Positions 1 through 64,000 of a DNA stretch of 64,000 bases are shown piece after piece. The stretch is from Lepidodermella squamata (lineage: Eukaryota; Animalia; Gastrotricha). The translations under genes and the position numbers were made by a program. Below the pieces are notes generated by a model. That model ran no database searches. It saw only the letters and a program-made list of their open reading frames with translations, and was not told the origin of the DNA. The DNA lies in assembly GCA_047495785.1 (NCBI GenBank), contig JBLDXI010000029.1, positions 310,001-374,000 of the forward strand, in the 5' to 3' direction. How positions within the stretch are numbered: the first letter of the stretch is position 1; each line of letters opens with the position of its first letter.

Positions 1-2096
1 TAAATGTTTGTCTTTAGTACCTGCAAAAGGCTGTCTCCTAGTCCTGATTTCGCGTCGTTAAGTGATTGGAACATAAGCGGGGAGCCTTCATCACCGTCGC
101 AGGGCACATTCAAATCACGAGTGGCAGATTGGAAGCAGCTGTCAGTCGCTGGTTCGAACCCATCTTTCCAAGAAATCACGCAGTTTTCATCATCGAGCTT
201 CACGCCATGAACAAATCTTGGCAACGTTCTACTTGTCGGGCCGGATCGGCCATTTTTACCCCAGCCGGCTGTAAACTGGAATGAGCTGTGATCGATACTG
301 TTTGAATCTTTGCCATAGATCGAAATGTCGTTTACGTAAGCTGAGGTCATGTCGATTGGTGATTTCAACTTCAGCAGAGCAATGTCTCGTTCTGAGTTAC
401 CGGATCGAATAACGTTGGATATGGCATGCGTCTTTTTGTAGACAGAAGAGACTGCGAAGTCGTGAACACCAGTCACAACTGGAAGCTTGTATGCATCGCT
501 TGAATTCACGCATTTAGCCGAGGTTAGGACCCACAGTTCGTCGATAATCGAAACAGTGCACATGGTTTCATTGCCGAATACGTTGCCAAGGACGCCGAGC
601 CATGGAAACTGACCAGCTCGTGGGATTTGAGCTGATGACGACGTGTGAGCTGGAATCGGTGACAGCGGCAACTTCGGCTGTCCAGGCATCGCGACTTCAT
701 GAGTGTTGCGGCAGGCGCTAATTAGACGCTGGATCTCGGGCCAGGATAGGTCTGAGTAGTAAACCGATAAGCAGGATAGGCTGTCTCCACGGGCTAACGC
801 CCCGCCGACCCAAGCAAAGCCAATTTCTACGCCGGTAATACCGCTCATGTCAACCGCGACAGTTTTGGTTGTCTTTTGGGCGACACCATGCTTGTTGTAG
901 ATGGTGATTTGCTGAGAAAACGCGTTATAACTGAAGCTAACGAAATTCCAGACATAGTCTGTGCTCAGCATTGTAGATGCCACATCGTATCCTCCAGCAG
1001 ATAGGATTACTTTATTACCAGAGTAGTAAATTTGTGGCAGCCTGCGAGATGAGGGAATCGAGTCCGCCGAGAACTGAAATACTCCACCCTTCGAGTCTTT
1101 TTTACCCAGCCTGAGGAAAAACGAGACAGTGAAAGACTTTTTCGTATTTTGGAAAGCAGAATGCGAGAATCGGAACATTCCATTATCAGTGTCTTTTGCT
1201 GATACGATTGCGTTGAGCTCCCCTCCGAATGGACCGTTCGCTGGGACGAAATAACCATTGGTAGGAAAACTAGGGGAAAGGTCGTTCTTGCTCAAATCTT
1301 TAAACTTGTACTTATTGGTTAGGGGCCAGACTGCTATCAGGTTGTCAGTTGAAGGCCACATTGACGGGTACTCGCCCTTGTATTTGCAGGCATCACTCAG
1401 CTGACTGATATCATTCGGGCTAAGAACAGAGCTGTGAACTGTCACGCATGCAATAGCTTCGTTCGATTTCAAAATATGCGAAGCGCCATTTTTATCCTTC
1501 GCATAGCCAACAACGTAGCCTGTCATCGAGGTTGGCTCGATATAGAAGTCTCTGAAGCTCTGCTTCACAAAACCAGCTGAGTCGTAGAGTGTTACTTCAT
1601 TATTTGCATCGTCGTAGGTAACAGCGATGAAATTCCACTGGGATGGTGCAAAGAAATTTTCGGCTTTCTCAACGCGGATCGATGCGAATTTCTCGCTATA
1701 GCCGTAAACTTCAAGCGCGTAGCCTCGTCGTATGAGGCCAAGTCTTCTCGGCATAGTGTTTTCCTCCGAAAATATGCCAGTAGTTTCATAGGTGTAAGCA
1801 TTGTAATACATTGTATAAGTGAAGCTGGTGTAAGTGTTCTTAGTGGCGTTGTAGTAAACCATGGCGCTGCTACTCGATTTGACGCTGTAGCTCGACTGCG
1901 GCTCACCGAAAGGCCCATTGTATCTGGAATTTACCACCGCATTGCCGCTCGAGCTGATCGCCTGCTTGCCCGACAGGTCGTTAACACCATTTTTCGCGTC
2001 CATTACCGCGAAGAGCTCAAGACTCTCCGGGCGGACCCACGTTGCAGTAGTTGAACCACTGAGACCAATCAGCGAAAGTAGAAAGATTGAATACAT
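1..2096 (-). CDS. Secreted protein with two LamG/concanavalin-A-like domains plus a C-terminal trypsin-like serine protease homologue (catalytically inactive); 3' end outside window
   Basis: Manual translation from ATG 2096 (MYSIFLLSLIGLSGSTTA, signal peptide) is open to the window edge. There are two LamG-like repeats (NDLSGK...QWNFIAVTYD...IACVTV; IAVWPL..KDLSKN...VWNFVSFSYN...LSCLSV). Protease motifs follow: QFPWL, WVLTSAKC, DIALLKLK, AGWG, PCDGDEGSPL. Absent from the ORF track because there is no stop in the window. Confidence 0.85.
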   Translation of the reverse strand, partial: MYSIFLLSLIGLSGSTTATWVRPESLELFAVMDAKNGVNDLSGKQAISSSGNAVVNSRYNGPFGEPQSSYSVKSSSSAMVYYNATKNTYTSFTYTMYYNAYTYETTGIFSEENTMPRRLGLIRRGYALEVYGYSEKFASIRVEKAENFFAPSQWNFIAVTYDDANNEVTLYDSAGFVKQSFRDFYIEPTSMTGYVVGYAKDKNGASHILKSNEAIACVTVHSSVLSPNDISQLSDACKYKGEYPSMWPSTDNLIAVWPLTNKYKFKDLSKNDLSPSFPTNGYFVPANGPFGGELNAIVSAKDTDNGMFRFSHSAFQNTKKSFTVSFFLRLGKKDSKGGVFQFSADSIPSSRRLPQIYYSGNKVILSAGGYDVASTMLSTDYVWNFVSFSYNAFSQQITIYNKHGVAQKTTKTVAVDMSGITGVEIGFAWVGGALARGDSLSCLSVYYSDLSWPEIQRLISACRNTHEVAMPGQPKLPLSPIPAHTSSSAQIPRAGQFPWLGVLGNVFGNETMCTVSIIDELWVLTSAKCVNSSDAYKLPVVTGVHDFAVSSVYKKTHAISNVIRSGNSERDIALLKLKSPIDMTSAYVNDISIYGKDSNSIDHSSFQFTAGWGKNGRSGPTSRTLPRFVHGVKLDDENCVISWKDGFEPATDSCFQSATRDLNVPCDGDEGSPLMFQSLNDAKSGLGDSLLQVLKTNI

Positions 2097-2402
2097 TTTG
2101 GAAAATGCTGCTACTCAACGGTTTCAATTTAAGCTTTTATACCCAGATCAGCCCTTATCAGGCGCACATACCAGGTTGAAAATAGCTTATCAAATGCAGA
2201 CAAAATGACTGATTACAGGCCTATGTATGTCAGAGGACAAGAGGAGTGTCACACCATAGCCTGAGGAATAAAAAAACGCAGACCACCTACTGCATTTTTT
2301 CTCCGGTAAACATGGGCGTATACCACATCGTATGATGGATGTCAGGGCTTGCCAAGATTCGAAATTGTTATAGGGTTAAAATTGCCGTGGCTATGCTTAA
2401 GC

Positions 2403-2905
2403 CAGCGTTGGAAACAGGTCCGGTCGACCGACGCCGTTCCCGGTCCGTTCCCGTTCCAGGTCCGGTATGGGTCTCAAAAAACGCCACCGGTAGACCGGGA
2501 AAAGTTTAATTTTCAACTTGGCTGGCTGGGCGTGGGAAAAATCCTTGGAAAAACTAGATTTTCCAGTTTTGCTCATTATTCTGACTGTGAGCATTAGTGC
2601 GGCAGTGCAATGTTTTGCACTCTTATTGGATGGTTGGGCTGGTAGGGGGTTTCCTGACTATTAAACTGACCCCGATCGAAAGGCACTGTAAGTCTTAGAA
2701 GGCTCCCTAGCATAGATTGATCTGATTTTTTAGGTGACTTAAGAATTTTTATGCGTTTGGTATCTTGTTTTCGCTAGTTTCATGCGATTTGAAAAATGCA
2801 GTTCTGAAACCGGTAGAACGGGCCGTTCCCGGCCCGGTCATGTTTGACTTCAACCGTTCGCAGGTCCGGTACCGGTCTGCAAAACCTTACCTGTTTCCAA
2901 CACTG
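2403..2905. mobile_element. Non-autonomous hAT-like DNA transposon (MITE)
   Basis: 17-bp TIRs CAGCGTTGGAAACAGGT / ACCTGTTTCCAACACTG (1 mismatch); perfect 8-bp TSD GCTTAAGC at 2395-2402 and 2906-2913; subterminal CCGGT/CCGTT repeats at both ends. Confidence 0.9.
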
Positions 2906-3550
2906 GCTTAAGCGACCAGGTGTGCGAATCCATGAAATGTAATACATACACTAATTGTAGCAGATTGATATTTTCATTTTTCGTGTTCTCGTTTTTAATT
3001 GCTTTTATTCAATAAATGAGAGGATAAATGCAAAGCAAGATAGATTGATTAAGCAGGATTCGATTGAGTTAGGTGTCTTCGATTGAGTATCTCGAACAAA
3101 GTCTAAGTTGTCTGCTCAAACTTTGGCATTAAATTATTATTATTATCAAAATCCTGAGGATGAACAGTGGCATGCGCTATTCAAAGCCGATGTTCAGCTA
3201 ATGTTAATTCTGAAAGCGATAAACTAATTGAAGGAATAAGAGCACTTCCATGAGCGCGATTTGCCTCCATACCGGTGCCGTCATTCAAAAATTATTTTTA
3301 CAAAATTTGTGTCATTCGGGACAATGGTCACCTTCCTTAAAAGTCATTCTAGAACGCTGATAACTGTTCCAGACAGTAACTTTTTGAGCCGCACATTTTG
3401 GTGAATTTTCCAGATTTTATTTCAAGTCTAACTCGTCGAAAACTGGGCTTAAGTGACATGAAAAAATGTAAATTGCCTAATTTTTAGTTGAAAATGTGAT
3501 TCTCGGAATCAGCGATTTTTTTAACCCTAGAAATGAGTTGATAAACCCTT

Positions 3551-4472
3551 CACTCTCAAAAAAGTCCCGTACCCCACTTTTCGGTCCCATTCTAAACGCA
3601 AATGTCACTTTATATTTTCATAATTGTCCTTTAATGGGTAAAGGAACGTGTACATTTTGAAATCTTGCCACTTGTCCCTTTATCGGCTTTAATTGTCCCT
3701 TAGTAGGCTAAAGGGACAGTTTCAATGCAAAACAAAACCCGAATCAGAGAGAAATTTTGCCAATTGACAAAGGGACATTTTCAGTGCACAAAAACTAACA
3801 TATTTTTTAGGTAAAACTAAAAATGTCACTTTGTCATAAAGGCTGATAAATTTTGTGCATATGCAAATAAATTGGCTGGAATACACGCTGATTACTGAGG
3901 AGTGGGGTCAAAGAATAATTTTCAGTGAAATTCCATCTCGCGTCGATCTTCAACTTGAACCTTGGACTTCATCATGACCCATGACCACCTTTATCTACTT
4001 TTGCCCTTACCACTTCCCTGACACCTCACTTGACGCCCTTCGTAATAGATAATAGATTGTATTAGATTCTGAGCGTTGAAGTTGAGAGGATCTTCTGAAC
4101 TCAAAAGATCGATAGGTCAACAATATGAATAAAAATAATGAATGAACCCACGGATGGACTACAAACGTCACTCATAATCATCGAAATAATGGGACCTTTG
4201 CGTTTTATCAATCAATATTACGATGAAACGAAGATAAATTTAACATTATAGTTGTCTTTGTTCTCCTCCATTGCGTAGAGGAGAATGGGTACGCGGGAAG
4301 AACTTTGTCACGTTCTAAGTAAGGGACAATTACACGATGACAAAGGGACATTTTAGAAGCTTTTATCCTGCTCGCGGCTATTTTGTCCCTTTATCCCAAA
4401 AGAAAGTGACAAAGTTCTTCCCGCGTCTTTATTCTTTTTGTATAGGGCTATAACGGGACTTTTATGAGAGTG
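3551..4472. mobile_element. Non-autonomous CMC/EnSpm (CACTA-like) DNA transposon
   Basis: TIRs CACTCTCAAAAAAGTCCCGT / ACGGGACTTTTATGAGAGTG; 2-bp TSD TT; many subterminal TGTCCCT/AGGGACA repeats in both orientations. Confidence 0.8.
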
Positions 4473-4917
4473 TTCGATTCAAATTTTTTTATTTTTCGCT
4501 AATTGCCGGTTACGGTTAGCTAATTGAGAGAAAAATGGGTAACCAGTGGGCAGAGCGTCATTGATTTCCTACTGGGTTGTGTTTTTAATGCGAAATCGCT
4601 ATTTTTAAGGGGGCAAACATTGTGTTAAAAATTTCTCAGTTTTTCGAATTTGTGGACCCGCATGTCCGCTTAATATAACGGATGCGCTAAATTCTTATTA
4701 CGCACATTGTTATCGCATACCGTTTTCCGCATCAGGCAATCGTTAAGCTCACACTCCCCTCACTGACCCTAATTATGCCACATATGTTTCAACGTTTTTT
4801 GCATGATTGTGGATAAGAGTGCCGTGTTATAGCGGAGAAGATATTTCATGAAGTTACGAGACATGCAACGACAAAATAACATGTTGTTCATTTCAGTGAC
4901 TTATTTTTTTCAGAAAA

Positions 4918-5695
4918 ATGTTCGTATTATTAACTGTTCTACTACATTTCAGCCACGTCTCATCGACGCCGACGCACTCGGGTGAGGGTGACATTAAAAA
5001 TAGCACACAATGTCTCAGAATGATTTTCGTGTTACACAGGTGGCGATGTTGTCAAAAATGAAGACTATTACAAGTCTTTCGAGGACTTGATGACTGCAAT
5101 CGGCAATTACGATCTCGGAGGGGTGCGCGAAATAATCGGGCCTGCGACTTCAACCAGTCCGTTTTCCCTTGCTCTTATCAACGAAGTCGAGAGCAACGCT
5201 GCAGGCGACACTCCGCTCAAAAAAGCCGTCAAGCAAGGCGATGTTGAAATGGTCGAGTTTTTACTGGCGAAAGGTGCCGAAGTCGATGCAGCGGATGTTT
5301 GGGGCACGACGGCTATCGAAATCGCTGCCAGTCTAAATCAACTGCCGATTGCTGAAGCGTTGTTGAAAGCCGGTGCTGACGTGAATTCGGTTGATATATT
5401 CGGATTTACGCCGCTGATGATAGCGGCTGGGCGCGGGTTCTCTGTCATGCATCAATTTCTGCTGGACCACGGCGCTGATGCTACGTTGCCGATGCCGGGT
5501 GAAGATGCTTGGTTGGCAATGGAACTGGCCCAAGGTTCGACCAACAGCGATGAAATAGCTCGCGTTTTAACTGATTTCATGGAGGGTGTCCTGAATGGCG
5601 ATCACGCGGATAGCGAACAGAGAAATGCGACCACAACTATGGAAAATGATGATGAGTACAGGAGCAGAGAGCAAAACGACTTGCGCAAAAAATAA
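4918..5695 (+). CDS. Ankyrin-repeat protein with a predicted N-terminal signal peptide (2 exons)
   Basis: Exon 1 4918-4981 (MFVLLTVLLHFSHVSSTPTHS); phase-1 GT-AG intron 4982-5039; exon 2 in frame with ORF 5087-5695. Ankyrin motifs GDTPLKKAV, GTTAIEIAA, GFTPLMIAA, LLxxGADVN. Confidence 0.85.
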
Positions 5696-6163
5696 AATTA
5701 TCTAGTCCCGCCTGTTGTATAAATTGTGTAGGCGAGTTCATGTCATATTTCATAGTGCGAAGTAGGACCGCGGAACTGGTAAGGATGACAAAAATCGAAA
5801 TAAGTGTCCCCCTTTGGTCTTTGACTGAGCTCCGTAGCGATGGAACTGGTAGGGATGATCCCTACCTCACTAGCGGTTCTTCGCTCTCTGTCATATTTTG
5901 CTCGGTGTGTATCTCTGCTACGCTTTAGCAACCGTGTTCTGCAAATAAAAACCCTCCAGGTCACGAACTCACGAACTCAGGAAGTTATACCGCTGGCTTT
6001 TCATCTAGAATTTATTACTACTTTGCTACCCTTCAGCCTTAAAAGTAAATAAAATTCGCGATGAGGTGATGATCTCACTGCAGGAAATTGCGCGCAGTTT
6101 TCACCAAGTTCGCATCAAATTCAGAATGCAAAAACGAAGCGTAACTTCCATAACCAATCCATA

Positions 6164-6994
6164 ATGCCGGGCATCTTAGCGGTAGTTGCGTGTGCATTTA
6201 CGTGTGCTTTTGGTTGTTTCACGGTTGCTTTGTCATCGAGCCCTTTAGCTTTTTGGCCACTTCGCGCTGCTAATCAGCTGCTCGACCTCAGCGGGAATGA
6301 TTTGAAAGGTGCTAGTAAAACGCCGCTATCATTCCCAGCCAACTCACCATTAGACGGATACACTTCACTTCGAATCGGCCCTTCTGACGATGAGCACGCA
6401 ACTTTCAGCGACTCCAAGCTCGATCTAGGTTCAGGCTCAACATCTTGGACCTATGCGCTGTATTTCAAATTTGACGGCCGGGTTGGGATACCGATATTTG
6501 AATATGACCCGAGCGCAGGGGCTGACCTCGGTTTCCACTTGTGGGCAAATTTTGGATTAGGAGTTGACACTACAAACTACTTGTTCGCTAATTTGAACTT
6601 GCAAAATACCAACGACAACTCTCTGCACGGCCCATGCTCCTTTAACAACGGGTGGCAATTTGTTGCTGTCACATTTCAAGCAGCAAGCTACAACTACAGC
6701 TTATTTTGCGGTGACAAATTTGTGGCAAGCCGAATGTTGAGTATGAACGTTGACACAGCTTCTGGAGTTTTGAAGGTAGGCAAGCGGTCCAAAAAGGCAA
6801 TTGATACTACGTCGCTTGCCTGTTGGTTTTCGATATGGACATCCGCACTGAACGTCGAAGAACTTATGCGCTTGAAACAACGCGGAACCGATAAATACTT
6901 TCTTGATAGGCCGGATTTAGTAACCGGCGCAACTATGCCCAGCGTGTTCGATTCATACTACCTGGATATTCTCGGATCAAGAAAGCATTTATGA
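6164..6994 (+). CDS. Secreted LamG/pentraxin-like (concanavalin-A fold) protein
   Basis: Hydrophobic N-terminus; motifs LAFWPL...DLSGN, SWTYALYFK, PIFEY, GWQFVAVTF, LACWFSIWTSAL. Same family as the two domains of the 1-2096 gene. Confidence 0.75.
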   Translation: MPGILAVVACAFTCAFGCFTVALSSSPLAFWPLRAANQLLDLSGNDLKGASKTPLSFPANSPLDGYTSLRIGPSDDEHATFSDSKLDLGSGSTSWTYALYFKFDGRVGIPIFEYDPSAGADLGFHLWANFGLGVDTTNYLFANLNLQNTNDNSLHGPCSFNNGWQFVAVTFQAASYNYSLFCGDKFVASRMLSMNVDTASGVLKVGKRSKKAIDTTSLACWFSIWTSALNVEELMRLKQRGTDKYFLDRPDLVTGATMPSVFDSYYLDILGSRKHL

Positions 6995-7296
6995 AATTCT
7001 ATGGAAATTTTTTTCAAAGTAAACAAAAAACTTGCGAATTAAGCTATGGATTTTTCGCGCTTGCATGGCAAGCATACTCGAGATGATTGCGCATCTCGCA
7101 GATTCAAGCTAAACCTTTGAAAAGCCTGGATACTTTGCCTTCTGTCTTTTCAACTTTTATCGCTAATGAAATAGAGGGAGCCACGATACCACAAATTACA
7201 CTTTTCGTGCCGGAAATTTCCCTAAACAACGAGTAACATTATGTACTTCTAACTTACAACTTCAATCCTCTCAATCCTCCAGCTTTCGATCTTCTC

Positions 7297-9520
7297 ATGA
7301 ATTATCTTTTCATTCCTTTTTTTATTCGTAATCTGTTTCTCATTGGCCACTTTTCAATCCTCAGGAAAAGCTCTGTGGCAACCCAGTTGCGGTTTTGTGT
7401 CGCCTATGACCACCCCCAACCAGCAGAAAATCGACGTTCTCTACTCCACACAAATGACGGCTACCCAGACAACGAAAGAAGCTCACTTTGAGATCTGGAT
7501 CAAAACAAATGCCCTCCAGGATGAAAACGATGGCTATGCTATTTATTTCGTCAAAGAAAGTAGTATTGCTGTTTCCAAAGGTAAGTGATAGTGTTGAGAT
7601 ATATGTGTCCTGAAGTTCAAACAATTCCCAGAGGAATGTCGTTTGTACAAAAACTATGGATTGAAAAGCGAGGAAGGCGTTCTGCAACCCGGATTTAGAA
7701 TTCGCTACTACAGATCACTGATCCAAGTGCATCTTTTCGACAGTTTCGACAACCCCGCAATATGGCAGGACGAGAACAATCTTGGACTTCACGCAGTCAA
7801 CGCATCATCCAAGTTAGGCTTAATCGGGACATGCCCATATAAGCCGAAGAAAAATGACGACCTGACGTACACAATTACTGCAATGAATGGCAAACTTCAG
7901 GTTTCTCTGATCGAAAACCGTCGAGATTCTACGATCAAAAATTGCGCTACTACTGTTGATGATACGAAGTTCTCCGGTTTCCTGGAGAGCGGTGAATACA
8001 CGTTGGCAGTTGCGGTTGGGAACGACCTTGCAGAAATGGCAAGTGGCGCTGAAGTTGTAAGCATAACCCACGGATTGATAATAAATCCCACAGTTAGTTC
8101 AACGGCATCAACCCAGACGTCAAAAGTAGAGCTTTCTTCTACCAGTAGTAGCTCGGATACTTCAACCGTCAAAGTTACGATCACTTATCCCACTCTTTCG
8201 CCCGAAATCACTGTCAAGCTTGCGACTTCAGTCCGAATCCCCGTTCCTACTTCACCCGTTATTGAGGATAAGCCCACTACCCAAGCCTCAATTACTATGC
8301 CTTCATCCAAGAGCAATGTGCAAACCACTACTTCGCCACAAATCGATGTCGACATTACTAGCAGCACCCAAGAAGCTTCGACAACTTCTAACGCGGAAAT
8401 ATCCGTCATGAATATTGAGGATATGTATTTGAAACTTGAGGCTCAGGCTGAGAATCAAGTTTTTCCGAATCCACCTAAGCCAACGCCGAGTTCAAATTTG
8501 ACAACGGATGAGTTGATCCGATGGTGTTCGAACCTCTCCCCACTTAATCGAAGCCCGTCGCCAGTTAACTTACCACTGCGAGTGACCTTCACCTTGGACC
8601 GCCTCGCTAAAGTCGAAGAGACGGAAAAGACTTTCTCAGTCACTGGGCAGCTTTATACTAGATGGATGGTTGTTAGATGTCGCTTTAATGGCTCTTTCAC
8701 TTCCGATCGGTTGAAAGTCACGGATCTCAACTCGATTTGGCACCCGGAAATTGAATTCGAAAACGCAGCCGCAGATTTGGGAATGTCTTCGGGTAACATT
8801 GGTAATTACATGGAGTTGTATCTAAACCGAACACAAGATAATGCTACTTTTTGGCCGATCTACTTCTATTGGAGACAATACGGATTGTTCGAGGCTAGTT
8901 GCGAATTTGACCTCTCGAAATTCCCGTTCGATTCACATATTTGCGATATAACTTATCGCGTTCAGCAGCCTGTTAATCTCGTATCGATAACGAGAGCAAA
9001 TCTTTCTGTCATGAGCGGCGATTCGATAAGCACTCTCGAAGAATGGCGCGTTTATCCAATGGGTTTCAGGATAGAAACTACGAAAAACAAGCTGAGGAAT
9101 GATTTGCAATCGAGCCGCGTGGTTTTTTCAATCGAGCTGCGGCGAAAACCCGACTATTTCTTGTTCAATCTCCTCGGCCCGTGTTTCGTATTGACACTTC
9201 TTGCATTCAGCACGATTTTACTGTCGCCAGATATCACCGATCGAGCTTGTTTCAATGTTTACCTACTGCTTGCTTACACAGCATCGATCGGGCCGTTGAC
9301 GTCGAAAATTCCGCGATCTAATCAACGAATTTTTATCTCGGATCTAATATATCTGCTCCAGGGTGTCAGTCTTCTGTTGACAACCGAAAGTTTATTTGTT
9401 CTATGGCTCGGCCAGCAGAAATCTCGCTTGAAAACGTGTCGGATCATCGATTTCATCGTTTATAGTGTTTTGCTTGCTGCTCTTGTTCTGATATTTTCTT
9501 TTACTTCCTGGAAAGTTTGA
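7297..9520 (+). CDS. Cys-loop (pentameric) ligand-gated ion channel subunit with an N-terminal L-type-lectin-like domain and Ser/Thr mucin stalk (apparent 1-nt frameshift in the T7 run at 7317-7323)
   Basis: Channel core in ORF 7643-9520: W-x-P (IWHPEI), Cys-loop C-x13-C (CEFDLSKFPFDSHIC), RRKPDYFLFNLLGPC, four TM helices. Phase-1 intron 7581-7631 joins the 7343 ORF frame to it. Removing one T from 7317-7323 gives a signal peptide, MNYLFIPFLFVICFSLATFQSSG. The channel call is strong; the 5' model is moderate. Confidence 0.8.
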
Positions 9521-10169
9521 GTCTGTGTCGGAAGCTTAGATCTTGATCGAACCGTAATTTGAAACACTGAACTTGAATGTGTATCAGAATCTAAAGAAGA
9601 AATATGTTAAGCTTCAAAATCTGAGGCGATGCGGTTTGCTGATGCAGCTTTTAATCTCCATTTATCAGCCTTGTGATGATAACGCGAATTTGTTTCTGAT
9701 TCAAATAATTGCTATACACTTATCAGTAAGTAAAGTATCCGTAATATGTCGCGTTACTTTAAAAGTTACATAATTCGTTCACAAAATACAAGCAAAAATT
9801 TGCCTAACCTATCATATTAGACTGGAGCTTACATGGGCCCCTCACTATTTACGGTTTTACACTACATTTAACAACCGAGATTCTCTTCTACTTAGCAGCC
9901 CAAATCCTAAATCTTCTCTTTTTCATGATAGATTTGATGAACCTATTAGCTCCGAATGCGTGACTGCATCATACGATTCATTTGCCATCATTTATCAGAG
10001 AGGAAGATGGCAAACAAAACCGAGAAATGTAGCAACCTGAGCATGATCCTGCTTCCTAATTTATTCGTGCAAGCCTGGGTTGGCCTCAGTTACCACAAAA
10101 ACTCATATAACAAAATGTTAACAAATAATCATTTTTTCAAATGGGATAAGCAAGACATCACGTCGTGTC

Positions 10170-11090
10170 CTATAAATTGGTGAGGGTTGTAGTTGTAGCC
10201 TCAAATTTGAGGTATTCGATTAAAGAAGGTGAAAGCAGTGCACCTAGGCCTTGCTCGATTGCTTGTTGTCGGCTGACAAAGCCCCGCGGCAGCCGTCTTA
10301 AGATTGCCAACCTCGCCATGAACTTCAGCTTCAGAGGAAAAATATCAGAAACAGCGGAATTCGCCAACTGGAGTATCTCTTCCTGGTTCGTGAAAACTCT
10401 TACTAGCTCATCTTTATCAAAGGACCCGTCCTCTCGGGAAGAAAGCAGCGCATCGAGAAAGCGATGTTCAACGTCTGACGCTGGCTGCTTACTATCAGCC
10501 TTCAGCTTTGCGATACGAACTAGAGCTGTAGCAGCTAGCTTGTAGCCAGAGTAGCCTGGGCAACCAGATTGGATTAATAAAGGAATAATCTCACTCATGT
10601 GGTATGGATCGCCGATTCCCAGATGAAATGATCTTCTGCCCATTAAAGCAATGTGATCCAATGGGTTAACAGTTGGCTTTGATTGATGCAGGTTGACTAT
10701 TGACTCAGTTTGTGGCGTTTTCAACAACAACTCGACAACCCTTACGCAACCGGTTCTGATGGCAGATGTCAGAGCACTGGAACGAGCGGCGTTTATCGAC
10801 TCGATAGCCTGAGACGCGTCCGGATGCTGTAGGATCGCTCGGAAAACATCTTCGGTGTGTTCGCCGAAGCCACTAAACCTGTGGATGATTGTAGAACCGG
10901 AGTGCTTTCTCTCCAAAATGTCGGCTCCGTTGCGAATCAAACGCGCTAGGATTTCCGCTCCGCATTTGTCAAGAGAACAAGTTGCGCCCTTGTCGAGTAG
11001 TTCGTTGATCTTGGTTTTATTCCGCCATTGAATGGCTTGCTCCAGGTCTTTACGGTAACGGTTTCTCAAAACACGCTTAGGCTCTTTCAT
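10170..11090 (-). CDS. Ankyrin-repeat and SOCS-box protein (ASB-like E3 adaptor), intronless
   Basis: Degenerate ankyrin repeats (GSTIIHRF, RSSALTSAIRTGCVRVVELLL, VNPLDHIA); C-terminal SOCS box PLKLKFMARLAILRRL...LSPSLIEYLKFE. Confidence 0.75.
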   Translation of the reverse strand: MKEPKRVLRNRYRKDLEQAIQWRNKTKINELLDKGATCSLDKCGAEILARLIRNGADILERKHSGSTIIHRFSGFGEHTEDVFRAILQHPDASQAIESINAARSSALTSAIRTGCVRVVELLLKTPQTESIVNLHQSKPTVNPLDHIALMGRRSFHLGIGDPYHMSEIIPLLIQSGCPGYSGYKLAATALVRIAKLKADSKQPASDVEHRFLDALLSSREDGSFDKDELVRVFTNQEEILQLANSAVSDIFPLKLKFMARLAILRRLPRGFVSRQQAIEQGLGALLSPSLIEYLKFEATTTTLTNL

Positions 11091-11124
11091 TGCATCGATA
11101 GCGGTCTTGCAGTTTTAAAGTCAT

Positions 11125-11198
11125 TTATCAGGTACTTATCACGTTATAAGGTTATCATAAGGTTATCACGTAGCTAACAATGGTAATAACTGTTATCA
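11125..11198. promoter_or_regulatory. Homotypic cluster of five GATA-type sites (TGATAA on minus strand) just upstream of the ASB-like gene
   Basis: TTATCA at 11125, 11136, 11152, 11163 and 11193, starting about 35 bp upstream of the ATG at 11090. Confidence 0.45.
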
Positions 11199-11762
11199 CA
11201 TCCCAATCATTTGTCACTGCCGAAGGTTCCAGCTATTATGGAGTCAGGCTGGAGATCTATAAGCCACTATCTCGAGATCGTAGCCTTAGGGCATCATCCG
11301 TCTTTTCCTGTTCCATCCATATTTTGTCAGCTCTGAGCCGCTGATTGATTAAAATTCAGTAGAAAAAATGTCACCACCGCTGCCTCTCAAAATCAACCAA
11401 TGGGAGATGATGAGTTCTGAACTATAGATGTTCGCGATTTTTCGAGCCAATGAGCTTTCAATCGAGGGAAATGCTAATAAAAGGATAGATAAGTACCCTG
11501 CGTTTCATTATTTGCACGTTGGAGAATAACACTGAATTCGACCTGCTCGTCGGGTTGCTGCAAGTGATGAATTATTCATGATCAAATTGCTCACTTCACT
11601 TGGATGATGAATAATGTACTCGCCATTTGAGAGATGATAAAAGCAATATCGATTGTTTGAATGACCCCGATTTGGGAGGGGGCACATCACCCTCTCATCC
11701 CATTGAACTGGTTGATGGTTGAATTATTCCGAAGCTAAATTTCACCCTTTTCTCGAATAATC

Positions 11763-14584
11763 ATGTACCACTCAGTTGTGTTACTCCTCGTAACACTCGT
11801 TGTTGGTTTTTCTTCAACTCAGAACTGTTCAACGCCGTGCCAATCCACTCGTAATAGCATTTCACGACATGAACTAATTTTGCATTAAATAATTTCATCT
11901 CAGCTCAGTGCCCAACTGGTTATACTTATGTACCATGCTACGACTCATGCTACTACTTATATCCGTAAGTAATCTTTCTCATGGTGACGTCAACTTATAT
12001 TCGAAATTCTATCAAGGACGATGGAGTATTATATGGACGCACTGCAAGCTTGCACCTCGAATGGTGCACATTTTTTCGTCCCGAATAGCTACCAAGAACT
12101 GCTCGATATCACAACGTTGCTCGGTGCATCAGCCTCCGGGACTCAGTATTGGCTTGGTCTTCAAAACTACGCTCGAAGAGGCAAAGGCTCAACGCAGAAC
12201 GGCTGGACAGCAGCTGCGACCCGGGACCCAGATAATGTTTGGTATTGGATGGATTCTGATGAAACCGCAATCGGCCCGTCATTCAGCATGCCCGAATCGG
12301 GGATCTACGCACCCCTCGGTTCTTACTCGTGGCTTCATTTCCTCAACATTCCGTCCTCGACTAGTTTTGTCGCAACGATTTTCTACAATTCGACTAACTC
12401 ACGATGGCAGGCTAAAGTGACAGCTAGTTATTACGTCCAACGTAACTTCATTTGCGAGTATTCGCTAGCCTGCTGGACTTGTCCATCAAATTTCGAAAAA
12501 TTCAACGACTTATGCTACAGCTTCAGTCCAAATGCAGTGTCGTACAATGACGCTAAATCGTACTGTTCCAGCTTGCCTGCATCCCTTTGGAGCCCGCAAG
12601 TTGAGTCTGAAGTTGTATTCGCCCGACTCAAGGCGAATCAGTACAATTTACAGCTTTGGCTCGGCCTAGACCGCCTTGATGGGACGTGGAAGTGGGCGGA
12701 TGATGGTACGCCTGTTTTATCGGATGATGCTTTCGATGTGTATACTGGCGAGCCAGTTGCGAGTGGCACGGCATTCATTATTCGACCCGATGTGAATCCG
12801 TCGAACATATCGGCGGTTAGAGACGGTTGGCGCGGATGGGCATCAGTTGATGCTGCCAATGTTGGCTCAATGTATGCCGTAGCCTGTCAAACTTTTGCAG
12901 TATCGTGGTTTCTGGACAGTTCGGTAAAAATACCTGTTTTAGTACTTACGAAGCCTGAAAAATTTGATTTTTTTCTGTTGCATCGTTCGAATGGGGTTTC
13001 AACAATCTGCGAACGTGGGATATTTGAAGCCCAGGATGCATGATTTTATAAATAGATTATAATTAATATCATAACTCCTAATTCTGAGTGTAATAGTTTA
13101 TTAAGCAAACTAAAAAAATCTGCTATATAAACTGTATACAAAGCCTTTCCTAATTGCATAGTCCTCGAGTTCAGTTGAAACTACGACTGAGCCAATCACT
13201 ATGACGGAATTGACAACAGAGTCGGCTACAACTTCTGACTCGACAACTACCGATGCCGAAACGACTTCGACTGAGCCAACTACAGTGACGGGCCTGACAT
13301 CAGAGCCGACAACTTTAGACTCAACAATTTCTACGGATGCAGAAACTTCGAGCTCCACAGAATCGACGTATACAGAGTCGACATCTACTGAACCGACATC
13401 GCTGTCGTCTGACACAACGTAATTGAGAGAATTTAATTTAATTTTCTAACTGCTAAGCTTTGTGATGCAGATTAACGACAGAAATTGAATCCACTACATC
13501 AGATTTTACCACTGACATCACAACCACGACAGATTCAGGCCCTACATGTACGCAACATCGTTTGTTTCCGCGCTGCGTCATAATGAACACTTTTCTTCCA
13601 GCTTCTGAAGTTTCATCTACGACCAGTGACTTATCGAATTACACGGAAAGGTGAACATTTACCATCAGTAATTCAGCAAATAATTCTCATCCCCGTAAAA
13701 TGCTGCAGCACAACCTTGGAGAGTACCTCAACTTTTGAAACCACAACTGTGAAACAGCCGTTCTGTGGCGATAGTATACCAGATACAGGCGAGGAGTGCG
13801 ATGATGGAAACTTCATCGAGGGAGATGGCTGCTCACTGATCTGCATGTTAGAAAGTAAGTTTGACAAATTATTGGTTTTTGGTTGTTTTCTTTGTTGAAT
13901 CGAAATTTCCAGTGATCAATGGAACTATAGACCTTTACATCGCTATCGATTCATCTTTCGGCGTTCCTCTGGTTCAGTTTCAAAAAGTTCTTCAAATTGT
14001 GAAGCTTGTTATTGAACACACCGAAGAAACAGTCAAGGTTTTTACGAGCAACTCATTCCCTCTCTTAAAACTGTTTGTGAATAATTATCATAGACTGCTA
14101 TTGTTGACTATGGAGGTCGAACGACTGGCTTGAAGATTCACAACCTTCAAGATGCATCGTTGAGCACGCGGACTGATTTGGTCGATAGCATTACCGAGAC
14201 AGCGAGTTATTACGGCAACGATCCAAATTTTGTCAACCCGTTGCGGCGCTTTTCGGCGGCTAAAATATTCAACTCCGGTGGGATCATTTCAATCCATTTA
14301 CTGTTTTAAATTGTGTTTCCATCCTAGGGCGCAGCAATGCAGTAAAATGTGTAGTTTTGATTACGTCGCATTTCAAAGGCAACAAGCAATCCATCGATGA
14401 TTTTATGCTTCTGATGAAATCAACCGGTGCCAAACTTTACATCTTCTCGATCGGTGATAATATACCGCGAAGGCAATTGCTTCGATTTTATGACACCGGA
14501 GTCCCGTTTGATCACGTTGAACATGTTGAGAAAGCGCTGACAAGTGTGAATCGGATTCTTGGTCATTTGATGAGCATCGCATAA
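11763..14584 (+). CDS. Secreted multidomain protein: 2x C-type lectin, Ser/Thr mucin region, Cys-rich CGD..EECDDGN repeat, vWA-like domain (multi-exon)
   Basis: Signal peptide [19 protein letters not shown] from 11763; short introns give [16 protein letters not shown]...YWLGL and [13 protein letters not shown]...LWLGL..WKWAD; TTE/STE-rich exons; [27 protein letters not shown]; vWA-like [11 protein letters not shown]...VVLITS...IFSIG. The 3' end may extend by one more exon. Confidence 0.75.
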
Positions 14585-14683
14585 ATTCTATTCACTTGGG
14601 ACTAATTTTATTAAAACATCATTCATGAATTTAGAGAATTTCAATTCTGAGGTATTTTTGTTAAATATTGACGAAATGAATTA

Positions 14684-16466
14684 TTATAAAGAAGGCCAGT
14701 TGCAAGTTTTATGCAAGCCGTTGTAGCACGGATCAGGGCAACACTTTTGGCTGAGAGGGCACTCTGCATCCGCCGAGCATAGCACAGGCTCGGGCCGATC
14801 TATGTAGAACTGAGGGTCGCAAACCACGAATCTCTCGTTAACATTCGGACACCGCCCAACTTTTTGATCACCAAGCGAGGCCGTCGAACAGTTGACACGC
14901 CGATTATCGATGAAAAATTCAGCTAAACAGCCTTGACAATAGCTTTGCTTGCATTCAGCTTCCGGATAGGCTGGGCAGTAAGCTATAGCAAAATCATAGA
15001 AATTTCCAGAGTCGAATCAAAGAAAAACAAAGCCTACTTCCTGTTGTACAAGGATTCGCAGTTGCACAAGGTGTTCGGAATGGGCAACTGCCATAGCCGT
15101 TACGTGGTTGATCGAAATACCGGATTTCACTCGGTCCAGGCATGGGTAGCACTTGAATAACCTCTTTCTCACTCGTAACCAACTCTTGCACACCATTACC
15201 TTGCTTTTTCGGTATGTAATACGGCCGATTTAATACAGGTCCAGACATCATCTGCATAGGCGCAGACGGAGGTTGGTAGGGTCGATTTAGAACTGGAGCT
15301 GGTTGGACCTGAACGGGTCGGTTAATAGTCGGAGGTGGTACCGGCGGATTGATGACCATAAAAATTGGTTTTTCAACTGGTCTCGGCGCCGGGGTTGGCT
15401 CCGGAGTTGGTTTCACCCAGGCGCAGGTCGTTTCGCATTGGTAGCGAGTTGGGAATGGTTTCGTTTTCACGGTTTGACACTGGCTGTAGACAAAAGCCCC
15501 GCATTGCTGGGAGGTGATGTTGAAGAACCAGCCGATAACAGCTCTACCCGCCTGCCAGCATGGGGATCGCGACGGCTCTGCTAGACAGCGGTCGTCGTAT
15601 GAGCGATCGGGAGCGGTAGCGGGGGAAGGTCCAGGCCACACAGGTTTGAAACTTGTTTTAGGTGGATCCGCTGGCTTAACAGATACTGGAATTGGTTTTT
15701 GAGTCTCGCCCCCGCATAAATTTGACGCTGTAGTCGTCGTTCCCTGGGGGCAGGGCCGCCTGGGTGGCTCTGTGATTGGCGGAAATTGGCTGGGGCAGCA
15801 CATAGATATAGTCGCTATAGGTCCATAAGGACCCCCTACAGTACACGAGTATCCAACAGGGCAGTCCGTATTCGTCGCGCATTGAATCGCGTCTCTTTCA
15901 TTTGTTGGCATTCTGCCAAGGGGGTAACCAAGCGCGCATATCCTGAAATCTCTTGGAATATCAGCGACAGAAGGCTGGAAGGATGACGGTAGTTTAAATG
16001 GCTGGTTCAAGTTAGGCGGAGGGAAATATGGTCTGTTCAAATCCGGCAATGGAGCTGGTGGCATAAAGGGCCTGTTTAGTGCTGGCGGAGGTGGTGGAGC
16101 TGGCTGGGGTACAACAGGCCGGTCCAACGTTGGCGGGCTTGGGGGAACGAATTGAATGAATTGAGGTGGACTTAACTGGGGAGGATCTGGAGGGGGCACT
16201 GGCAGCTTTGAGCAGCAAACTGTGACTGTGAGTAGATCCCTGTATGATGTGATTGTGCACCCGTAATTAGAAGGGCAATCTGCATCTGTTGCGCATTGAA
16301 TTGCATCGGCTTCCGATGTAGGATATCCATTCAATGCATCACCATAGCGGCAGAGTTCATCTATGAAAATGGAATAGGTGAATACTTACTAAGATTAAGT
16401 CTACTCACCAGACTTGGAATTTCTAATTGAAGCTATGCCAATCATCAGTAACAAGATTTTCGCCAT
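14684..16466 (-). CDS. Secreted proline-rich protease-inhibitor-like protein (2x lustrin/WR1-like Cys repeats, Kunitz-like domain, C-terminal WAP domain)
   Basis: Signal exon MAKILLLMIGIASIRNSKS at 16466; repeats AIQCATxxDCPxxYxCT...CC; Kunitz-like CLAEPSRSPC...WFFN...C..FVYSQC....F.T...CETTC; last exon KVGRCP...CSADAECPLSQKCCPDPC, TAA at 14684. Confidence 0.8.
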
Positions 16467-17321
16467 TTTCAATGGCTAGTCAATTTCAGGTAATTTTTCG
16501 ACGATTTTTTGATGAGATGCGCACTTGGCGGCGAAAAAATTGTGAAATAACACTTTGTTTACAAGTTACCATGTGTGTTTATCCTCGGTTTCTTCCATTG
16601 GGTCTGGTAATTAGTGAGACTATAAGTATCGTAGCTTCTTTGTTTGTTTGAACTTGCCGTTTTTTTGAGAGAAAAAATGCGTGCGCAATCTCATGCGAGG
16701 TCTCTTTGTTTACAAAACAAAGCGGCTTGATGATTCGTCCGTAATGCTTTTACCTGCACTCGCTGTGGGGAAGTACACGTTTCGTGGGTCGATGCACCCA
16801 TGAAACAGGGATCCATATGGTTGACATCCACGGAAAGCAAGCTCGTTGTGCGAAACGATCAAGGTTTATCAAAGTTGTATGGACCCGAAAATACTTCATC
16901 GAAAGTTTGTTGTTATCTTGGGATTTCATGTCCATTTTATGTATAACTTGCGCGAGCTCAGTCCCCGATTCGGACTTAACAACCATTTTCACAGCCCCTA
17001 TATCATAAAAAAGTGTATTAGGATTAGTAAGTGCATTCCTTTTTCTACCCTAATCTATTTGACCCTTCGCGACATCCGCATTAATAAGACAGCATTTACA
17101 CAAAGCTTGTGCAGCTACCACCCTGGATCTCCCTAATTACTAATAACGGTCAATTAAAAGAACAAGAAATCGATTAGACGGCTTATTTAAACCCATGGAG
17201 AGTAGATCATCTTTTGAATGTGAGCTGTGACCGATTTAGGCAAAAAACTAGAATCCAATCATCCTTAATCCTTAATATCAGAAAATAAAAAGCGAATGAA
17301 AAGGAAACAGAGATTCGTCCG

Positions 17322-20209
17322 ATGAAAACAATTTCAACATCGCACTTGAATACACTTATAAATTTAACTTCAATGGTGAACTCGGTGTCGAGCCACGGAA
17401 ATGTCACCCGAACCGATGCTGTTAACATGTCTTTTTGGTCAACCAGATCTGGCCATATGCTTGAAATGGCGATGGTAATAGGACTGGTTGGTGGACTGAA
17501 AACTGGATAAAAATGTCCTTTTCTAGGTTGCAATTGTCGGAGCTATTCTTATAGCTTCCACCATTGTACAAGTGATTACGGATGCTGATTTAGCCTCGGA
17601 GCGAAAAGCAAAGACTGAACTTATATACGTCAGTTTCCCTTTAAATATAGAATTGTCCCCAGAAATATAGGTCGAGTAGCTTTGACAATTCGATATTTTA
17701 CGGTATAACATTCGTAAATCGTTCATATCTGAACTCGCCGCACTCGATTTACTCATCGCAACTCGCCTCCGGCTCGTTCCGACTCCGTAAATCTCGGGCG
17801 GCTCCGTACAGATGTAAACGTTTTACTCATGTCATACCATACAAATATGAATTTGTAGCTACACATTATTCACGCATAACCTCATTTTCCAGACAAGCAG
17901 AGCTCTTGTCATGTCTGGTAAGTTCAGCCGCCGTTTCGTGTGAAAATGGCTTTTACCCTTTTTGTCCTCGCAGTCAACGATGTCATCATACTCCTGGCAA
18001 GGGAATTCGAAGTCGCTTATGAGTAACTCTGTTCAGCGACTTCTTTAGATATGTTAGTATTCTGCAACTTATTCTAGGTTCAATCGCGGCCCCTACGACG
18101 TTTACAATTCAAAAGTTCAAGAGACTGTGAAAGCACTCGATTCGGTAAAATTCCTTAGCCAGAAATTCCTTCTAAAGATTATGTGAAATATTCGCGCGGA
18201 GAATCAACTAGATACTTGAATGCATTTTTGGCTTTAAGAATTTTCCAGCTGAAAAGTGTCCCTTCCAGATTCTTCTATGGACAAAAGATTGGCCTTTCGG
18301 CGATCACTTCATCTTCATACCGCAAGCAAACCGGCAAGAAATATCGTCACCACTTATTTTGAGAGCGGCGATACGTGCACAACGAGAACTGCGAAAAGGC
18401 GTCAATGGCACGAGTGAAACAGGCGTCATCGATTTCTACGTCCGAATAATTGACAATTTGATAACAACCGGGCGTGCGATCGTCAGCTTGACACCGCGGT
18501 TTATGGGCTATCAAGAACTGCTAGCAACAACGCCTATATTTCAAATCGTAAATGTTTACAGACTGAAACCTCTAACATAATACAGTCTGAGTTCACTGAC
18601 AGTGGATGAACTACAAAAAATATGTTGTTGTCACGCGGAAGCTAGCTTACGAGAGTGAGTCCTGAACTCTTTGACCACTCCTATTTAACAGCTCGTCAAT
18701 ATAGATCGAACAATGGACATCCAAGACCCGGTATACACAAAGCTTCTGGAGTATGAGAAGGGCTTGTTACAATCTTAAATTGGGCTATGAATGGGTTTTC
18801 ATGCAGATACTATCATCGCTATCAAGAGTTTCTATCTGTCGCCCCTCTGATGTCGGCATACAGCCGAGATCGCGTCAGTAATTTCACCTCGCTGGACACC
18901 TTCAAGGAGGTCGAGCGCATGCACAGATGGGTAACTTATTGGCTGACATGATCGGATTCTGGACATTTCTCTTTTCCAGGTGCTAACAGCCGACTTTCGA
19001 TACGTCGACGGAGATGCGTTTGCTGAAGTCGCGAACGCTCATGATGCAGCAGCACGTTGGATTGTTGACAGGATAAGAGCGAGATCGGAAGCCGCCCTGG
19101 GAGATCACGCCAATGACTGGTCGTCCACTGAAGTTTTCTGTAAGTGAAAGATCGTCATAAATTGTTTACCTTTTGTCTCACATTTGGCAATTAATTGAAA
19201 ATTAGAGTGAGTGCATTCTCAATATTTGTAAGTGAAAATTATTCTATTTGTCAATATTATTCCGCAGCCATCCCGTTTATCGCTCTCTCGTCTTGCATTG
19301 CCGTTTTCGCTCTCGCCATGCACATAATGGCGACAATACGAATCCAACGTACTGTCGACGAGTGTTACGAAAATCTGAGGCAGCTTCGAGAAGCTTCGGA
19401 GCTTCTATACGACTACCTGCCCTCAAACACTATTAAAAGCTTCAAAATTGCAGGCCAAACTGGAAAAGTGCAACCATATAAAGGTTAGACTTTTCAACGA
19501 CTGGTTGGAAAATCTGTAAGTTTATGTTATTTCAGATGCCTGCGTTATGATAATAGATATCACAAATCTGAGCACTCTAATTCTCGAGATGGAAACGATT
19601 GATGAATTCGCTCATCTCATGTACAAAACGCATGAAATGCTGGAGGATTGTTTGCGAAAGCACAGCTGCTTCAAACTGGAAATGACTGGCGGTTGCTTCG
19701 TGCTAGCTTCCGGCCTCGGGGAACATCACGCAATCATGCATCACGTTGTCGATATGGTTTTGATTGCTCTCGAGTTCAAAGATGCCATGGAGAAGGTTAA
19801 CCTTGAAACCGACGACATAGACGGCGACGTTCATGTAAGAATCGGGATTCATATGGGCCCATGCCTTGGCCGTATTGTCACCCTACACATTCCTCGGATC
19901 ACTCTGGTTGGAGATTTGATGAAAGAAGCTTCGATGGTTCATTCAGCTTGCTTGCGTAAGTACCTCACAGATTCCAAGTTCTGAAATTTTTTAGAATTTT
20001 TCCTAGCTATGAAGGTTCAAGTTTCCGAGCGAGTTTATGGATTAGTTTCGCGGCAAACTGACGAGATCGCTTTTATGCGACGTGGCCCGATTCCTGGATC
20101 CCGGCCAGGAGAAATGTTGACAGCTTACTGGGCCGAGTGGAAGGACAAGGTCGATTTAGACTTCGACGATCGATCGACCGTCATGTCAACTCAATCATCG
20201 GCTCATTAA
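17322..20209 (+). CDS. Transmembrane guanylyl-cyclase-like protein (TM - NIT-like helical ectodomain - TM - coiled coil - degenerate class III cyclase); multi-exon, start uncertain
   Basis: TM1 VAIVGAILIASTIVQVI; helical ectodomain with VIDFYVRIIDNLI; TM2 AIPFIALSSCIAVFALAM; SELLYDYLP; cyclase motifs IIDITN, FKLEMTGGCFVLASG, VRIGIHMGP, PRITLVGD, KVQVSE. Confidence 0.75.
17676..17862. repeat. Imperfect palindromic (hairpin) repeat element in a cyclase intron, resembling non-autonomous Crypton-like elements
   Basis: Arms GTAGCT..ATATTTTACGGTATAACATTCGTAAATCGTTCATATCTG and CAGATGTAAACGTTTTACTCATGTCATACCATACAAATATGAA..AGCTAC are imperfect reverse complements, with a central ACTCGCCTCCGGCTCGT motif. 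Confidence 0.55.
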
Positions 20210-20467
20210 TTCACAAAGCACCCGTCTACATATTATTCCCTTTTTGCCGTGACAATTTTCTATCGTAATATGTAATGAGTTTGAATTGGTCAAGGTATGG
20301 AATTTTGAACTATTGGAAGTTGGTTCATTCTCGAGTCTAGTCTCTGTAAATCTCTGTATGCCTGTCAGCATTTCATTTGTCTAACTTCTGTTTTTGCTGT
20401 GATCACCTCCTAAATCTTTAAATGTGTTGAATAAATGTGTATTAATTATGTTTATTAATGGAAAAAA

Positions 20468-20938
20468 TCACTTGGCACTGTCAGCTTCTGGTAAGGACGA
20501 GCCGAGAATATCTCGGAAAGATGCTAGGCTTAAATCGCCCAAATGATCGATTTTAACATCTATAAGCAAAGTAGTCCCTGCGACATACGCGAAGTGAGCA
20601 ATTAAATCTTTCTTAGCGTGTCGAATTTTGATCCGCTCCAACACTGCAGCAGAACTCGGAGCGTAGTGGATCAGCAGAATCCCGGAAAATATCCTCCTGT
20701 CACGACGGAAGTTGAAGTTCATGAATCCGAAACGGCAAGACCGAAATGGGAAACTTCCAATGAATTCGCGTAGGTTGCCCATGCTAGTTTCGTCACCTGA
20801 TTCTGTGTTGAACTTGCCGTATTTATCAGGCACCAGTCGCTCGCCATCTTCTGACAGTTTCACAGTGAAATAGTTGTACTCGCCACTTCTCAGCCGTTTG
20901 AAAGTGTAGAAACAAGTTTGGTCGATAATGACAGCCAT
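20468..20938 (-). CDS. ADF/cofilin-family actin-depolymerising protein (divergent, intronless)
   Basis: 156 aa; MAVIIDQTCFYTFKRLR...Y.TVKLSED, CRFGFMNF, ILLIHYAPSSAAVLERIK follow the ADF-H pattern (C+Y..YD, K..F..W.P..A..+.+M). Confidence 0.75.
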   Translation of the reverse strand: MAVIIDQTCFYTFKRLRSGEYNYFTVKLSEDGERLVPDKYGKFNTESGDETSMGNLREFIGSFPFRSCRFGFMNFNFRRDRRIFSGILLIHYAPSSAAVLERIKIRHAKKDLIAHFAYVAGTTLLIDVKIDHLGDLSLASFRDILGSSLPEADSAK

Positions 20939-21391
20939 GATTTGTATCAGCTCTCTGCGGAATAATCTTGGTTATTTGAAGTCTTGTAAACAGGTTTCAC
21001 GTGAAAAGGCTTCTTATTATTCATCTTTTGTTTTTTTCACGCGGATTAAGTGGCGCTGCGTAAACTTGATTACGCAAAACTTCACACTGATACCAAACGT
21101 GCTGAGAAGAATAAAGGTTTTGCGCTGAATCCTGTGCCAAGAAACACCTCTGCGCTATTTTAGTTCTCTTAAGCCTTTAATGCGCGTATTAGGCACGCTT
21201 TTAGCACAGGCTATTTGCTATACATGAAAAAGTTTAAAAGGCTCGGAAAAATATTAGTTCACCGACATTTTATTGAATGATTGTGTTTCCAACCAACTGA
21301 ATTGATCATCCAAAAATAGTTACTGAACTTAGGGTTGACGAATAAGGTTGATAGGAAATGAATATTATAACAACTTTTCTGGCCTATTTGT

Positions 21392-21580
21392 TGCAGGAGG
21401 TGCACTTCATTGATTGGATTTTACATCATTTTAATGAGGAGAATTGGAGATATAGAAGAATTTTAAGAATCACTTGTGCATATTGAAAATATCGATTTAC
21501 AATTCTCAAAATTGCACTGTCTCTTGAAACTCCTCATTAAAATGATGCGCGCTCCAATCGATGAACTATTCCTTCTGCAG
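21392..21580. repeat. Degenerate inverted-repeat element (old MITE)
   Basis: TTCATTGATTGGA..CATCATTTTAATGAGGAG pairs with CTCCTCATTAAAATGATG..TCCAATCGATGAA; no clear TSD. Confidence 0.5.
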
Positions 21581-21791
21581 CTTTTTTATTGTCAACATTG
21601 AAAAACATTGATTTAAATCGCTCGTCAAAGTGAAAAAATTTGAATTAGATCTAAATTTTGGTTGTTGGATCATTCCCTAGAGAAAACATTCAGTCGCCAA
21701 GCAACGCAGAATAAATTTGCCTCTGAAGCTCTATTGAGTTGTAAGCTAATCAATATACAGCAGCTCAAATCTGTAAAATTATAAACATTGA

Positions 21792-23457
21792 ATGATAATC
21801 ATGCGAATTCCGCTGTTTCTTACTTTATTGCTATTACCGCTTTTCGGTATCAAGTCGAACGCTCAATATGAGGACGTTCACGCCCAAGTGTTCGCAGAAT
21901 GTAATCTCCTGGCAGCAGCTACTAGTCCAAGTGACCCAAGAAGTAAGGAAGAGCCGAAAAAGCCAGTGCCAACTGACATCGGCTTCATGTACGTTCGCCT
22001 AGCTGATGTGGACGATGTTTCTGAAACTTTGACGATTACGGGCGGATTCTTCATCCAATTCTACATCGAGTGTGTCGCGAATGTGTCACGACGGTTGAAT
22101 GAAACGCGTTACGTTAATCGGCATTGGATGATAACCAATACCAATGATTACTGGCGACCGCCTTATGTCCACAAAAACAGGTGAACACTGTCAGAAAAAT
22201 AGCTGGGAATAGGTTTATCTTTATTAAATATTGGAATAATGGCCAACTTTGTATAGGCTCTTATATAATATCGGGGGAATGGGGGTATCATACACCCCAG
22301 TTCGCAAGGCCAAAGTGGAAAAACCCAGAGAAGCTACAGGACAACCCTTTGGTCATACAATTTGGGCCCGAAAATACCCACCTGTAGTTCGCGGACCCAA
22401 CTTCGCGAATCGCGAACTATTTTAAAGTACTTCGGATTTGGTGCTTCAATTTAATACGAATTTGCGATAGCTGAGCTGAACTCCATATGTTTATAAGCTG
22501 ATCTCTGGCTTTTCAAAGAAAAATTTGATAATTAATTCAGCGTCATAATACGATTTTTTTGAAATTTCTAAGCCGATTCGACTATGGAATGATCAAAGAT
22601 ACTTACACGGTAATGTTGGTGCAACCTTTCGAGGGACTCGTGCAGTACGGCGTAGTGGGCTTCTATACGCCAAGTTGCAACTTCCACTTTGAAAGGTAAA
22701 ATTCTTGTAAGATTTTCTTTAAGATTCCTCTTCTGATATACGACTTTACTCAGGTTTCCATTCGACGTTGAAAATTGCACTCTGAGGATCGAGCTGTGGC
22801 AAAAATCTGAAGACGTCACTATTAGAAATTATTACTCCTACTTTCTGGACGGAACTGATAGATTTATATCCGACAATTTGGGTTGGTCGTTGCTCCGGTA
22901 TGACACCAACTACAGGATACTTCCGTTTCCACCTGTCGATTACGTTGCCTTGGAGGCATCTATTTTAATCAAAAGAAGGCCTTTCTATTTCTTATACAAT
23001 ATTGTGGCTCCCTGTTTTCTACTATCAATCGTCCAGTTGGCAGCGTTTTTCATACCACCCGATCATCCAGATCGCGCAGGGTATTTTAACAATTGATAAC
23101 GATGCTATGATCCATTTTATTTCGAATTTCAGGTTTGCCGTTACAATACTGCTGAATTTTACTGTCATTCAAGCCCAAGTGCAGAGTACACTGCCAAAAA
23201 CGCCGGAGAATGTTTTACTCTCGAATTTAATCTTTAGCGAAATGATACTGACCATGTTGATAACCATGTATAGTGCAGCAACCAATGCTTGGGTCGATTC
23301 GTACCGCGAACAAGCTGATAGACTGGTGAAAGTGTGCAAGGGCAGATGGCACATGCGGTTCTGCCGGATTATTGACATTGCTTCATGCGTCATTACTATC
23401 GTTATTCTTGCTGGTATCAACTTCTCTCTGGGGATCTTGATCATTAATGAATTGTGA
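21792..23457 (+). CDS. Orphan Cys-loop ligand-gated ion channel subunit, paralog 1 (4 exons)
   Basis: Signal peptide; YWRPPYVHKN|SRFDYG; Cys-loop CNFHFERFPFDVENC; KRRPFYFLYNIVAPC; PDRAGFAVTILLNFTVIQ; LPKTP; three GT-AG introns. Confidence 0.9.
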
Positions 23458-24162
23458 TAATTTTGTGGTTTTATTCTGAACTTCAAAGGAAAGGCAGTGT
23501 GCAGATTAGTTAATTAGCTAATTTTGTACCAGAACCTATGAAATAAACCCTCTCCTGTCACCAGCATACAGTGTGTGCTCTGAGATAGGCCTAAGCGATG
23601 AGGAAGTCCGATCTTGAGTCTGATTAAAGAATTTCATGCCGTGAAAAATCTTGATAAGTTAATGTCGACTCTACAAGGTACAAGGTTGAATATGGTTGAA
23701 TAGGTTGGTGTAATTTAGGCTTTATTTTTTGATACTTCGTCGTCCAGGGTCCAGGCCCATCCGTAAGTGTAGCTAGCAGGCTGAGCAGTTTCGGCATAAA
23801 TGACTTGAGGAAGCTTCAATTAACCTGTTGCGTATGGTGAATGGAAGAACTTTCAGCTCAATTATCGCTTAATAACAAGTTAAATAGATTCATTACGCCT
23901 GTTTATTAAGATTAGAAGCAAAAAATCACACGGCATTTTGAATTAAGTACATTTCCTTTATTAAGTAAGCAGTTGTAAATTGCAAACTTCTAGCTGCCCT
24001 CAGCAGGCCGCCAGAACCTCTAGATGGAACCTTAAAATTGACATCCAACTCATCGAAATATCCGATGTAGCGCCACCCAAAATTACTTGACGAAGCAAGT
24101 TTGTTTTCAACGCCGCATCTACCGGACATATTTTACTGAGCCCCTAAAAATGCCTAATCAAC

Positions 24163-24573
24163 CATGAAACGTACCAGGACGCAGCGCCTCGATTTAGATG
24201 CCTGATTTTTGTGTTATTTTTTAATAAGGTCCGAAGGTCGTTGTAGCTAAAAATAACCTCATTTGCAGCGATCGTTATTTTTCTTCTGCGACCAGCAAAA
24301 AATCTCATTCATGAAAATCACGTATTTACGCAAAGATCAGTTTTTTGCAGTGGCCTGAAGATCTTAAAGAAAACGACGGGCTGCGAAAAAGATCAGTTAT
24401 TCTGTTTTCAATTATAATTTTTACTTACGATGGCAATTTTATTTTTTAACAAATAAAAAATTTGCCATCGAAAGTAATTTTTATGCACACTTATGCTAAA
24501 CACACCACGTGATTTTTTACACAAACCCGGATAATGGGAGCTTCGAAGCCGCTGCGTACTGGTACGTCTCATG
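24163..24573. mobile_element. Non-autonomous P-element-like MITE
   Basis: TIRs CATGAAACGTACCAGGACGCAGCG / CGCTGCGTACTGGTACGTCTCATG; perfect 8-bp TSD TAATCAAC at 24155-24162 and 24574-24581. Confidence 0.85.
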
Positions 24574-24986
24574 TAATCAACGAGCAACCTTGATTAGAGA
24601 GATTGATCGAAATCGCGATATGAGCGACCACTTTTGCAATAACTATAAAGCGTTATTATTATTTTCAAAATCCGGACGTTAGGTTTTTATTGCCCGATTT
24701 TAAGTAATGCGCGATAAAACGTTATGCTGATGGCCGACAGATGTCATTGTGCGCAATCATCATATTTTTTATCGTCCAATATTGTGGGTGTGCGAAACTT
24801 GTTTACATATTATATTTTTTGCCCATTTTTTATTTCGCTCATTATAATACCTCATATTATAATACCGCAGTACGACGTCACTAATGTTAAAGTCAATTTT
24901 CCGCAAACCATTGATTTGAGCATTATTGAGTGTGAGTAATGTAATAGCTCTAACTGAGTGAAATCAAAAACAACGATTGCAAGCTC

Positions 24987-26473
24987 ATGCGAATTTCACA
25001 GCTTCTGACTCTGTTTCCAACGCTTTTGGGTTTAAAGTCGAAAGCGGAAAATGCGGACGTCCAGACTCAAGTGTTCTCAGAATGTAATCTCCTGCCATCA
25101 GCGACAAGTCCAAGCGAACCAAGAAGCAAGGATGAACATAAAAGGCCGACTCCAGTTGACATCAGCTTCATGTACATTCGACTAGTTGATGTGGACGATG
25201 TTGCTGAAACTTTGACGATTACGGGCGGATTCTTCATCCAGTTCTACATCGATTGTGTCGCTAATGTGTCACGGCGGCTGAATGAAACGCGTTTCGTCAA
25301 TCGACACTGGATGATAACTAACACCGAAGATTACTGGCGACCGCCTTATGTCCATAAAAACAGGTAACCAGATGCTTCCAAGTGGGACATAATAGCTATG
25401 AGAATACCGTTCAGGGTAAGGAAATGGATAGGCATGCAGTAGCTGAGCTCAACTCATTCTGCTTTATAAGTTGGTTCATATCAAAATTATAAATTATAAA
25501 TGAATGAAAAAGTGGACGATTCGATTTACTTCCAGCTTCATAATTTTTTTTTCTTCCATTTATATCAGCCGGTTCGACTATGGAATGAGCAAGGATACCT
25601 ACACAGTAATAATGGTACAGCCTTTTGAGGGTCTTGTACAGTACCTCGTGAATGGATTCTACACGCCAAGTTGCAAATTCAACTTTGAAAAGTGAGATTC
25701 CGCATATATATGTTTACTTTACTTTAATTTTAGCCCTAATGAAATGACTAATGCTTCAGATTTCCATACGATGTTGAAAATTGCTCTCTAGTGATCGAGC
25801 TGTGGCAAAAATCTGAAGATGTCACCATAAGGAGCTATTTTTCGTATTTCCTTGATGGAGCTGACAGTTTTATATCCGACAATTTGGGATGGTCTTTGCT
25901 CGGATATGATACCAGCTACAAATTATCTCCGTTTCATCCTGTGGACTACGTAGTCATGGAAGCTTCTATCCTAATCAAAAGGAGGCCTTTCTACTTTCTC
26001 TACAACATTTTGGCTCCATGTTTTCTGCTATCAATCGTCCAGTTGGCTGCGTTTTTCATACCACCGGAACATCCGGATCGTGCAGGGTTAGCTTTCCCAA
26101 ACTTTTTATAAGTGATAACGATGGTACGATCTATTTCATGAATTTCAGGTTTGCTGTGACGATACTACTGAATTTTACTGTCATTCAAGCCCAAGTGCAG
26201 AGTGCCCTGCCGAAAACGCCGGAGAACGTTCTACTCTCGAATTTAATCTTTAGTGAAATGATACTAACCATGTTGATCACCATGTACAGTGCCGCGACGA
26301 ATGCTTGGGTCGATTCGTGCCGTGAACAAGCTGATAGCCTTGTAAAAGTATGCAGGGGCAAGTGGCAGCTACGGTTTTGTCGAGTCATTGACATTGCTTC
26401 GTGCGTCATTACTATCGCTATTCTTGCTGTTATCAACTGCTCCCTTGGTCTAATGATCATTGATGATGAGTAA
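24987..26473 (+). CDS. Orphan Cys-loop ligand-gated ion channel subunit, paralog 2 (4 exons)
   Basis: Very similar protein and the same intron positions as paralog 1; Cys-loop CKFNFEKFPYDVENC. Confidence 0.9.
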
Positions 26474-26557
26474 TTAAGAAATAAAGAAAGCCCAAATATT
26501 TCAACAGTTATTACGTCCAAGGTCAAAGTTTATTGCTCTAAAGGTCGTTGCAGTAGG

Positions 26558-26818
26558 AAAACGCCGGAGAACTTCATACTCTATAATTTAATCTTCAGTG
26601 AAACGATTCTTACCACGTTGATCACCATGTACAGTGTTGCGACGAATGCTTGAGTAGATTCGTGCCGCGAACAAGCTGACAGGATGGTGAACGTGTGTCA
26701 GGCCAGGTGGCAGCTGCGATTCTGCAGAGTCATTGACATAGCTTCATGTGTCATTACAATCATTATTCTCGCTGCTATCAACTGTTCTCTTGGACTTCTG
26801 ATAATTCACGAATCTTGA
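26558..26818 (+). pseudogene. Duplicated, truncated last exon (M3-M4) of the Cys-loop channel family
   Basis: KTPENFILYNLIFSET...ATNA*VDSCREQADRMV...LRFCRVIDIASC; TGG->TGA at 26651-26653; no upstream M2 sequence. Confidence 0.85.
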
Positions 26819-26888
26819 TGGTCTTCAACTTAAGAAAACAGAAATATTTATATGTTTATTTCACTCAATCAAGTTTCGAGATGCAAAC

Positions 26889-27505
26889 CATAGATAAATA
26901 AATACAGTAGATCTGACACGCAAGTACATTTATGTAAATCAGCGAAATCGGTTATGACGCTCTTTGAGATTTTTCAATTTAAAAAAAGGCAGCCTTTTTC
27001 AGTTGACAGCTGCTCACTCTTTGCCGTACACAGATTATTACCCTCATCAAGTGATTTCTTCAGGCACGCGACCCAAAAAGCAAAAAATCGTGATTAGTCA
27101 TCTCGGCACACATAAATGTACTAGCGTGTCAGATCTACTGTATTTATTTATCTACATAGATAAATAAATAAGATTGTAAGATTGTAAGATAAATAAGATT
27201 GTATAAGATGTATTTATTTATCTACATAGATAAATAAATAAGAGAGATCTGACACGCTAGTACATTTATGTGTGCCGAAATGAGTCATCACGATTTTTTG
27301 CTTTCTTGGTCGCGTGACCAGTTTTTCACTTGTCAAGAACTCTATACGAAGTACGACCAAATCAACGCGACTGACAAGTGATTCCGGGTGGCTACTTCAC
27401 CTCAATTTATCTCAAATTTCTCAAATCTCAAATCACTCATTTCGGCATACATAAATGTACTAGCGTGTCAGATCTCTCTTATTTATTTATCTATGTTTAT
27501 CTATG
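26889..27505. mobile_element. Cluster of nested P-element-like MITEs with CATAGATAAATAAATA termini
   Basis: Element A 26889-27154 has long TIRs (CATAGATAAATAAATACAGTAGATCTGACACG). Element B 27225-27495 has ~60-bp TIRs and an 8-bp TSD TTTATCTA (27217-27224, 27496-27503). A short TIR-only remnant lies at 27155-27224. Confidence 0.8.
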
Positions 27506-27788
27506 ACGCCGCCTAAAATATACTGATGGCGTCATTTGAAAGAACGCACTTGGAAACGGTAGGCAATGGAGAGTTGAACAATGATAATGTATGGCGCTTT
27601 GATGATATCATAGACATCATTGACTTTGAACAGAAGAAGCACAACAGTTTTGAAATAGAATAACTTCAAAATAAACATAAAATTAAATATTACGAATCGC
27701 ATGGGCAACAGAGTTTGAACTTTCTAGTCACTCTGAAATGATAAATAACAGTAAGTAACATTTGCGTGTTATACATGTTGAAAATTCT

Positions 27789-30700
27789 TTATCTCGGCGC
27801 AGTCACCTCGGCATCTTCAATAGCTTTGCAGGCAATCAACGCAGCAGCTGCCGGTAAATCGATTTCAGCGCTTTCGCCGAGTCGCTTGATCGACAAGTCA
27901 ACGATGTAGCGCTTGAATAACTCCAACATGGTGTTGACACGTGAATGCACCGGTATGATGTGATATTTGATGCCTTTATCCTTGATCTTCTTTAAAACGT
28001 CGATTTCGTTTAGTTTGCACGGACAGCCATCGGGATACCTATCACCGTAGCTACCGAACTGCCGGCCGTGGGGTGGGGCGTCTAATATGTGAATCAGCAC
28101 CTTGCCGCATTCTCCGCGCCAACTCATCTCAGCTGCTCGATTCAAACCATCTAGCACAGCCTCATGATTGTCATCTCCACCATCGGCAACGAGACTCCTA
28201 ATGAACGTTATTGCGTCAGCGGCATCCGTTAAATCTTTGCTTTGTAAAATTAGTTCTCCGTCGCTGTGGTCCCTATAAGCGACCATGCCAAAGCGAATGC
28301 AGCTAGTCTTTTTTCCCAATCTCTGCAGCTGCTCGAAAGACGTACCGATGATGCGCTGAATAGCTTCCACGCACAGTGGAATATAATCCTCCATTGAGGC
28401 CGTAGCGTCCATGCAAAAAACCATGTCCACGCCTGAGAAACAAGTTCTTTCATAGTCGTGGCAAACGAACCGATGGTCTCGCGCGAGAATCGAATCCGAA
28501 TGCCAGGCTGTTTCTTGGCAGAATTGTTTTTCGTCGTGATAATGAGAGCTATCGGGACAATAGAAATTGCACTGGTGAAGAGTTTCATCTGCAATAGGCG
28601 GTGCCCAATTCTGATGTTCCCAGTAGATCCGGCACAAGTATTTGTCGTAGACCTTATCGACATGAGGATAGAATCTCTCGTCTTCGCCGCAATGCTTGAC
28701 GCCGTTTCCAATTTTCTTCTCACCACACATGTCGCCTCCCCTGCAGGGAATCAAGTGGAAATGGGCAGGACCCCTGCGTTTGCATTGTTGCTCGCATGTC
28801 TCCGCAATGAGCTCACGTCCGAGCTCGTAATTCCGCTCCGCCTTCTTCCCAGCCACCACAGCGGGGACTGTGATTGTAACATCGTTTGTCTTGGCGACGC
28901 AGACGCAATCCTCCATATTGCGATGGTTCATTGCCATGTGTACGCCGGCATGTCCGAATTTCTCACGGCAAAAGCTGCGGCACTGCGGGCATTGCTCGTT
29001 GCAGGTGTGTTGTTTTAAGCAGTGATGCGGTTCGTCGTGGTTCCAAGTGCGTTTGGGGAGTAAAAGCTGGCAGCCTCCTCTTTCCTCAACAGGCCTGTGA
29101 TAGGTATATTTGACGGAATTGCCGTTAAACTCAAGATCCCGCCACTCTTCAATGTAATGTATCTCGCACGTTCCGTCAACTTCACACTTTGCCAAGCATC
29201 TGTGCGTATTTTCGCAGAGATGCAGCTTCACAGTCACGCCTCTGCTTCTCGGACGCGGATCAGGAATCTGCTCTGCATGCTCGTCGTGATTGTGAGGGCC
29301 TGTGCATGGTGCATCGCAGAATATGCAGGATTTCAGACAGCGCGTCTCATCGCAAATGTGCGAGTTGTGAGCTTCTGTTATCGACTTGGTGCACATTCTC
29401 GGGCAGTACTTACAAGTTCTAGAGCATTGATGCCTTGAATTGCAGTCGTGATTCAGCGAGCTATCGTGGCCCAGAGCATAGGCACACTTTTTGCGCGTGT
29501 TAGCTCCGCAAACTGCACAAAGCTCTTTGCAATCGTGTTTTGGCTTGTTGCAAATATGATTCCCATCATGGCCAGCTTGGCCTTTGCACGGCAGTGACTC
29601 ACCAAGGCAAATGTCGCAAACCTGATCGCAGATATGGTCCGTGTTGCACCGGCATCGCAGGTTGGCCTCCAACTGCTCCACCTCGCGAGCCAGGCTTAAA
29701 TACTCGTTGCTAATGCTTATCTTGATTTGCAAAGAGGCGATTGCGTCGAGCGCTTGCTTTTCTTTGGTTGCTGCCTCGTCAATTTGCTTTTGCAGCTCTC
29801 CAGGATCTATGTTCAACGAAGGCAGCCTGGCTAGTTTAAGCTGAATTGAAACAACTTGTTCATTGAGAGTTGCTATCTGACCACGAATTATCGCCAAGTT
29901 CTTATCGCAATCAATGAGCGTTTCGAAGTGGCCGAGCCAATTCATCAACTGATCGACAGCAAGTTCCATTTCGTGAATGCAGATGCCAATGCGCTGACGA
30001 CCATTCTCCGCAATTGACTTCATTCTGTCGCCTTGGGATATTTTCTCCGATCGAATTTTCTCCAAATCATCCATCTCATTCTGCTTGATGCAACGTTGTG
30101 ATTTGATTTTTTCGAGTTTCGAAGAATCTCGCTGCAGAGCACTTTTGGCTTCAGCTAGTTGTGATTGCTGCTGCAGTAACAGTTGATGCAAATTCGCGAT
30201 TTCTCCCTGAATTCGACTGATATTTAGCTTAATTTCCTGCAAATCCATAAGAGCATTTGGCATATGTTCGTTGCTTAGAGATAATGAATCGTTCCCAAGA
30301 CCAGAATTAACCGATAGGAAAACAATCTTCTGTCTGGTTTTTAGTAATTCGGTTCTGCTAGCACTCCCCCTGTTAAAAAAAGAAGATTTTATCTTCGACA
30401 ATGCCATAACTTAGACAAAATGATGTAAGTTAGAGTACCAGCACTCCAAACGAAACGTATCCACTGCATAGCCAAAGGATCAGCTATGCTGTTTTTGGAA
30501 AAGCGTTTTGGAAAATGGGGCTTCAAATTTTCATGGCTAATTATGTATAAAAATTTACAATTCGTTTACTGTCGCGATAAAATATGCTCAGACGCCGAAA
30601 AATTGTATCAAAAAGGATATGTATTAATCAGTGTATATTTTAAGGAAAAGTTACGTGTTTGCCCAGAACAGTTCGGTGCTTACATCTATTCCGTTAGCGT

Positions 30701-33700
30701 TTCGGTATAACTCTCTAATTGACGGTAATTGGTTTAACGCAGCACGCAAGCAAGGTTACCTTAATGCTTGTGCGGTAAAACTAAAGCCGCCGTGTCATCA
30801 AGTTTATACCGCACGCTGCGTCAGTTTTACCGTAGAAGAACTATTTAACGTAAGCGTTTGTCTGTGTGAGGCTGAAAAGGCGAGCACAAGAAACATGCTG
30901 CCTATGAGACATGAAGGAATAACGCACACCATGGACCATGGTAACGCGTCAAATTTTCAATTAGCATTGGAAGACATGCACTACAGCGGTTGCGTAACAC
31001 GCGCTATTGTTCGCGAGCGGCTGCGCGCGCGTGCATCATCGGATAACCAATTGTGGCGACGCGGATCCAACTCCATTTCTATTTCTCTATAATATGAGCT
31101 AAACTTACCGCTGAGAACTTAATTTTACCCCACGAAGTATTTGCACGCTTTAGTGTCGAAGTGTAGTGCCGTTTATGGTAAATTGTTTACCGCAACTAGA
31201 GAACAGTGGCGAGATGGAGTTACCGTCATATGGAGAGTTATACCGAAATGCTAGCGATTCACCTCATATTCAACGGAATTTATCTATATAAAACTACCGA
31301 AAACGTATCATGAAAATAGCTTCGCCTCCTTTCCCCAACTATTTCAAGCGGCTGCCGAAATTGACAAAAAATCGCAACACGCGATGAAACTTCATAATGA
31401 TTGCTAAAATACTTTTATGACAATCAAATTTGAGGGTCTCATTGTGCTTGAGGTAAATCGTAGGATTTCTGAGCGCGCGCTGATTGGTCACCGACTACAC
31501 CGACTATTTTCGCTGTTTAAATTGTAAAACCTGTAAATTGTAAACCCCATAAAAACACTGATAAAAACTCAGGTCTCGGGTAAACTTTTTGCATTGGTGA
31601 CATCAACATCTTTGCTGTACTTAAAGCGTGCAATTTTCAGGATAAATTATGATTCGTACATGTTTAGCTAATTGCTAAAGTAGACTTTTTCATCGCAATA
31701 ATTACTAAGAATAATTAACGGTCCTCCCAGCCACCACACCGCGTAATGTTTTGGTATTTGGTAGAAGCGAAAAATGCAACATCAGCTTTTCGAAATTATT
31801 CCGAATTTATTGAACCGTAGGTGATCAGAAAAGGTATAATTTCTAAGGCATATGATGTATTATCAGAGCTATGTAAATTTTTTCTTCAATCATTTCTTTG
31901 ATTGAAGATTCTGATTGAATCCCTAGCCCTAGCTCGTGTCCAAAAATTGCACATAGCGAAGAAATCCCGAAGTCAGGGCTACACATTGATATCAGACTTG
32001 TGAAAAGATTCGCCGGAGAAAGAAAATTGCTGGGTTTAGAGGTTTTAAAATTTGTTGTCGTATACTTCCTTTCTCTTCTAGGCAACCAATGAAAAGTTTT
32101 AAACGACGACTGTTTGCAACGAATGGTACGCAAAAAGTCAAGGCGACAATTAGTGGTAAACCGTTGAAGTTTTTTGGGGGAAAAAGCCAATGTAAAAGGC
32201 ATTACTATTAGGGCCACCTTCCACCTTATTCTCGCTCTTTTCTCGCTGGCCAATCCGCGGCACACGTTAAGAATATGTTATAATGATTATGTTATTTCTC
32301 ATCAATTGATTCACAGCGGAAGCTTGCCCGTCACTTCACTTTTTGTCATTTTGCATCTATCTGAATCCTCGATTTCAAGATATATCATTTATTATAATAA
32401 AGGAGAATCGTACCTTTCTCGCGCAATTTCTATCTCCCATGGTTCCACAGGTACTCCGTGGCTGTTTTTGCCGCTTCGGTCCATCGTATCAGCTTCCATG
32501 GTGTACTTTGTTAGAAGATCAATATGACGTTTCGCTGACTCCTCTATTTCCCTAATTTCAGGAATAAATTGTCCGTGCTGATCAGGGAATTCGGGCGGGG
32601 CCCCTACCGATTGCTCTTGGATATGGATTGCAAGTTGGTCTCCATTTCCTTCTGGTGCACTCTCTGCCGCTGTAAGTAAATCACAGCTGGCTACATCGGC
32701 GGCCGATGGTGATAGTGTTGAATTGATTGAGCGGAGAATTGATTTCAGGTTATCGTTTGTAAAACCATCATATCGGACACCGAAAGCTTCTTCATTGGCC
32801 TGAAATGACTTCAGTTCATTTTGTTTGCGGGACAGGTCCTCATTAATCTGATTCAGTTCCTTTTCTACCACGGAAACGGCAATATCCTTAATTCGAACAG
32901 TCTCGTCTAGGCAACAAATCTCTTCATCCATATCGCTCAATTCAGAACGAAGTTGTTCAAGCTGGCTTTCAACAGCATGAATCTCACTCGCATCCTTTGT
33001 GGGACTTGATTCATCCCATGCAGTTGAAGCGGAGTTGAGGATTGCCTCGTATTGAGAAATCTGTTTCTTGTAATGTTGCCATCTCTCGATTTCAGCCTGG
33101 AGACACTCTGGAGAATCGACAGGCTTGCCACAGGCTTCTATGAGCTCACGCATGAACAATTCTATGCCTCTCAGCACAGTTCCGAAATCTCCTAGAGCAG
33201 GGTCGATATCAACCGCGTCAGCAAGATGGGATGAAAGCACGTCTCCAAGCGGTTTACAAATGGACAGGTAATGAGACCGAAATTCTTCGGAAACGGAAAC
33301 TGCCGACAGTGGTATCTTACCTTCCAACACAATTTTGTCATGCTGTTGTAAATAGCGCTTCTCCTCATCCATCTTCGCATTCATATCACTTTGTAGCTTA
33401 TTTTCACTTTTCTGAAGTTCGCAACGTTCGACGTAGTCATTTCTAATCTTTTCTGCCTCCTCCTTCTCCTTTCTGTACTTGTCGTGCTCATCATTCGCCT
33501 CGGATAGTTGAGACTGTAGCTTGTTGTCAGGTTGTTCGTCCCCCGATGAACTTGGCTTCAAAACGTCAAGCCTCGCTTGTTTCTCACGGCGTTCTGCATC
33601 ATTGGCTTCTTTATGACCCTTCCGTTCGGTGCATCGCAAGTAGCAGGATTCGCACTTGTTCATACACAGAGCAAAGTTGGCTCCTAATCCTTCAATTTTG

Positions 33701-36700
33701 TTCTCAATGACTGTGTGAAAGGCAGCGTGTTCGTCCGGTGACAATACTCGAGAAAGTGAGGTGAGCTCTACCTTTGCACTGTCTCTCATAGCTTCGCGGC
33801 GAGTTCTAACGAACTCGATAATCGCTTTATTGAATAGATCCCAGAAATAGTTGAACTCAACTTTCGAGAACTTGGGATCAACGCTATTGAACAGCTTCTT
33901 CTTAAGAGCTTCACAAATGATCGCATAATCGTCATCATCGGGATACGCAAATGTTGGCACATCATGCTGATTCACTTCAATCACCTTGCCATTACGTGGA
34001 AAGGTTACTCTGAGAGGCGGGCAGTTGATCGCCTGCCCCAAGTTGCCCCAAGAAGCGACAATTCGTCTTTCAGCGAGGTCTCTTAGCAACTCTTTTCTAT
34101 GACTGTCTCCATCTTGAAGATCGTCCTGGGTAACCATCATCATGACTATCTTGAGTGATTGAAGCAGTTCCGTGGCTGAGTCCCAGCGGTTGGCATCCAT
34201 TCCCTTGCCTCTTATGAATCCATTCCGCAGGTGATCAAGATCCTCCAGAAAATTCGAGTTTGTCGGGGCGTCGAGACATTCAAGCGATACTGAGCTACCA
34301 AACAGTCTCTGAAGAAATTTATAACTGCCGTTGCGCAGTAACATATCAAGTTGTCTGACATATTCTTCTTCCAATCCCTCTCTATCATGCTCAGCCACAT
34401 TGCGGATAACCGTCATCAGCGAACCCTTGAAGTAACTCTTACCGATGATTCGACCGACCGCATTGCTCAGCTTGCCGAAGAAGTGACTAATATGTTTACT
34501 GAAGTCAAAATTTTGATTCAAGATGGTGATGTCGCAAATGGCTGCCAGAACTGTGAGTAGCTTGATCTCCTCGAGTTCCTTGCGGTCACTACTGAACAAA
34601 CCCTCGCAGTCCAATATAATAAAATCGCGCTGTTCTTCCTCGGGGCCGCTTAGCATCCTGGCGTAACTCATCCAGATGCCGTCGGTGCAGCGGGACGCGG
34701 CGACGCTGAAACGCGTTCCAAACAGGCGGTTCAACAAGTAGCTCTTCCCCGAGGACTGCACCCCAGCAATGCCGATGACGCTAACACGTCGACCGCTGCC
34801 TAGCAATTCCAACACACTTTCGAGATGTCCTACAGTTACGCGACCAGCAAGCTCGGCAATTTGCGTTGCTTTGTCACTCCTCATTCGAAGCCTTCGACCG
34901 TCGATCAGTGGTAGCAGGTTGTTCTCTTCTATCGTGCATATGTGGACTGGCGCACGTGTGAGGAGAACGCTGATGAGCTGTTCGTTTTCAAGCGTCAAGG
35001 CTTGCAATTGCAGAGAGTCCAATCGCTTCACTCCGGTAGGCTTAACGGGCCACTTATTCGAGTATCCTACCACCAGTGGTTTCAGCTTGATCTCGTCTTT
35101 GTCAACGACCACGTCGTAACAGATATTCCCCGGACAGCCGACAAAGTCAGACGGTGGGCCGTATTTAAGATAACTTGCATAGACTATGTCGATGACTGGA
35201 TTTCCACGAATCTTCTTTTGCGTGACTTCTGAATCTTTTCCCTTTCGAACTGAGAGGTCGGACGATAGTCCGGGCAGAACGAAGCTCCTTAATTCTTTCG
35301 GATCCAGGATCGAAAGATAGACATTCGCCTTGTCGTAGAACAGTTTCATGTTCCGAGAACCATCGCAATCTATGGATCCCAGTAGATTGTATGACCAATC
35401 ATAGATGTCCGTTCTGGATGCACTTCGCAAGATGAAAAAAGATCGGTTTTTCGTAAGATGAACGCTCTCGTAAATTTCGCCGTTCTTGCCCCGCAGAATC
35501 CGCCTTTTTGAATGATCTAGGTGACAACATTCTTCCACTTCCTTCGTAAAGAGATTATAACGGAACAGCTGACCATTTTTCATTAGAAGCAGAACATTCT
35601 GGCGATTCTCTTGGAGAGCCATCGAAAGGAGTTCACCTTTTATATTAGGAAGGGGGAAATGCCTGCCTTTGTTCGAACATTTGATGGAGTCGCTAAATGT
35701 TATATCATATAGATCCATCGCATGGGCATTTTTATCCCAGGCTGCGATCATTGCTGACTTGTCGCCAGGTTCGTAAGCGATGACAGCGCCTGACTTCATC
35801 TCCGCAATTCTCCGGACGTCTTTGGATGAAACTAGCAAAAGTAGGGTGGTTGCGTAATTTGTGCAGACCATCGAAACCAAGAATGCCTCACTATTCCACA
35901 ATGGCATACATGAATTTACGGTACCATTTCGCAAGACGTCGGAAAAATTGCGTATTTCCAAGCTTCGAGGAAGCAGTTCTCGCAATTTTTCTGGCGTTAT
36001 TTTGCACATCCATTGCAGTGGGGCATAAGTCATTGATTCGAATCCACCATCGCTACTATGAACAGCGTTAAGCATGCACGGAGACAAAGTCAGACTTAAT
36101 TTTTCTTTCGACTCGCTAATATTTGCCACCGAAGACAAGATGTCCGTGCACGTTATGTTGAAACACTGAATTTGGCTATGGATTTCCTCGCTTCTAGCAC
36201 GCACCATCTCGAAAAGTCTCGGCTGAACGATGCCCGTAAAGTCGTTGTAAGCATCGGACTTTTGTCCTGTAATCTTGGCGTGCCAATAGTTCCACAACGT
36301 ACTTATGAATTCGTCGGTAACTGCTGAAACGCTGAAGCTGGATTTTGCAGAACTGATATTAAAAGAGCTTGTAACTTTGCTAACAAGCATTGGCTGTAGA
36401 AGTTCGGCAGTATTACCATGAACCTTCAAAGCTTTGCAATTGAATTGATAGCTGCGGGTGGAGGACGAATAATTGCCGAAGCTGTTTGTGTAGCCGACAG
36501 GACCCCGCAGCTCTTTTTCCACACTTGGCATCCACGTTGATAACTCATCTGCGAACAGCTTACTTATGGCCTTCAGATTTTTTGTGTACTCTTCGTGCGC
36601 TTTTGTTATTTTTTTTCTCATTTTATCGTCCCGGTAGTAGTTAGCCCCGAGTTTCTTCATTTCAACTTCCACGGCCGATTCACTGCCCCGCGATGTTTGC

Positions 36701-37575
36701 ACCAATGATTCGATGAAACAGTTGATTTTCACGATCCAATCCTCAGCAACACCATCACTCGTGTCGGAGAATTCAGTGTGTATTAGGTATTTACTGCCAT
36801 TATCGTTGCAAATCAGTTGCAGCAGCGCATTTTTCCCGAATTCCTGCGTCAATAGATCTGCTGACGTGTTTACTCTAAAGAGCTTAACATCAGGAATATC
36901 ACGCTCTTCCAGCCTAAAATTTGCGCTGCCTAACTTGCGCTGCGACGTGAATGGGGTTTCGGGGCCGGGATGAAAGTTTGAAATTCCATCCGAACCGAGA
37001 CAGAGATAGATCACTGGGCACATATCCTCCAGATAGCGAAAGAGAGTGACAAGAATGTCTTCCTTGTTGAAACCATCCTGCTTCATAAATTCACCGTCAG
37101 CGATTAGCATAAAAACGAAGTTTTCATTTATTGCTGCAACATAAAGATTCCGGCAGCAATCGCTGCCTTTGGGTATTAAGACATCCTCAACGCCCAAAAG
37201 TTGTTGAGCGGTTGCAACAACTTGATCTCGATCTCCGAAGCAGGCTGCAACTTTGCTGGCGTCATTTAGGGCTATGTGCAGGCGTAGCGCTTCTAAGCCT
37301 TCCACGTTCACGACAACCTGATTAATCGAATTCACGGCTTCGCCATAAAATAGCTTAAACAAATTCAGCTGAGAACCACTAGTCATCCGATCATTTAAAA
37401 AAAATCTAAAGGAACGGTTAAGACGTGGATAAGTAATTGCTGTCTCAGACCCTTTGTGAAGTAGGGCAGGCATAGTCAACGTATTCAAGGCAGAGTTAGA
37501 ACACGGTTGCAGGGATTTTAACTGAACTTCGCAGCCGCTTTGGAAATTACATGAATTTTGAACGAATTCGAGCAA
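27789..37575 (-). CDS. Giant (~2,550 aa) GB1/RHD3-VLIG-type GTPase with coiled coil, Cys/His-rich repeats and C-terminal vWA domain (2 large exons; start uncertain, first ATG 37473)
   Basis: G1 GVQSSGKS (34741-34764), G2 RCTDGIWM, G3 LDCEGLF. Cys/His repeats (CNTDHIC, H.C...C..C...C....GH). vWA MIDAS DATAS, VAYRDH, GGDDNHEAV, DAPPHG. A phase-2 intron 30370-32413 (GAAAG|gtacga...tcttctttttttaacag|G) joins ORFs 32392-37575 and 27789-30407 in frame. Confidence 0.8.
30692..31256. mobile_element. Non-autonomous TIR element with 4-bp TSD (possibly Sola-like) inside the GTPase intron
   Basis: ~37-bp imperfect TIRs CGTTAGCGTTTCGGTATAACTCTC..GACGGTAA / TTACCGTC..GAGAGTTATACCGAAATGCTAGCG; TSD ATTC at 30688-30691 and 31257-31260. 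Confidence 0.75.
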
Positions 37576-37837
37576 AGTCCCAAAATCCTCTTGAAAATGC
37601 CAACAATGCTTATTTCCCTAACCTTTCGCCTTGAATTTTGACTGTCAACATAAAAGTATGGTTTTCACATTGGTAAAATTCACGAAAATACACTGAATAA
37701 TATGTTATGCCGACTGTAACATATTTTCAAGATCAGGATTTGATTGAATAAGGGCATCCGATTCTACTCTCAGGATTCTACTGAAGAAGAAGAATCCAGT
37801 GGCATCGTTTCAATAATTTGGCTATACTGATTTATTT

Positions 37838-38076
37838 AGCCAGCGACATTTCAGCCTATAACAGTAATCCTAAGCAATATTGAGTGTCCCCAGCTAATTG
37901 ACCGTTAAAGCTGGGGGCTGAATTGACAATTGAATGTATTCAGCTGAATTATTGGCTGAACTGTCGGTAGCTAAATCGTCGCAGCTGAAATATTCCTGAC
38001 ATTTGCTTGAATTTTGGCTGAGATATCGCAGGCTGATTTGTCGTTCACTTATTTAGGCTGAAAAGTCCAGTTGACT
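37838..38076. repeat. Degenerate element with short periodic GCTGAA/TTCAGC repeats and inverted ends
   Basis: About ten (G/A)GCTGA(A/G/T) units; the end CATTTCAGCCT pairs with AGGCTGAAAAG. Confidence 0.45.
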
Positions 38077-39978
38077 AGGCCTGACCTTGATAAAAAATAT
38101 GAGTGGGGAGTTCATGTAAAATGCGCGATCGCTGTTTCCTTTTCGAGGCTTGAATCCTGATAAGAGCTGTTGTGTCTTCAATACCATGGAAAACCACTAT
38201 ATCTATCTTTTTATAGGGTGCAAATAGGTTTTATCGCCGTCAACTTGCGCCACGTTATCTCCGGTTTCAAACGCGACTTGCGTTTAGCCAATGCCATGGC
38301 AGAATAGGGACTTCGGGGACGTTGAAATTTTCACCTACGTTATCGTTACTGTCCATTTTTCAGGACGCTCAGAATGGGAAATGAATGAATGCCTCACGGC
38401 AGAATACAGTCCAGAGCATACAGATTGGAAATCGAGTGGAAGAAGGTTCTGCCGCCGAGATAGATTTTCCTCAAATTTTAGACTGGTAGGACTTAGTGCA
38501 AAATCCTAAGTTGTAGGCGTGATGTGTGAAATTGCCGAGCTGCCTTCTCTTGGATGTTGGGTGCATTATGAATCGCGTACATGAATCGTGCTAAGAGAGT
38601 GCTTAGCTTTTGCCTCCCTTGTGAAAATTTTATAGCTACAGAGGTTCATTACGACCGTTTTCAAGGCCCATTCCGAACAGCCACAATGCCGCATCATATA
38701 GGATAGCCTTAGTAGTCCATAAATATGGAGAATTATGGCCCATCAAGAAGAATTATGACACGGCGAAACGGATTCATTATGGAACGCATCTTTAAGCAAG
38801 CAAAACCTCGAATTGACTTGATACTTTGTTTCTGAAATATTTTAGGTAGGAGACAGGTTCAAGGTACCCGTTTTCCAAGACCTTTGGGACTATCGGAGCA
38901 AGGCATGGACACTTTTGAGCCGTCAGTGTGCCACCAGGGCACCCTCTAGAATCATCCCCAATAGCCGGCATATGGGCCATTAGGCTATATGAAGAACTAT
39001 TTATTTAATCGAAAAATCCTACGGATCCGGGTCATTCGATTTCGATTACTTTTAACCAGCGACAAAAATTCGCATATTCATAAATTCTCCAGCCAAAACT
39101 AATGAAGTAGTGGTTATGGTTGGGGGTAAAGTGAGTTTCGTCAACGGAGCATTAAGAATAATCAGACACTTCTACTGTCAAGCTCAACACAGAGGCTGAG
39201 ATAGTTTTTTTACCAAGGCTTGCTGAATGACTTTGAAAATAAGCCATATCATACTATTAATAGAATGCAAACAAGGGTTATCTCTACCAAATTCCGTCAC
39301 GTTATCCCCGGTTTTATAAGCGGCACGTTTTGCATGACAGTTCTATACCGACGAAAGCCTTTCGGGTGTATCAGTGTGCACGGGCTGACGCAGTTTATCA
39401 GTGCGGGAAATGTCGTCAAAACTCGGAAACAAATGTAGTATGGCTTGGATCTATCCAGTGAACGGTTATTGTCTGAAAACCCCATGAAACATCAGGGTTG
39501 CCTCAGATTACGACCCGATAATCCTGCCTAAATTCAAAATCAATAGGTATATTGAGTCAGGTCGTTCTGTTTATTTTTCTTTACACGAGTAAGTAATGAA
39601 ATGCAGGTCATTTACATGAGAAGTAAGCGATCAGGAGAGAAGCTTCGATCGAAAAGACATCGTTCAAAATTCTAGATCACGACATTATTACAAAACTTGA
39701 GGAAGCTGCAAGCTCAAAACCTTGAAAATTATATACATTTTGTAAGCGTCTACAATGACAAAATGTCTGAATTGGGAAAAACTGAAGAGACAGCTTGTGA
39801 TAAGTCTAATTGGAGGGCTTCATTCGCGAACGTTTGGCCTCGGTCGCGGGGAACGGAATCAACTTGTCTTCTCGCTCACGCCGACGTTGAAACCTTTTGT
39901 TTGCGCCTCAACAACGTAAAACGACGTTAAATAAAGCAAATGATGAAAATGACAATTGATGAAGCTATATATACTATA

Positions 39979-41066
39979 TCACTTGTGTTTTGCATCAATC
40001 AGACGCTTATCGTCCTTATCGTAATCGATAGCACGCCTTTCCAGTTTCCAAATATTGCCATTTCTTGCCAGTTGGTATTCGGAAAGAAAGTTTGCACCAA
40101 GCAAAGCTGATAGTTTGTATTGAACGGGTTGGAATTGACCGCGAGCTGGAAGCTTCTGCTTTGCCATTCCTCGACGAGGTGCCGTGCTTATCACGATAGG
40201 GAAGTAAGCTGGGTACCTGAGCATACAACCTTCGTGTAGAACCATTTCGATTTCATAGCCTAAAGTGATGTCTTCGGTATCCGAACTCGGTGCAACTTCT
40301 GGCAACGAAATCGACAACTGCCGCCAGACCAAATACCCATGCATCGGCTCAGCCTTCAACGCCAAATCGGTGCCTGAGAAAGACCATTCCTTCAGAGTAT
40401 CGCACTTTGACAGGAAGCAAGAACCAGCACGGTAAGAAATCAATTGTTTCAACTTGATGTCTAGATTCAACGTCCTAGGATCAATTTTGTGGTTGTTAAT
40501 AACGCTTTTTAGCAACATCATGAAGTTGAGATTGTCTGCTTTGAAATAATAGGTATGGCAGTCCAATTTGATGGTAAACTCGATCCCGCTTGTTCTTGAG
40601 TTAGAATTAATTCTCGATTCGGGTTTTGGAATGTTCCGGCTACTCGTGTAGATGTGCTCCAAAATGTAAATAGCTACTGGCTTTGATTTCAAGACTACAT
40701 CTTCAGCTTGCGGTTGCGTTAAAAAGGCTTGGATTTCATATGAAATCGATCCATATGCGCTGTAGAATGAAGATGGTAGATTAGGCGGGAGTTTGAATTT
40801 GAAACTTCGGCTGTTGATTCCAAGCTCATTTCCGAATGCCTTAAAGTCAGTCGACAAACCGAACAAGGTTCTATGAGAAACGACTTTCTTCTCGGATTCT
40901 AGCAGCTCAACTCGAGAATCGCAAAGTAATCGGACTAAGACAAAAATGGGCCCGGTAATGATGGGGCTGGTGATTTCAAACCTGATCGAGCCGCTTATTG
41001 TATCGCCGCAGAATTGAAGAAACCTTCATTTTTCGCAAGTTTTACAACAAGAGACTTTACGACCAT
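39979..41066 (-). CDS. Arrestin-domain protein (alpha-arrestin-like), with a 1-nt frameshift near 41020
   Basis: MVVKSLVVKLAKNEG then (shifted) FCGDTISGSIRFEI; FKFKLPPNLPSSF...YGSISYEIQA; LKQLISYRA; ITLGYEIEM..FPIVIST. Confidence 0.75.
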
Positions 41067-41595
41067 TCCAGATTAATGCAGTTTGGACACAAGACTCGTC
41101 ACAACTGCCTTAAATAGAGGCTCATGAATTTGATAGTGCCATTCCCTGACGCATAACAGAAGATGAATGTAGTTAATCATCGATATTTATGCTTGGCACC
41201 TGTTCCCCGCCATGCTTCACTGATTTGCGAGAATCATATACTATTGCTTTTGAATCATCATAAACGATCAGGGAATGAATCAAACAATAATGGGATGGCA
41301 GTAAAGCTCCGCGCCCAAATTTTTCAATATTGATTTAGCAATAGGCTCCTAGCTTCAGTACCTGAATTCCTTCCACCGCATTATCAGGGAGTTCTGACTT
41401 ATTGTTTTTCAGACTCTAGATCCACATGACAGATCGAGACCCCTTTGGCTCGGTAAGCTTCATGTGACTTGTAAAACTAACTTCGATTTGACTTGAAAAT
41501 AAATTTGTTTTGGATAGACAATGATTTTTATTGACCCTGTAAATATTATGTCATATTCGCAAATGACTGTGCACTTTCACAGTTAATAAAACAAA

Positions 41596-42506
41596 TTAGA
41601 ATGAGATTTTGATTGGGAAATGAACAAATGCAGTTAATACGGCGTTCACTCTGAAGAGAACCTCTACGATATAACTCACTCTAACATTTCGGGCATCAAT
41701 GCTCGGCCCAAGGTTGGGCAAATCGAGTTGTAGTAACCACGCTATCTTGCTTTCGCTCTCATAAAATACTTCGTGGCTTAATTGCTCGCTATCTACAAGC
41801 CATGTTTTCAAGTAATTGTTGATCTTTCGCATTTTATCCTCTGCGAAATACGTCATTGTCTGCACCAATTGAACATGCATCGACATATTGCTTGGATGAG
41901 AGGCAACGCCGCTTCTGTTTGTTAACTTCACAAATAGTAACAGCTTGTCGCCAATCATGTGGTAACTGCGACATGGCGAACCTGCTTGAAACTTGAGCTG
42001 ATGATCAAAGCCGATGTCTATCATTCGTTCAATGGTCTCCATTGCTTGGCATTGTTCCACAACCTTGAACTTCAGGATGTTCGATTTTGAATGTCCTGTA
42101 GATTGGCTACAGTTGCGTATATTGCGTATTCAATCTTGCCAAATTTGCTTTCGAACGACGATTTGGCTTCCCACGGCAAGCAACATGAGAAATTCTTAAA
42201 ATGGCGGCCTGGGTATGAATCGTATACCGAATCAATATTGATCGTTTTCACGACGTCGACAATGAACTGTGTCGAAGATACGCAACGTTCGTAGAATAGC
42301 GAACAGATTCCACTGCCATTTTCGCTTTCGGGGAATCTCGCAGTCGAGATGCCAACGAGGCGTATTGCGACGCAGATTCTGCCGTTGGACTGACTTGATT
42401 TCGATATTATGTACCTGAAAACTCCGTGGATAACATTGCCTGTTAGGTATATGCAATGTTTATTGCCACCTGGCCCGAACTCGATCACAGGACATTGTAA
42501 AACCAT
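41596..42506 (-). pseudogene. Arrestin-domain gene with an internal 1-nt frameshift (~42080-42110); pseudogene or consensus error
   Basis: ORF 42072-42545 (YLTGNVIHGVFRY; FSCCLPWEAKSSFESKFGKIEY) and ORF 41596-42060 (LVQTMTYFAE; VRVSYIVEV; FPIKI) are consecutive halves of a paralog of 44172-45125 in different frames. Confidence 0.7.
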
Positions 42507-42863
42507 GGCGATATGCTTCTGATCACGTACTAGGTACTCCAGCAAAAGCCTGGTATTTTATCTTTCTTTTATCTTTTACAGCAGAAAAACATGTCAATGC
42601 CCCAATTTACATTCATGTTATGCAGATTATTTATTTTTTTCACAGAAGATCCCGGAAAGCATATTGATAACATATGTCTCAATAAATGCATGCAAGCGCA
42701 CAATTATTTGGTGAGACAGGAATAATTTCCTATCAGAGGGAAGAATGAATCGGATACCAATTCCTAAAGGTTTCTGAGAGGTCTGACACCTGAAAATTCC
42801 AACTACGGAAGCAAGCAATAATAGACCAAATTCGTATCACGATTCTTTGAGAAAAATGGCTCG

Positions 42864-43210
42864 CTAATTGGTTATTATCACAGGAAGGTAGAGATTAGGC
42901 GCACCACAGCCTTTCACAACAAAAAGCAATCGAACAAAATGGCATACAATGATATTCTGCACATCAAAACTGGGCCCACATTCAGAAGGCAGTGGAAATG
43001 ATAAGGTGCATCTGGTTACGCTCCGATGCCTTCTGGATTTTTCATTATTCAATGTACAGATGTGCCATGAAGTTAAAAAACAATGACGAATTTGTCGACT
43101 TCGCTGCTCGCTTTAGACATTTCGTACTTCAAAAGGCATCGAATAGGAAACCCGGCTAAGTGGCAATCACCTTTGTCTTCGAATTCGATGTGATAATTCA
43201 CAAGGCCCAT
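42864..43210 (-). pseudogene. Internally deleted arrestin-domain pseudogene
   Basis: MGLVNYHIEFED...LKYEMSKASSEVDKFVIVF*LHG (cf. MGLKEYRIEFEN...FKYKMSKRSNIADRF) is joined directly to C-terminal GPSFDVQNIIVCHFVRLLF...LPVIITN. Confidence 0.75.
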
Positions 43211-44171
43211 GATGCCTAATGTGAAAATGATGTAGAGTAACCGGGAGAATCCGAATGCTAACTAGATTACTGCAGCACCTGGTGCACATAATAGCCGATG
43301 AATCAAGATTGATTCATGCGTTGGAAGATCTTGATGTAGTTTGTAGCAGGTATAAGTATGAATCGCTGTATGAATCGCCTTTATTCCCAGATGCAACTGA
43401 TTGTAAATAATTATTTAAAGGTTGCAAATAGTTCACTAAGAACGAGTAGAATTGCGACAAATTAAAGAGAAAATGGCAGAAAAGGAGTAAAATGTATCCA
43501 TTTTCTGAAGCGATGCGATTATGGCCAATAGCCATAAAGAGAAACAGTTAGTCGTAAGAAGAAACAATATTCGCATTAAAGCTGGCCAATAAGCAAGGGC
43601 GATTAGACTTCCTTTAAGTGGGCTCAAGTTACAAATAGTCTTGGATCAACTGAATTTAATGTCATCAGATGATATCTTGGTTTCAACTGCGTATGTGCCT
43701 TGCTTCTTATTACGTTCTAAATACCTAAAATAGGCGATAGGATTCAAATGCTTCTAGGCCCAATAATGGAACGCTTTCCACGTGTAATTAATGTAAGGCC
43801 CGCTCTCCTAGCCTCTGAATCGCCTAGCAATCAACACGTGAGCGGCAATTCGTGTAATCACGGTAGAGCGTGCCCTGTAGCGGATCGGTATCTAAAACGC
43901 TTGAAACAATTCTGACGGCGTTAAATGACTGTAAAGAGAAACGGCTTTGATACCGAAACTATGAGACATCCGGCACTTTCATTCACGCTTTGAAACAACA
44001 ATTCTGCCGCGAGATTACTTTTGCTATCAGGGCTATCGGCGTTAGGCTGGATACTGGACCGGCTCACATTATACCGGAGACGTAGTCGGCATTAGCGGTC
44101 TGAACTGAAGACTGTAAGCTTGAATTTGCTTTCATAGTAATCACAGTGGTACGCCGAATTAGGTGTACTTC

Positions 44172-45125
44172 TTATTTATTGCAAACATGATTTCGTGGCA
44201 CAGTCCCAATTGTAATAGGAAATTCAAGGCAGGCACTTCTAACGTCTTTATAATAAAACACTGCTTGCAAGTCATAGCTCACGATGATGTTCCCAGCAGT
44301 GATACTCGGCGGAATATTTCCTAGCTTCACGTTGGGCCTAATCACCACATACTCTCCTCCCTTGGCAGATGGAGTCAGAGCTATATCGACATACCATACC
44401 GACAATCGATCAGAAACCTCCTTCGTCAGTCCTTCAGCAGTGTAAGTGCTCGATCGAACCAGTTTGAACTTGAGTTTCAATTTATCCAACTCAACGCTAT
44501 GAATCGTCGCATTTTTCAGCGTGAACACTATATTGAATTCATCGCCAATCATGTAGTAACCACGGTGTGGCATAGAAGCCTCTATTTCCAGCGAATCGTT
44601 GCCGATATATGCGTATCGCTTCATCGGCCTCAACAGATCAGGGCTTGCAGTTTCGATATCTTCGAGCACTTTAAACTTGAGCGTCTTAGCAACATGATTG
44701 TATTCCTCTCCAAGCATCTTCGTACCTACAACTGCTGTTATTTTGTAGGCGATTTTGCCGTAATGGCTTTTGAACGATGTCTTGGCGGTCCATGGTATGT
44801 AAAATGAGAATCGCTTCAAGTGGTGACCTGGGCAGAGATCAGCTTCCGTACAGAATTCGAATTCTAGCTCGAGACTTGCCAGGGTTACGATAGATGAAGC
44901 TGTTTCTTTCCAAAACGTCTCCCAGTCCTCGTCCTGCTTTTTGTCTTTTGGAAAGTCAACTTTTGAATTCCCAGTTAGCGTTATAATAGCATGGAATCGA
45001 TCGGCTATATTGCTCCTTTTCGACATTTTGTATTTGAAGACGCCTTGGACTCGGCTTCCGATTTGATAGAGATGACGCGCATTGGGAACGTTTTCGAATT
45101 CAATGCGATATTCTTTAAGACCCAT
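44172..45125 (-). CDS. Arrestin-domain protein (alpha-arrestin-like), intact and intronless
   Basis: YQIGSRVQG; PGHHLKRFSFYIPWTAKTSFKSHYGKIAYKI; GYYMIGD; IPPSI...IIVSYDL...FPITIGTVP. Confidence 0.85.
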   Translation of the reverse strand: MGLKEYRIEFENVPNARHLYQIGSRVQGVFKYKMSKRSNIADRFHAIITLTGNSKVDFPKDKKQDEDWETFWKETASSIVTLASLELEFEFCTEADLCPGHHLKRFSFYIPWTAKTSFKSHYGKIAYKITAVVGTKMLGEEYNHVAKTLKFKVLEDIETASPDLLRPMKRYAYIGNDSLEIEASMPHRGYYMIGDEFNIVFTLKNATIHSVELDKLKLKFKLVRSSTYTAEGLTKEVSDRLSVWYVDIALTPSAKGGEYVVIRPNVKLGNIPPSITAGNIIVSYDLQAVFYYKDVRSACLEFPITIGTVPRNHVCNK

Positions 45126-45520
45126 TAGCAGTGAAACTTATCTTAGAATAGTTGTATTTTCAGGTTGGATATCATTCTTATACATTCACAAATAGTCGAG
45201 CCATATGTTCCCCTTGCATTCCTGATGTTCAATTTTTATGAGACATTTACCGAATGATTCACACGATTTCGGATTCACTCGTAAAAAAGCCTAATAATCA
45301 ATTTTTATTATTGTCGCGCGCTCAAGCGGAAGAGGTGAGGCCGATGATGGTTTCATCGATTGCTTCAAAGCTCGTCTTCGCAATTAGGGAAATGACACAT
45401 TTATACGCGGCTCTATAATTTGATCCATCATCTAACACTGTCAAATGCCTCTTTTAAACTCGTAAATTTCGGGGGACAAGAAGAAGAAATATTAAATTAT
45501 TGCCAATCTCGAGTCAAACT

Positions 45521-46980
45521 ATGGTTTCTCGCAGTTTTCAGCATCTTTTCTGCGCCACATCAATCTTTTACAACTATGTCCTTTCGGTTGATGCAATGGA
45601 TGATGTTAAATCGTTGATTTTTTCGGAATGCAACCTTCTTCCAACCGCGACGAGTCCAAATGAAGCAACAAGCCGGAATGCTACATTCCGAAGTCGCATC
45701 CCTACCGAAATGTGGTTCATGTTCGTGAGACTCGTCGACGTTGATGATGTTGGCGAGACGCTGACAATAACAGGCGGCTTCTTCGTTCAGTTTCGCGTCG
45801 AATGCATAGCAGAAGCTGCAAAGCGGTACAACAGAACGCAGTTCATCAGTCGGCATTGGATGATTACAAATACGAATGACTACTGGCGGCCTCCTTATGT
45901 CAATAAAAACAGGTATAACATAGTTCGACCAAACGATTGATCTGATCTAATGTCAAATTCATCAGACATTTCGATGAAATTTGCAAGGGTTTTTAAATTT
46001 GAAAAACGTGAAATTTGAACTGTTTACTAGTTGAATCGAGTCCTAAGTTTACAACTTTGAAGTTCATTTTTGTTACCATTAGCCGGTTCGATTTTGGAAT
46101 GACGAAGGACACTTACACGGTCATGCTGGTTGAGCCATTCGAGGGCCTTTTGCAATACGGCGCCGTAGGCTTCTACACTCCAAGCTGCAACTTCAAATTT
46201 GCAAGGTTGATTTTTGACATGTAATACGCATGTGTTGCTGACTGAAGACTTCCTTCAATATATGGAATAAAGATTTCCTTACGACACTCAAAACTGCACC
46301 ATCAGAAACGAGCTGTGGCAAAAGTCGGAAGATGTTAAGGTTACGAACGCATTCTCATATTTTTTAGATGGGACGGAGAATTTCATCTCTGACAACCTTG
46401 GATGGTCTTTGCTAGGAGCTAAGACGCGGTTTCAAGTACTGCCGTTTCCACCTATTGATTACGTGGCGATGGAAACCTCAATTAGAATCAAGCGAAGGCC
46501 CTTCTACTTTCTGTACAACATCGTCGCTCCTTGTTTCCTGCTAACTATCGTTCAACTGGCCGCTTTCTTCATCCCACCAGAATTCCCAGACAGATCAGGG
46601 TTAGTTCATCTGTTGTGTTTGATGTTGTGTTTGATGAGCTGATTATTGAATATCTTAGGTTCGCTGTTACGATTTTGCTCAATTTTACGGTCATCCAAGC
46701 TCAGGTCCAGAGTTTGCTGCCGAAAACACCCGAGAACGTTCTGTTGTCTGATCTCATATTCAGTGAAACCGTTTCCGCAATGATGATTACTCTGTATAGC
46801 GCTTGCACAAATGCATGGGTTGATTCGAGCCGTGTGCAGGCCGATCGACTCGTCAAATTGTGTGATGGTAGATTTCAATTACGATTCTGCCGCCTCGTTG
46901 ATTTGATTTCTTGCAGCGTTGTCGTTTCATCTCTTATTGTTATCAATGTAACGCTTGCTGCCCTGATTGTTCAGGATTAA
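45521..46980 (+). CDS. Orphan Cys-loop ligand-gated ion channel subunit, paralog 3 (4 exons)
   Basis: Same motifs and intron positions as paralogs 1 and 2; Cys-loop CNFKFARFPYDTQNC; PDRSGFAVTILLNFTVIQ. Confidence 0.9.
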
Positions 46981-48226
46981 ACTTTGGCTAGCATTACCTA
47001 CTTTAATTACCCCACAGGACTAATTGAATGTGTTGGGTCTAACTACGAACCGAAAAGTTCATGTAAAGCTGAAATTAGCCAAAATTATGTCAGATTTTGA
47101 AGGATGTATTCGCGTGTTGTGTGGTAAAACATCGAATTGACATCAATGAAATATTGACATATATTTGAATTCCCAGAAAATTTTTAGACATGGTACAACA
47201 TAGTCTATTCTCTCCTCTTCCATGCCAACAAATTCTAGTCCGGGTAATTAGTTATCTTTCGGCAGTGCGATTCTTGCTAGGCCGAAAAAAAGGATCGCTT
47301 TTACGCTCTGGGGCCAAAATGCCATAAAATAAATGGTCAATGGTCAATCAATGAAAAATACGCAAAAGATCCTCGAATATTTTTCCTGTCGATGTTGCGT
47401 TGAAAATCCCATACTTCATTTGAATCTAGTCAGGCTTTATTTTGTTAGAAAAACTATACATACCCTAAATCGACAAGCTCGGACTAACCAGCTACTGTAT
47501 AACTATAATGATATGGCACGATGCTATTCCCAATTATGTACTATGCTAAAAAAGCTGAATAAGGAAATAATTTGTGTACATCTCACTCTCTTACTGTATT
47601 GACCAAAAACTAAAACAAGTGATGACTTTATCCTAATTTCTCTCTGGGTTGCGCCCTAAGCCCACCCGTGGCCGGCGTTAATTTATATTACAATTTCGAA
47701 ATAAAACACACTGCTGCTGCTGCTTATTTTGTTAGCGATAGTATTCAAGGTCTGCTGAATTATACTATCACCTATCACTGTGCTAGTGATTTCACCGCGA
47801 CACGATTCGCTTTATTGGCTGATCAAAATTTGGATCTCATAAGGCTATTCTTGGCTCAGATTTCTACAAAATGTAAAGTTGAAGGTCTGCTCGAAGAGTT
47901 TTCTTTAAATCTCGAAAGATTGTGGAGCTGGAGCATCGACCTGAATAAAGTTTGGCGACCACGAGGAAAATTCACTTCGATTTAGCCTCCAAGTTGCGAG
48001 CTAAAAGAGATCCTTTTTATTTCAGCATCATCTGCCGAAAGAAAATGAGAGAAATAATGATGTTGAAAAATGTTGAACTAGGGCGATTCTCCACAACATT
48101 TCAGACGGCCACCTGATCGCGTGCATTTGAATTTTCCGCAAGGCACGTGCGGCCAAATGACGCACTACCATTGATTCTCTTTTTACTTTTTCAAATTTCA
48201 TTACTAAAATTTTTTCATCTGATAAA

Positions 48227-49153
48227 ATGAAGGTTTTATTCACAGTCGTAGCCAGCTTTGCTTTGTTTGCATCAGGTGATTTTTATCAATGTTTTAATTG
48301 AATTCAATTGTATTTATTGTTGTTGGGTTCTAGCTTTTTCGGCTGATTGTGACGCTGGCGATGGTGATGTCAAGTTTATCCGGCGCCGACATGGACAGGG
48401 CATCGACATTCGTTTGAAGAACAAAAACACGAACGTCAACAACATCAATATCGGCGGAGGCAAGGGTTATGACGACTGGCGTCGAAAATGCTCAACAACC
48501 ACTGATTCCACTACAACAACCGTAAGTTCCTACTTCTCCAATCTCGATGGCTGCTTATCTTTGGTACATTTTAGCTCGATCCGCTAGCTGATTTCATTCG
48601 TTGCGTCAACTTGACGGCTCAAGGCACAATTACCTGCCGTTACAATTCGTCGGGCTGCTCAGATGGCGAAGTCCCGGTCAGCACGTCGTACGACAACCTG
48701 ACGCTGTGCGAGAATGCCGTCAAAAATCTGTACATCTTCGACATTGACCGGCTCAGCGATGCGTACAGCACTTGCCGATCTTACACTGGCCTGCCAGCGA
48801 TGATCAAGACAGAAGACCAACGCGGCAGTTTGAAAGATTTGGTCATCACACTGAATCTCCTAACTGCGAAAGTCTACATCGGATTGCGAAAGGTTTTAGT
48901 TCTTATTTCGATAAATGTTCATTATTTCAGTGTTTTTGTGAAGGTTTTTGGAACCTGGCAGTGGATTGACGGCTCGGCATTTGAACCTCTTGAAAATCAG
49001 TGGTACCCCGGGCAGCCGAATAATGACGGCGACTGCGCGTATTACTCGCTGAACGGCAACATCAACAACGAGCTGCTGCTGTTCGATGGCAAGTGCAACG
49101 TCAAAAACGTGGAAATCGCCTGCGAGAACTACATCGACGGCTTCATTGCCTAA
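48227..49153 (+). CDS. Secreted C-type lectin domain protein (4 exons)
   Basis: Signal MKVLFTVVASFALFASAFS; CTLD AYSTC...PAMIKT...VYIGLRK..WQWIDGS...WYPGQPNN.GDCA...FDGKC....IAC. Confidence 0.85.
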
Positions 49154-49388
49154 TATTATAACATTTCCGATTCTATATACAAGATGTGAAGAACAAATTT
49201 ATTTACCAATCTTGGTCTCTTTCGAGGCTTACAGAATTTATTTTTTCCCGTTACAAATAAAGCGGCTCTTTTGCTTGGATTTATATCGCATTATTAATCA
49301 CTTGTCTGAGCATGGACTAGTAGAGTAGCAATTCAGACAGAGTCTACTTCAAATCTAAGCTACATTCATAATAAAATATTTGAGGCAG

Positions 49389-50772
49389 TTAACCCAGAAA
49401 CCAAGGAGCAGTGCGATCCAACTGAGACGCGGAACGGGCATACGAGGTATAATTATCCAAAACTTGGCAGAAAAAGCAATCCATTCTTTCAAGCCTGACA
49501 GGCTTCATTTGTGAAATTAGGCTGCCGTCCGATGATAGGCTAAATACTTGTGTAAATTGGAACGGATGAATGACGTGGGCATGCGATAGGTTGCCGGTAG
49601 ATCCGGATGGAAAGGGACGTGTTGGGAAATCCAGCCTTGTCTTGTTCAACCGCTGGATATCTACAGAGGTAGGAGATACAATCCGGAGAGCTGTCTCGAC
49701 TGCTGATTGGAGTGGAACTTGATGCCTGTTAAAAAGGACGATATCAGATTCAAAAATAACAAAATTACGCTACTCTAAACTCACTTGCTCATCAGATTCA
49801 TGATTTGACGAACCGCTGGCACGTATCGCTGGCTGACGTAGAACACATCTGCTGAACCTTGGAAATACCGCCGTTTACCGTTTGCTGCCAATGTGTAATT
49901 GTTGAATGCCTTTGTCCAAAATCCATCTTTCGGGTGATCGGTCTCTGCGAGTTGTTCGAATTCCTGATAGAAAGCTGTTAGCTCTGCTTTCTGACTTGCA
50001 TTTTGCACCGATGCAACACGTTTTCTCGGGTTCGGACAATCGACTTTATTGTCTGAGTTTTTGCCAAAACAAGGGTAACCCTAGACATCAATATTCATAT
50101 CATATTTCCGGGCCAAACTAAAAGACTTACATAATCGAGATCGGAAATTGTAAATTTTCGGTCTGGACTTGGCAACCAATTCTTTTCTAGCGTGAAGTTG
50201 GATGCCTTCCAAGTCCAAGCATTCAAAATCGCATCGCCTACTGAAACCATAACGCCGTCGTAGCCTCTCACCCGTGGGTCGTCTATCAAACCAAGGTCCA
50301 GGCACGAATACGACGTCTTCTTGCTTGGCAGGCCATACGTTACGAATTTCACATCACGCGGGACAGCTATTCGTGGATACTTACGGGCTATTGCGGGATT
50401 TTTGGGCCAAAAGTCACCACCAGGACCACAGAAAACGACATTAGCGAAAATCGAGCTATACATGGCTAGTATTTTTGATGAGGCAGCGTATTTCGGCCTG
50501 GTGAAGCGAACAATAAGGAGAACGTTGCGTAGATCCAGCAATTCGCCCTTTTTAAACTTAGCTCCGACATCTGACTTCTTTCGATTGAATTCTGATGAGA
50601 AATTTCCGCAGAGCTTATCTTTTCTCACAGCATCACATTCAGCCTTAAATGCGTAAGGCTTGGTTGGTAGTAGTGGTTTGAGATCGCCGTGCCATGGTAC
50701 AGCGAAAAAGATAATCAAGGCGATTGCCAAAACGCCAGGTAAGTTGAATTTGTCGAATACACAGAATTTCAT
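49389..50772 (-). CDS. DUF288/STELLO-like type II membrane protein (putative glycosyltransferase family)
   Basis: N-terminal TM anchor; NVLLIVRF..MYSSIFANVVFCGP; YSCL...GYDGVMVSVGDAILNAW; ADVFYV; VIHPFQF; about 3 exons. Confidence 0.6.
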
Positions 50773-51812
50773 AGGGCAAGTGACTAAAATGGTTGGATTC
50801 GCGGCATTAAGCCCTTGGAGGTATGACTTGATAAAATATCTTCTGGTGTGAGATACTAGCGGTATGATGAACGCAAATTGTCGTCAGGCAGGTGAAATAA
50901 TAGAGATACGCATTTAAATTTTTCTTGCCAAATGTTTTGCTATGCTAGGAATAAACATTCAACCAGACGCAAGGAATATGACTATACAACACGTAATTGT
51001 AAATACGACGGAACAATCGGTCACGTTATGACGGAAACCATACCGATAAATTCTTAAAGCTGAGTGAATGGCTCCAAATTCTGACAAAATACATTTCGAT
51101 GCGCATCAATTTCATGAGGAGTTTCAAGAAGTTGACGAGTTCCATTGGCAAAAGAAAGCTTGACATTCTTCAACTTCTTAAAACTCATTAAATTGATGCG
51201 CATCGAATTCGCCTTCTGCGGAATTTTTCGGCCAAACTGTATATCCCACCAAAGCATGATAAACTTAAATTCTGAAATACAGACGATACCGATGGTATTT
51301 TATACTTCCTTTTCGATAATGATTCGGCGAGTGTTTCTTTGGCTATTTCGACCAACAAATTTCCAGCTTATTGGCTATGAATTTTCAGCTATCCGCTACT
51401 TAAAAGAGCTTGATAAACCTTTTTCCCATCGTGCGCCATGGTACGGTATCAAGAAAACAATGAATTAGAATTCAGAAATAATTGCATTTATTAATCCATT
51501 TACGATCATCTTTTGAAGCCAAATCGGTTTGGCACTTCGACATTTCGAAGTGTAAATAACTACGTGTTTTAGACTGCTCCAGAGAAGCAGGTGTATATAT
51601 CATTCATTGAACGCAGCGTTTCACGCTGAATTAGCATACCGCCATGAAAGTTCTGTGAGTGTATGATTTAAGTCTGAATGGACTACTATAGCAGAGCTAC
51701 TACGAAAGTTACTACAAATTCAACGTATTTTACAGCTTCAGCATCTCATTTTAGGGAGTGTCGGATGTATGAAGCAATCAATAGTCACTTTTTCAAAGTC
51801 TTTCTCAATAAT

Positions 51813-54800
51813 TTAATCCATGCGCTGGCACTGGGTCGGAACATCACGAACAGTGGTGATGTGGACAGGGTGCGACTTGAGGCGCAGGCTGCCGAAAGTA
51901 AGACCCTGGCGAGAAACAACCATGCGGCGGGCAATTTCACGAGTTTCCTCGTTATCGGGCAGGCAGCTCATCTCAACAGGCTCAGAGCGAGTCTGGACAG
52001 ACTTGCAGTTGGCAGAGCAGGCCGGCAGAGCTTGCTGCGAGAAGCAGACGCGGCCAGCATCCTTCTGATACTCGACAACAGTTTTGCGGGCAATGTGGCA
52101 CTGTTCGTGGGTAAGTTCCTTCAGGCGCTGTTCGATGGCGTATTCTTCAGAGCTGGACGGCTCTTCTTCATCACGGCGCATGCTTTCAACAGCCTGACGA
52201 TCCGAGGCGACGGTGTTACGGAGAATGGCCTTTTCCATACGAATCTGGCGGATGGATTGGTCTTTCTTCTCAAGCGGCAACTTGTCTGAGGTCAGATCGC
52301 CGCAAAGGCCGCACAGGGGGGTGGCGAATCCAGTGCGGAGGGGCGAGGTCTTGATTTGGACGTTCTGGCTGTCCAAAGTAACGATGATTCCTGAGGAGGC
52401 TTCTTCAACTTGGCAGGCGTTGTCGTCAAAGCGGCGAACGCTCAGCTGCTGTTCAGAGGATGCTTCGGTTGAAGCAGATTGGCTGTAACCGTTTTGTTGG
52501 ACGTTCGAAACCGAAACACGGCACTCCTATAAGATTAAAAGCAATACTTTTCCGAATCATGGCAAATGATGATAAATTTACCTTGGTGACGCGGTAGATT
52601 TGTTCGCCAACACGGATAACAACCTGTCGTTCCTTGGTGTTCTCAACGGCAACGTAGAGGATGGAGTCAGCCGGAAGAGGGGCAGAGGCGTTGTTGTAAA
52701 GAACCTTGGCCGGCTTGTTGTGGATGCATGAGGCGGCGAGGACGGTCGGGTGATCGGCTGAAAGGAGAACCTCGAACTTGGCACCGTCGAACGAGCTCAG
52801 GGAGTTGTGGCGGGAGAAGCTAGATTGCTTGGGAGTAGCGAGCTTGCAAGTCGGGGCGAGGGGAGTGGTGTCCTTGTTGGATTGGATCATGTTAGCGACG
52901 GTGGAGCGGATCAGGGAGGAAAGAGGGCTGGCGCCGTAGACGCGATTTGGCGGCAGAGCAACGGCCGGGGTTTGCTTAGCGGAGAAGGAGAATTTCGGGG
53001 CCATGATATCGACATCAACCTTCTTCAGATCCTTCGACCAGCGGAATTTGGCGAGGACCTTGCCAGCCTTGTAGCTAGCAGGCTCGAAGTGACCTTGCTT
53101 GAAAAGACCTGGAAAATCAAAGTAGGACAGATTTAGTTAGAAAGAATAGACCTTGGAACATTTCCGAAGGTTCAAATGAAAAGAAAAATTACCTGCGAAG
53201 TTGAGGACCTTGGCGATAATTTCGTCAACACGAGCCGGCATTTGGTCGTAGCGAATGAAAACAGAGACATCACGCAAGTAAAGTTGCTGTTCGAAGCGCT
53301 CAGCCAGGCAAGAGTCAACCATAGCAACCTGCTGCGAAACGCTCGATGCCTTCTTATCGGACTTGGCGACGCAGGAATAGACGTATTCTGCACGCAGATC
53401 GTGGCAGCGGTCGAAGCCATAACGCTGCTCGGCAATGCACTTCTTGAATGACTGGATGAGCTGCGGGATCGACTCAACAGCGGCGATGTGGTTTGCGATC
53501 ATTTCACGAGTAACGCCCTGGGTCTCACGGCGGATCTTGATAGATTCGTCCTTAGATTCAGGTTCAACATTTCCAGCAGTGGTGTCGATGCGGATGACGC
53601 GTTCCAAATTAGCGCCGTAACGCAGAACGTGGTGTGAGCGAAGACGGGTGATGGCTTCGTAGTCTTCGGGCTTGATCGAGCGAGTGGCGAAGGCGCCGAA
53701 CGTTTTATCGACCGGGACAATCGATTCCCACATAGCAGCAGTCTGAGGCAAGTTGAGGTAGACGAACAGACGGCTGGCGGCTGGGGATTTCGCGATGCTA
53801 GCGACCAAACGAGCTGAACGTTGGCCGGACTTCAGTTCAATGACGAGTTCATCCAAGCGAGACGAGGCTGGGGAGGCGAACATCTGACGGCGGAGGTCCT
53901 TCATAGCGACCGGGGAGTTGCGACGGGCGTAGTCTTCGCGAACTTCCTGGCTATCAGTTGGCTGGTCGAATTCGGCAATGGTCTTCTTAAGGGTGGCCGC
54001 ATCAACCTTGCCTCTCAGCTTCTTCGCTTGCTTCTTAGCCCAGAAAATACCATCGCGGACGAAACGGAAAGCCTCGCTCTTGAGGTCGCGCGGCTTGACT
54101 TGCTCTTCTTGTTCGTCGTCTTCAGTTGGCTGTTGGAGTTCGTTATCTTCGTCGCTGTCAGCATTCTTCTTGGAGTGATGCTTGTTCTTGCGCTGTTCGT
54201 GACGCTCTTCAGCCTCCTTTTCCTGGTCTTCTTCGAGCTTTTCAATCTTGACACCAGCGATCTTCTCAACACGAGCGATAACTTCTTCAACGGTCAGCTT
54301 TTCGAGAGTCTCAGTCTTGATCTGTAAATATCAATGAGCTTTGAAAAATCTTCTTTGTAAAATTGAGCTTATTACCTTGATTTCAAGAGGGGTGGCCGAA
54401 GTCATGTCGCTGGTAACGCGCAGGTGCATCGGGCCAGCGAGCGGCTTTTCTGGGTTGTAGACAGCTTCAACAGAGCCCTTGCCGCCAACAAGGGGGGAGA
54501 AGGGCTTGGTCATCTTCTTAACGTTGCAGCGTGAAGATGAAGAGCACAGGGCCTTCTCAACGCGACCAGCAACACGGCGCAGCTTCTCAGGCTCGAATTC
54601 GGTCTCAGGGGTAGATTCGATCTTAGAGGTCAGAGGCTCTTCGAAAACGACTGGGGAAATCGAAGCTTCGACTACGTCAAACTTGGCCTGGTGGGGCTCG
54701 ATGATGAATTTCGGGGAAGATTGCTCCATTTCGACCTTGAGACCGATCGGGAGTTCGAGGCGAAGCTTGGCGTTGATTGCAAGACCCTGGCGGAGGTAGG

Positions 54801-57794
54801 GGAGTTCGATGTTGGCACGAACCTCGCCGGCCAAGCCAACAACGGGATGGATAGAAGCGCGGACTGACTTGGGGTAGAGATTCGGCGCGACTTCGATGCC
54901 ATGGCTGGTCTTAACGCTGACAACCGAGGCAATGGATGAAGAGAACGACGCCAAGACACCGGTTTCAGTTGGCACGACGATTTCAGAGCGAGCCAGCAGG
55001 TTAGCGTAGGTCTTGTCGCTTTGGTGGGTCGAAGCCTGGGTGACCTTGCGAATGATTGACAGAATAGCCTTGTTAGCCAGAGCTTGCAACTTGCTGACTT
55101 CGAGGTGCTCGAGGTTCAGCGTGCGGCCGAAAGCCTTAATGAGGAGGTTGGCGGAATAGCCGTGGACAGATTCCTGGCCATCCATTTGACGACCGGTCGC
55201 GTCGAAGAAACGCTCGACGCCGACGATTTCAAGCATGCGGCGGACTACAGCCTCCTCGCCTTGTTCCAGGGTCTCGTCAAGCTCGGGTTTCTTGGAAAGG
55301 TCATGCTCGCTGAGGGGGACGACAGAGGCGGCGATTTCAACAGGGTTGATCGATTGGCCGAGGATGTTGAGGTTCAGCTTGGTGAACATGCGGTGGAGAC
55401 CCATGCCGCGACGCGAGGAGAAGTTGATGTCAATACCAGCGCCGAGTTGCATCTCTTCGCTGTACGAACCAAGCTTGAGGAACTTGGCGTGCGATTTAGT
55501 GTCAAGAGGCTCGTCGAGCATGTGCTTGACTGACGAGGCGATCTTGGCAATGCGTTGCGTTTCAGCCGGGGATTGACCTGCGCTGTAGGTGGCGTTGGAC
55601 AGGGCGTCGAGGTGAGAGCGGATGAAGGTGGCTAAGGAAGCGCTGGGTTCAGAGTTAGAAGCGACAGTACGGGTGATTTGTGCGAGTTCCTGAGATTCAG
55701 GGCGGGTCATCATGAGAACGACGTAAGCAGCAATGCGGACATCATCGGGGAGCTTAGCGTCGTTTAGAAGAGGGAGGACAAGGGCGCGGACCTGAGCCTG
55801 GAGCTCCTGACGTGGAGCCAAGCGGCGAAGGGCGTAGATAGCTTCATGCATGCGCAGATGAGTGCGGTCGCTCAGAATACGGGTGATCTCGGGCAGGAGA
55901 GCCGGGAGGCCAGCGTTTCCGAGAGCAACCAGGGCGATGAGTTCATCGCGAGGGGTCGAGGCGGAGCGGAGGAGCTTGCGGAGAGGTTCGGCCAGTTTCT
56001 CAGATGGGCATTGCTTCTCAGAAGCTTGAGACGGGCAGGCTGAACCGACTACGCTGCTGTAGGTCAGAACGCAACGCTGGCGGAGAGAGTGACGCTCGGC
56101 TTCAGTGGCACTTGGGACAATACGGGAGGTCTCAATCTATTGGACATTCGTTATATCGATAATATCTTGAGCAGTGAGTCCAACTTACTTCTTCGCACAG
56201 CTTGTTGACAGTTTCGATATCAGCTGCGCGAGGAAGAGTGAGGAGACCGACTGAGCTGAGGGCTGCATCGGTTTCGGAGACCGTCAGTTTGTTCGAGCGA
56301 GCCAGATCAGCGATGAGGTCAACAGCTCCAGGCTGGTTCTCGGCAAGAATAGCCTCCAGAAGCCTGGAAAACAGAGTGTTTATCCAAGTTTGAACAGGCT
56401 TAGAAATCAACTTACGGCAGACGCAGCTCAGCGCACGGCGACTCGGCGACGATTTGACGCAGTTGTTCGGGGCGAATGTGGCGCAGGGTGCGCGCGATTT
56501 CGAGCAGAGACGCGGCGGCCTGGGCGTGCTTAGCCTCGCGACGGCGGGCGCAGAACTCGGTGCTGATGGCCATCAGACGCTCGATGGCGACCTTCTCGTC
56601 CTCAACCTGGAGATCTTGGCGATCCTTGGTCTGTTCCTCAGATCGGTCGAATTCAGGCGACTCGAGGCGCAGCGGTTGGCGCAGGGTGCGCACAGAGGCC
56701 GGCAGCAGGCGTTGGACGTGGCTGGCGTCGGCGATGGGCTCGACGGCAGCGAGGCGCAGGTGAGACGTCGAGGCGACGACGACGTCACGCTTGGCTGGCA
56801 GCGGGACGACAACGCGGCTCTCGAGGCTGGCCGAGGCGATGACGTAGTCGCGGCGGCTGCCCGCCAGCGTCAGCTCGACGACGGTCGACTGGCGCAGGGC
56901 GTCGGCGGTCTTGGCGCCGGACGGCATGGTCGAGAGGGCGAGGCGAGGCGTGTCCTTGCACTGCGAGTCCTTGCGAGACTTGCGCACTTCGAAGCGAGGC
57001 AGCGAGTTGCCGGCGACCGAGACAGGCTCGGAGACGGTGTACAGCGTGTCGCAGGTGCCGATGGGCGACGGTTCCGCAACGGTGAACACGGCGTCCTTGG
57101 CCTGCTTGTGGCCGGTCAGTTGGAGCTGCAACAGCTGCAGCAGGCCCTTCTTGAGGTTGAGCGACCACGCCGGCTCCGAGGCGTCGGCGCGCAGCGAGGC
57201 GACCTGCGAGTGGTCGGCGAAGCGGAACGCGACCGGCTTGAGCAGCTGTTCGGCGAGGCGCGACTCGGCGGCGATCGGGCCGAAGCGCGGCGTCTCGGCG
57301 TCGGTCGACGGCAGCTGCGAGGCCTGCAGCGACAGCGGCTGTTCGAGGCGCAGCACGGCGGCGTCGTTCTCGAGCAGGGCAAGGCGGGCCCGGCAGCGCA
57401 CGCGCAGCAGCGACTGCTGGTCGGCACCCGAGGCGCCGTCCAGCTGCACGCCCGTCGTCGTCTCGTAGTCGTAGACGTACTCCTTCATAGCGCGGAATCC
57501 CTCATCTAAAAATTATGATATAGGATAGAAATGCTTTAGAATGGACAATTTCGACTGTCAAATTATGCTTCATTGTTGATCTTAATTTTTTATATGGCCC
57601 TAGAGAATTTCTTAACATTCAAAACTTTAGTACGGAATATTAATAAAATGACCCTACATTCTTGGGTTTTACTGAAATCATATAAAATACTTACCCAAGC
57701 GAATATTCTTCGGAGGGGGCATCTGGTACGCCGTTGTGAGCAGAGCTTCACAAACAACTACCGCCAGGAGCATCACAGCAGACCGGCGGGCCAT
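51813..57794 (-). CDS. vtg: Vitellogenin / large lipid transfer protein (LPD_N, DUF1943-like, vWD); multi-exon
   Basis: Signal exon MARRSAVMLLAVVVCEALLTTA at 57794; KEYVYDYET, WSLNLKKGLLQLLQ, EPSPIGTCDTLY, ALGNAG, AIYALRR, VRIAAYVVLM; C-terminal SFDG and LCGLCGD (vWD). Confidence 0.85.
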
Positions 57795-57905
57795 GTTTAA
57801 AAATAATTCACGAGGATGTGTTAAAGGATGTCAAGTAAACAAAACAACCGATTATTCGTCCCGAAAACAACTGAATCTGATGAAATTGCACAGTTACTCC
57901 TCGCC

Positions 57906-57912
57906 TTTTATA
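57906..57912 (-). promoter_or_regulatory. TATA box of the vitellogenin gene
   Basis: TATAAAA on the minus strand about 110 bp upstream of the ATG. Confidence 0.45.
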
Positions 57913-58569
57913 GCCGATCGAAGTCACAGGTTGCAACGACCTTCGTAACCTTTGTTAAATTTCGAATTCGCTCATTTCAAGTTCATCAGTGAGAACGCAT
58001 AACTTTCGGGGTCGCAACACTGGGAATTTATTCCTAGCTATTAGTTTATTATCAATTCACATGCTGTTAGTGATGTCTGGATTTTTTTAGCATACAAAAC
58101 TCTCAGTGCACATGCGGGAACAAATGGGTCAATCGGTACAAGCAGCATCAGCATGTGCGCTCTTCCTCCTCTCATCAATTAAAAAATTCACTCGGTGTCA
58201 AATTACAGTGTTATGAACAGCCGCTAAAATCACATCCGTCCACGTGTCTTTTATGTCCTAATACCTAATAGATCAATTAAAAGTCTGATAGAGAACTTGA
58301 GAACTTCTACATTCTACATCGGCCGACAGCCTACCAAATAAATCTCCGACAAACGCTCCGGTTTTTGCTCAAGAACATACTCAGACAGGTTGCTCGTCTA
58401 CAGTCTTACTTATATCAAAGAAAAACCAAGAAAAATCACGTCTTTGCCCAAAACAGTAATAAGATCCTTTATTAATTGACGGGTAACATACTGAGATTCT
58501 TTATTGAGTGTAACAAAACCGACACACTCTAAAGTTCGTTTTTGAGATTAGAGTTCGAATTTAAGTATA

Positions 58570-61317
58570 CTACACTGCGTTGTTTGCAGGTATTTCTTGC
58601 GCTGATTCACTGCGCCGAACACTGTGCACCGACATAATTGACTTGTTAGATTTGCTGCTTTTCTGACTCTGATTAGGCGTATCTTCTTTATGAGAGTTGC
58701 TTCGAGAATGGAGGCGTTTCGGAGACGGCACAGACCTCTGCTCCTCCGTGCCCTCAGTTATAGGGGTCAAAATCTCAACAGCTTGAAGTCGTCGCACAAA
58801 GCTAAAGCCCATATCCTGGTCGGAATTGCCGCCATTCTTAGCATTCTGTCGCCGTGCAGCCGCTGCAGCAGTTTGATTCGAATTCTGGCGGAGAGTTTGC
58901 TGAATGTTGTTGCTCTTTTGAGGTGTCCTCGACATACGCAAATAGAAAGCCCCTGATGCTGAGCTCGACAAAACAAGAAAAGCTAACGCCGTATGCTGTG
59001 ATGAAGGTACTCGGTAGCTTGAATTAAGCAAAGTTAAAGCTCCCATAAAGAAAATGACTGCCTGCATAACAACCGAAGCTACCATTCTCTCGTAGTCCGG
59101 TATTGGGTGGATTTGATTTTGATGCCAGAGCGCAGCTGCATAGAATATACCGACAACAAGAAGAAACGCATGAATCAAGCCGATGCTCGCAATCCAGCCG
59201 CTGAAATTCGTCGAGGTACACGACATCATTGTGTAATGGAAAAACGTGTCCTCCATTGGATCGTAATGGTCGAATTTTGACGTTGTAGCCTCATCAAGGT
59301 ACTCGAACCTTACCAGATCTGTCGATAGCCAGAAAGTTAGCAGCATTGCGTTGAATATTGTGAACCAAATCGCGGCTATTACTGACAGCTGTGTTTTGGA
59401 CTCTGATGTTAGGTAAAGGTATGAATGCTTCTTAGGTTTTGTAGTAACTGCTGAACTAGCACTTTGTCCACTAGCATCCACTTCTATTGCCACGGTTGCT
59501 ATAGTTTGATTATCAGTGCTGATTCTGTTGAATCTACAGCAAAATAGGATTTGCGAACTTTGCGATAGAATCATCCATGAATTGTGCGTCTTGCGACCAG
59601 ATAAAGCCAGTCGGAACACGCAGCTGCTGTGGAGAAGTGAAAGACCGATAACAGTCAGAATTACGTCGAAAGCGCATAGGATTGAACTAGTGCTTGATTG
59701 GAAGGGCGTTGCTAAGCAAATCGCAGCTACGTTGAGTAGTAGACACCCGGGAACTAGAATACTACGACCCATCAACATAGTCTTATGCTTCCGGCTCTGG
59801 AGGTGGAGCAGCCATGGATTCAACCAGATTAGGCCGTCAATGACTGAGAAAAACGCAGCGAGGCCGAAAATAACACCAGGAATATCGGTCGCTAAGTCAT
59901 CAACCACCTCGAAATAACCCATTAAAGATTTCGGAGGTTTGCTAGTCAGCCAAAGCGATTCATTAGTTGTTGCCTCAAGGAGATACCCGTTTGTATTTAG
60001 GATTTTCGCGATAGTCCAATTTTTCGCTGAGTAGGAGGGAATTTTCGTGGTCCGCATGAAAATATTTACGTTTGACGATCCGTCCCATTGAACCGAAACC
60101 TTAGCCACAAAAATCTGACTCGCATCGATGGATTCAGGGCCAGGAAGCGGCTTGGCCTTGTCTAGAGCTGTTAAAGCTGTCCAAATCGTGTCTCTGAAGA
60201 TGGGCCATTGATATACTGGGTTGTAAATCGATCGGATATTGAGTTTCTCAATACTGGTAGCAACGAATCTGTTCAAATCTGGCGAGATGTTTATTTTATC
60301 ATCATTATCAGCCAAAGTTGGTAGCGGCCCGATGAAAATGGCGCTGTCCAACTGCTTGACCAGGCCTTCGGTCAGCGGCTGGCCTAGATACGCCTGAAGA
60401 TGAGTTTGAGAAGAAACCAGGAAGACGTAACGTGATCCAGTTACTCCAGCTCGAAATAGACTCAGTAAGAGAGATTTGGTGAAGTTTGCGTCAGATAGGT
60501 GAAAAATTATTATCCTTGAATCTGCTTCCTTGATCGCCTGAACGGAGGTTTGCTGAGACCTCGTTGAGGCGAGATGTAGGTTTACAGCGATATTTCGCTG
60601 CGTCAGTAACCTATAAAGCTGTCTTGATTCTTGCAGATCTTTCTCCTCAGAAATCGTGACAATCATAATGTTCTTCCAGCCTCCTATACTAGCCGCGAAC
60701 GTTGTTACAGTGTGGAGATAAAGCTGTAGCGTTGTCGAGATGACGACCGAGTTATCCGACTTGGTTGAGTTCGAAGTCAGCAGTGAAAGAGTTTGCCGCT
60801 TTTCCCTGCGATACGCAGGGCAGAAGCTGTTGTATCTCGACAACATCGGGCTGATCAGGGTCGAATTTGCGAAATTAGTGATAGGACATAGACGCGCGGT
60901 TTCTGACTCTTCAAAATTGAGCAACATCACGAAGGGAGACCATTCACTTGAGTTTTGAGGAAAAGCTGTGCTGCGTAAAAACTCGGCGTTTGACATGGGT
61001 TTCAGATTGATCAAATGGCGGGGTAAGATTTGGTTATCTGAATTCACGTAGTCGACAATAGCAGCCATCGAGGCGAGGTTGAGGAGGGCTTGTACAACCT
61101 CTGATTCAACCCTCGAATCGCTGTAAAGAACTGGGATTTGGATGACCTGCGGTTTGCGTTGATCGGGACGTAAATTCAGCGACATGTTGTAGTAGGACGA
61201 AATGATATCACGCAGTGCAAAATTTGGCCTGAAGCGCAGTAGGTCACTTATCTGACTGCTCTGCGAGTCAGAAGACGCCACAAGGAGATGTATCAGCAGT
61301 AGCGTTACTAACAGCAT
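58570..61317 (-). CDS. Class C GPCR (GABA-B-receptor-like, divergent), intronless
   Basis: Signal MLLVTLLLIHLLVASS; Venus-flytrap-like ectodomain (VNSDNQILP, GWKNI, IKEADSRIII, GVTGSRYVFL); no Cys-rich domain; about seven hydrophobic helices; low-complexity C-tail. Confidence 0.75.
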   Translation of the reverse strand: MLLVTLLLIHLLVASSDSQSSQISDLLRFRPNFALRDIISSYYNMSLNLRPDQRKPQVIQIPVLYSDSRVESEVVQALLNLASMAAIVDYVNSDNQILPRHLINLKPMSNAEFLRSTAFPQNSSEWSPFVMLLNFEESETARLCPITNFANSTLISPMLSRYNSFCPAYRREKRQTLSLLTSNSTKSDNSVVISTTLQLYLHTVTTFAASIGGWKNIMIVTISEEKDLQESRQLYRLLTQRNIAVNLHLASTRSQQTSVQAIKEADSRIIIFHLSDANFTKSLLLSLFRAGVTGSRYVFLVSSQTHLQAYLGQPLTEGLVKQLDSAIFIGPLPTLADNDDKINISPDLNRFVATSIEKLNIRSIYNPVYQWPIFRDTIWTALTALDKAKPLPGPESIDASQIFVAKVSVQWDGSSNVNIFMRTTKIPSYSAKNWTIAKILNTNGYLLEATTNESLWLTSKPPKSLMGYFEVVDDLATDIPGVIFGLAAFFSVIDGLIWLNPWLLHLQSRKHKTMLMGRSILVPGCLLLNVAAICLATPFQSSTSSILCAFDVILTVIGLSLLHSSCVFRLALSGRKTHNSWMILSQSSQILFCCRFNRISTDNQTIATVAIEVDASGQSASSAVTTKPKKHSYLYLTSESKTQLSVIAAIWFTIFNAMLLTFWLSTDLVRFEYLDEATTSKFDHYDPMEDTFFHYTMMSCTSTNFSGWIASIGLIHAFLLVVGIFYAAALWHQNQIHPIPDYERMVASVVMQAVIFFMGALTLLNSSYRVPSSQHTALAFLVLSSSASGAFYLRMSRTPQKSNNIQQTLRQNSNQTAAAAARRQNAKNGGNSDQDMGFSFVRRLQAVEILTPITEGTEEQRSVPSPKRLHSRSNSHKEDTPNQSQKSSKSNKSIMSVHSVRRSESAQEIPANNAV

Positions 61318-63511
61318 GATTTTCAACTTCAACTCATTTCGAATTCCTAACTGAGTAAGAACGAACTTATTACATGAACATCAAAAAGGAACAGGAAAGG
61401 GAAAAGGGATAGAACGAATGCTCTTAAAACTCGAATGAATTATGAGAAGTTACCCGCTTTAACTTCCCCGCAGATTAGAAGAAAGAAAGTAGGATGCATA
61501 GGATAAAACTGACGATATCTCGAATATTTGAATTTTCAGTGGACTAAAAACTGAATTGTCGCAAATTTGAATATGGTTGGAAGCTTTTGAGTTCTAGAAA
61601 AGAGTTTTGATGATGTAAGGTAGCCAGGAAGTAAGCGGTTAGATCTGCTACGCTAAAAGCCCTGCATTTCAGTAAATTTAGCTAAAAGACGGAAACTGTT
61701 CCGGTGCATGTTGAAGTGTGATAAAGATTTGATGCTACGAGTGTAATCATGTTTAGAGAGCTGTCTTCCGATAAATTAGCTCGTCGATAGAACCCCGCAT
61801 AGATTCGCATGCGTGCAATAACGATAATGACTTTTTTATGCCGATGTTATTATGCCGAATGCAGGAAATCGTTCGCAGCCGCAGCTATTTAACAGCTACA
61901 TGATCTATGAGCATACACCCGCTAAGGCCGTTGGAGGGGTCTAATTGATTAGCATAGGTAGTATTGAATTACGACACGACTGATAATACAGAATTCCTAA
62001 AAGTTGAGCTTGAGGCTAATGATGACTTAATTATCGACTGTGATCAATACATTTTTTTGAAAAGTAAAAAAATTTCAACAGGAGCAGGGAAAAAGCAATT
62101 AAATTCCAAAAATAACACGAAACATACCAGCCGGGAAGCTAATATTGCCTAAGTCAAGGGTGTTCAAGGTATTCAAAGAATTCATGGAATTCATCCCGGG
62201 TGAACAAAAATTCAGCGAAAAGCGCAGAATTACGTCAGAGCGTCTACGTTTTTGGGGGAGTATAATGTTTCATTCGCGGGAAATCATCTTAATTCGCTAT
62301 AGCTTGTGGTGGTATCTTATTTGCTCTCTTGAGAAGGAAGGGGGAGGGGCGGGGAATTTCTTCGAAATTCAAAGATGTGTCCAAGAGCAGTATTTTTTTG
62401 GCGGGTGGTGAGTAGGGTACTTACCCCAATGAATACATATCTGCTAAGATACAAATATCCCAATCCCAAGTCAACGAAATCTTCACGAACCCCTTTACGA
62501 AACCCATGTACCTATCCGCAAGAGATCGCAAGAAAAGCTTTCAAATATTGTATGCGGTTTGTCTGTATAGTGTCCGAACGCGGTGGTCTAACAGACCGTC
62601 ACGTAACCGAACGACATTTTATTGCTTTATGTGCGGACAGCCTCAAATGATGTCCAGATTTTAAACAACTTTTTATCATTGAGACCTTCGTAAGACTGAT
62701 ATTCTGTGTCTGCTTTGATGAGTAGTTATGAACTAGAAAATATAGACAAATATGGGCAAGAAAGTTTGGACATTTTATTCGGCTCAAACAACCATAATTA
62801 GCACACCTACCTTTTAGCGACCTACTAAGCATAAAGTCGTGCAAAATCATTGTTATTTGAAGCCGAATCAAACTAAATAGAGAGCGGCTCCCGATAGTAA
62901 GAAGAGACGGGACATCATCAATAAATTTGAAAAGAAATCCACGTCGACTATGGATTTGTGTGTGCGGTCCTTCGACCCTATTTCATTCCATTAAGAGGTG
63001 TCAGAGGTCTCAGGCTTTCCTTTTCAGTTCAATAACATCAGCCATCATGAGGGGTTTACATATCCACAAGATCATTTCAATTTAACCCCAAGAATGTTAA
63101 AATTATTTTAAATCTTAGAGTGATTGGATGTCTGCGGTTTTGTGAAACTGGGCAGCAATGCCTTTCTATTTGATTGAAAAACCCCCATTTTGGACACTAA
63201 CAGTCACACTGAAAAGATAAGAGGATTCACTCGCGTAATTACTCGGACTCCGGCGTTTTTTCGTTTCAAATTATTTTTCAAATCTGTATAAAGCGAAGAA
63301 CGAGAATGTTCTAGCACTGCTTCGAGTGCAAGATAGGCGCACTTGAAGTGGTGGCCAAAGAATAATAGACGGTAAGGCGGCGCCCATGCTAGCTGATGAG
63401 CATGCCAAGCAGCATGATGATGATGATGCGTCAACAAAATGCGTACGCACTTGGGGGCGTCAACACGAATTCGCCTTCAGTGCCTCAAAATCCACTGAGA
63501 TTCACCATTTG

Positions 63512-64000
63512 ATGGCCAGGCACCTAGCATTTCTAGTGCTTGGCGTATTGACGCCGCAAGTCGCCGGCTTCCCGGCGTTGCAAGATCTGATACCCAATGC
63601 GAGAAATGTCCCGAATCCTTGCAACCGAGCTAAGACCGTGCCAGGCCTCGGGCATGCTAACTTGATCGGCGGCGGCACTTTGAATCCATTTGGCATGGAT
63701 TTCTACCGAAATAATTTCACATGGTCTGTGGTATGCCCGATGGACTCTGACGGCGATGGCATGTCAAACGGCCAGGAATTGGGCGATCCATTATGTGTCT
63801 GGAGACCATTTTTCGGCGTAGACCCAACAATTATGGCTCGTAACGCAATCTCTCATCCTGGAGTCTGTGAACCGATTGATGCACCGACTTGTCAAAGAGT
63901 AAAACTTTTTCAAATGTGAAGAAAATATATCAATTTTGAGTATTGCAGGCTAACACCTTTCTTGACATGAATAAGTGTGCTGACCTTCCATTAGATCCGC
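63512..64000 (+). CDS. Temptin-domain secreted protein, probably continuing beyond the window (temptin / copper monooxygenase-like)
   Basis: Signal MARHLAFLVLGVLTPQVAG; IPN..NVPNPC, GH...GGG.LNPFG.DF, W..VC..DSDGDG.SNG.ELGDP.C.W, SHPG.CEP. A likely intron from ~63899 to 63948 reopens the frame (ANTFLDMNKCAD) to the edge. Confidence 0.8.

What the first reader, a model, noticed from the sequence alone, without database searches (positions are those of the whole stretch)
27789..37575. Giant GTPase-Cys/His-repeat-vWA gene of fungal/protist type in an animal: candidate horizontally acquired immune GTPase
Seen: the two longest ORFs splice in frame via a canonical phase-2 intron (30370-32413) into one ~2,550-2,580-aa protein. 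It comprises a long N-terminal region with a beta-propeller-like stretch, an intact GB1/VLIG-type G domain (GVQSSGKSYLLNRLFGT..RCTDGIWM..LDCEGL), a helical region, a coiled coil, ~400 aa of Cys/His repeats and a vWA domain (DATAS, YRDH, GGD..EAV, DAPPHG...YPDGCPC). Recalled, not searched: this architecture matches large uncharacterised proteins of fungi, oomycetes, early land plants and protists, and this vWA subtype resembles those of amoebozoan and ciliate proteins. GBP/VLIG GTPases act in cell-autonomous immunity. The 7.7-kb CDS has one visible intron. Inference: horizontal acquisition, or patchy retention, of an undescribed defence GTPase.
Basis: partly seen in the sequence, partly recalled or inferred. 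Interest (0 to 1): 0.8.

Follow-up and report, generated by a model that had tools for sequence, protein, structure and literature searches.

The report
Giant GTPase-zinc-vWA gene, rotifer/ciliate type
This animal gene really does encode one 2,546-residue protein that joins an immune-type GTPase to a zinc-binding array and a metal-dependent adhesion domain. It belongs to an unstudied family known otherwise from protists and, among animals, only from rotifers, so an old gene transfer is likely but a defence role is still a guess.

Summary
Two minus-strand ORFs join through a GT-AG phase-2 intron (30370-32413) into a 7,638-nt CDS of 2,546 aa without stops. It is collinear end to end with a single-ORF relative.

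Architecture: an N-terminal alpha/beta plus helical region, a beta-propeller, a GBP/VLIG-class G domain, one Cys unit, a ~630-aa coiled-coil spacer, a ~400-aa Cys/His array that no Pfam model covers, and a MIDAS vWA domain.

Named relatives are ciliates, Anaeramoeba, Amoeba proteus and, among animals, only bdelloid rotifers. A plant/fungal subfamily is the outgroup. The window protein lies in a well-supported clade with bdelloids, Paramecium and unnamed metagenome sequences, and only this clade has the coiled-coil insert. Transfer between protists and animals is therefore likely, but it is old, its direction is unresolved, and it is not special to this locus. First-stage notes of this scan report further copies in this genome (not checked).

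Immune function is inference only. This copy departs from the family at two nucleotide-pocket positions (G4 RD to RN; P-loop R/K to V), so the G domain is not fully "intact". Short RNA-like contigs link the two exons without the intron; the junction itself was not read.

The parts
32414..37473 (-). Exon 1 (aa 1-1686 plus two bases of codon 1687); first ATG at 37471-37473
   Evidence: collinear with P0001 from window aa 38
30370..32413 (-). Phase-2 GT-AG intron, 2,044 nt, GC 0.39
   Evidence: Two X1 contig joints (30267-32415, 30308-32455) have normal spacing only if about 2,044 nt are removed
27789..30369 (-). Exon 2 (aa 1687-2546, stop codon at 27789-27791)
   Evidence: collinear with the C-terminal 890 aa of P0001
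36109..37377 (-). N-terminal alpha/beta region (aa ~33-237) and helical region (aa ~239-455). A weak structural likeness to a GBP G domain is a lead only
   Evidence: AlphaFold model, pLDDT 74.9. VIA Z 14.2 to the GBP2 G domain over model 33..847. No profile homology to the true G domain
35239..36099 (-). Beta-propeller (aa ~459-745)
   Evidence: WD40 propellers, E 1e-8 to 1e-9; NHL/Sec12, Z 15.9-16.1
34024..34956 (-). GBP/Sey1/VLIG-class G domain (aa ~840-1150). P-loop at 34741-34764 (V905 codon GTG at 34759-34761), switch-I Thr within 34672-34692, G3 within 34597-34614, G4 'RN' (N1025 = AAT at 34399-34401)
   Evidence: Pfam; PDB sequence matches Sey1 1e-7 and GBP2 7.5e-6; motif table over 77 family members; coordinates
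33613..33669 (-). First Cys unit (C-x3-C-x2-C-x3-C...H, aa 1269-1287), conserved across the whole family
29658..33612 (-). Coiled-coil/helical spacer (aa ~1288-1924), interrupted by the intron. This insert is found only in the window/rotifer/Paramecium clade
   Evidence: heptad and composition scan; weak Pfam coiled-coil hits; insert-length table
28443..29657 (-). Cys/His array (aa ~1925-2329). About 45 Cys/His positions are invariant in 38 relatives; no Pfam model covers it
   Evidence: (pLDDT 86.9)
27792..28442 (-). vWA domain with a MIDAS DxTxS motif (28392-28415), a GGD..EAV motif, and DAPPHG...DGCPC
   Evidence: Pfam VWA_4; VIA Z 18.6 to the integrin beta-8 beta-I domain, 192 aligned, rmsd 2.9; invariant D422/T424/S426 in alignment A2
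30692..31256 (.). High-copy element of 565 bp inside the intron, flanked by inverted repeats (37-nt arms, 86% complementary)
   Evidence: X2 depth 843-3,417 here against ~60-150 elsewhere

Best explanation
One two-exon gene encodes a 2,546-aa cytosolic protein with no transmembrane segment and no CaaX box. It belongs to an undescribed eukaryotic family of giant GTPases.

Shown: the order of parts is an N-terminal alpha/beta plus helical region, a beta-propeller, a GBP/Sey1/VLIG-class G domain, a helical region, a Cys unit, a ~630-aa coiled-coil spacer, a ~400-aa array of invariant Cys/His (presumably many zinc sites), and a vWA domain with a complete MIDAS motif.

Shown: the protein belongs to a subclade that carries the coiled-coil insert. 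That subclade also holds bdelloid rotifer and Paramecium proteins.

Inferred: the family reached the rotifer-like animal lineage, or passed between it and the Paramecium lineage, by an old horizontal transfer. It then multiplied, took on host composition and gained an intron.

Inferred mechanism: as in GBPs, atlastin/Sey1 and GVIN1, nucleotide binding drives G-domain dimerisation and higher-order assembly. The propeller end senses or docks. The coiled coil acts as a long stalk. The zinc array and MIDAS vWA tip capture a protein ligand through an acidic side chain, as integrin beta-I and midasin MIDAS domains do. The most likely setting is cell-autonomous defence, but this is untested. This particular copy has RN for RD in G4 and Val for Arg/Lys in the P-loop, so it may bind guanine nucleotides poorly and may act as a regulatory paralogue.
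For: Gene model.

Exons linked in short RNA-like contigs: the joints 30267-32415 and 30308-32455 span 104 and 103 nt once the intron is removed, against 77-103 nt for ten joints inside exons.

Domains.

Family range. Named members are ciliates, Anaeramoeba, Amoeba proteus and bdelloid rotifers; Cryptomeria and Geosiphon form the outgroup. Vertebrate VLIGs match only at E ~1e-6.

Tree: a 22-row clade at 100/99, and window+P0001 at 100/100. The fungal sequence groups with the plant outgroup, not with the animals. The coiled-coil insert of 330-1,030 aa occurs only in that clade.

Residence in the host: animal genes flank the locus. A DNA run covers both exon-intron borders in single contigs. A host high-copy repeat lies in the intron. 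GC/GC3 of 0.47/0.50 is like the neighbours.

Expansion: a tandem pair in Adineta, many Paramecium and Tetrahymena paralogues, and first-stage notes of further copies in this genome (unchecked).
Against: No functional data exist for any family member.

The host phylum was not established here. 'Rotifer' comes from other notes of the scan.

Branching inside the clade is weak: Paramecium+bdelloids gets 91/88 in one tree, while Paramecium is sister to the rest in others. Most close relatives are unnamed metagenome proteins, so neither donor nor direction can be named.

The Paramecium reassignment of TAA/TAG (established knowledge) would make export of a 7.6-kb ORF from that lineage difficult.

An old paralogue kept in a few lineages would give the same tree.

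The splice junction itself was not read, and the RNA label of run X1 is a guess.

The likeness of the N-terminal region to a G domain is weak (Z 14.2, no profile homology).
Confidence: 0.6

Rival explanations
1. Vertical descent with massive loss. Two old paralogues (VWA_2 type and VWA_4 type) existed in early eukaryotes. The VWA_4/coiled-coil form survived only in a few lineages, including rotifer-like animals and Paramecium. No transfer took place.
For: The family spans several eukaryotic supergroups: Alveolata, Metamonada, Amoebozoa, plants, fungi and animals. Deep branches are long and the order inside the 22-row clade is unresolved.
Against: It needs loss in all other sampled animals and opisthokonts, and in all other ciliates for the insert-bearing form. 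Tetrahymena, a fairly close relative of Paramecium, has only insert-less or short-insert forms that branch elsewhere. The fungal member groups with plants, not with animals.
Confidence: 0.22
2. Assembly artefact: contaminant protist DNA was joined to animal DNA, or the two ORFs are separate genes.
For: Every named relative other than the bdelloid rotifer copies is from a protist, plant or fungus. The read lay covered only 29000-33800, so the joins to the flanking animal genes were not examined directly.
Against: Single contigs of a DNA run span both exon-intron borders at even depth, with two haplotypes of about 60x each. The intron holds a repeat present at 800-3,400x in the same run. One X2 contig laid on the stretch is 130 kb long. 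GC3 matches the neighbours. Both ORFs are collinear with a single ORF in P0001 and in the rotifer genes. Short contigs join the two exons without the intron.
Confidence: 0.03
3. A housekeeping membrane or organelle remodelling GTPase of the atlastin/Sey1/RHD3 kind, not a defence protein.
For: The best solved-structure sequence match of the G domain is yeast Sey1 (1e-7). The Anaeramoeba relative is auto-named 'protein sey1'.
Against: There is no transmembrane segment. The RHD3 Pfam score is below its cut-off (38.7 against 42.4). Patchy distribution, tandem duplication and strong divergence among paralogues do not fit an essential conserved function.
Confidence: 0.1
4. This copy is a decaying or catalytically dead paralogue with no function of its own.
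For: Two otherwise near-invariant pocket residues are changed: D to N in G4 (Asp in 71 of 77 members) and R/K to V in the P-loop (68 of 73). Of 35 variant sites listed between reads and window, 22 change the amino acid.
Against: The frame stays open for 7,638 nt. All invariant Cys/His and MIDAS residues are kept. RNA-like contigs cover the exons. In the Cys/His part (29127-29679), 6 of 8 listed variants are silent. Some Tetrahymena members also have Asn at G4.
Confidence: 0.1

Closest known systems
Unnamed 'VLIG-type G domain-containing' / 'VWFA domain-containing' giant proteins of bdelloid rotifers (Adineta, Rotaria, Didymodactylos) and Paramecium (database entries only, no paper found)
   Same: Full-length collinear architecture. 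All invariant Cys/His residues, the MIDAS motif and DAPPHG...GCPC are shared, as is the coiled-coil insert at the same site. They fall in the same clade at 100/99.
   Different: Only 30-37% identical; the best match of all is the metagenome protein P0001 at 43%. The window gene has a 2-kb intron, whereas the Adineta copies are intronless. The window copy has RN in G4 and Val in the P-loop.
Vertebrate very large inducible GTPases (VLIG-1/GVIN1, URGCP). GVIN1 forms a coat on Burkholderia (bioRxiv 10.1101/2025.03.24.645074)
   Same: Giant size. The G domain matches Pfam URGCP_GTPase above its cut-off. Assembly on a target is the mechanism proposed here by analogy.
   Different: Vertebrate members match only at E 1e-6 to 8e-4 over 15-26% of the G region. 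They carry other flanking Pfam domains (PF26772, PF25974, PF25496) that are absent here. They have no Cys/His array, no vWA and no propeller.
Guanylate-binding proteins and atlastin/Sey1/RHD3 (dynamin superfamily, GB1/RHD3-type G domain)
   Same: P-loop, switch-I Thr in the (R/K)xT(K/D)GIW context, DxEG, and an RD-type G4 in the family. The lead-in strand (LCTIE..G) resembles the GBP N-terminus, as recalled. PDB sequence matches: Sey1 1e-7 and GBP2 7.5e-6.
   Different: No GBP C-terminal helical domain hit, no CaaX box and no transmembrane anchor. Only the first ~95 residues of the G domain align by sequence.
NTPase-plus-MIDAS machines: midasin/Rea1, VWA8, MoxR-vWA pairs, Mg-chelatase (established knowledge; the prokaryotic vWA-MoxR conflict systems are described in PMC7159879)
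   Same: A nucleotide-driven engine is coupled through a long linker to a MIDAS vWA domain that grips a protein ligand. The vWA here is closest in fold to integrin beta-I domains (Z 18.6).
   Different: Those engines are AAA+ ATPases, not dynamin-class GTPases. There is no homology outside the vWA fold, so this is an analogy only. PMC7159879 mentions no ciliate, rotifer, GBP or VLIG fusion.
NF-X1-type zinc-finger arrays (NFX1, ZNFX1)
   Same: Long runs of repeated Cys/His knuckles attached to an NTPase, as in ZNFX1 (recalled).
   Different: No Pfam zf-NF-X1 hit in any of 38 members, even at E <= 1. The spacing pattern is different.

Membership tests
Giant GTPase-Cys/His-vWA family (unnamed; ciliate/rotifer/Anaeramoeba type) | End-to-end collinearity with full-length members | tested here: met
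   BLASTP against P0001: exon 1 E 2e-150 over 1,388 columns; exon 2 E 3e-173 over 909 columns
Giant GTPase-Cys/His-vWA family (unnamed; ciliate/rotifer/Anaeramoeba type) | Invariant Cys/His scaffold, plus MIDAS DxTxS and PPHG...GCPC in the vWA | tested here: met
   58 invariant columns in the 38-sequence alignment A2 are all present in the window protein
Giant GTPase-Cys/His-vWA family (unnamed; ciliate/rotifer/Anaeramoeba type) | Coiled-coil insert between the first Cys unit and the array (marks the subclade) | tested here: met
   624-aa gap in the window. Gaps of 570-760 aa in bdelloids and P0001/P0003, and 330-1,030 aa in Paramecium. The gap is 5 aa elsewhere
VLIG/URGCP GTPases (Pfam PF25683) | G domain scores above the curated cut-off | tested here: met
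   65.9 bits against 55, but only profile positions 176-288 of 396 are matched
VLIG/URGCP GTPases (Pfam PF25683) | Vertebrate VLIG flanking domains (PF26772, PF25974, PF25496, PF26773) | tested here: not met
   No such hits in either exon at E <= 0.1. They are present in the vertebrate hits P0066-P0070
VLIG/URGCP GTPases (Pfam PF25683) | Induction by interferon or infection | not testable with these tools
   No expression series was available. Only presence in one RNA-like run was seen
GBP / atlastin / Sey1 class (GB1/RHD3-type G domain) | G1 GxxxxGKS, switch-I Thr and G3 DxxG | tested here: met
   GVQSSGKS, RCTDGIW and DCEG are present; Pfam GBP 35.2 bits against 21.1
GBP / atlastin / Sey1 class (GB1/RHD3-type G domain) | G4 'RD' motif with the guanine-specifying Asp | tested here: not met
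   The window has RN (N1025, codon AAT). Asp is found in 71 of 77 family members
GBP / atlastin / Sey1 class (GB1/RHD3-type G domain) | Membrane anchor (CaaX in GBP1/2/5; transmembrane hairpin in atlastin/Sey1) | tested here: not met
   The C-terminus ends ...TAPR. The best 19-aa hydropathy window lies in a propeller strand
vWA domain with MIDAS (PF25106 VWA_4) | Pfam score above cut-off and the vWA fold | tested here: met
   31.5-32.1 bits against 27; VIA Z 18.6 to an integrin beta-I domain
vWA domain with MIDAS (PF25106 VWA_4) | Metal actually bound at the MIDAS site | not testable with these tools
   Only the DxTxS motif and downstream acidic residues are seen
NF-X1-type zinc finger | Match to Pfam zf-NF-X1 | tested here: not met
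   No hit in 38 members at E <= 1

The most novel reading that the evidence does not exclude
The family is a previously unrecognised class of cell-autonomous defence machine: a GTP-gated assembling scaffold with a propeller sensor at one end and a zinc-array/MIDAS 'gripper' at the other. Its coiled-coil form has been exchanged between the Paramecium lineage and rotifer-like animals. The window copy, with Asn in G4 and Val in the P-loop, is a regulator paralogue with altered nucleotide specificity, analogous to the GMS/GKS split of IRG proteins.
Probability: 0.15. Interest if true: 0.8.

Novelty: new variant of a known kind. Interest (0 to 1): 0.55.

Why it matters
Giant dynamin-class GTPases have only just been shown to build antimicrobial coats in human cells (GVIN1). 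Here a much older, differently built branch of that class appears in ciliates, amoebae, a metamonad and rotifers. It has ~45 invariant zinc-type ligands and a MIDAS domain, and I found no paper on it.

If it is a defence machine, it would widen the known range of cell-autonomous immunity to include protists and animals without interferon. Paramecium, where RNAi by feeding is routine, would offer a tractable system.

The coiled-coil insert shared by Paramecium and rotifer genes is a clean rare-change marker for a gene exchange between a protist and an animal lineage already known for foreign genes.

Tried and rejected
1. Host identification through the 317-aa arrestin-like neighbour gave no hit at E <= 1e-10. 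Atlas look-ups of the vitellogenin and GPCR neighbours showed only 'animal-like' families. The host phylum therefore stays untested here.

2. treekit's AU test did not finish in two runs, and one iqtree run timed out. The test was done with fast LG+F+G4 searches on 27 rows instead.

3. The constraint forcing all named ciliates together was rejected. It is a harsh constraint, because it also has to move Stentor and exclude Anaeramoeba, so I do not lean on it.

4. Giant-virus vector: viral contigs hold only the vWA subtype (32-35% identity, including giant-virus MAGs) and no G-domain relative. The idea is rejected for the whole gene.

5. Internal duplication of the G domain: hhalign of the N-terminal profile against the G-domain profile matched only the overlapping 27 columns. 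The structural hit to GBP2 (Z 14.2) is kept as a lead only.

6. NF-X1 or any other Pfam model for the Cys/His array: none found. No PDB sequence match outside the vWA.

7. Shared intron with rotifers: the Adineta copies are intronless. The 54-nt 'intron' annotated in Rotaria socialis hides an in-frame TGA at a conserved Trp.

8. Synteny with the rotifer loci: none seen.

9. The metagenome scan found nothing closer than P0001, which comes from a compost metagenome.

10. Literature searches for VLIG-type, GVIN, GBP plus vWA plus ciliate, and vWA-GTPase conflict systems found no description of this family.
Full report
**Observation**

The two long minus-strand ORFs are present as described: 37575..32392 and 30407..27789. 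Reading the minus strand, the first ORF leaves its frame at a GT (32413-32412) after two bases of a codon. An AG at 30371-30370, preceded by a T-rich tract, restores the frame of the second ORF. Joining 37473..32414 to 30369..27792 gives 7,638 nt, or 2,546 codons, with no stop.

The best relative, P0001, is a 2,646-aa single ORF on an 89.8-kb compost-metagenome contig. It aligns with exon 1 from window residue 38 (P0001 residue 5) and with exon 2 through to the last residues. The start, the end and the union of the two ORFs are therefore all supported by homology.

**Read evidence**

A DNA run (X2) covers both exon-intron borders in single contigs (30289-30780 and 30924-32752). Depth is even, with two haplotypes of about 60x each.

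An older run (X1) is guessed to be RNA. It places short contigs on the exons only, and it shows many 'opposite-strand' joints that look like concatenated mates lying 77-103 nt apart. Two such joints link 30267 to 32415 and 30308 to 32455. Once 2,044 nt are removed these span 104 and 103 nt. Molecules lacking the intron therefore exist. The junction itself was not read, and X1 also leaves parts of exon 1 uncovered, so its silence over the intron proves little.

The intron carries a 565-bp element bounded by 37-nt inverted repeats. This element is present at 800-3,400x in X2. The flanking genes are ordinary animal genes: a Cys-loop receptor, a C-type lectin, a Kunitz/lustrin protein, two arrestin-like genes, vitellogenin and a class-C GPCR. 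GC and GC3 (0.47/0.50) match these neighbours. A contaminant join is very unlikely.

**Anatomy**

Pfam finds only the G domain and the vWA: URGCP_GTPase 65.9 bits, GBP 35.2 bits and VWA_4 31.5 bits.

An AlphaFold model of residues 1-860, built with 29 relatives, has mean pLDDT 74.9. It shows:
- an alpha/beta region (37-237);
- long helices (239-454);
- a beta-propeller (459-745), which matches WD40, NHL and Sec12 propellers (Foldseek E about 1e-8 to 1e-9; VIA Z 15.9-16.1);
- a last alpha/beta piece that runs into the G domain.

VIA also aligns model residues 33..847 with the GBP2 G domain (Z 14.2, 213 residues, rmsd 4.0). Profile comparison finds no homology between the N-terminal region and the true G domain, so a second, degenerate G domain is only a lead.

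The G domain has GVQSSGKS, the switch-I Thr in RCTDGIW, and DCEG. By sequence its nearest solved relatives are Sey1 and GBP2/5/1. In 77 family members the G4 motif is (R/K)D with Asp in 71; the window has RN. The second P-loop residue is Arg or Lys in 68 of 73; the window alone has Val (codons AAT at 34399-34401 and GTG at 34759-34761). In Ras-like GTPases the G4 Asp reads the guanine base, and Asp-to-Asn shifts preference towards xanthine nucleotides (established knowledge). This copy may therefore bind GTP poorly.

After a helical stretch comes a conserved Cys unit (residues 1269-1287). It is followed by about 630 residues rich in heptad-like, Pro-poor, Glu/Lys/Gln-rich sequence. Then comes a ~400-residue array in which some 45 Cys/His positions are invariant across 38 relatives. 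No Pfam model matches this array in any of them.

The C-terminal model (pLDDT 86.9) ends in a vWA fold closest to integrin beta-I domains (Z 18.6, 192 residues, rmsd 2.9). Its DxTxS MIDAS motif is invariant. There is no transmembrane segment and no CaaX box.

**Relatives**

Three searches were made:
- A word-based search with the G region gave 70 proteins.
- An exhaustive HMMER search with the Cys/His+vWA part gave 83 cluster representatives at E < 1e-30. The vWA alone reaches many short proteins.
- A further search used the C-terminal part of P0001.

All three give the same picture. Named full-length members come from Paramecium, Tetrahymena, Stylonychia, Stentor, Anaeramoeba flamelloides, Amoeba proteus (fragments) and bdelloid rotifers: Adineta steineri, several Rotaria species and Didymodactylos carnosus. 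A more distant subfamily with another vWA type includes Cryptomeria japonica and the fungus Geosiphon. Vertebrate VLIG proteins match only at E 1e-6 to 8e-4 over a small part of the G region.

No other animal appeared. Most hits are unnamed metagenome or Logan proteins, and I could look up names for only 30 clusters. No protein of this genome itself is in the databases.

In Adineta the gene is intronless and stands in a tandem pair among ordinary eukaryotic genes. First-stage notes of this scan list further copies of the same kind elsewhere in this genome (s1-410279, s1-394034). Several follow-up reports call the host 'probably a rotifer'. I did not check either point.

**Phylogeny**

I concatenated the G/helical and Cys/His+vWA segments of 76 relatives and built a quick tree. 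I then built a careful tree of 43 rows x 1,015 columns under LG+C20+F+G4. Rows left out of the careful tree were six long branches, near-duplicates from the same species, and some outgroup and metagenome rows.

The window protein pairs with P0001 (100/100). The pair lies in a 22-row clade (100/99) with:
- the main bdelloid group;
- the Didymodactylos protein;
- a metagenome group (P0003, P0006, P0015, P0097);
- all Paramecium proteins.

Tetrahymena plus Stylonychia, Anaeramoeba and Stentor branch outside this clade. Inside it the order is unsettled. Paramecium joins the bdelloids at 91/88 in the careful tree, but it is sister to all the others in two LG+F+G4 trees.

Forcing window+P0001 to join the bdelloid group costs 9.6 log-likelihood units (p-AU 0.108, not rejected). 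The fungal Geosiphon sequence joins the plant outgroup (SH-aLRT 100), not the animals.

An independent character agrees with the clade. The gap between the first Cys unit and the array is 5 residues in every other member (two Tetrahymena proteins have about 115 and one metagenome row 67). It is 330-1,030 residues in exactly the window protein, P0001, the P0003 group, the bdelloids and Paramecium.

**Reading of the history**

A derived form of the protein is thus shared by an animal lineage and one ciliate genus, but not by other ciliates or by the fungal member. This is most simply explained by horizontal transfer somewhere in this clade.

The transfer is old. The nearest known protein is 43% identical, composition is ameliorated, and an intron with a host repeat has been gained. 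It is also not private to this locus.

The direction is open. The family's diversity lies in protists. However, Paramecium reads TAA/TAG as glutamine (established knowledge), which would cripple a 7.6-kb ORF exported from it. Paramecium is also not clearly basal in the clade.

Differential loss of an old paralogue remains possible; I give it about one chance in five. Viral contigs contain only the vWA subtype, including in giant-virus bins, and no G-domain relative. A viral carrier of the whole gene has no support.

**Function**

Nothing here tests function. The best-supported inference rests on the G-domain class (GBP, atlastin/Sey1, VLIG/GVIN1). All of these act through nucleotide-dependent G-domain dimerisation and assembly, and GVIN1 coats bacteria (10.1101/2025.03.24.645074). 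It also rests on the recurrent coupling of NTPase engines to MIDAS domains that grip protein ligands, as in midasin and MoxR-vWA.

I therefore propose a GTP-gated assembling scaffold. It would have a propeller-bearing sensing end, a long coiled-coil stalk, and a zinc-array/MIDAS gripping end.

Patchy distribution, tandem duplication and fast divergence of paralogues fit a defence or conflict role better than a housekeeping one. Of 35 variant sites listed between reads and window, 22 change the amino acid, and these lie mostly in the coiled coil, whereas the Cys/His part is mainly silent. Reads from close paralogues may be mixed into these counts.

I put about 35% on a defence role. The odd nucleotide pocket of this copy suggests a regulatory or weakened paralogue.

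**Verdict**

The gene is of protist type and rare in animals, and a transfer is likely. However, it belongs to a multi-copy rotifer/Paramecium subfamily of an unstudied giant-GTPase family; it is not a recent lone acquisition, and the immune label is a hypothesis.

Noticed in passing
window 30692-31256 (inside the intron): A 565-bp element bounded by 37-nt inverted repeats (86% complementary). Parts of it reach 800-3,400x in the DNA run, against ~60-150x for unique sequence. It is probably a MITE-like high-copy repeat. No second copy was found in the window with a 17-nt arm probe.
   Followed up: partly
window 58570-61332 (-): A 920-aa single ORF with no Pfam hit at E <= 0.001. By language-model features it resembles class-C GPCRs (7tm_3/ANF_receptor clusters, score 0.96).
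   Followed up: partly
window 52000-58000 (-), ORFs 54331-55851 and 56412-57488: Vitellogenin exons with strikingly high GC and GC3 (0.56-0.69 / 0.65-0.89) against ~0.42 for the rest of the window. This looks like the codon bias of a very highly expressed gene.
   Followed up: no
window 39979-40866 and 44172-45125 (-): Two arrestin-domain ORFs lie upstream of the GTPase gene. The 317-aa one found no relative at E <= 1e-10 in the word-indexed protein search, so it is very divergent.
   Followed up: partly
L004 (Rotaria socialis, GCA_965120315.2) about 17120-17175 in locus coordinates: The 54-nt 'intron' annotated in the Rotaria socialis homologue skips an in-frame TGA at the conserved Trp of the AWH motif just before the vWA. 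That copy may be a pseudogene, or the site may be a sequencing error.
   Followed up: partly
L008-L028 (IMG/VR contigs, some labelled GVMAG): Stand-alone vWA domains of the same DAPPHG subtype (27-35% identity to window residues ~2335-2545) occur on viral contigs, including giant-virus bins, without the GTPase or the Cys/His array.
   Followed up: no
window 29600-30290 (exon 2, coiled-coil part): The DNA run shows a second sequence variant at about half depth with ~5% differences in patches, many of them amino-acid changing. This is either a very divergent second haplotype or a close paralogue laid on the same place.
   Followed up: partly
L002 1-5458 and 10001-17752 (Adineta steineri CAJNON010000098.1): Two family members (2,330 and 2,583 aa) lie in tandem on the same strand, separated by one small gene. 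This matches first-stage notes of tandem copies elsewhere in the window's genome.
   Followed up: no
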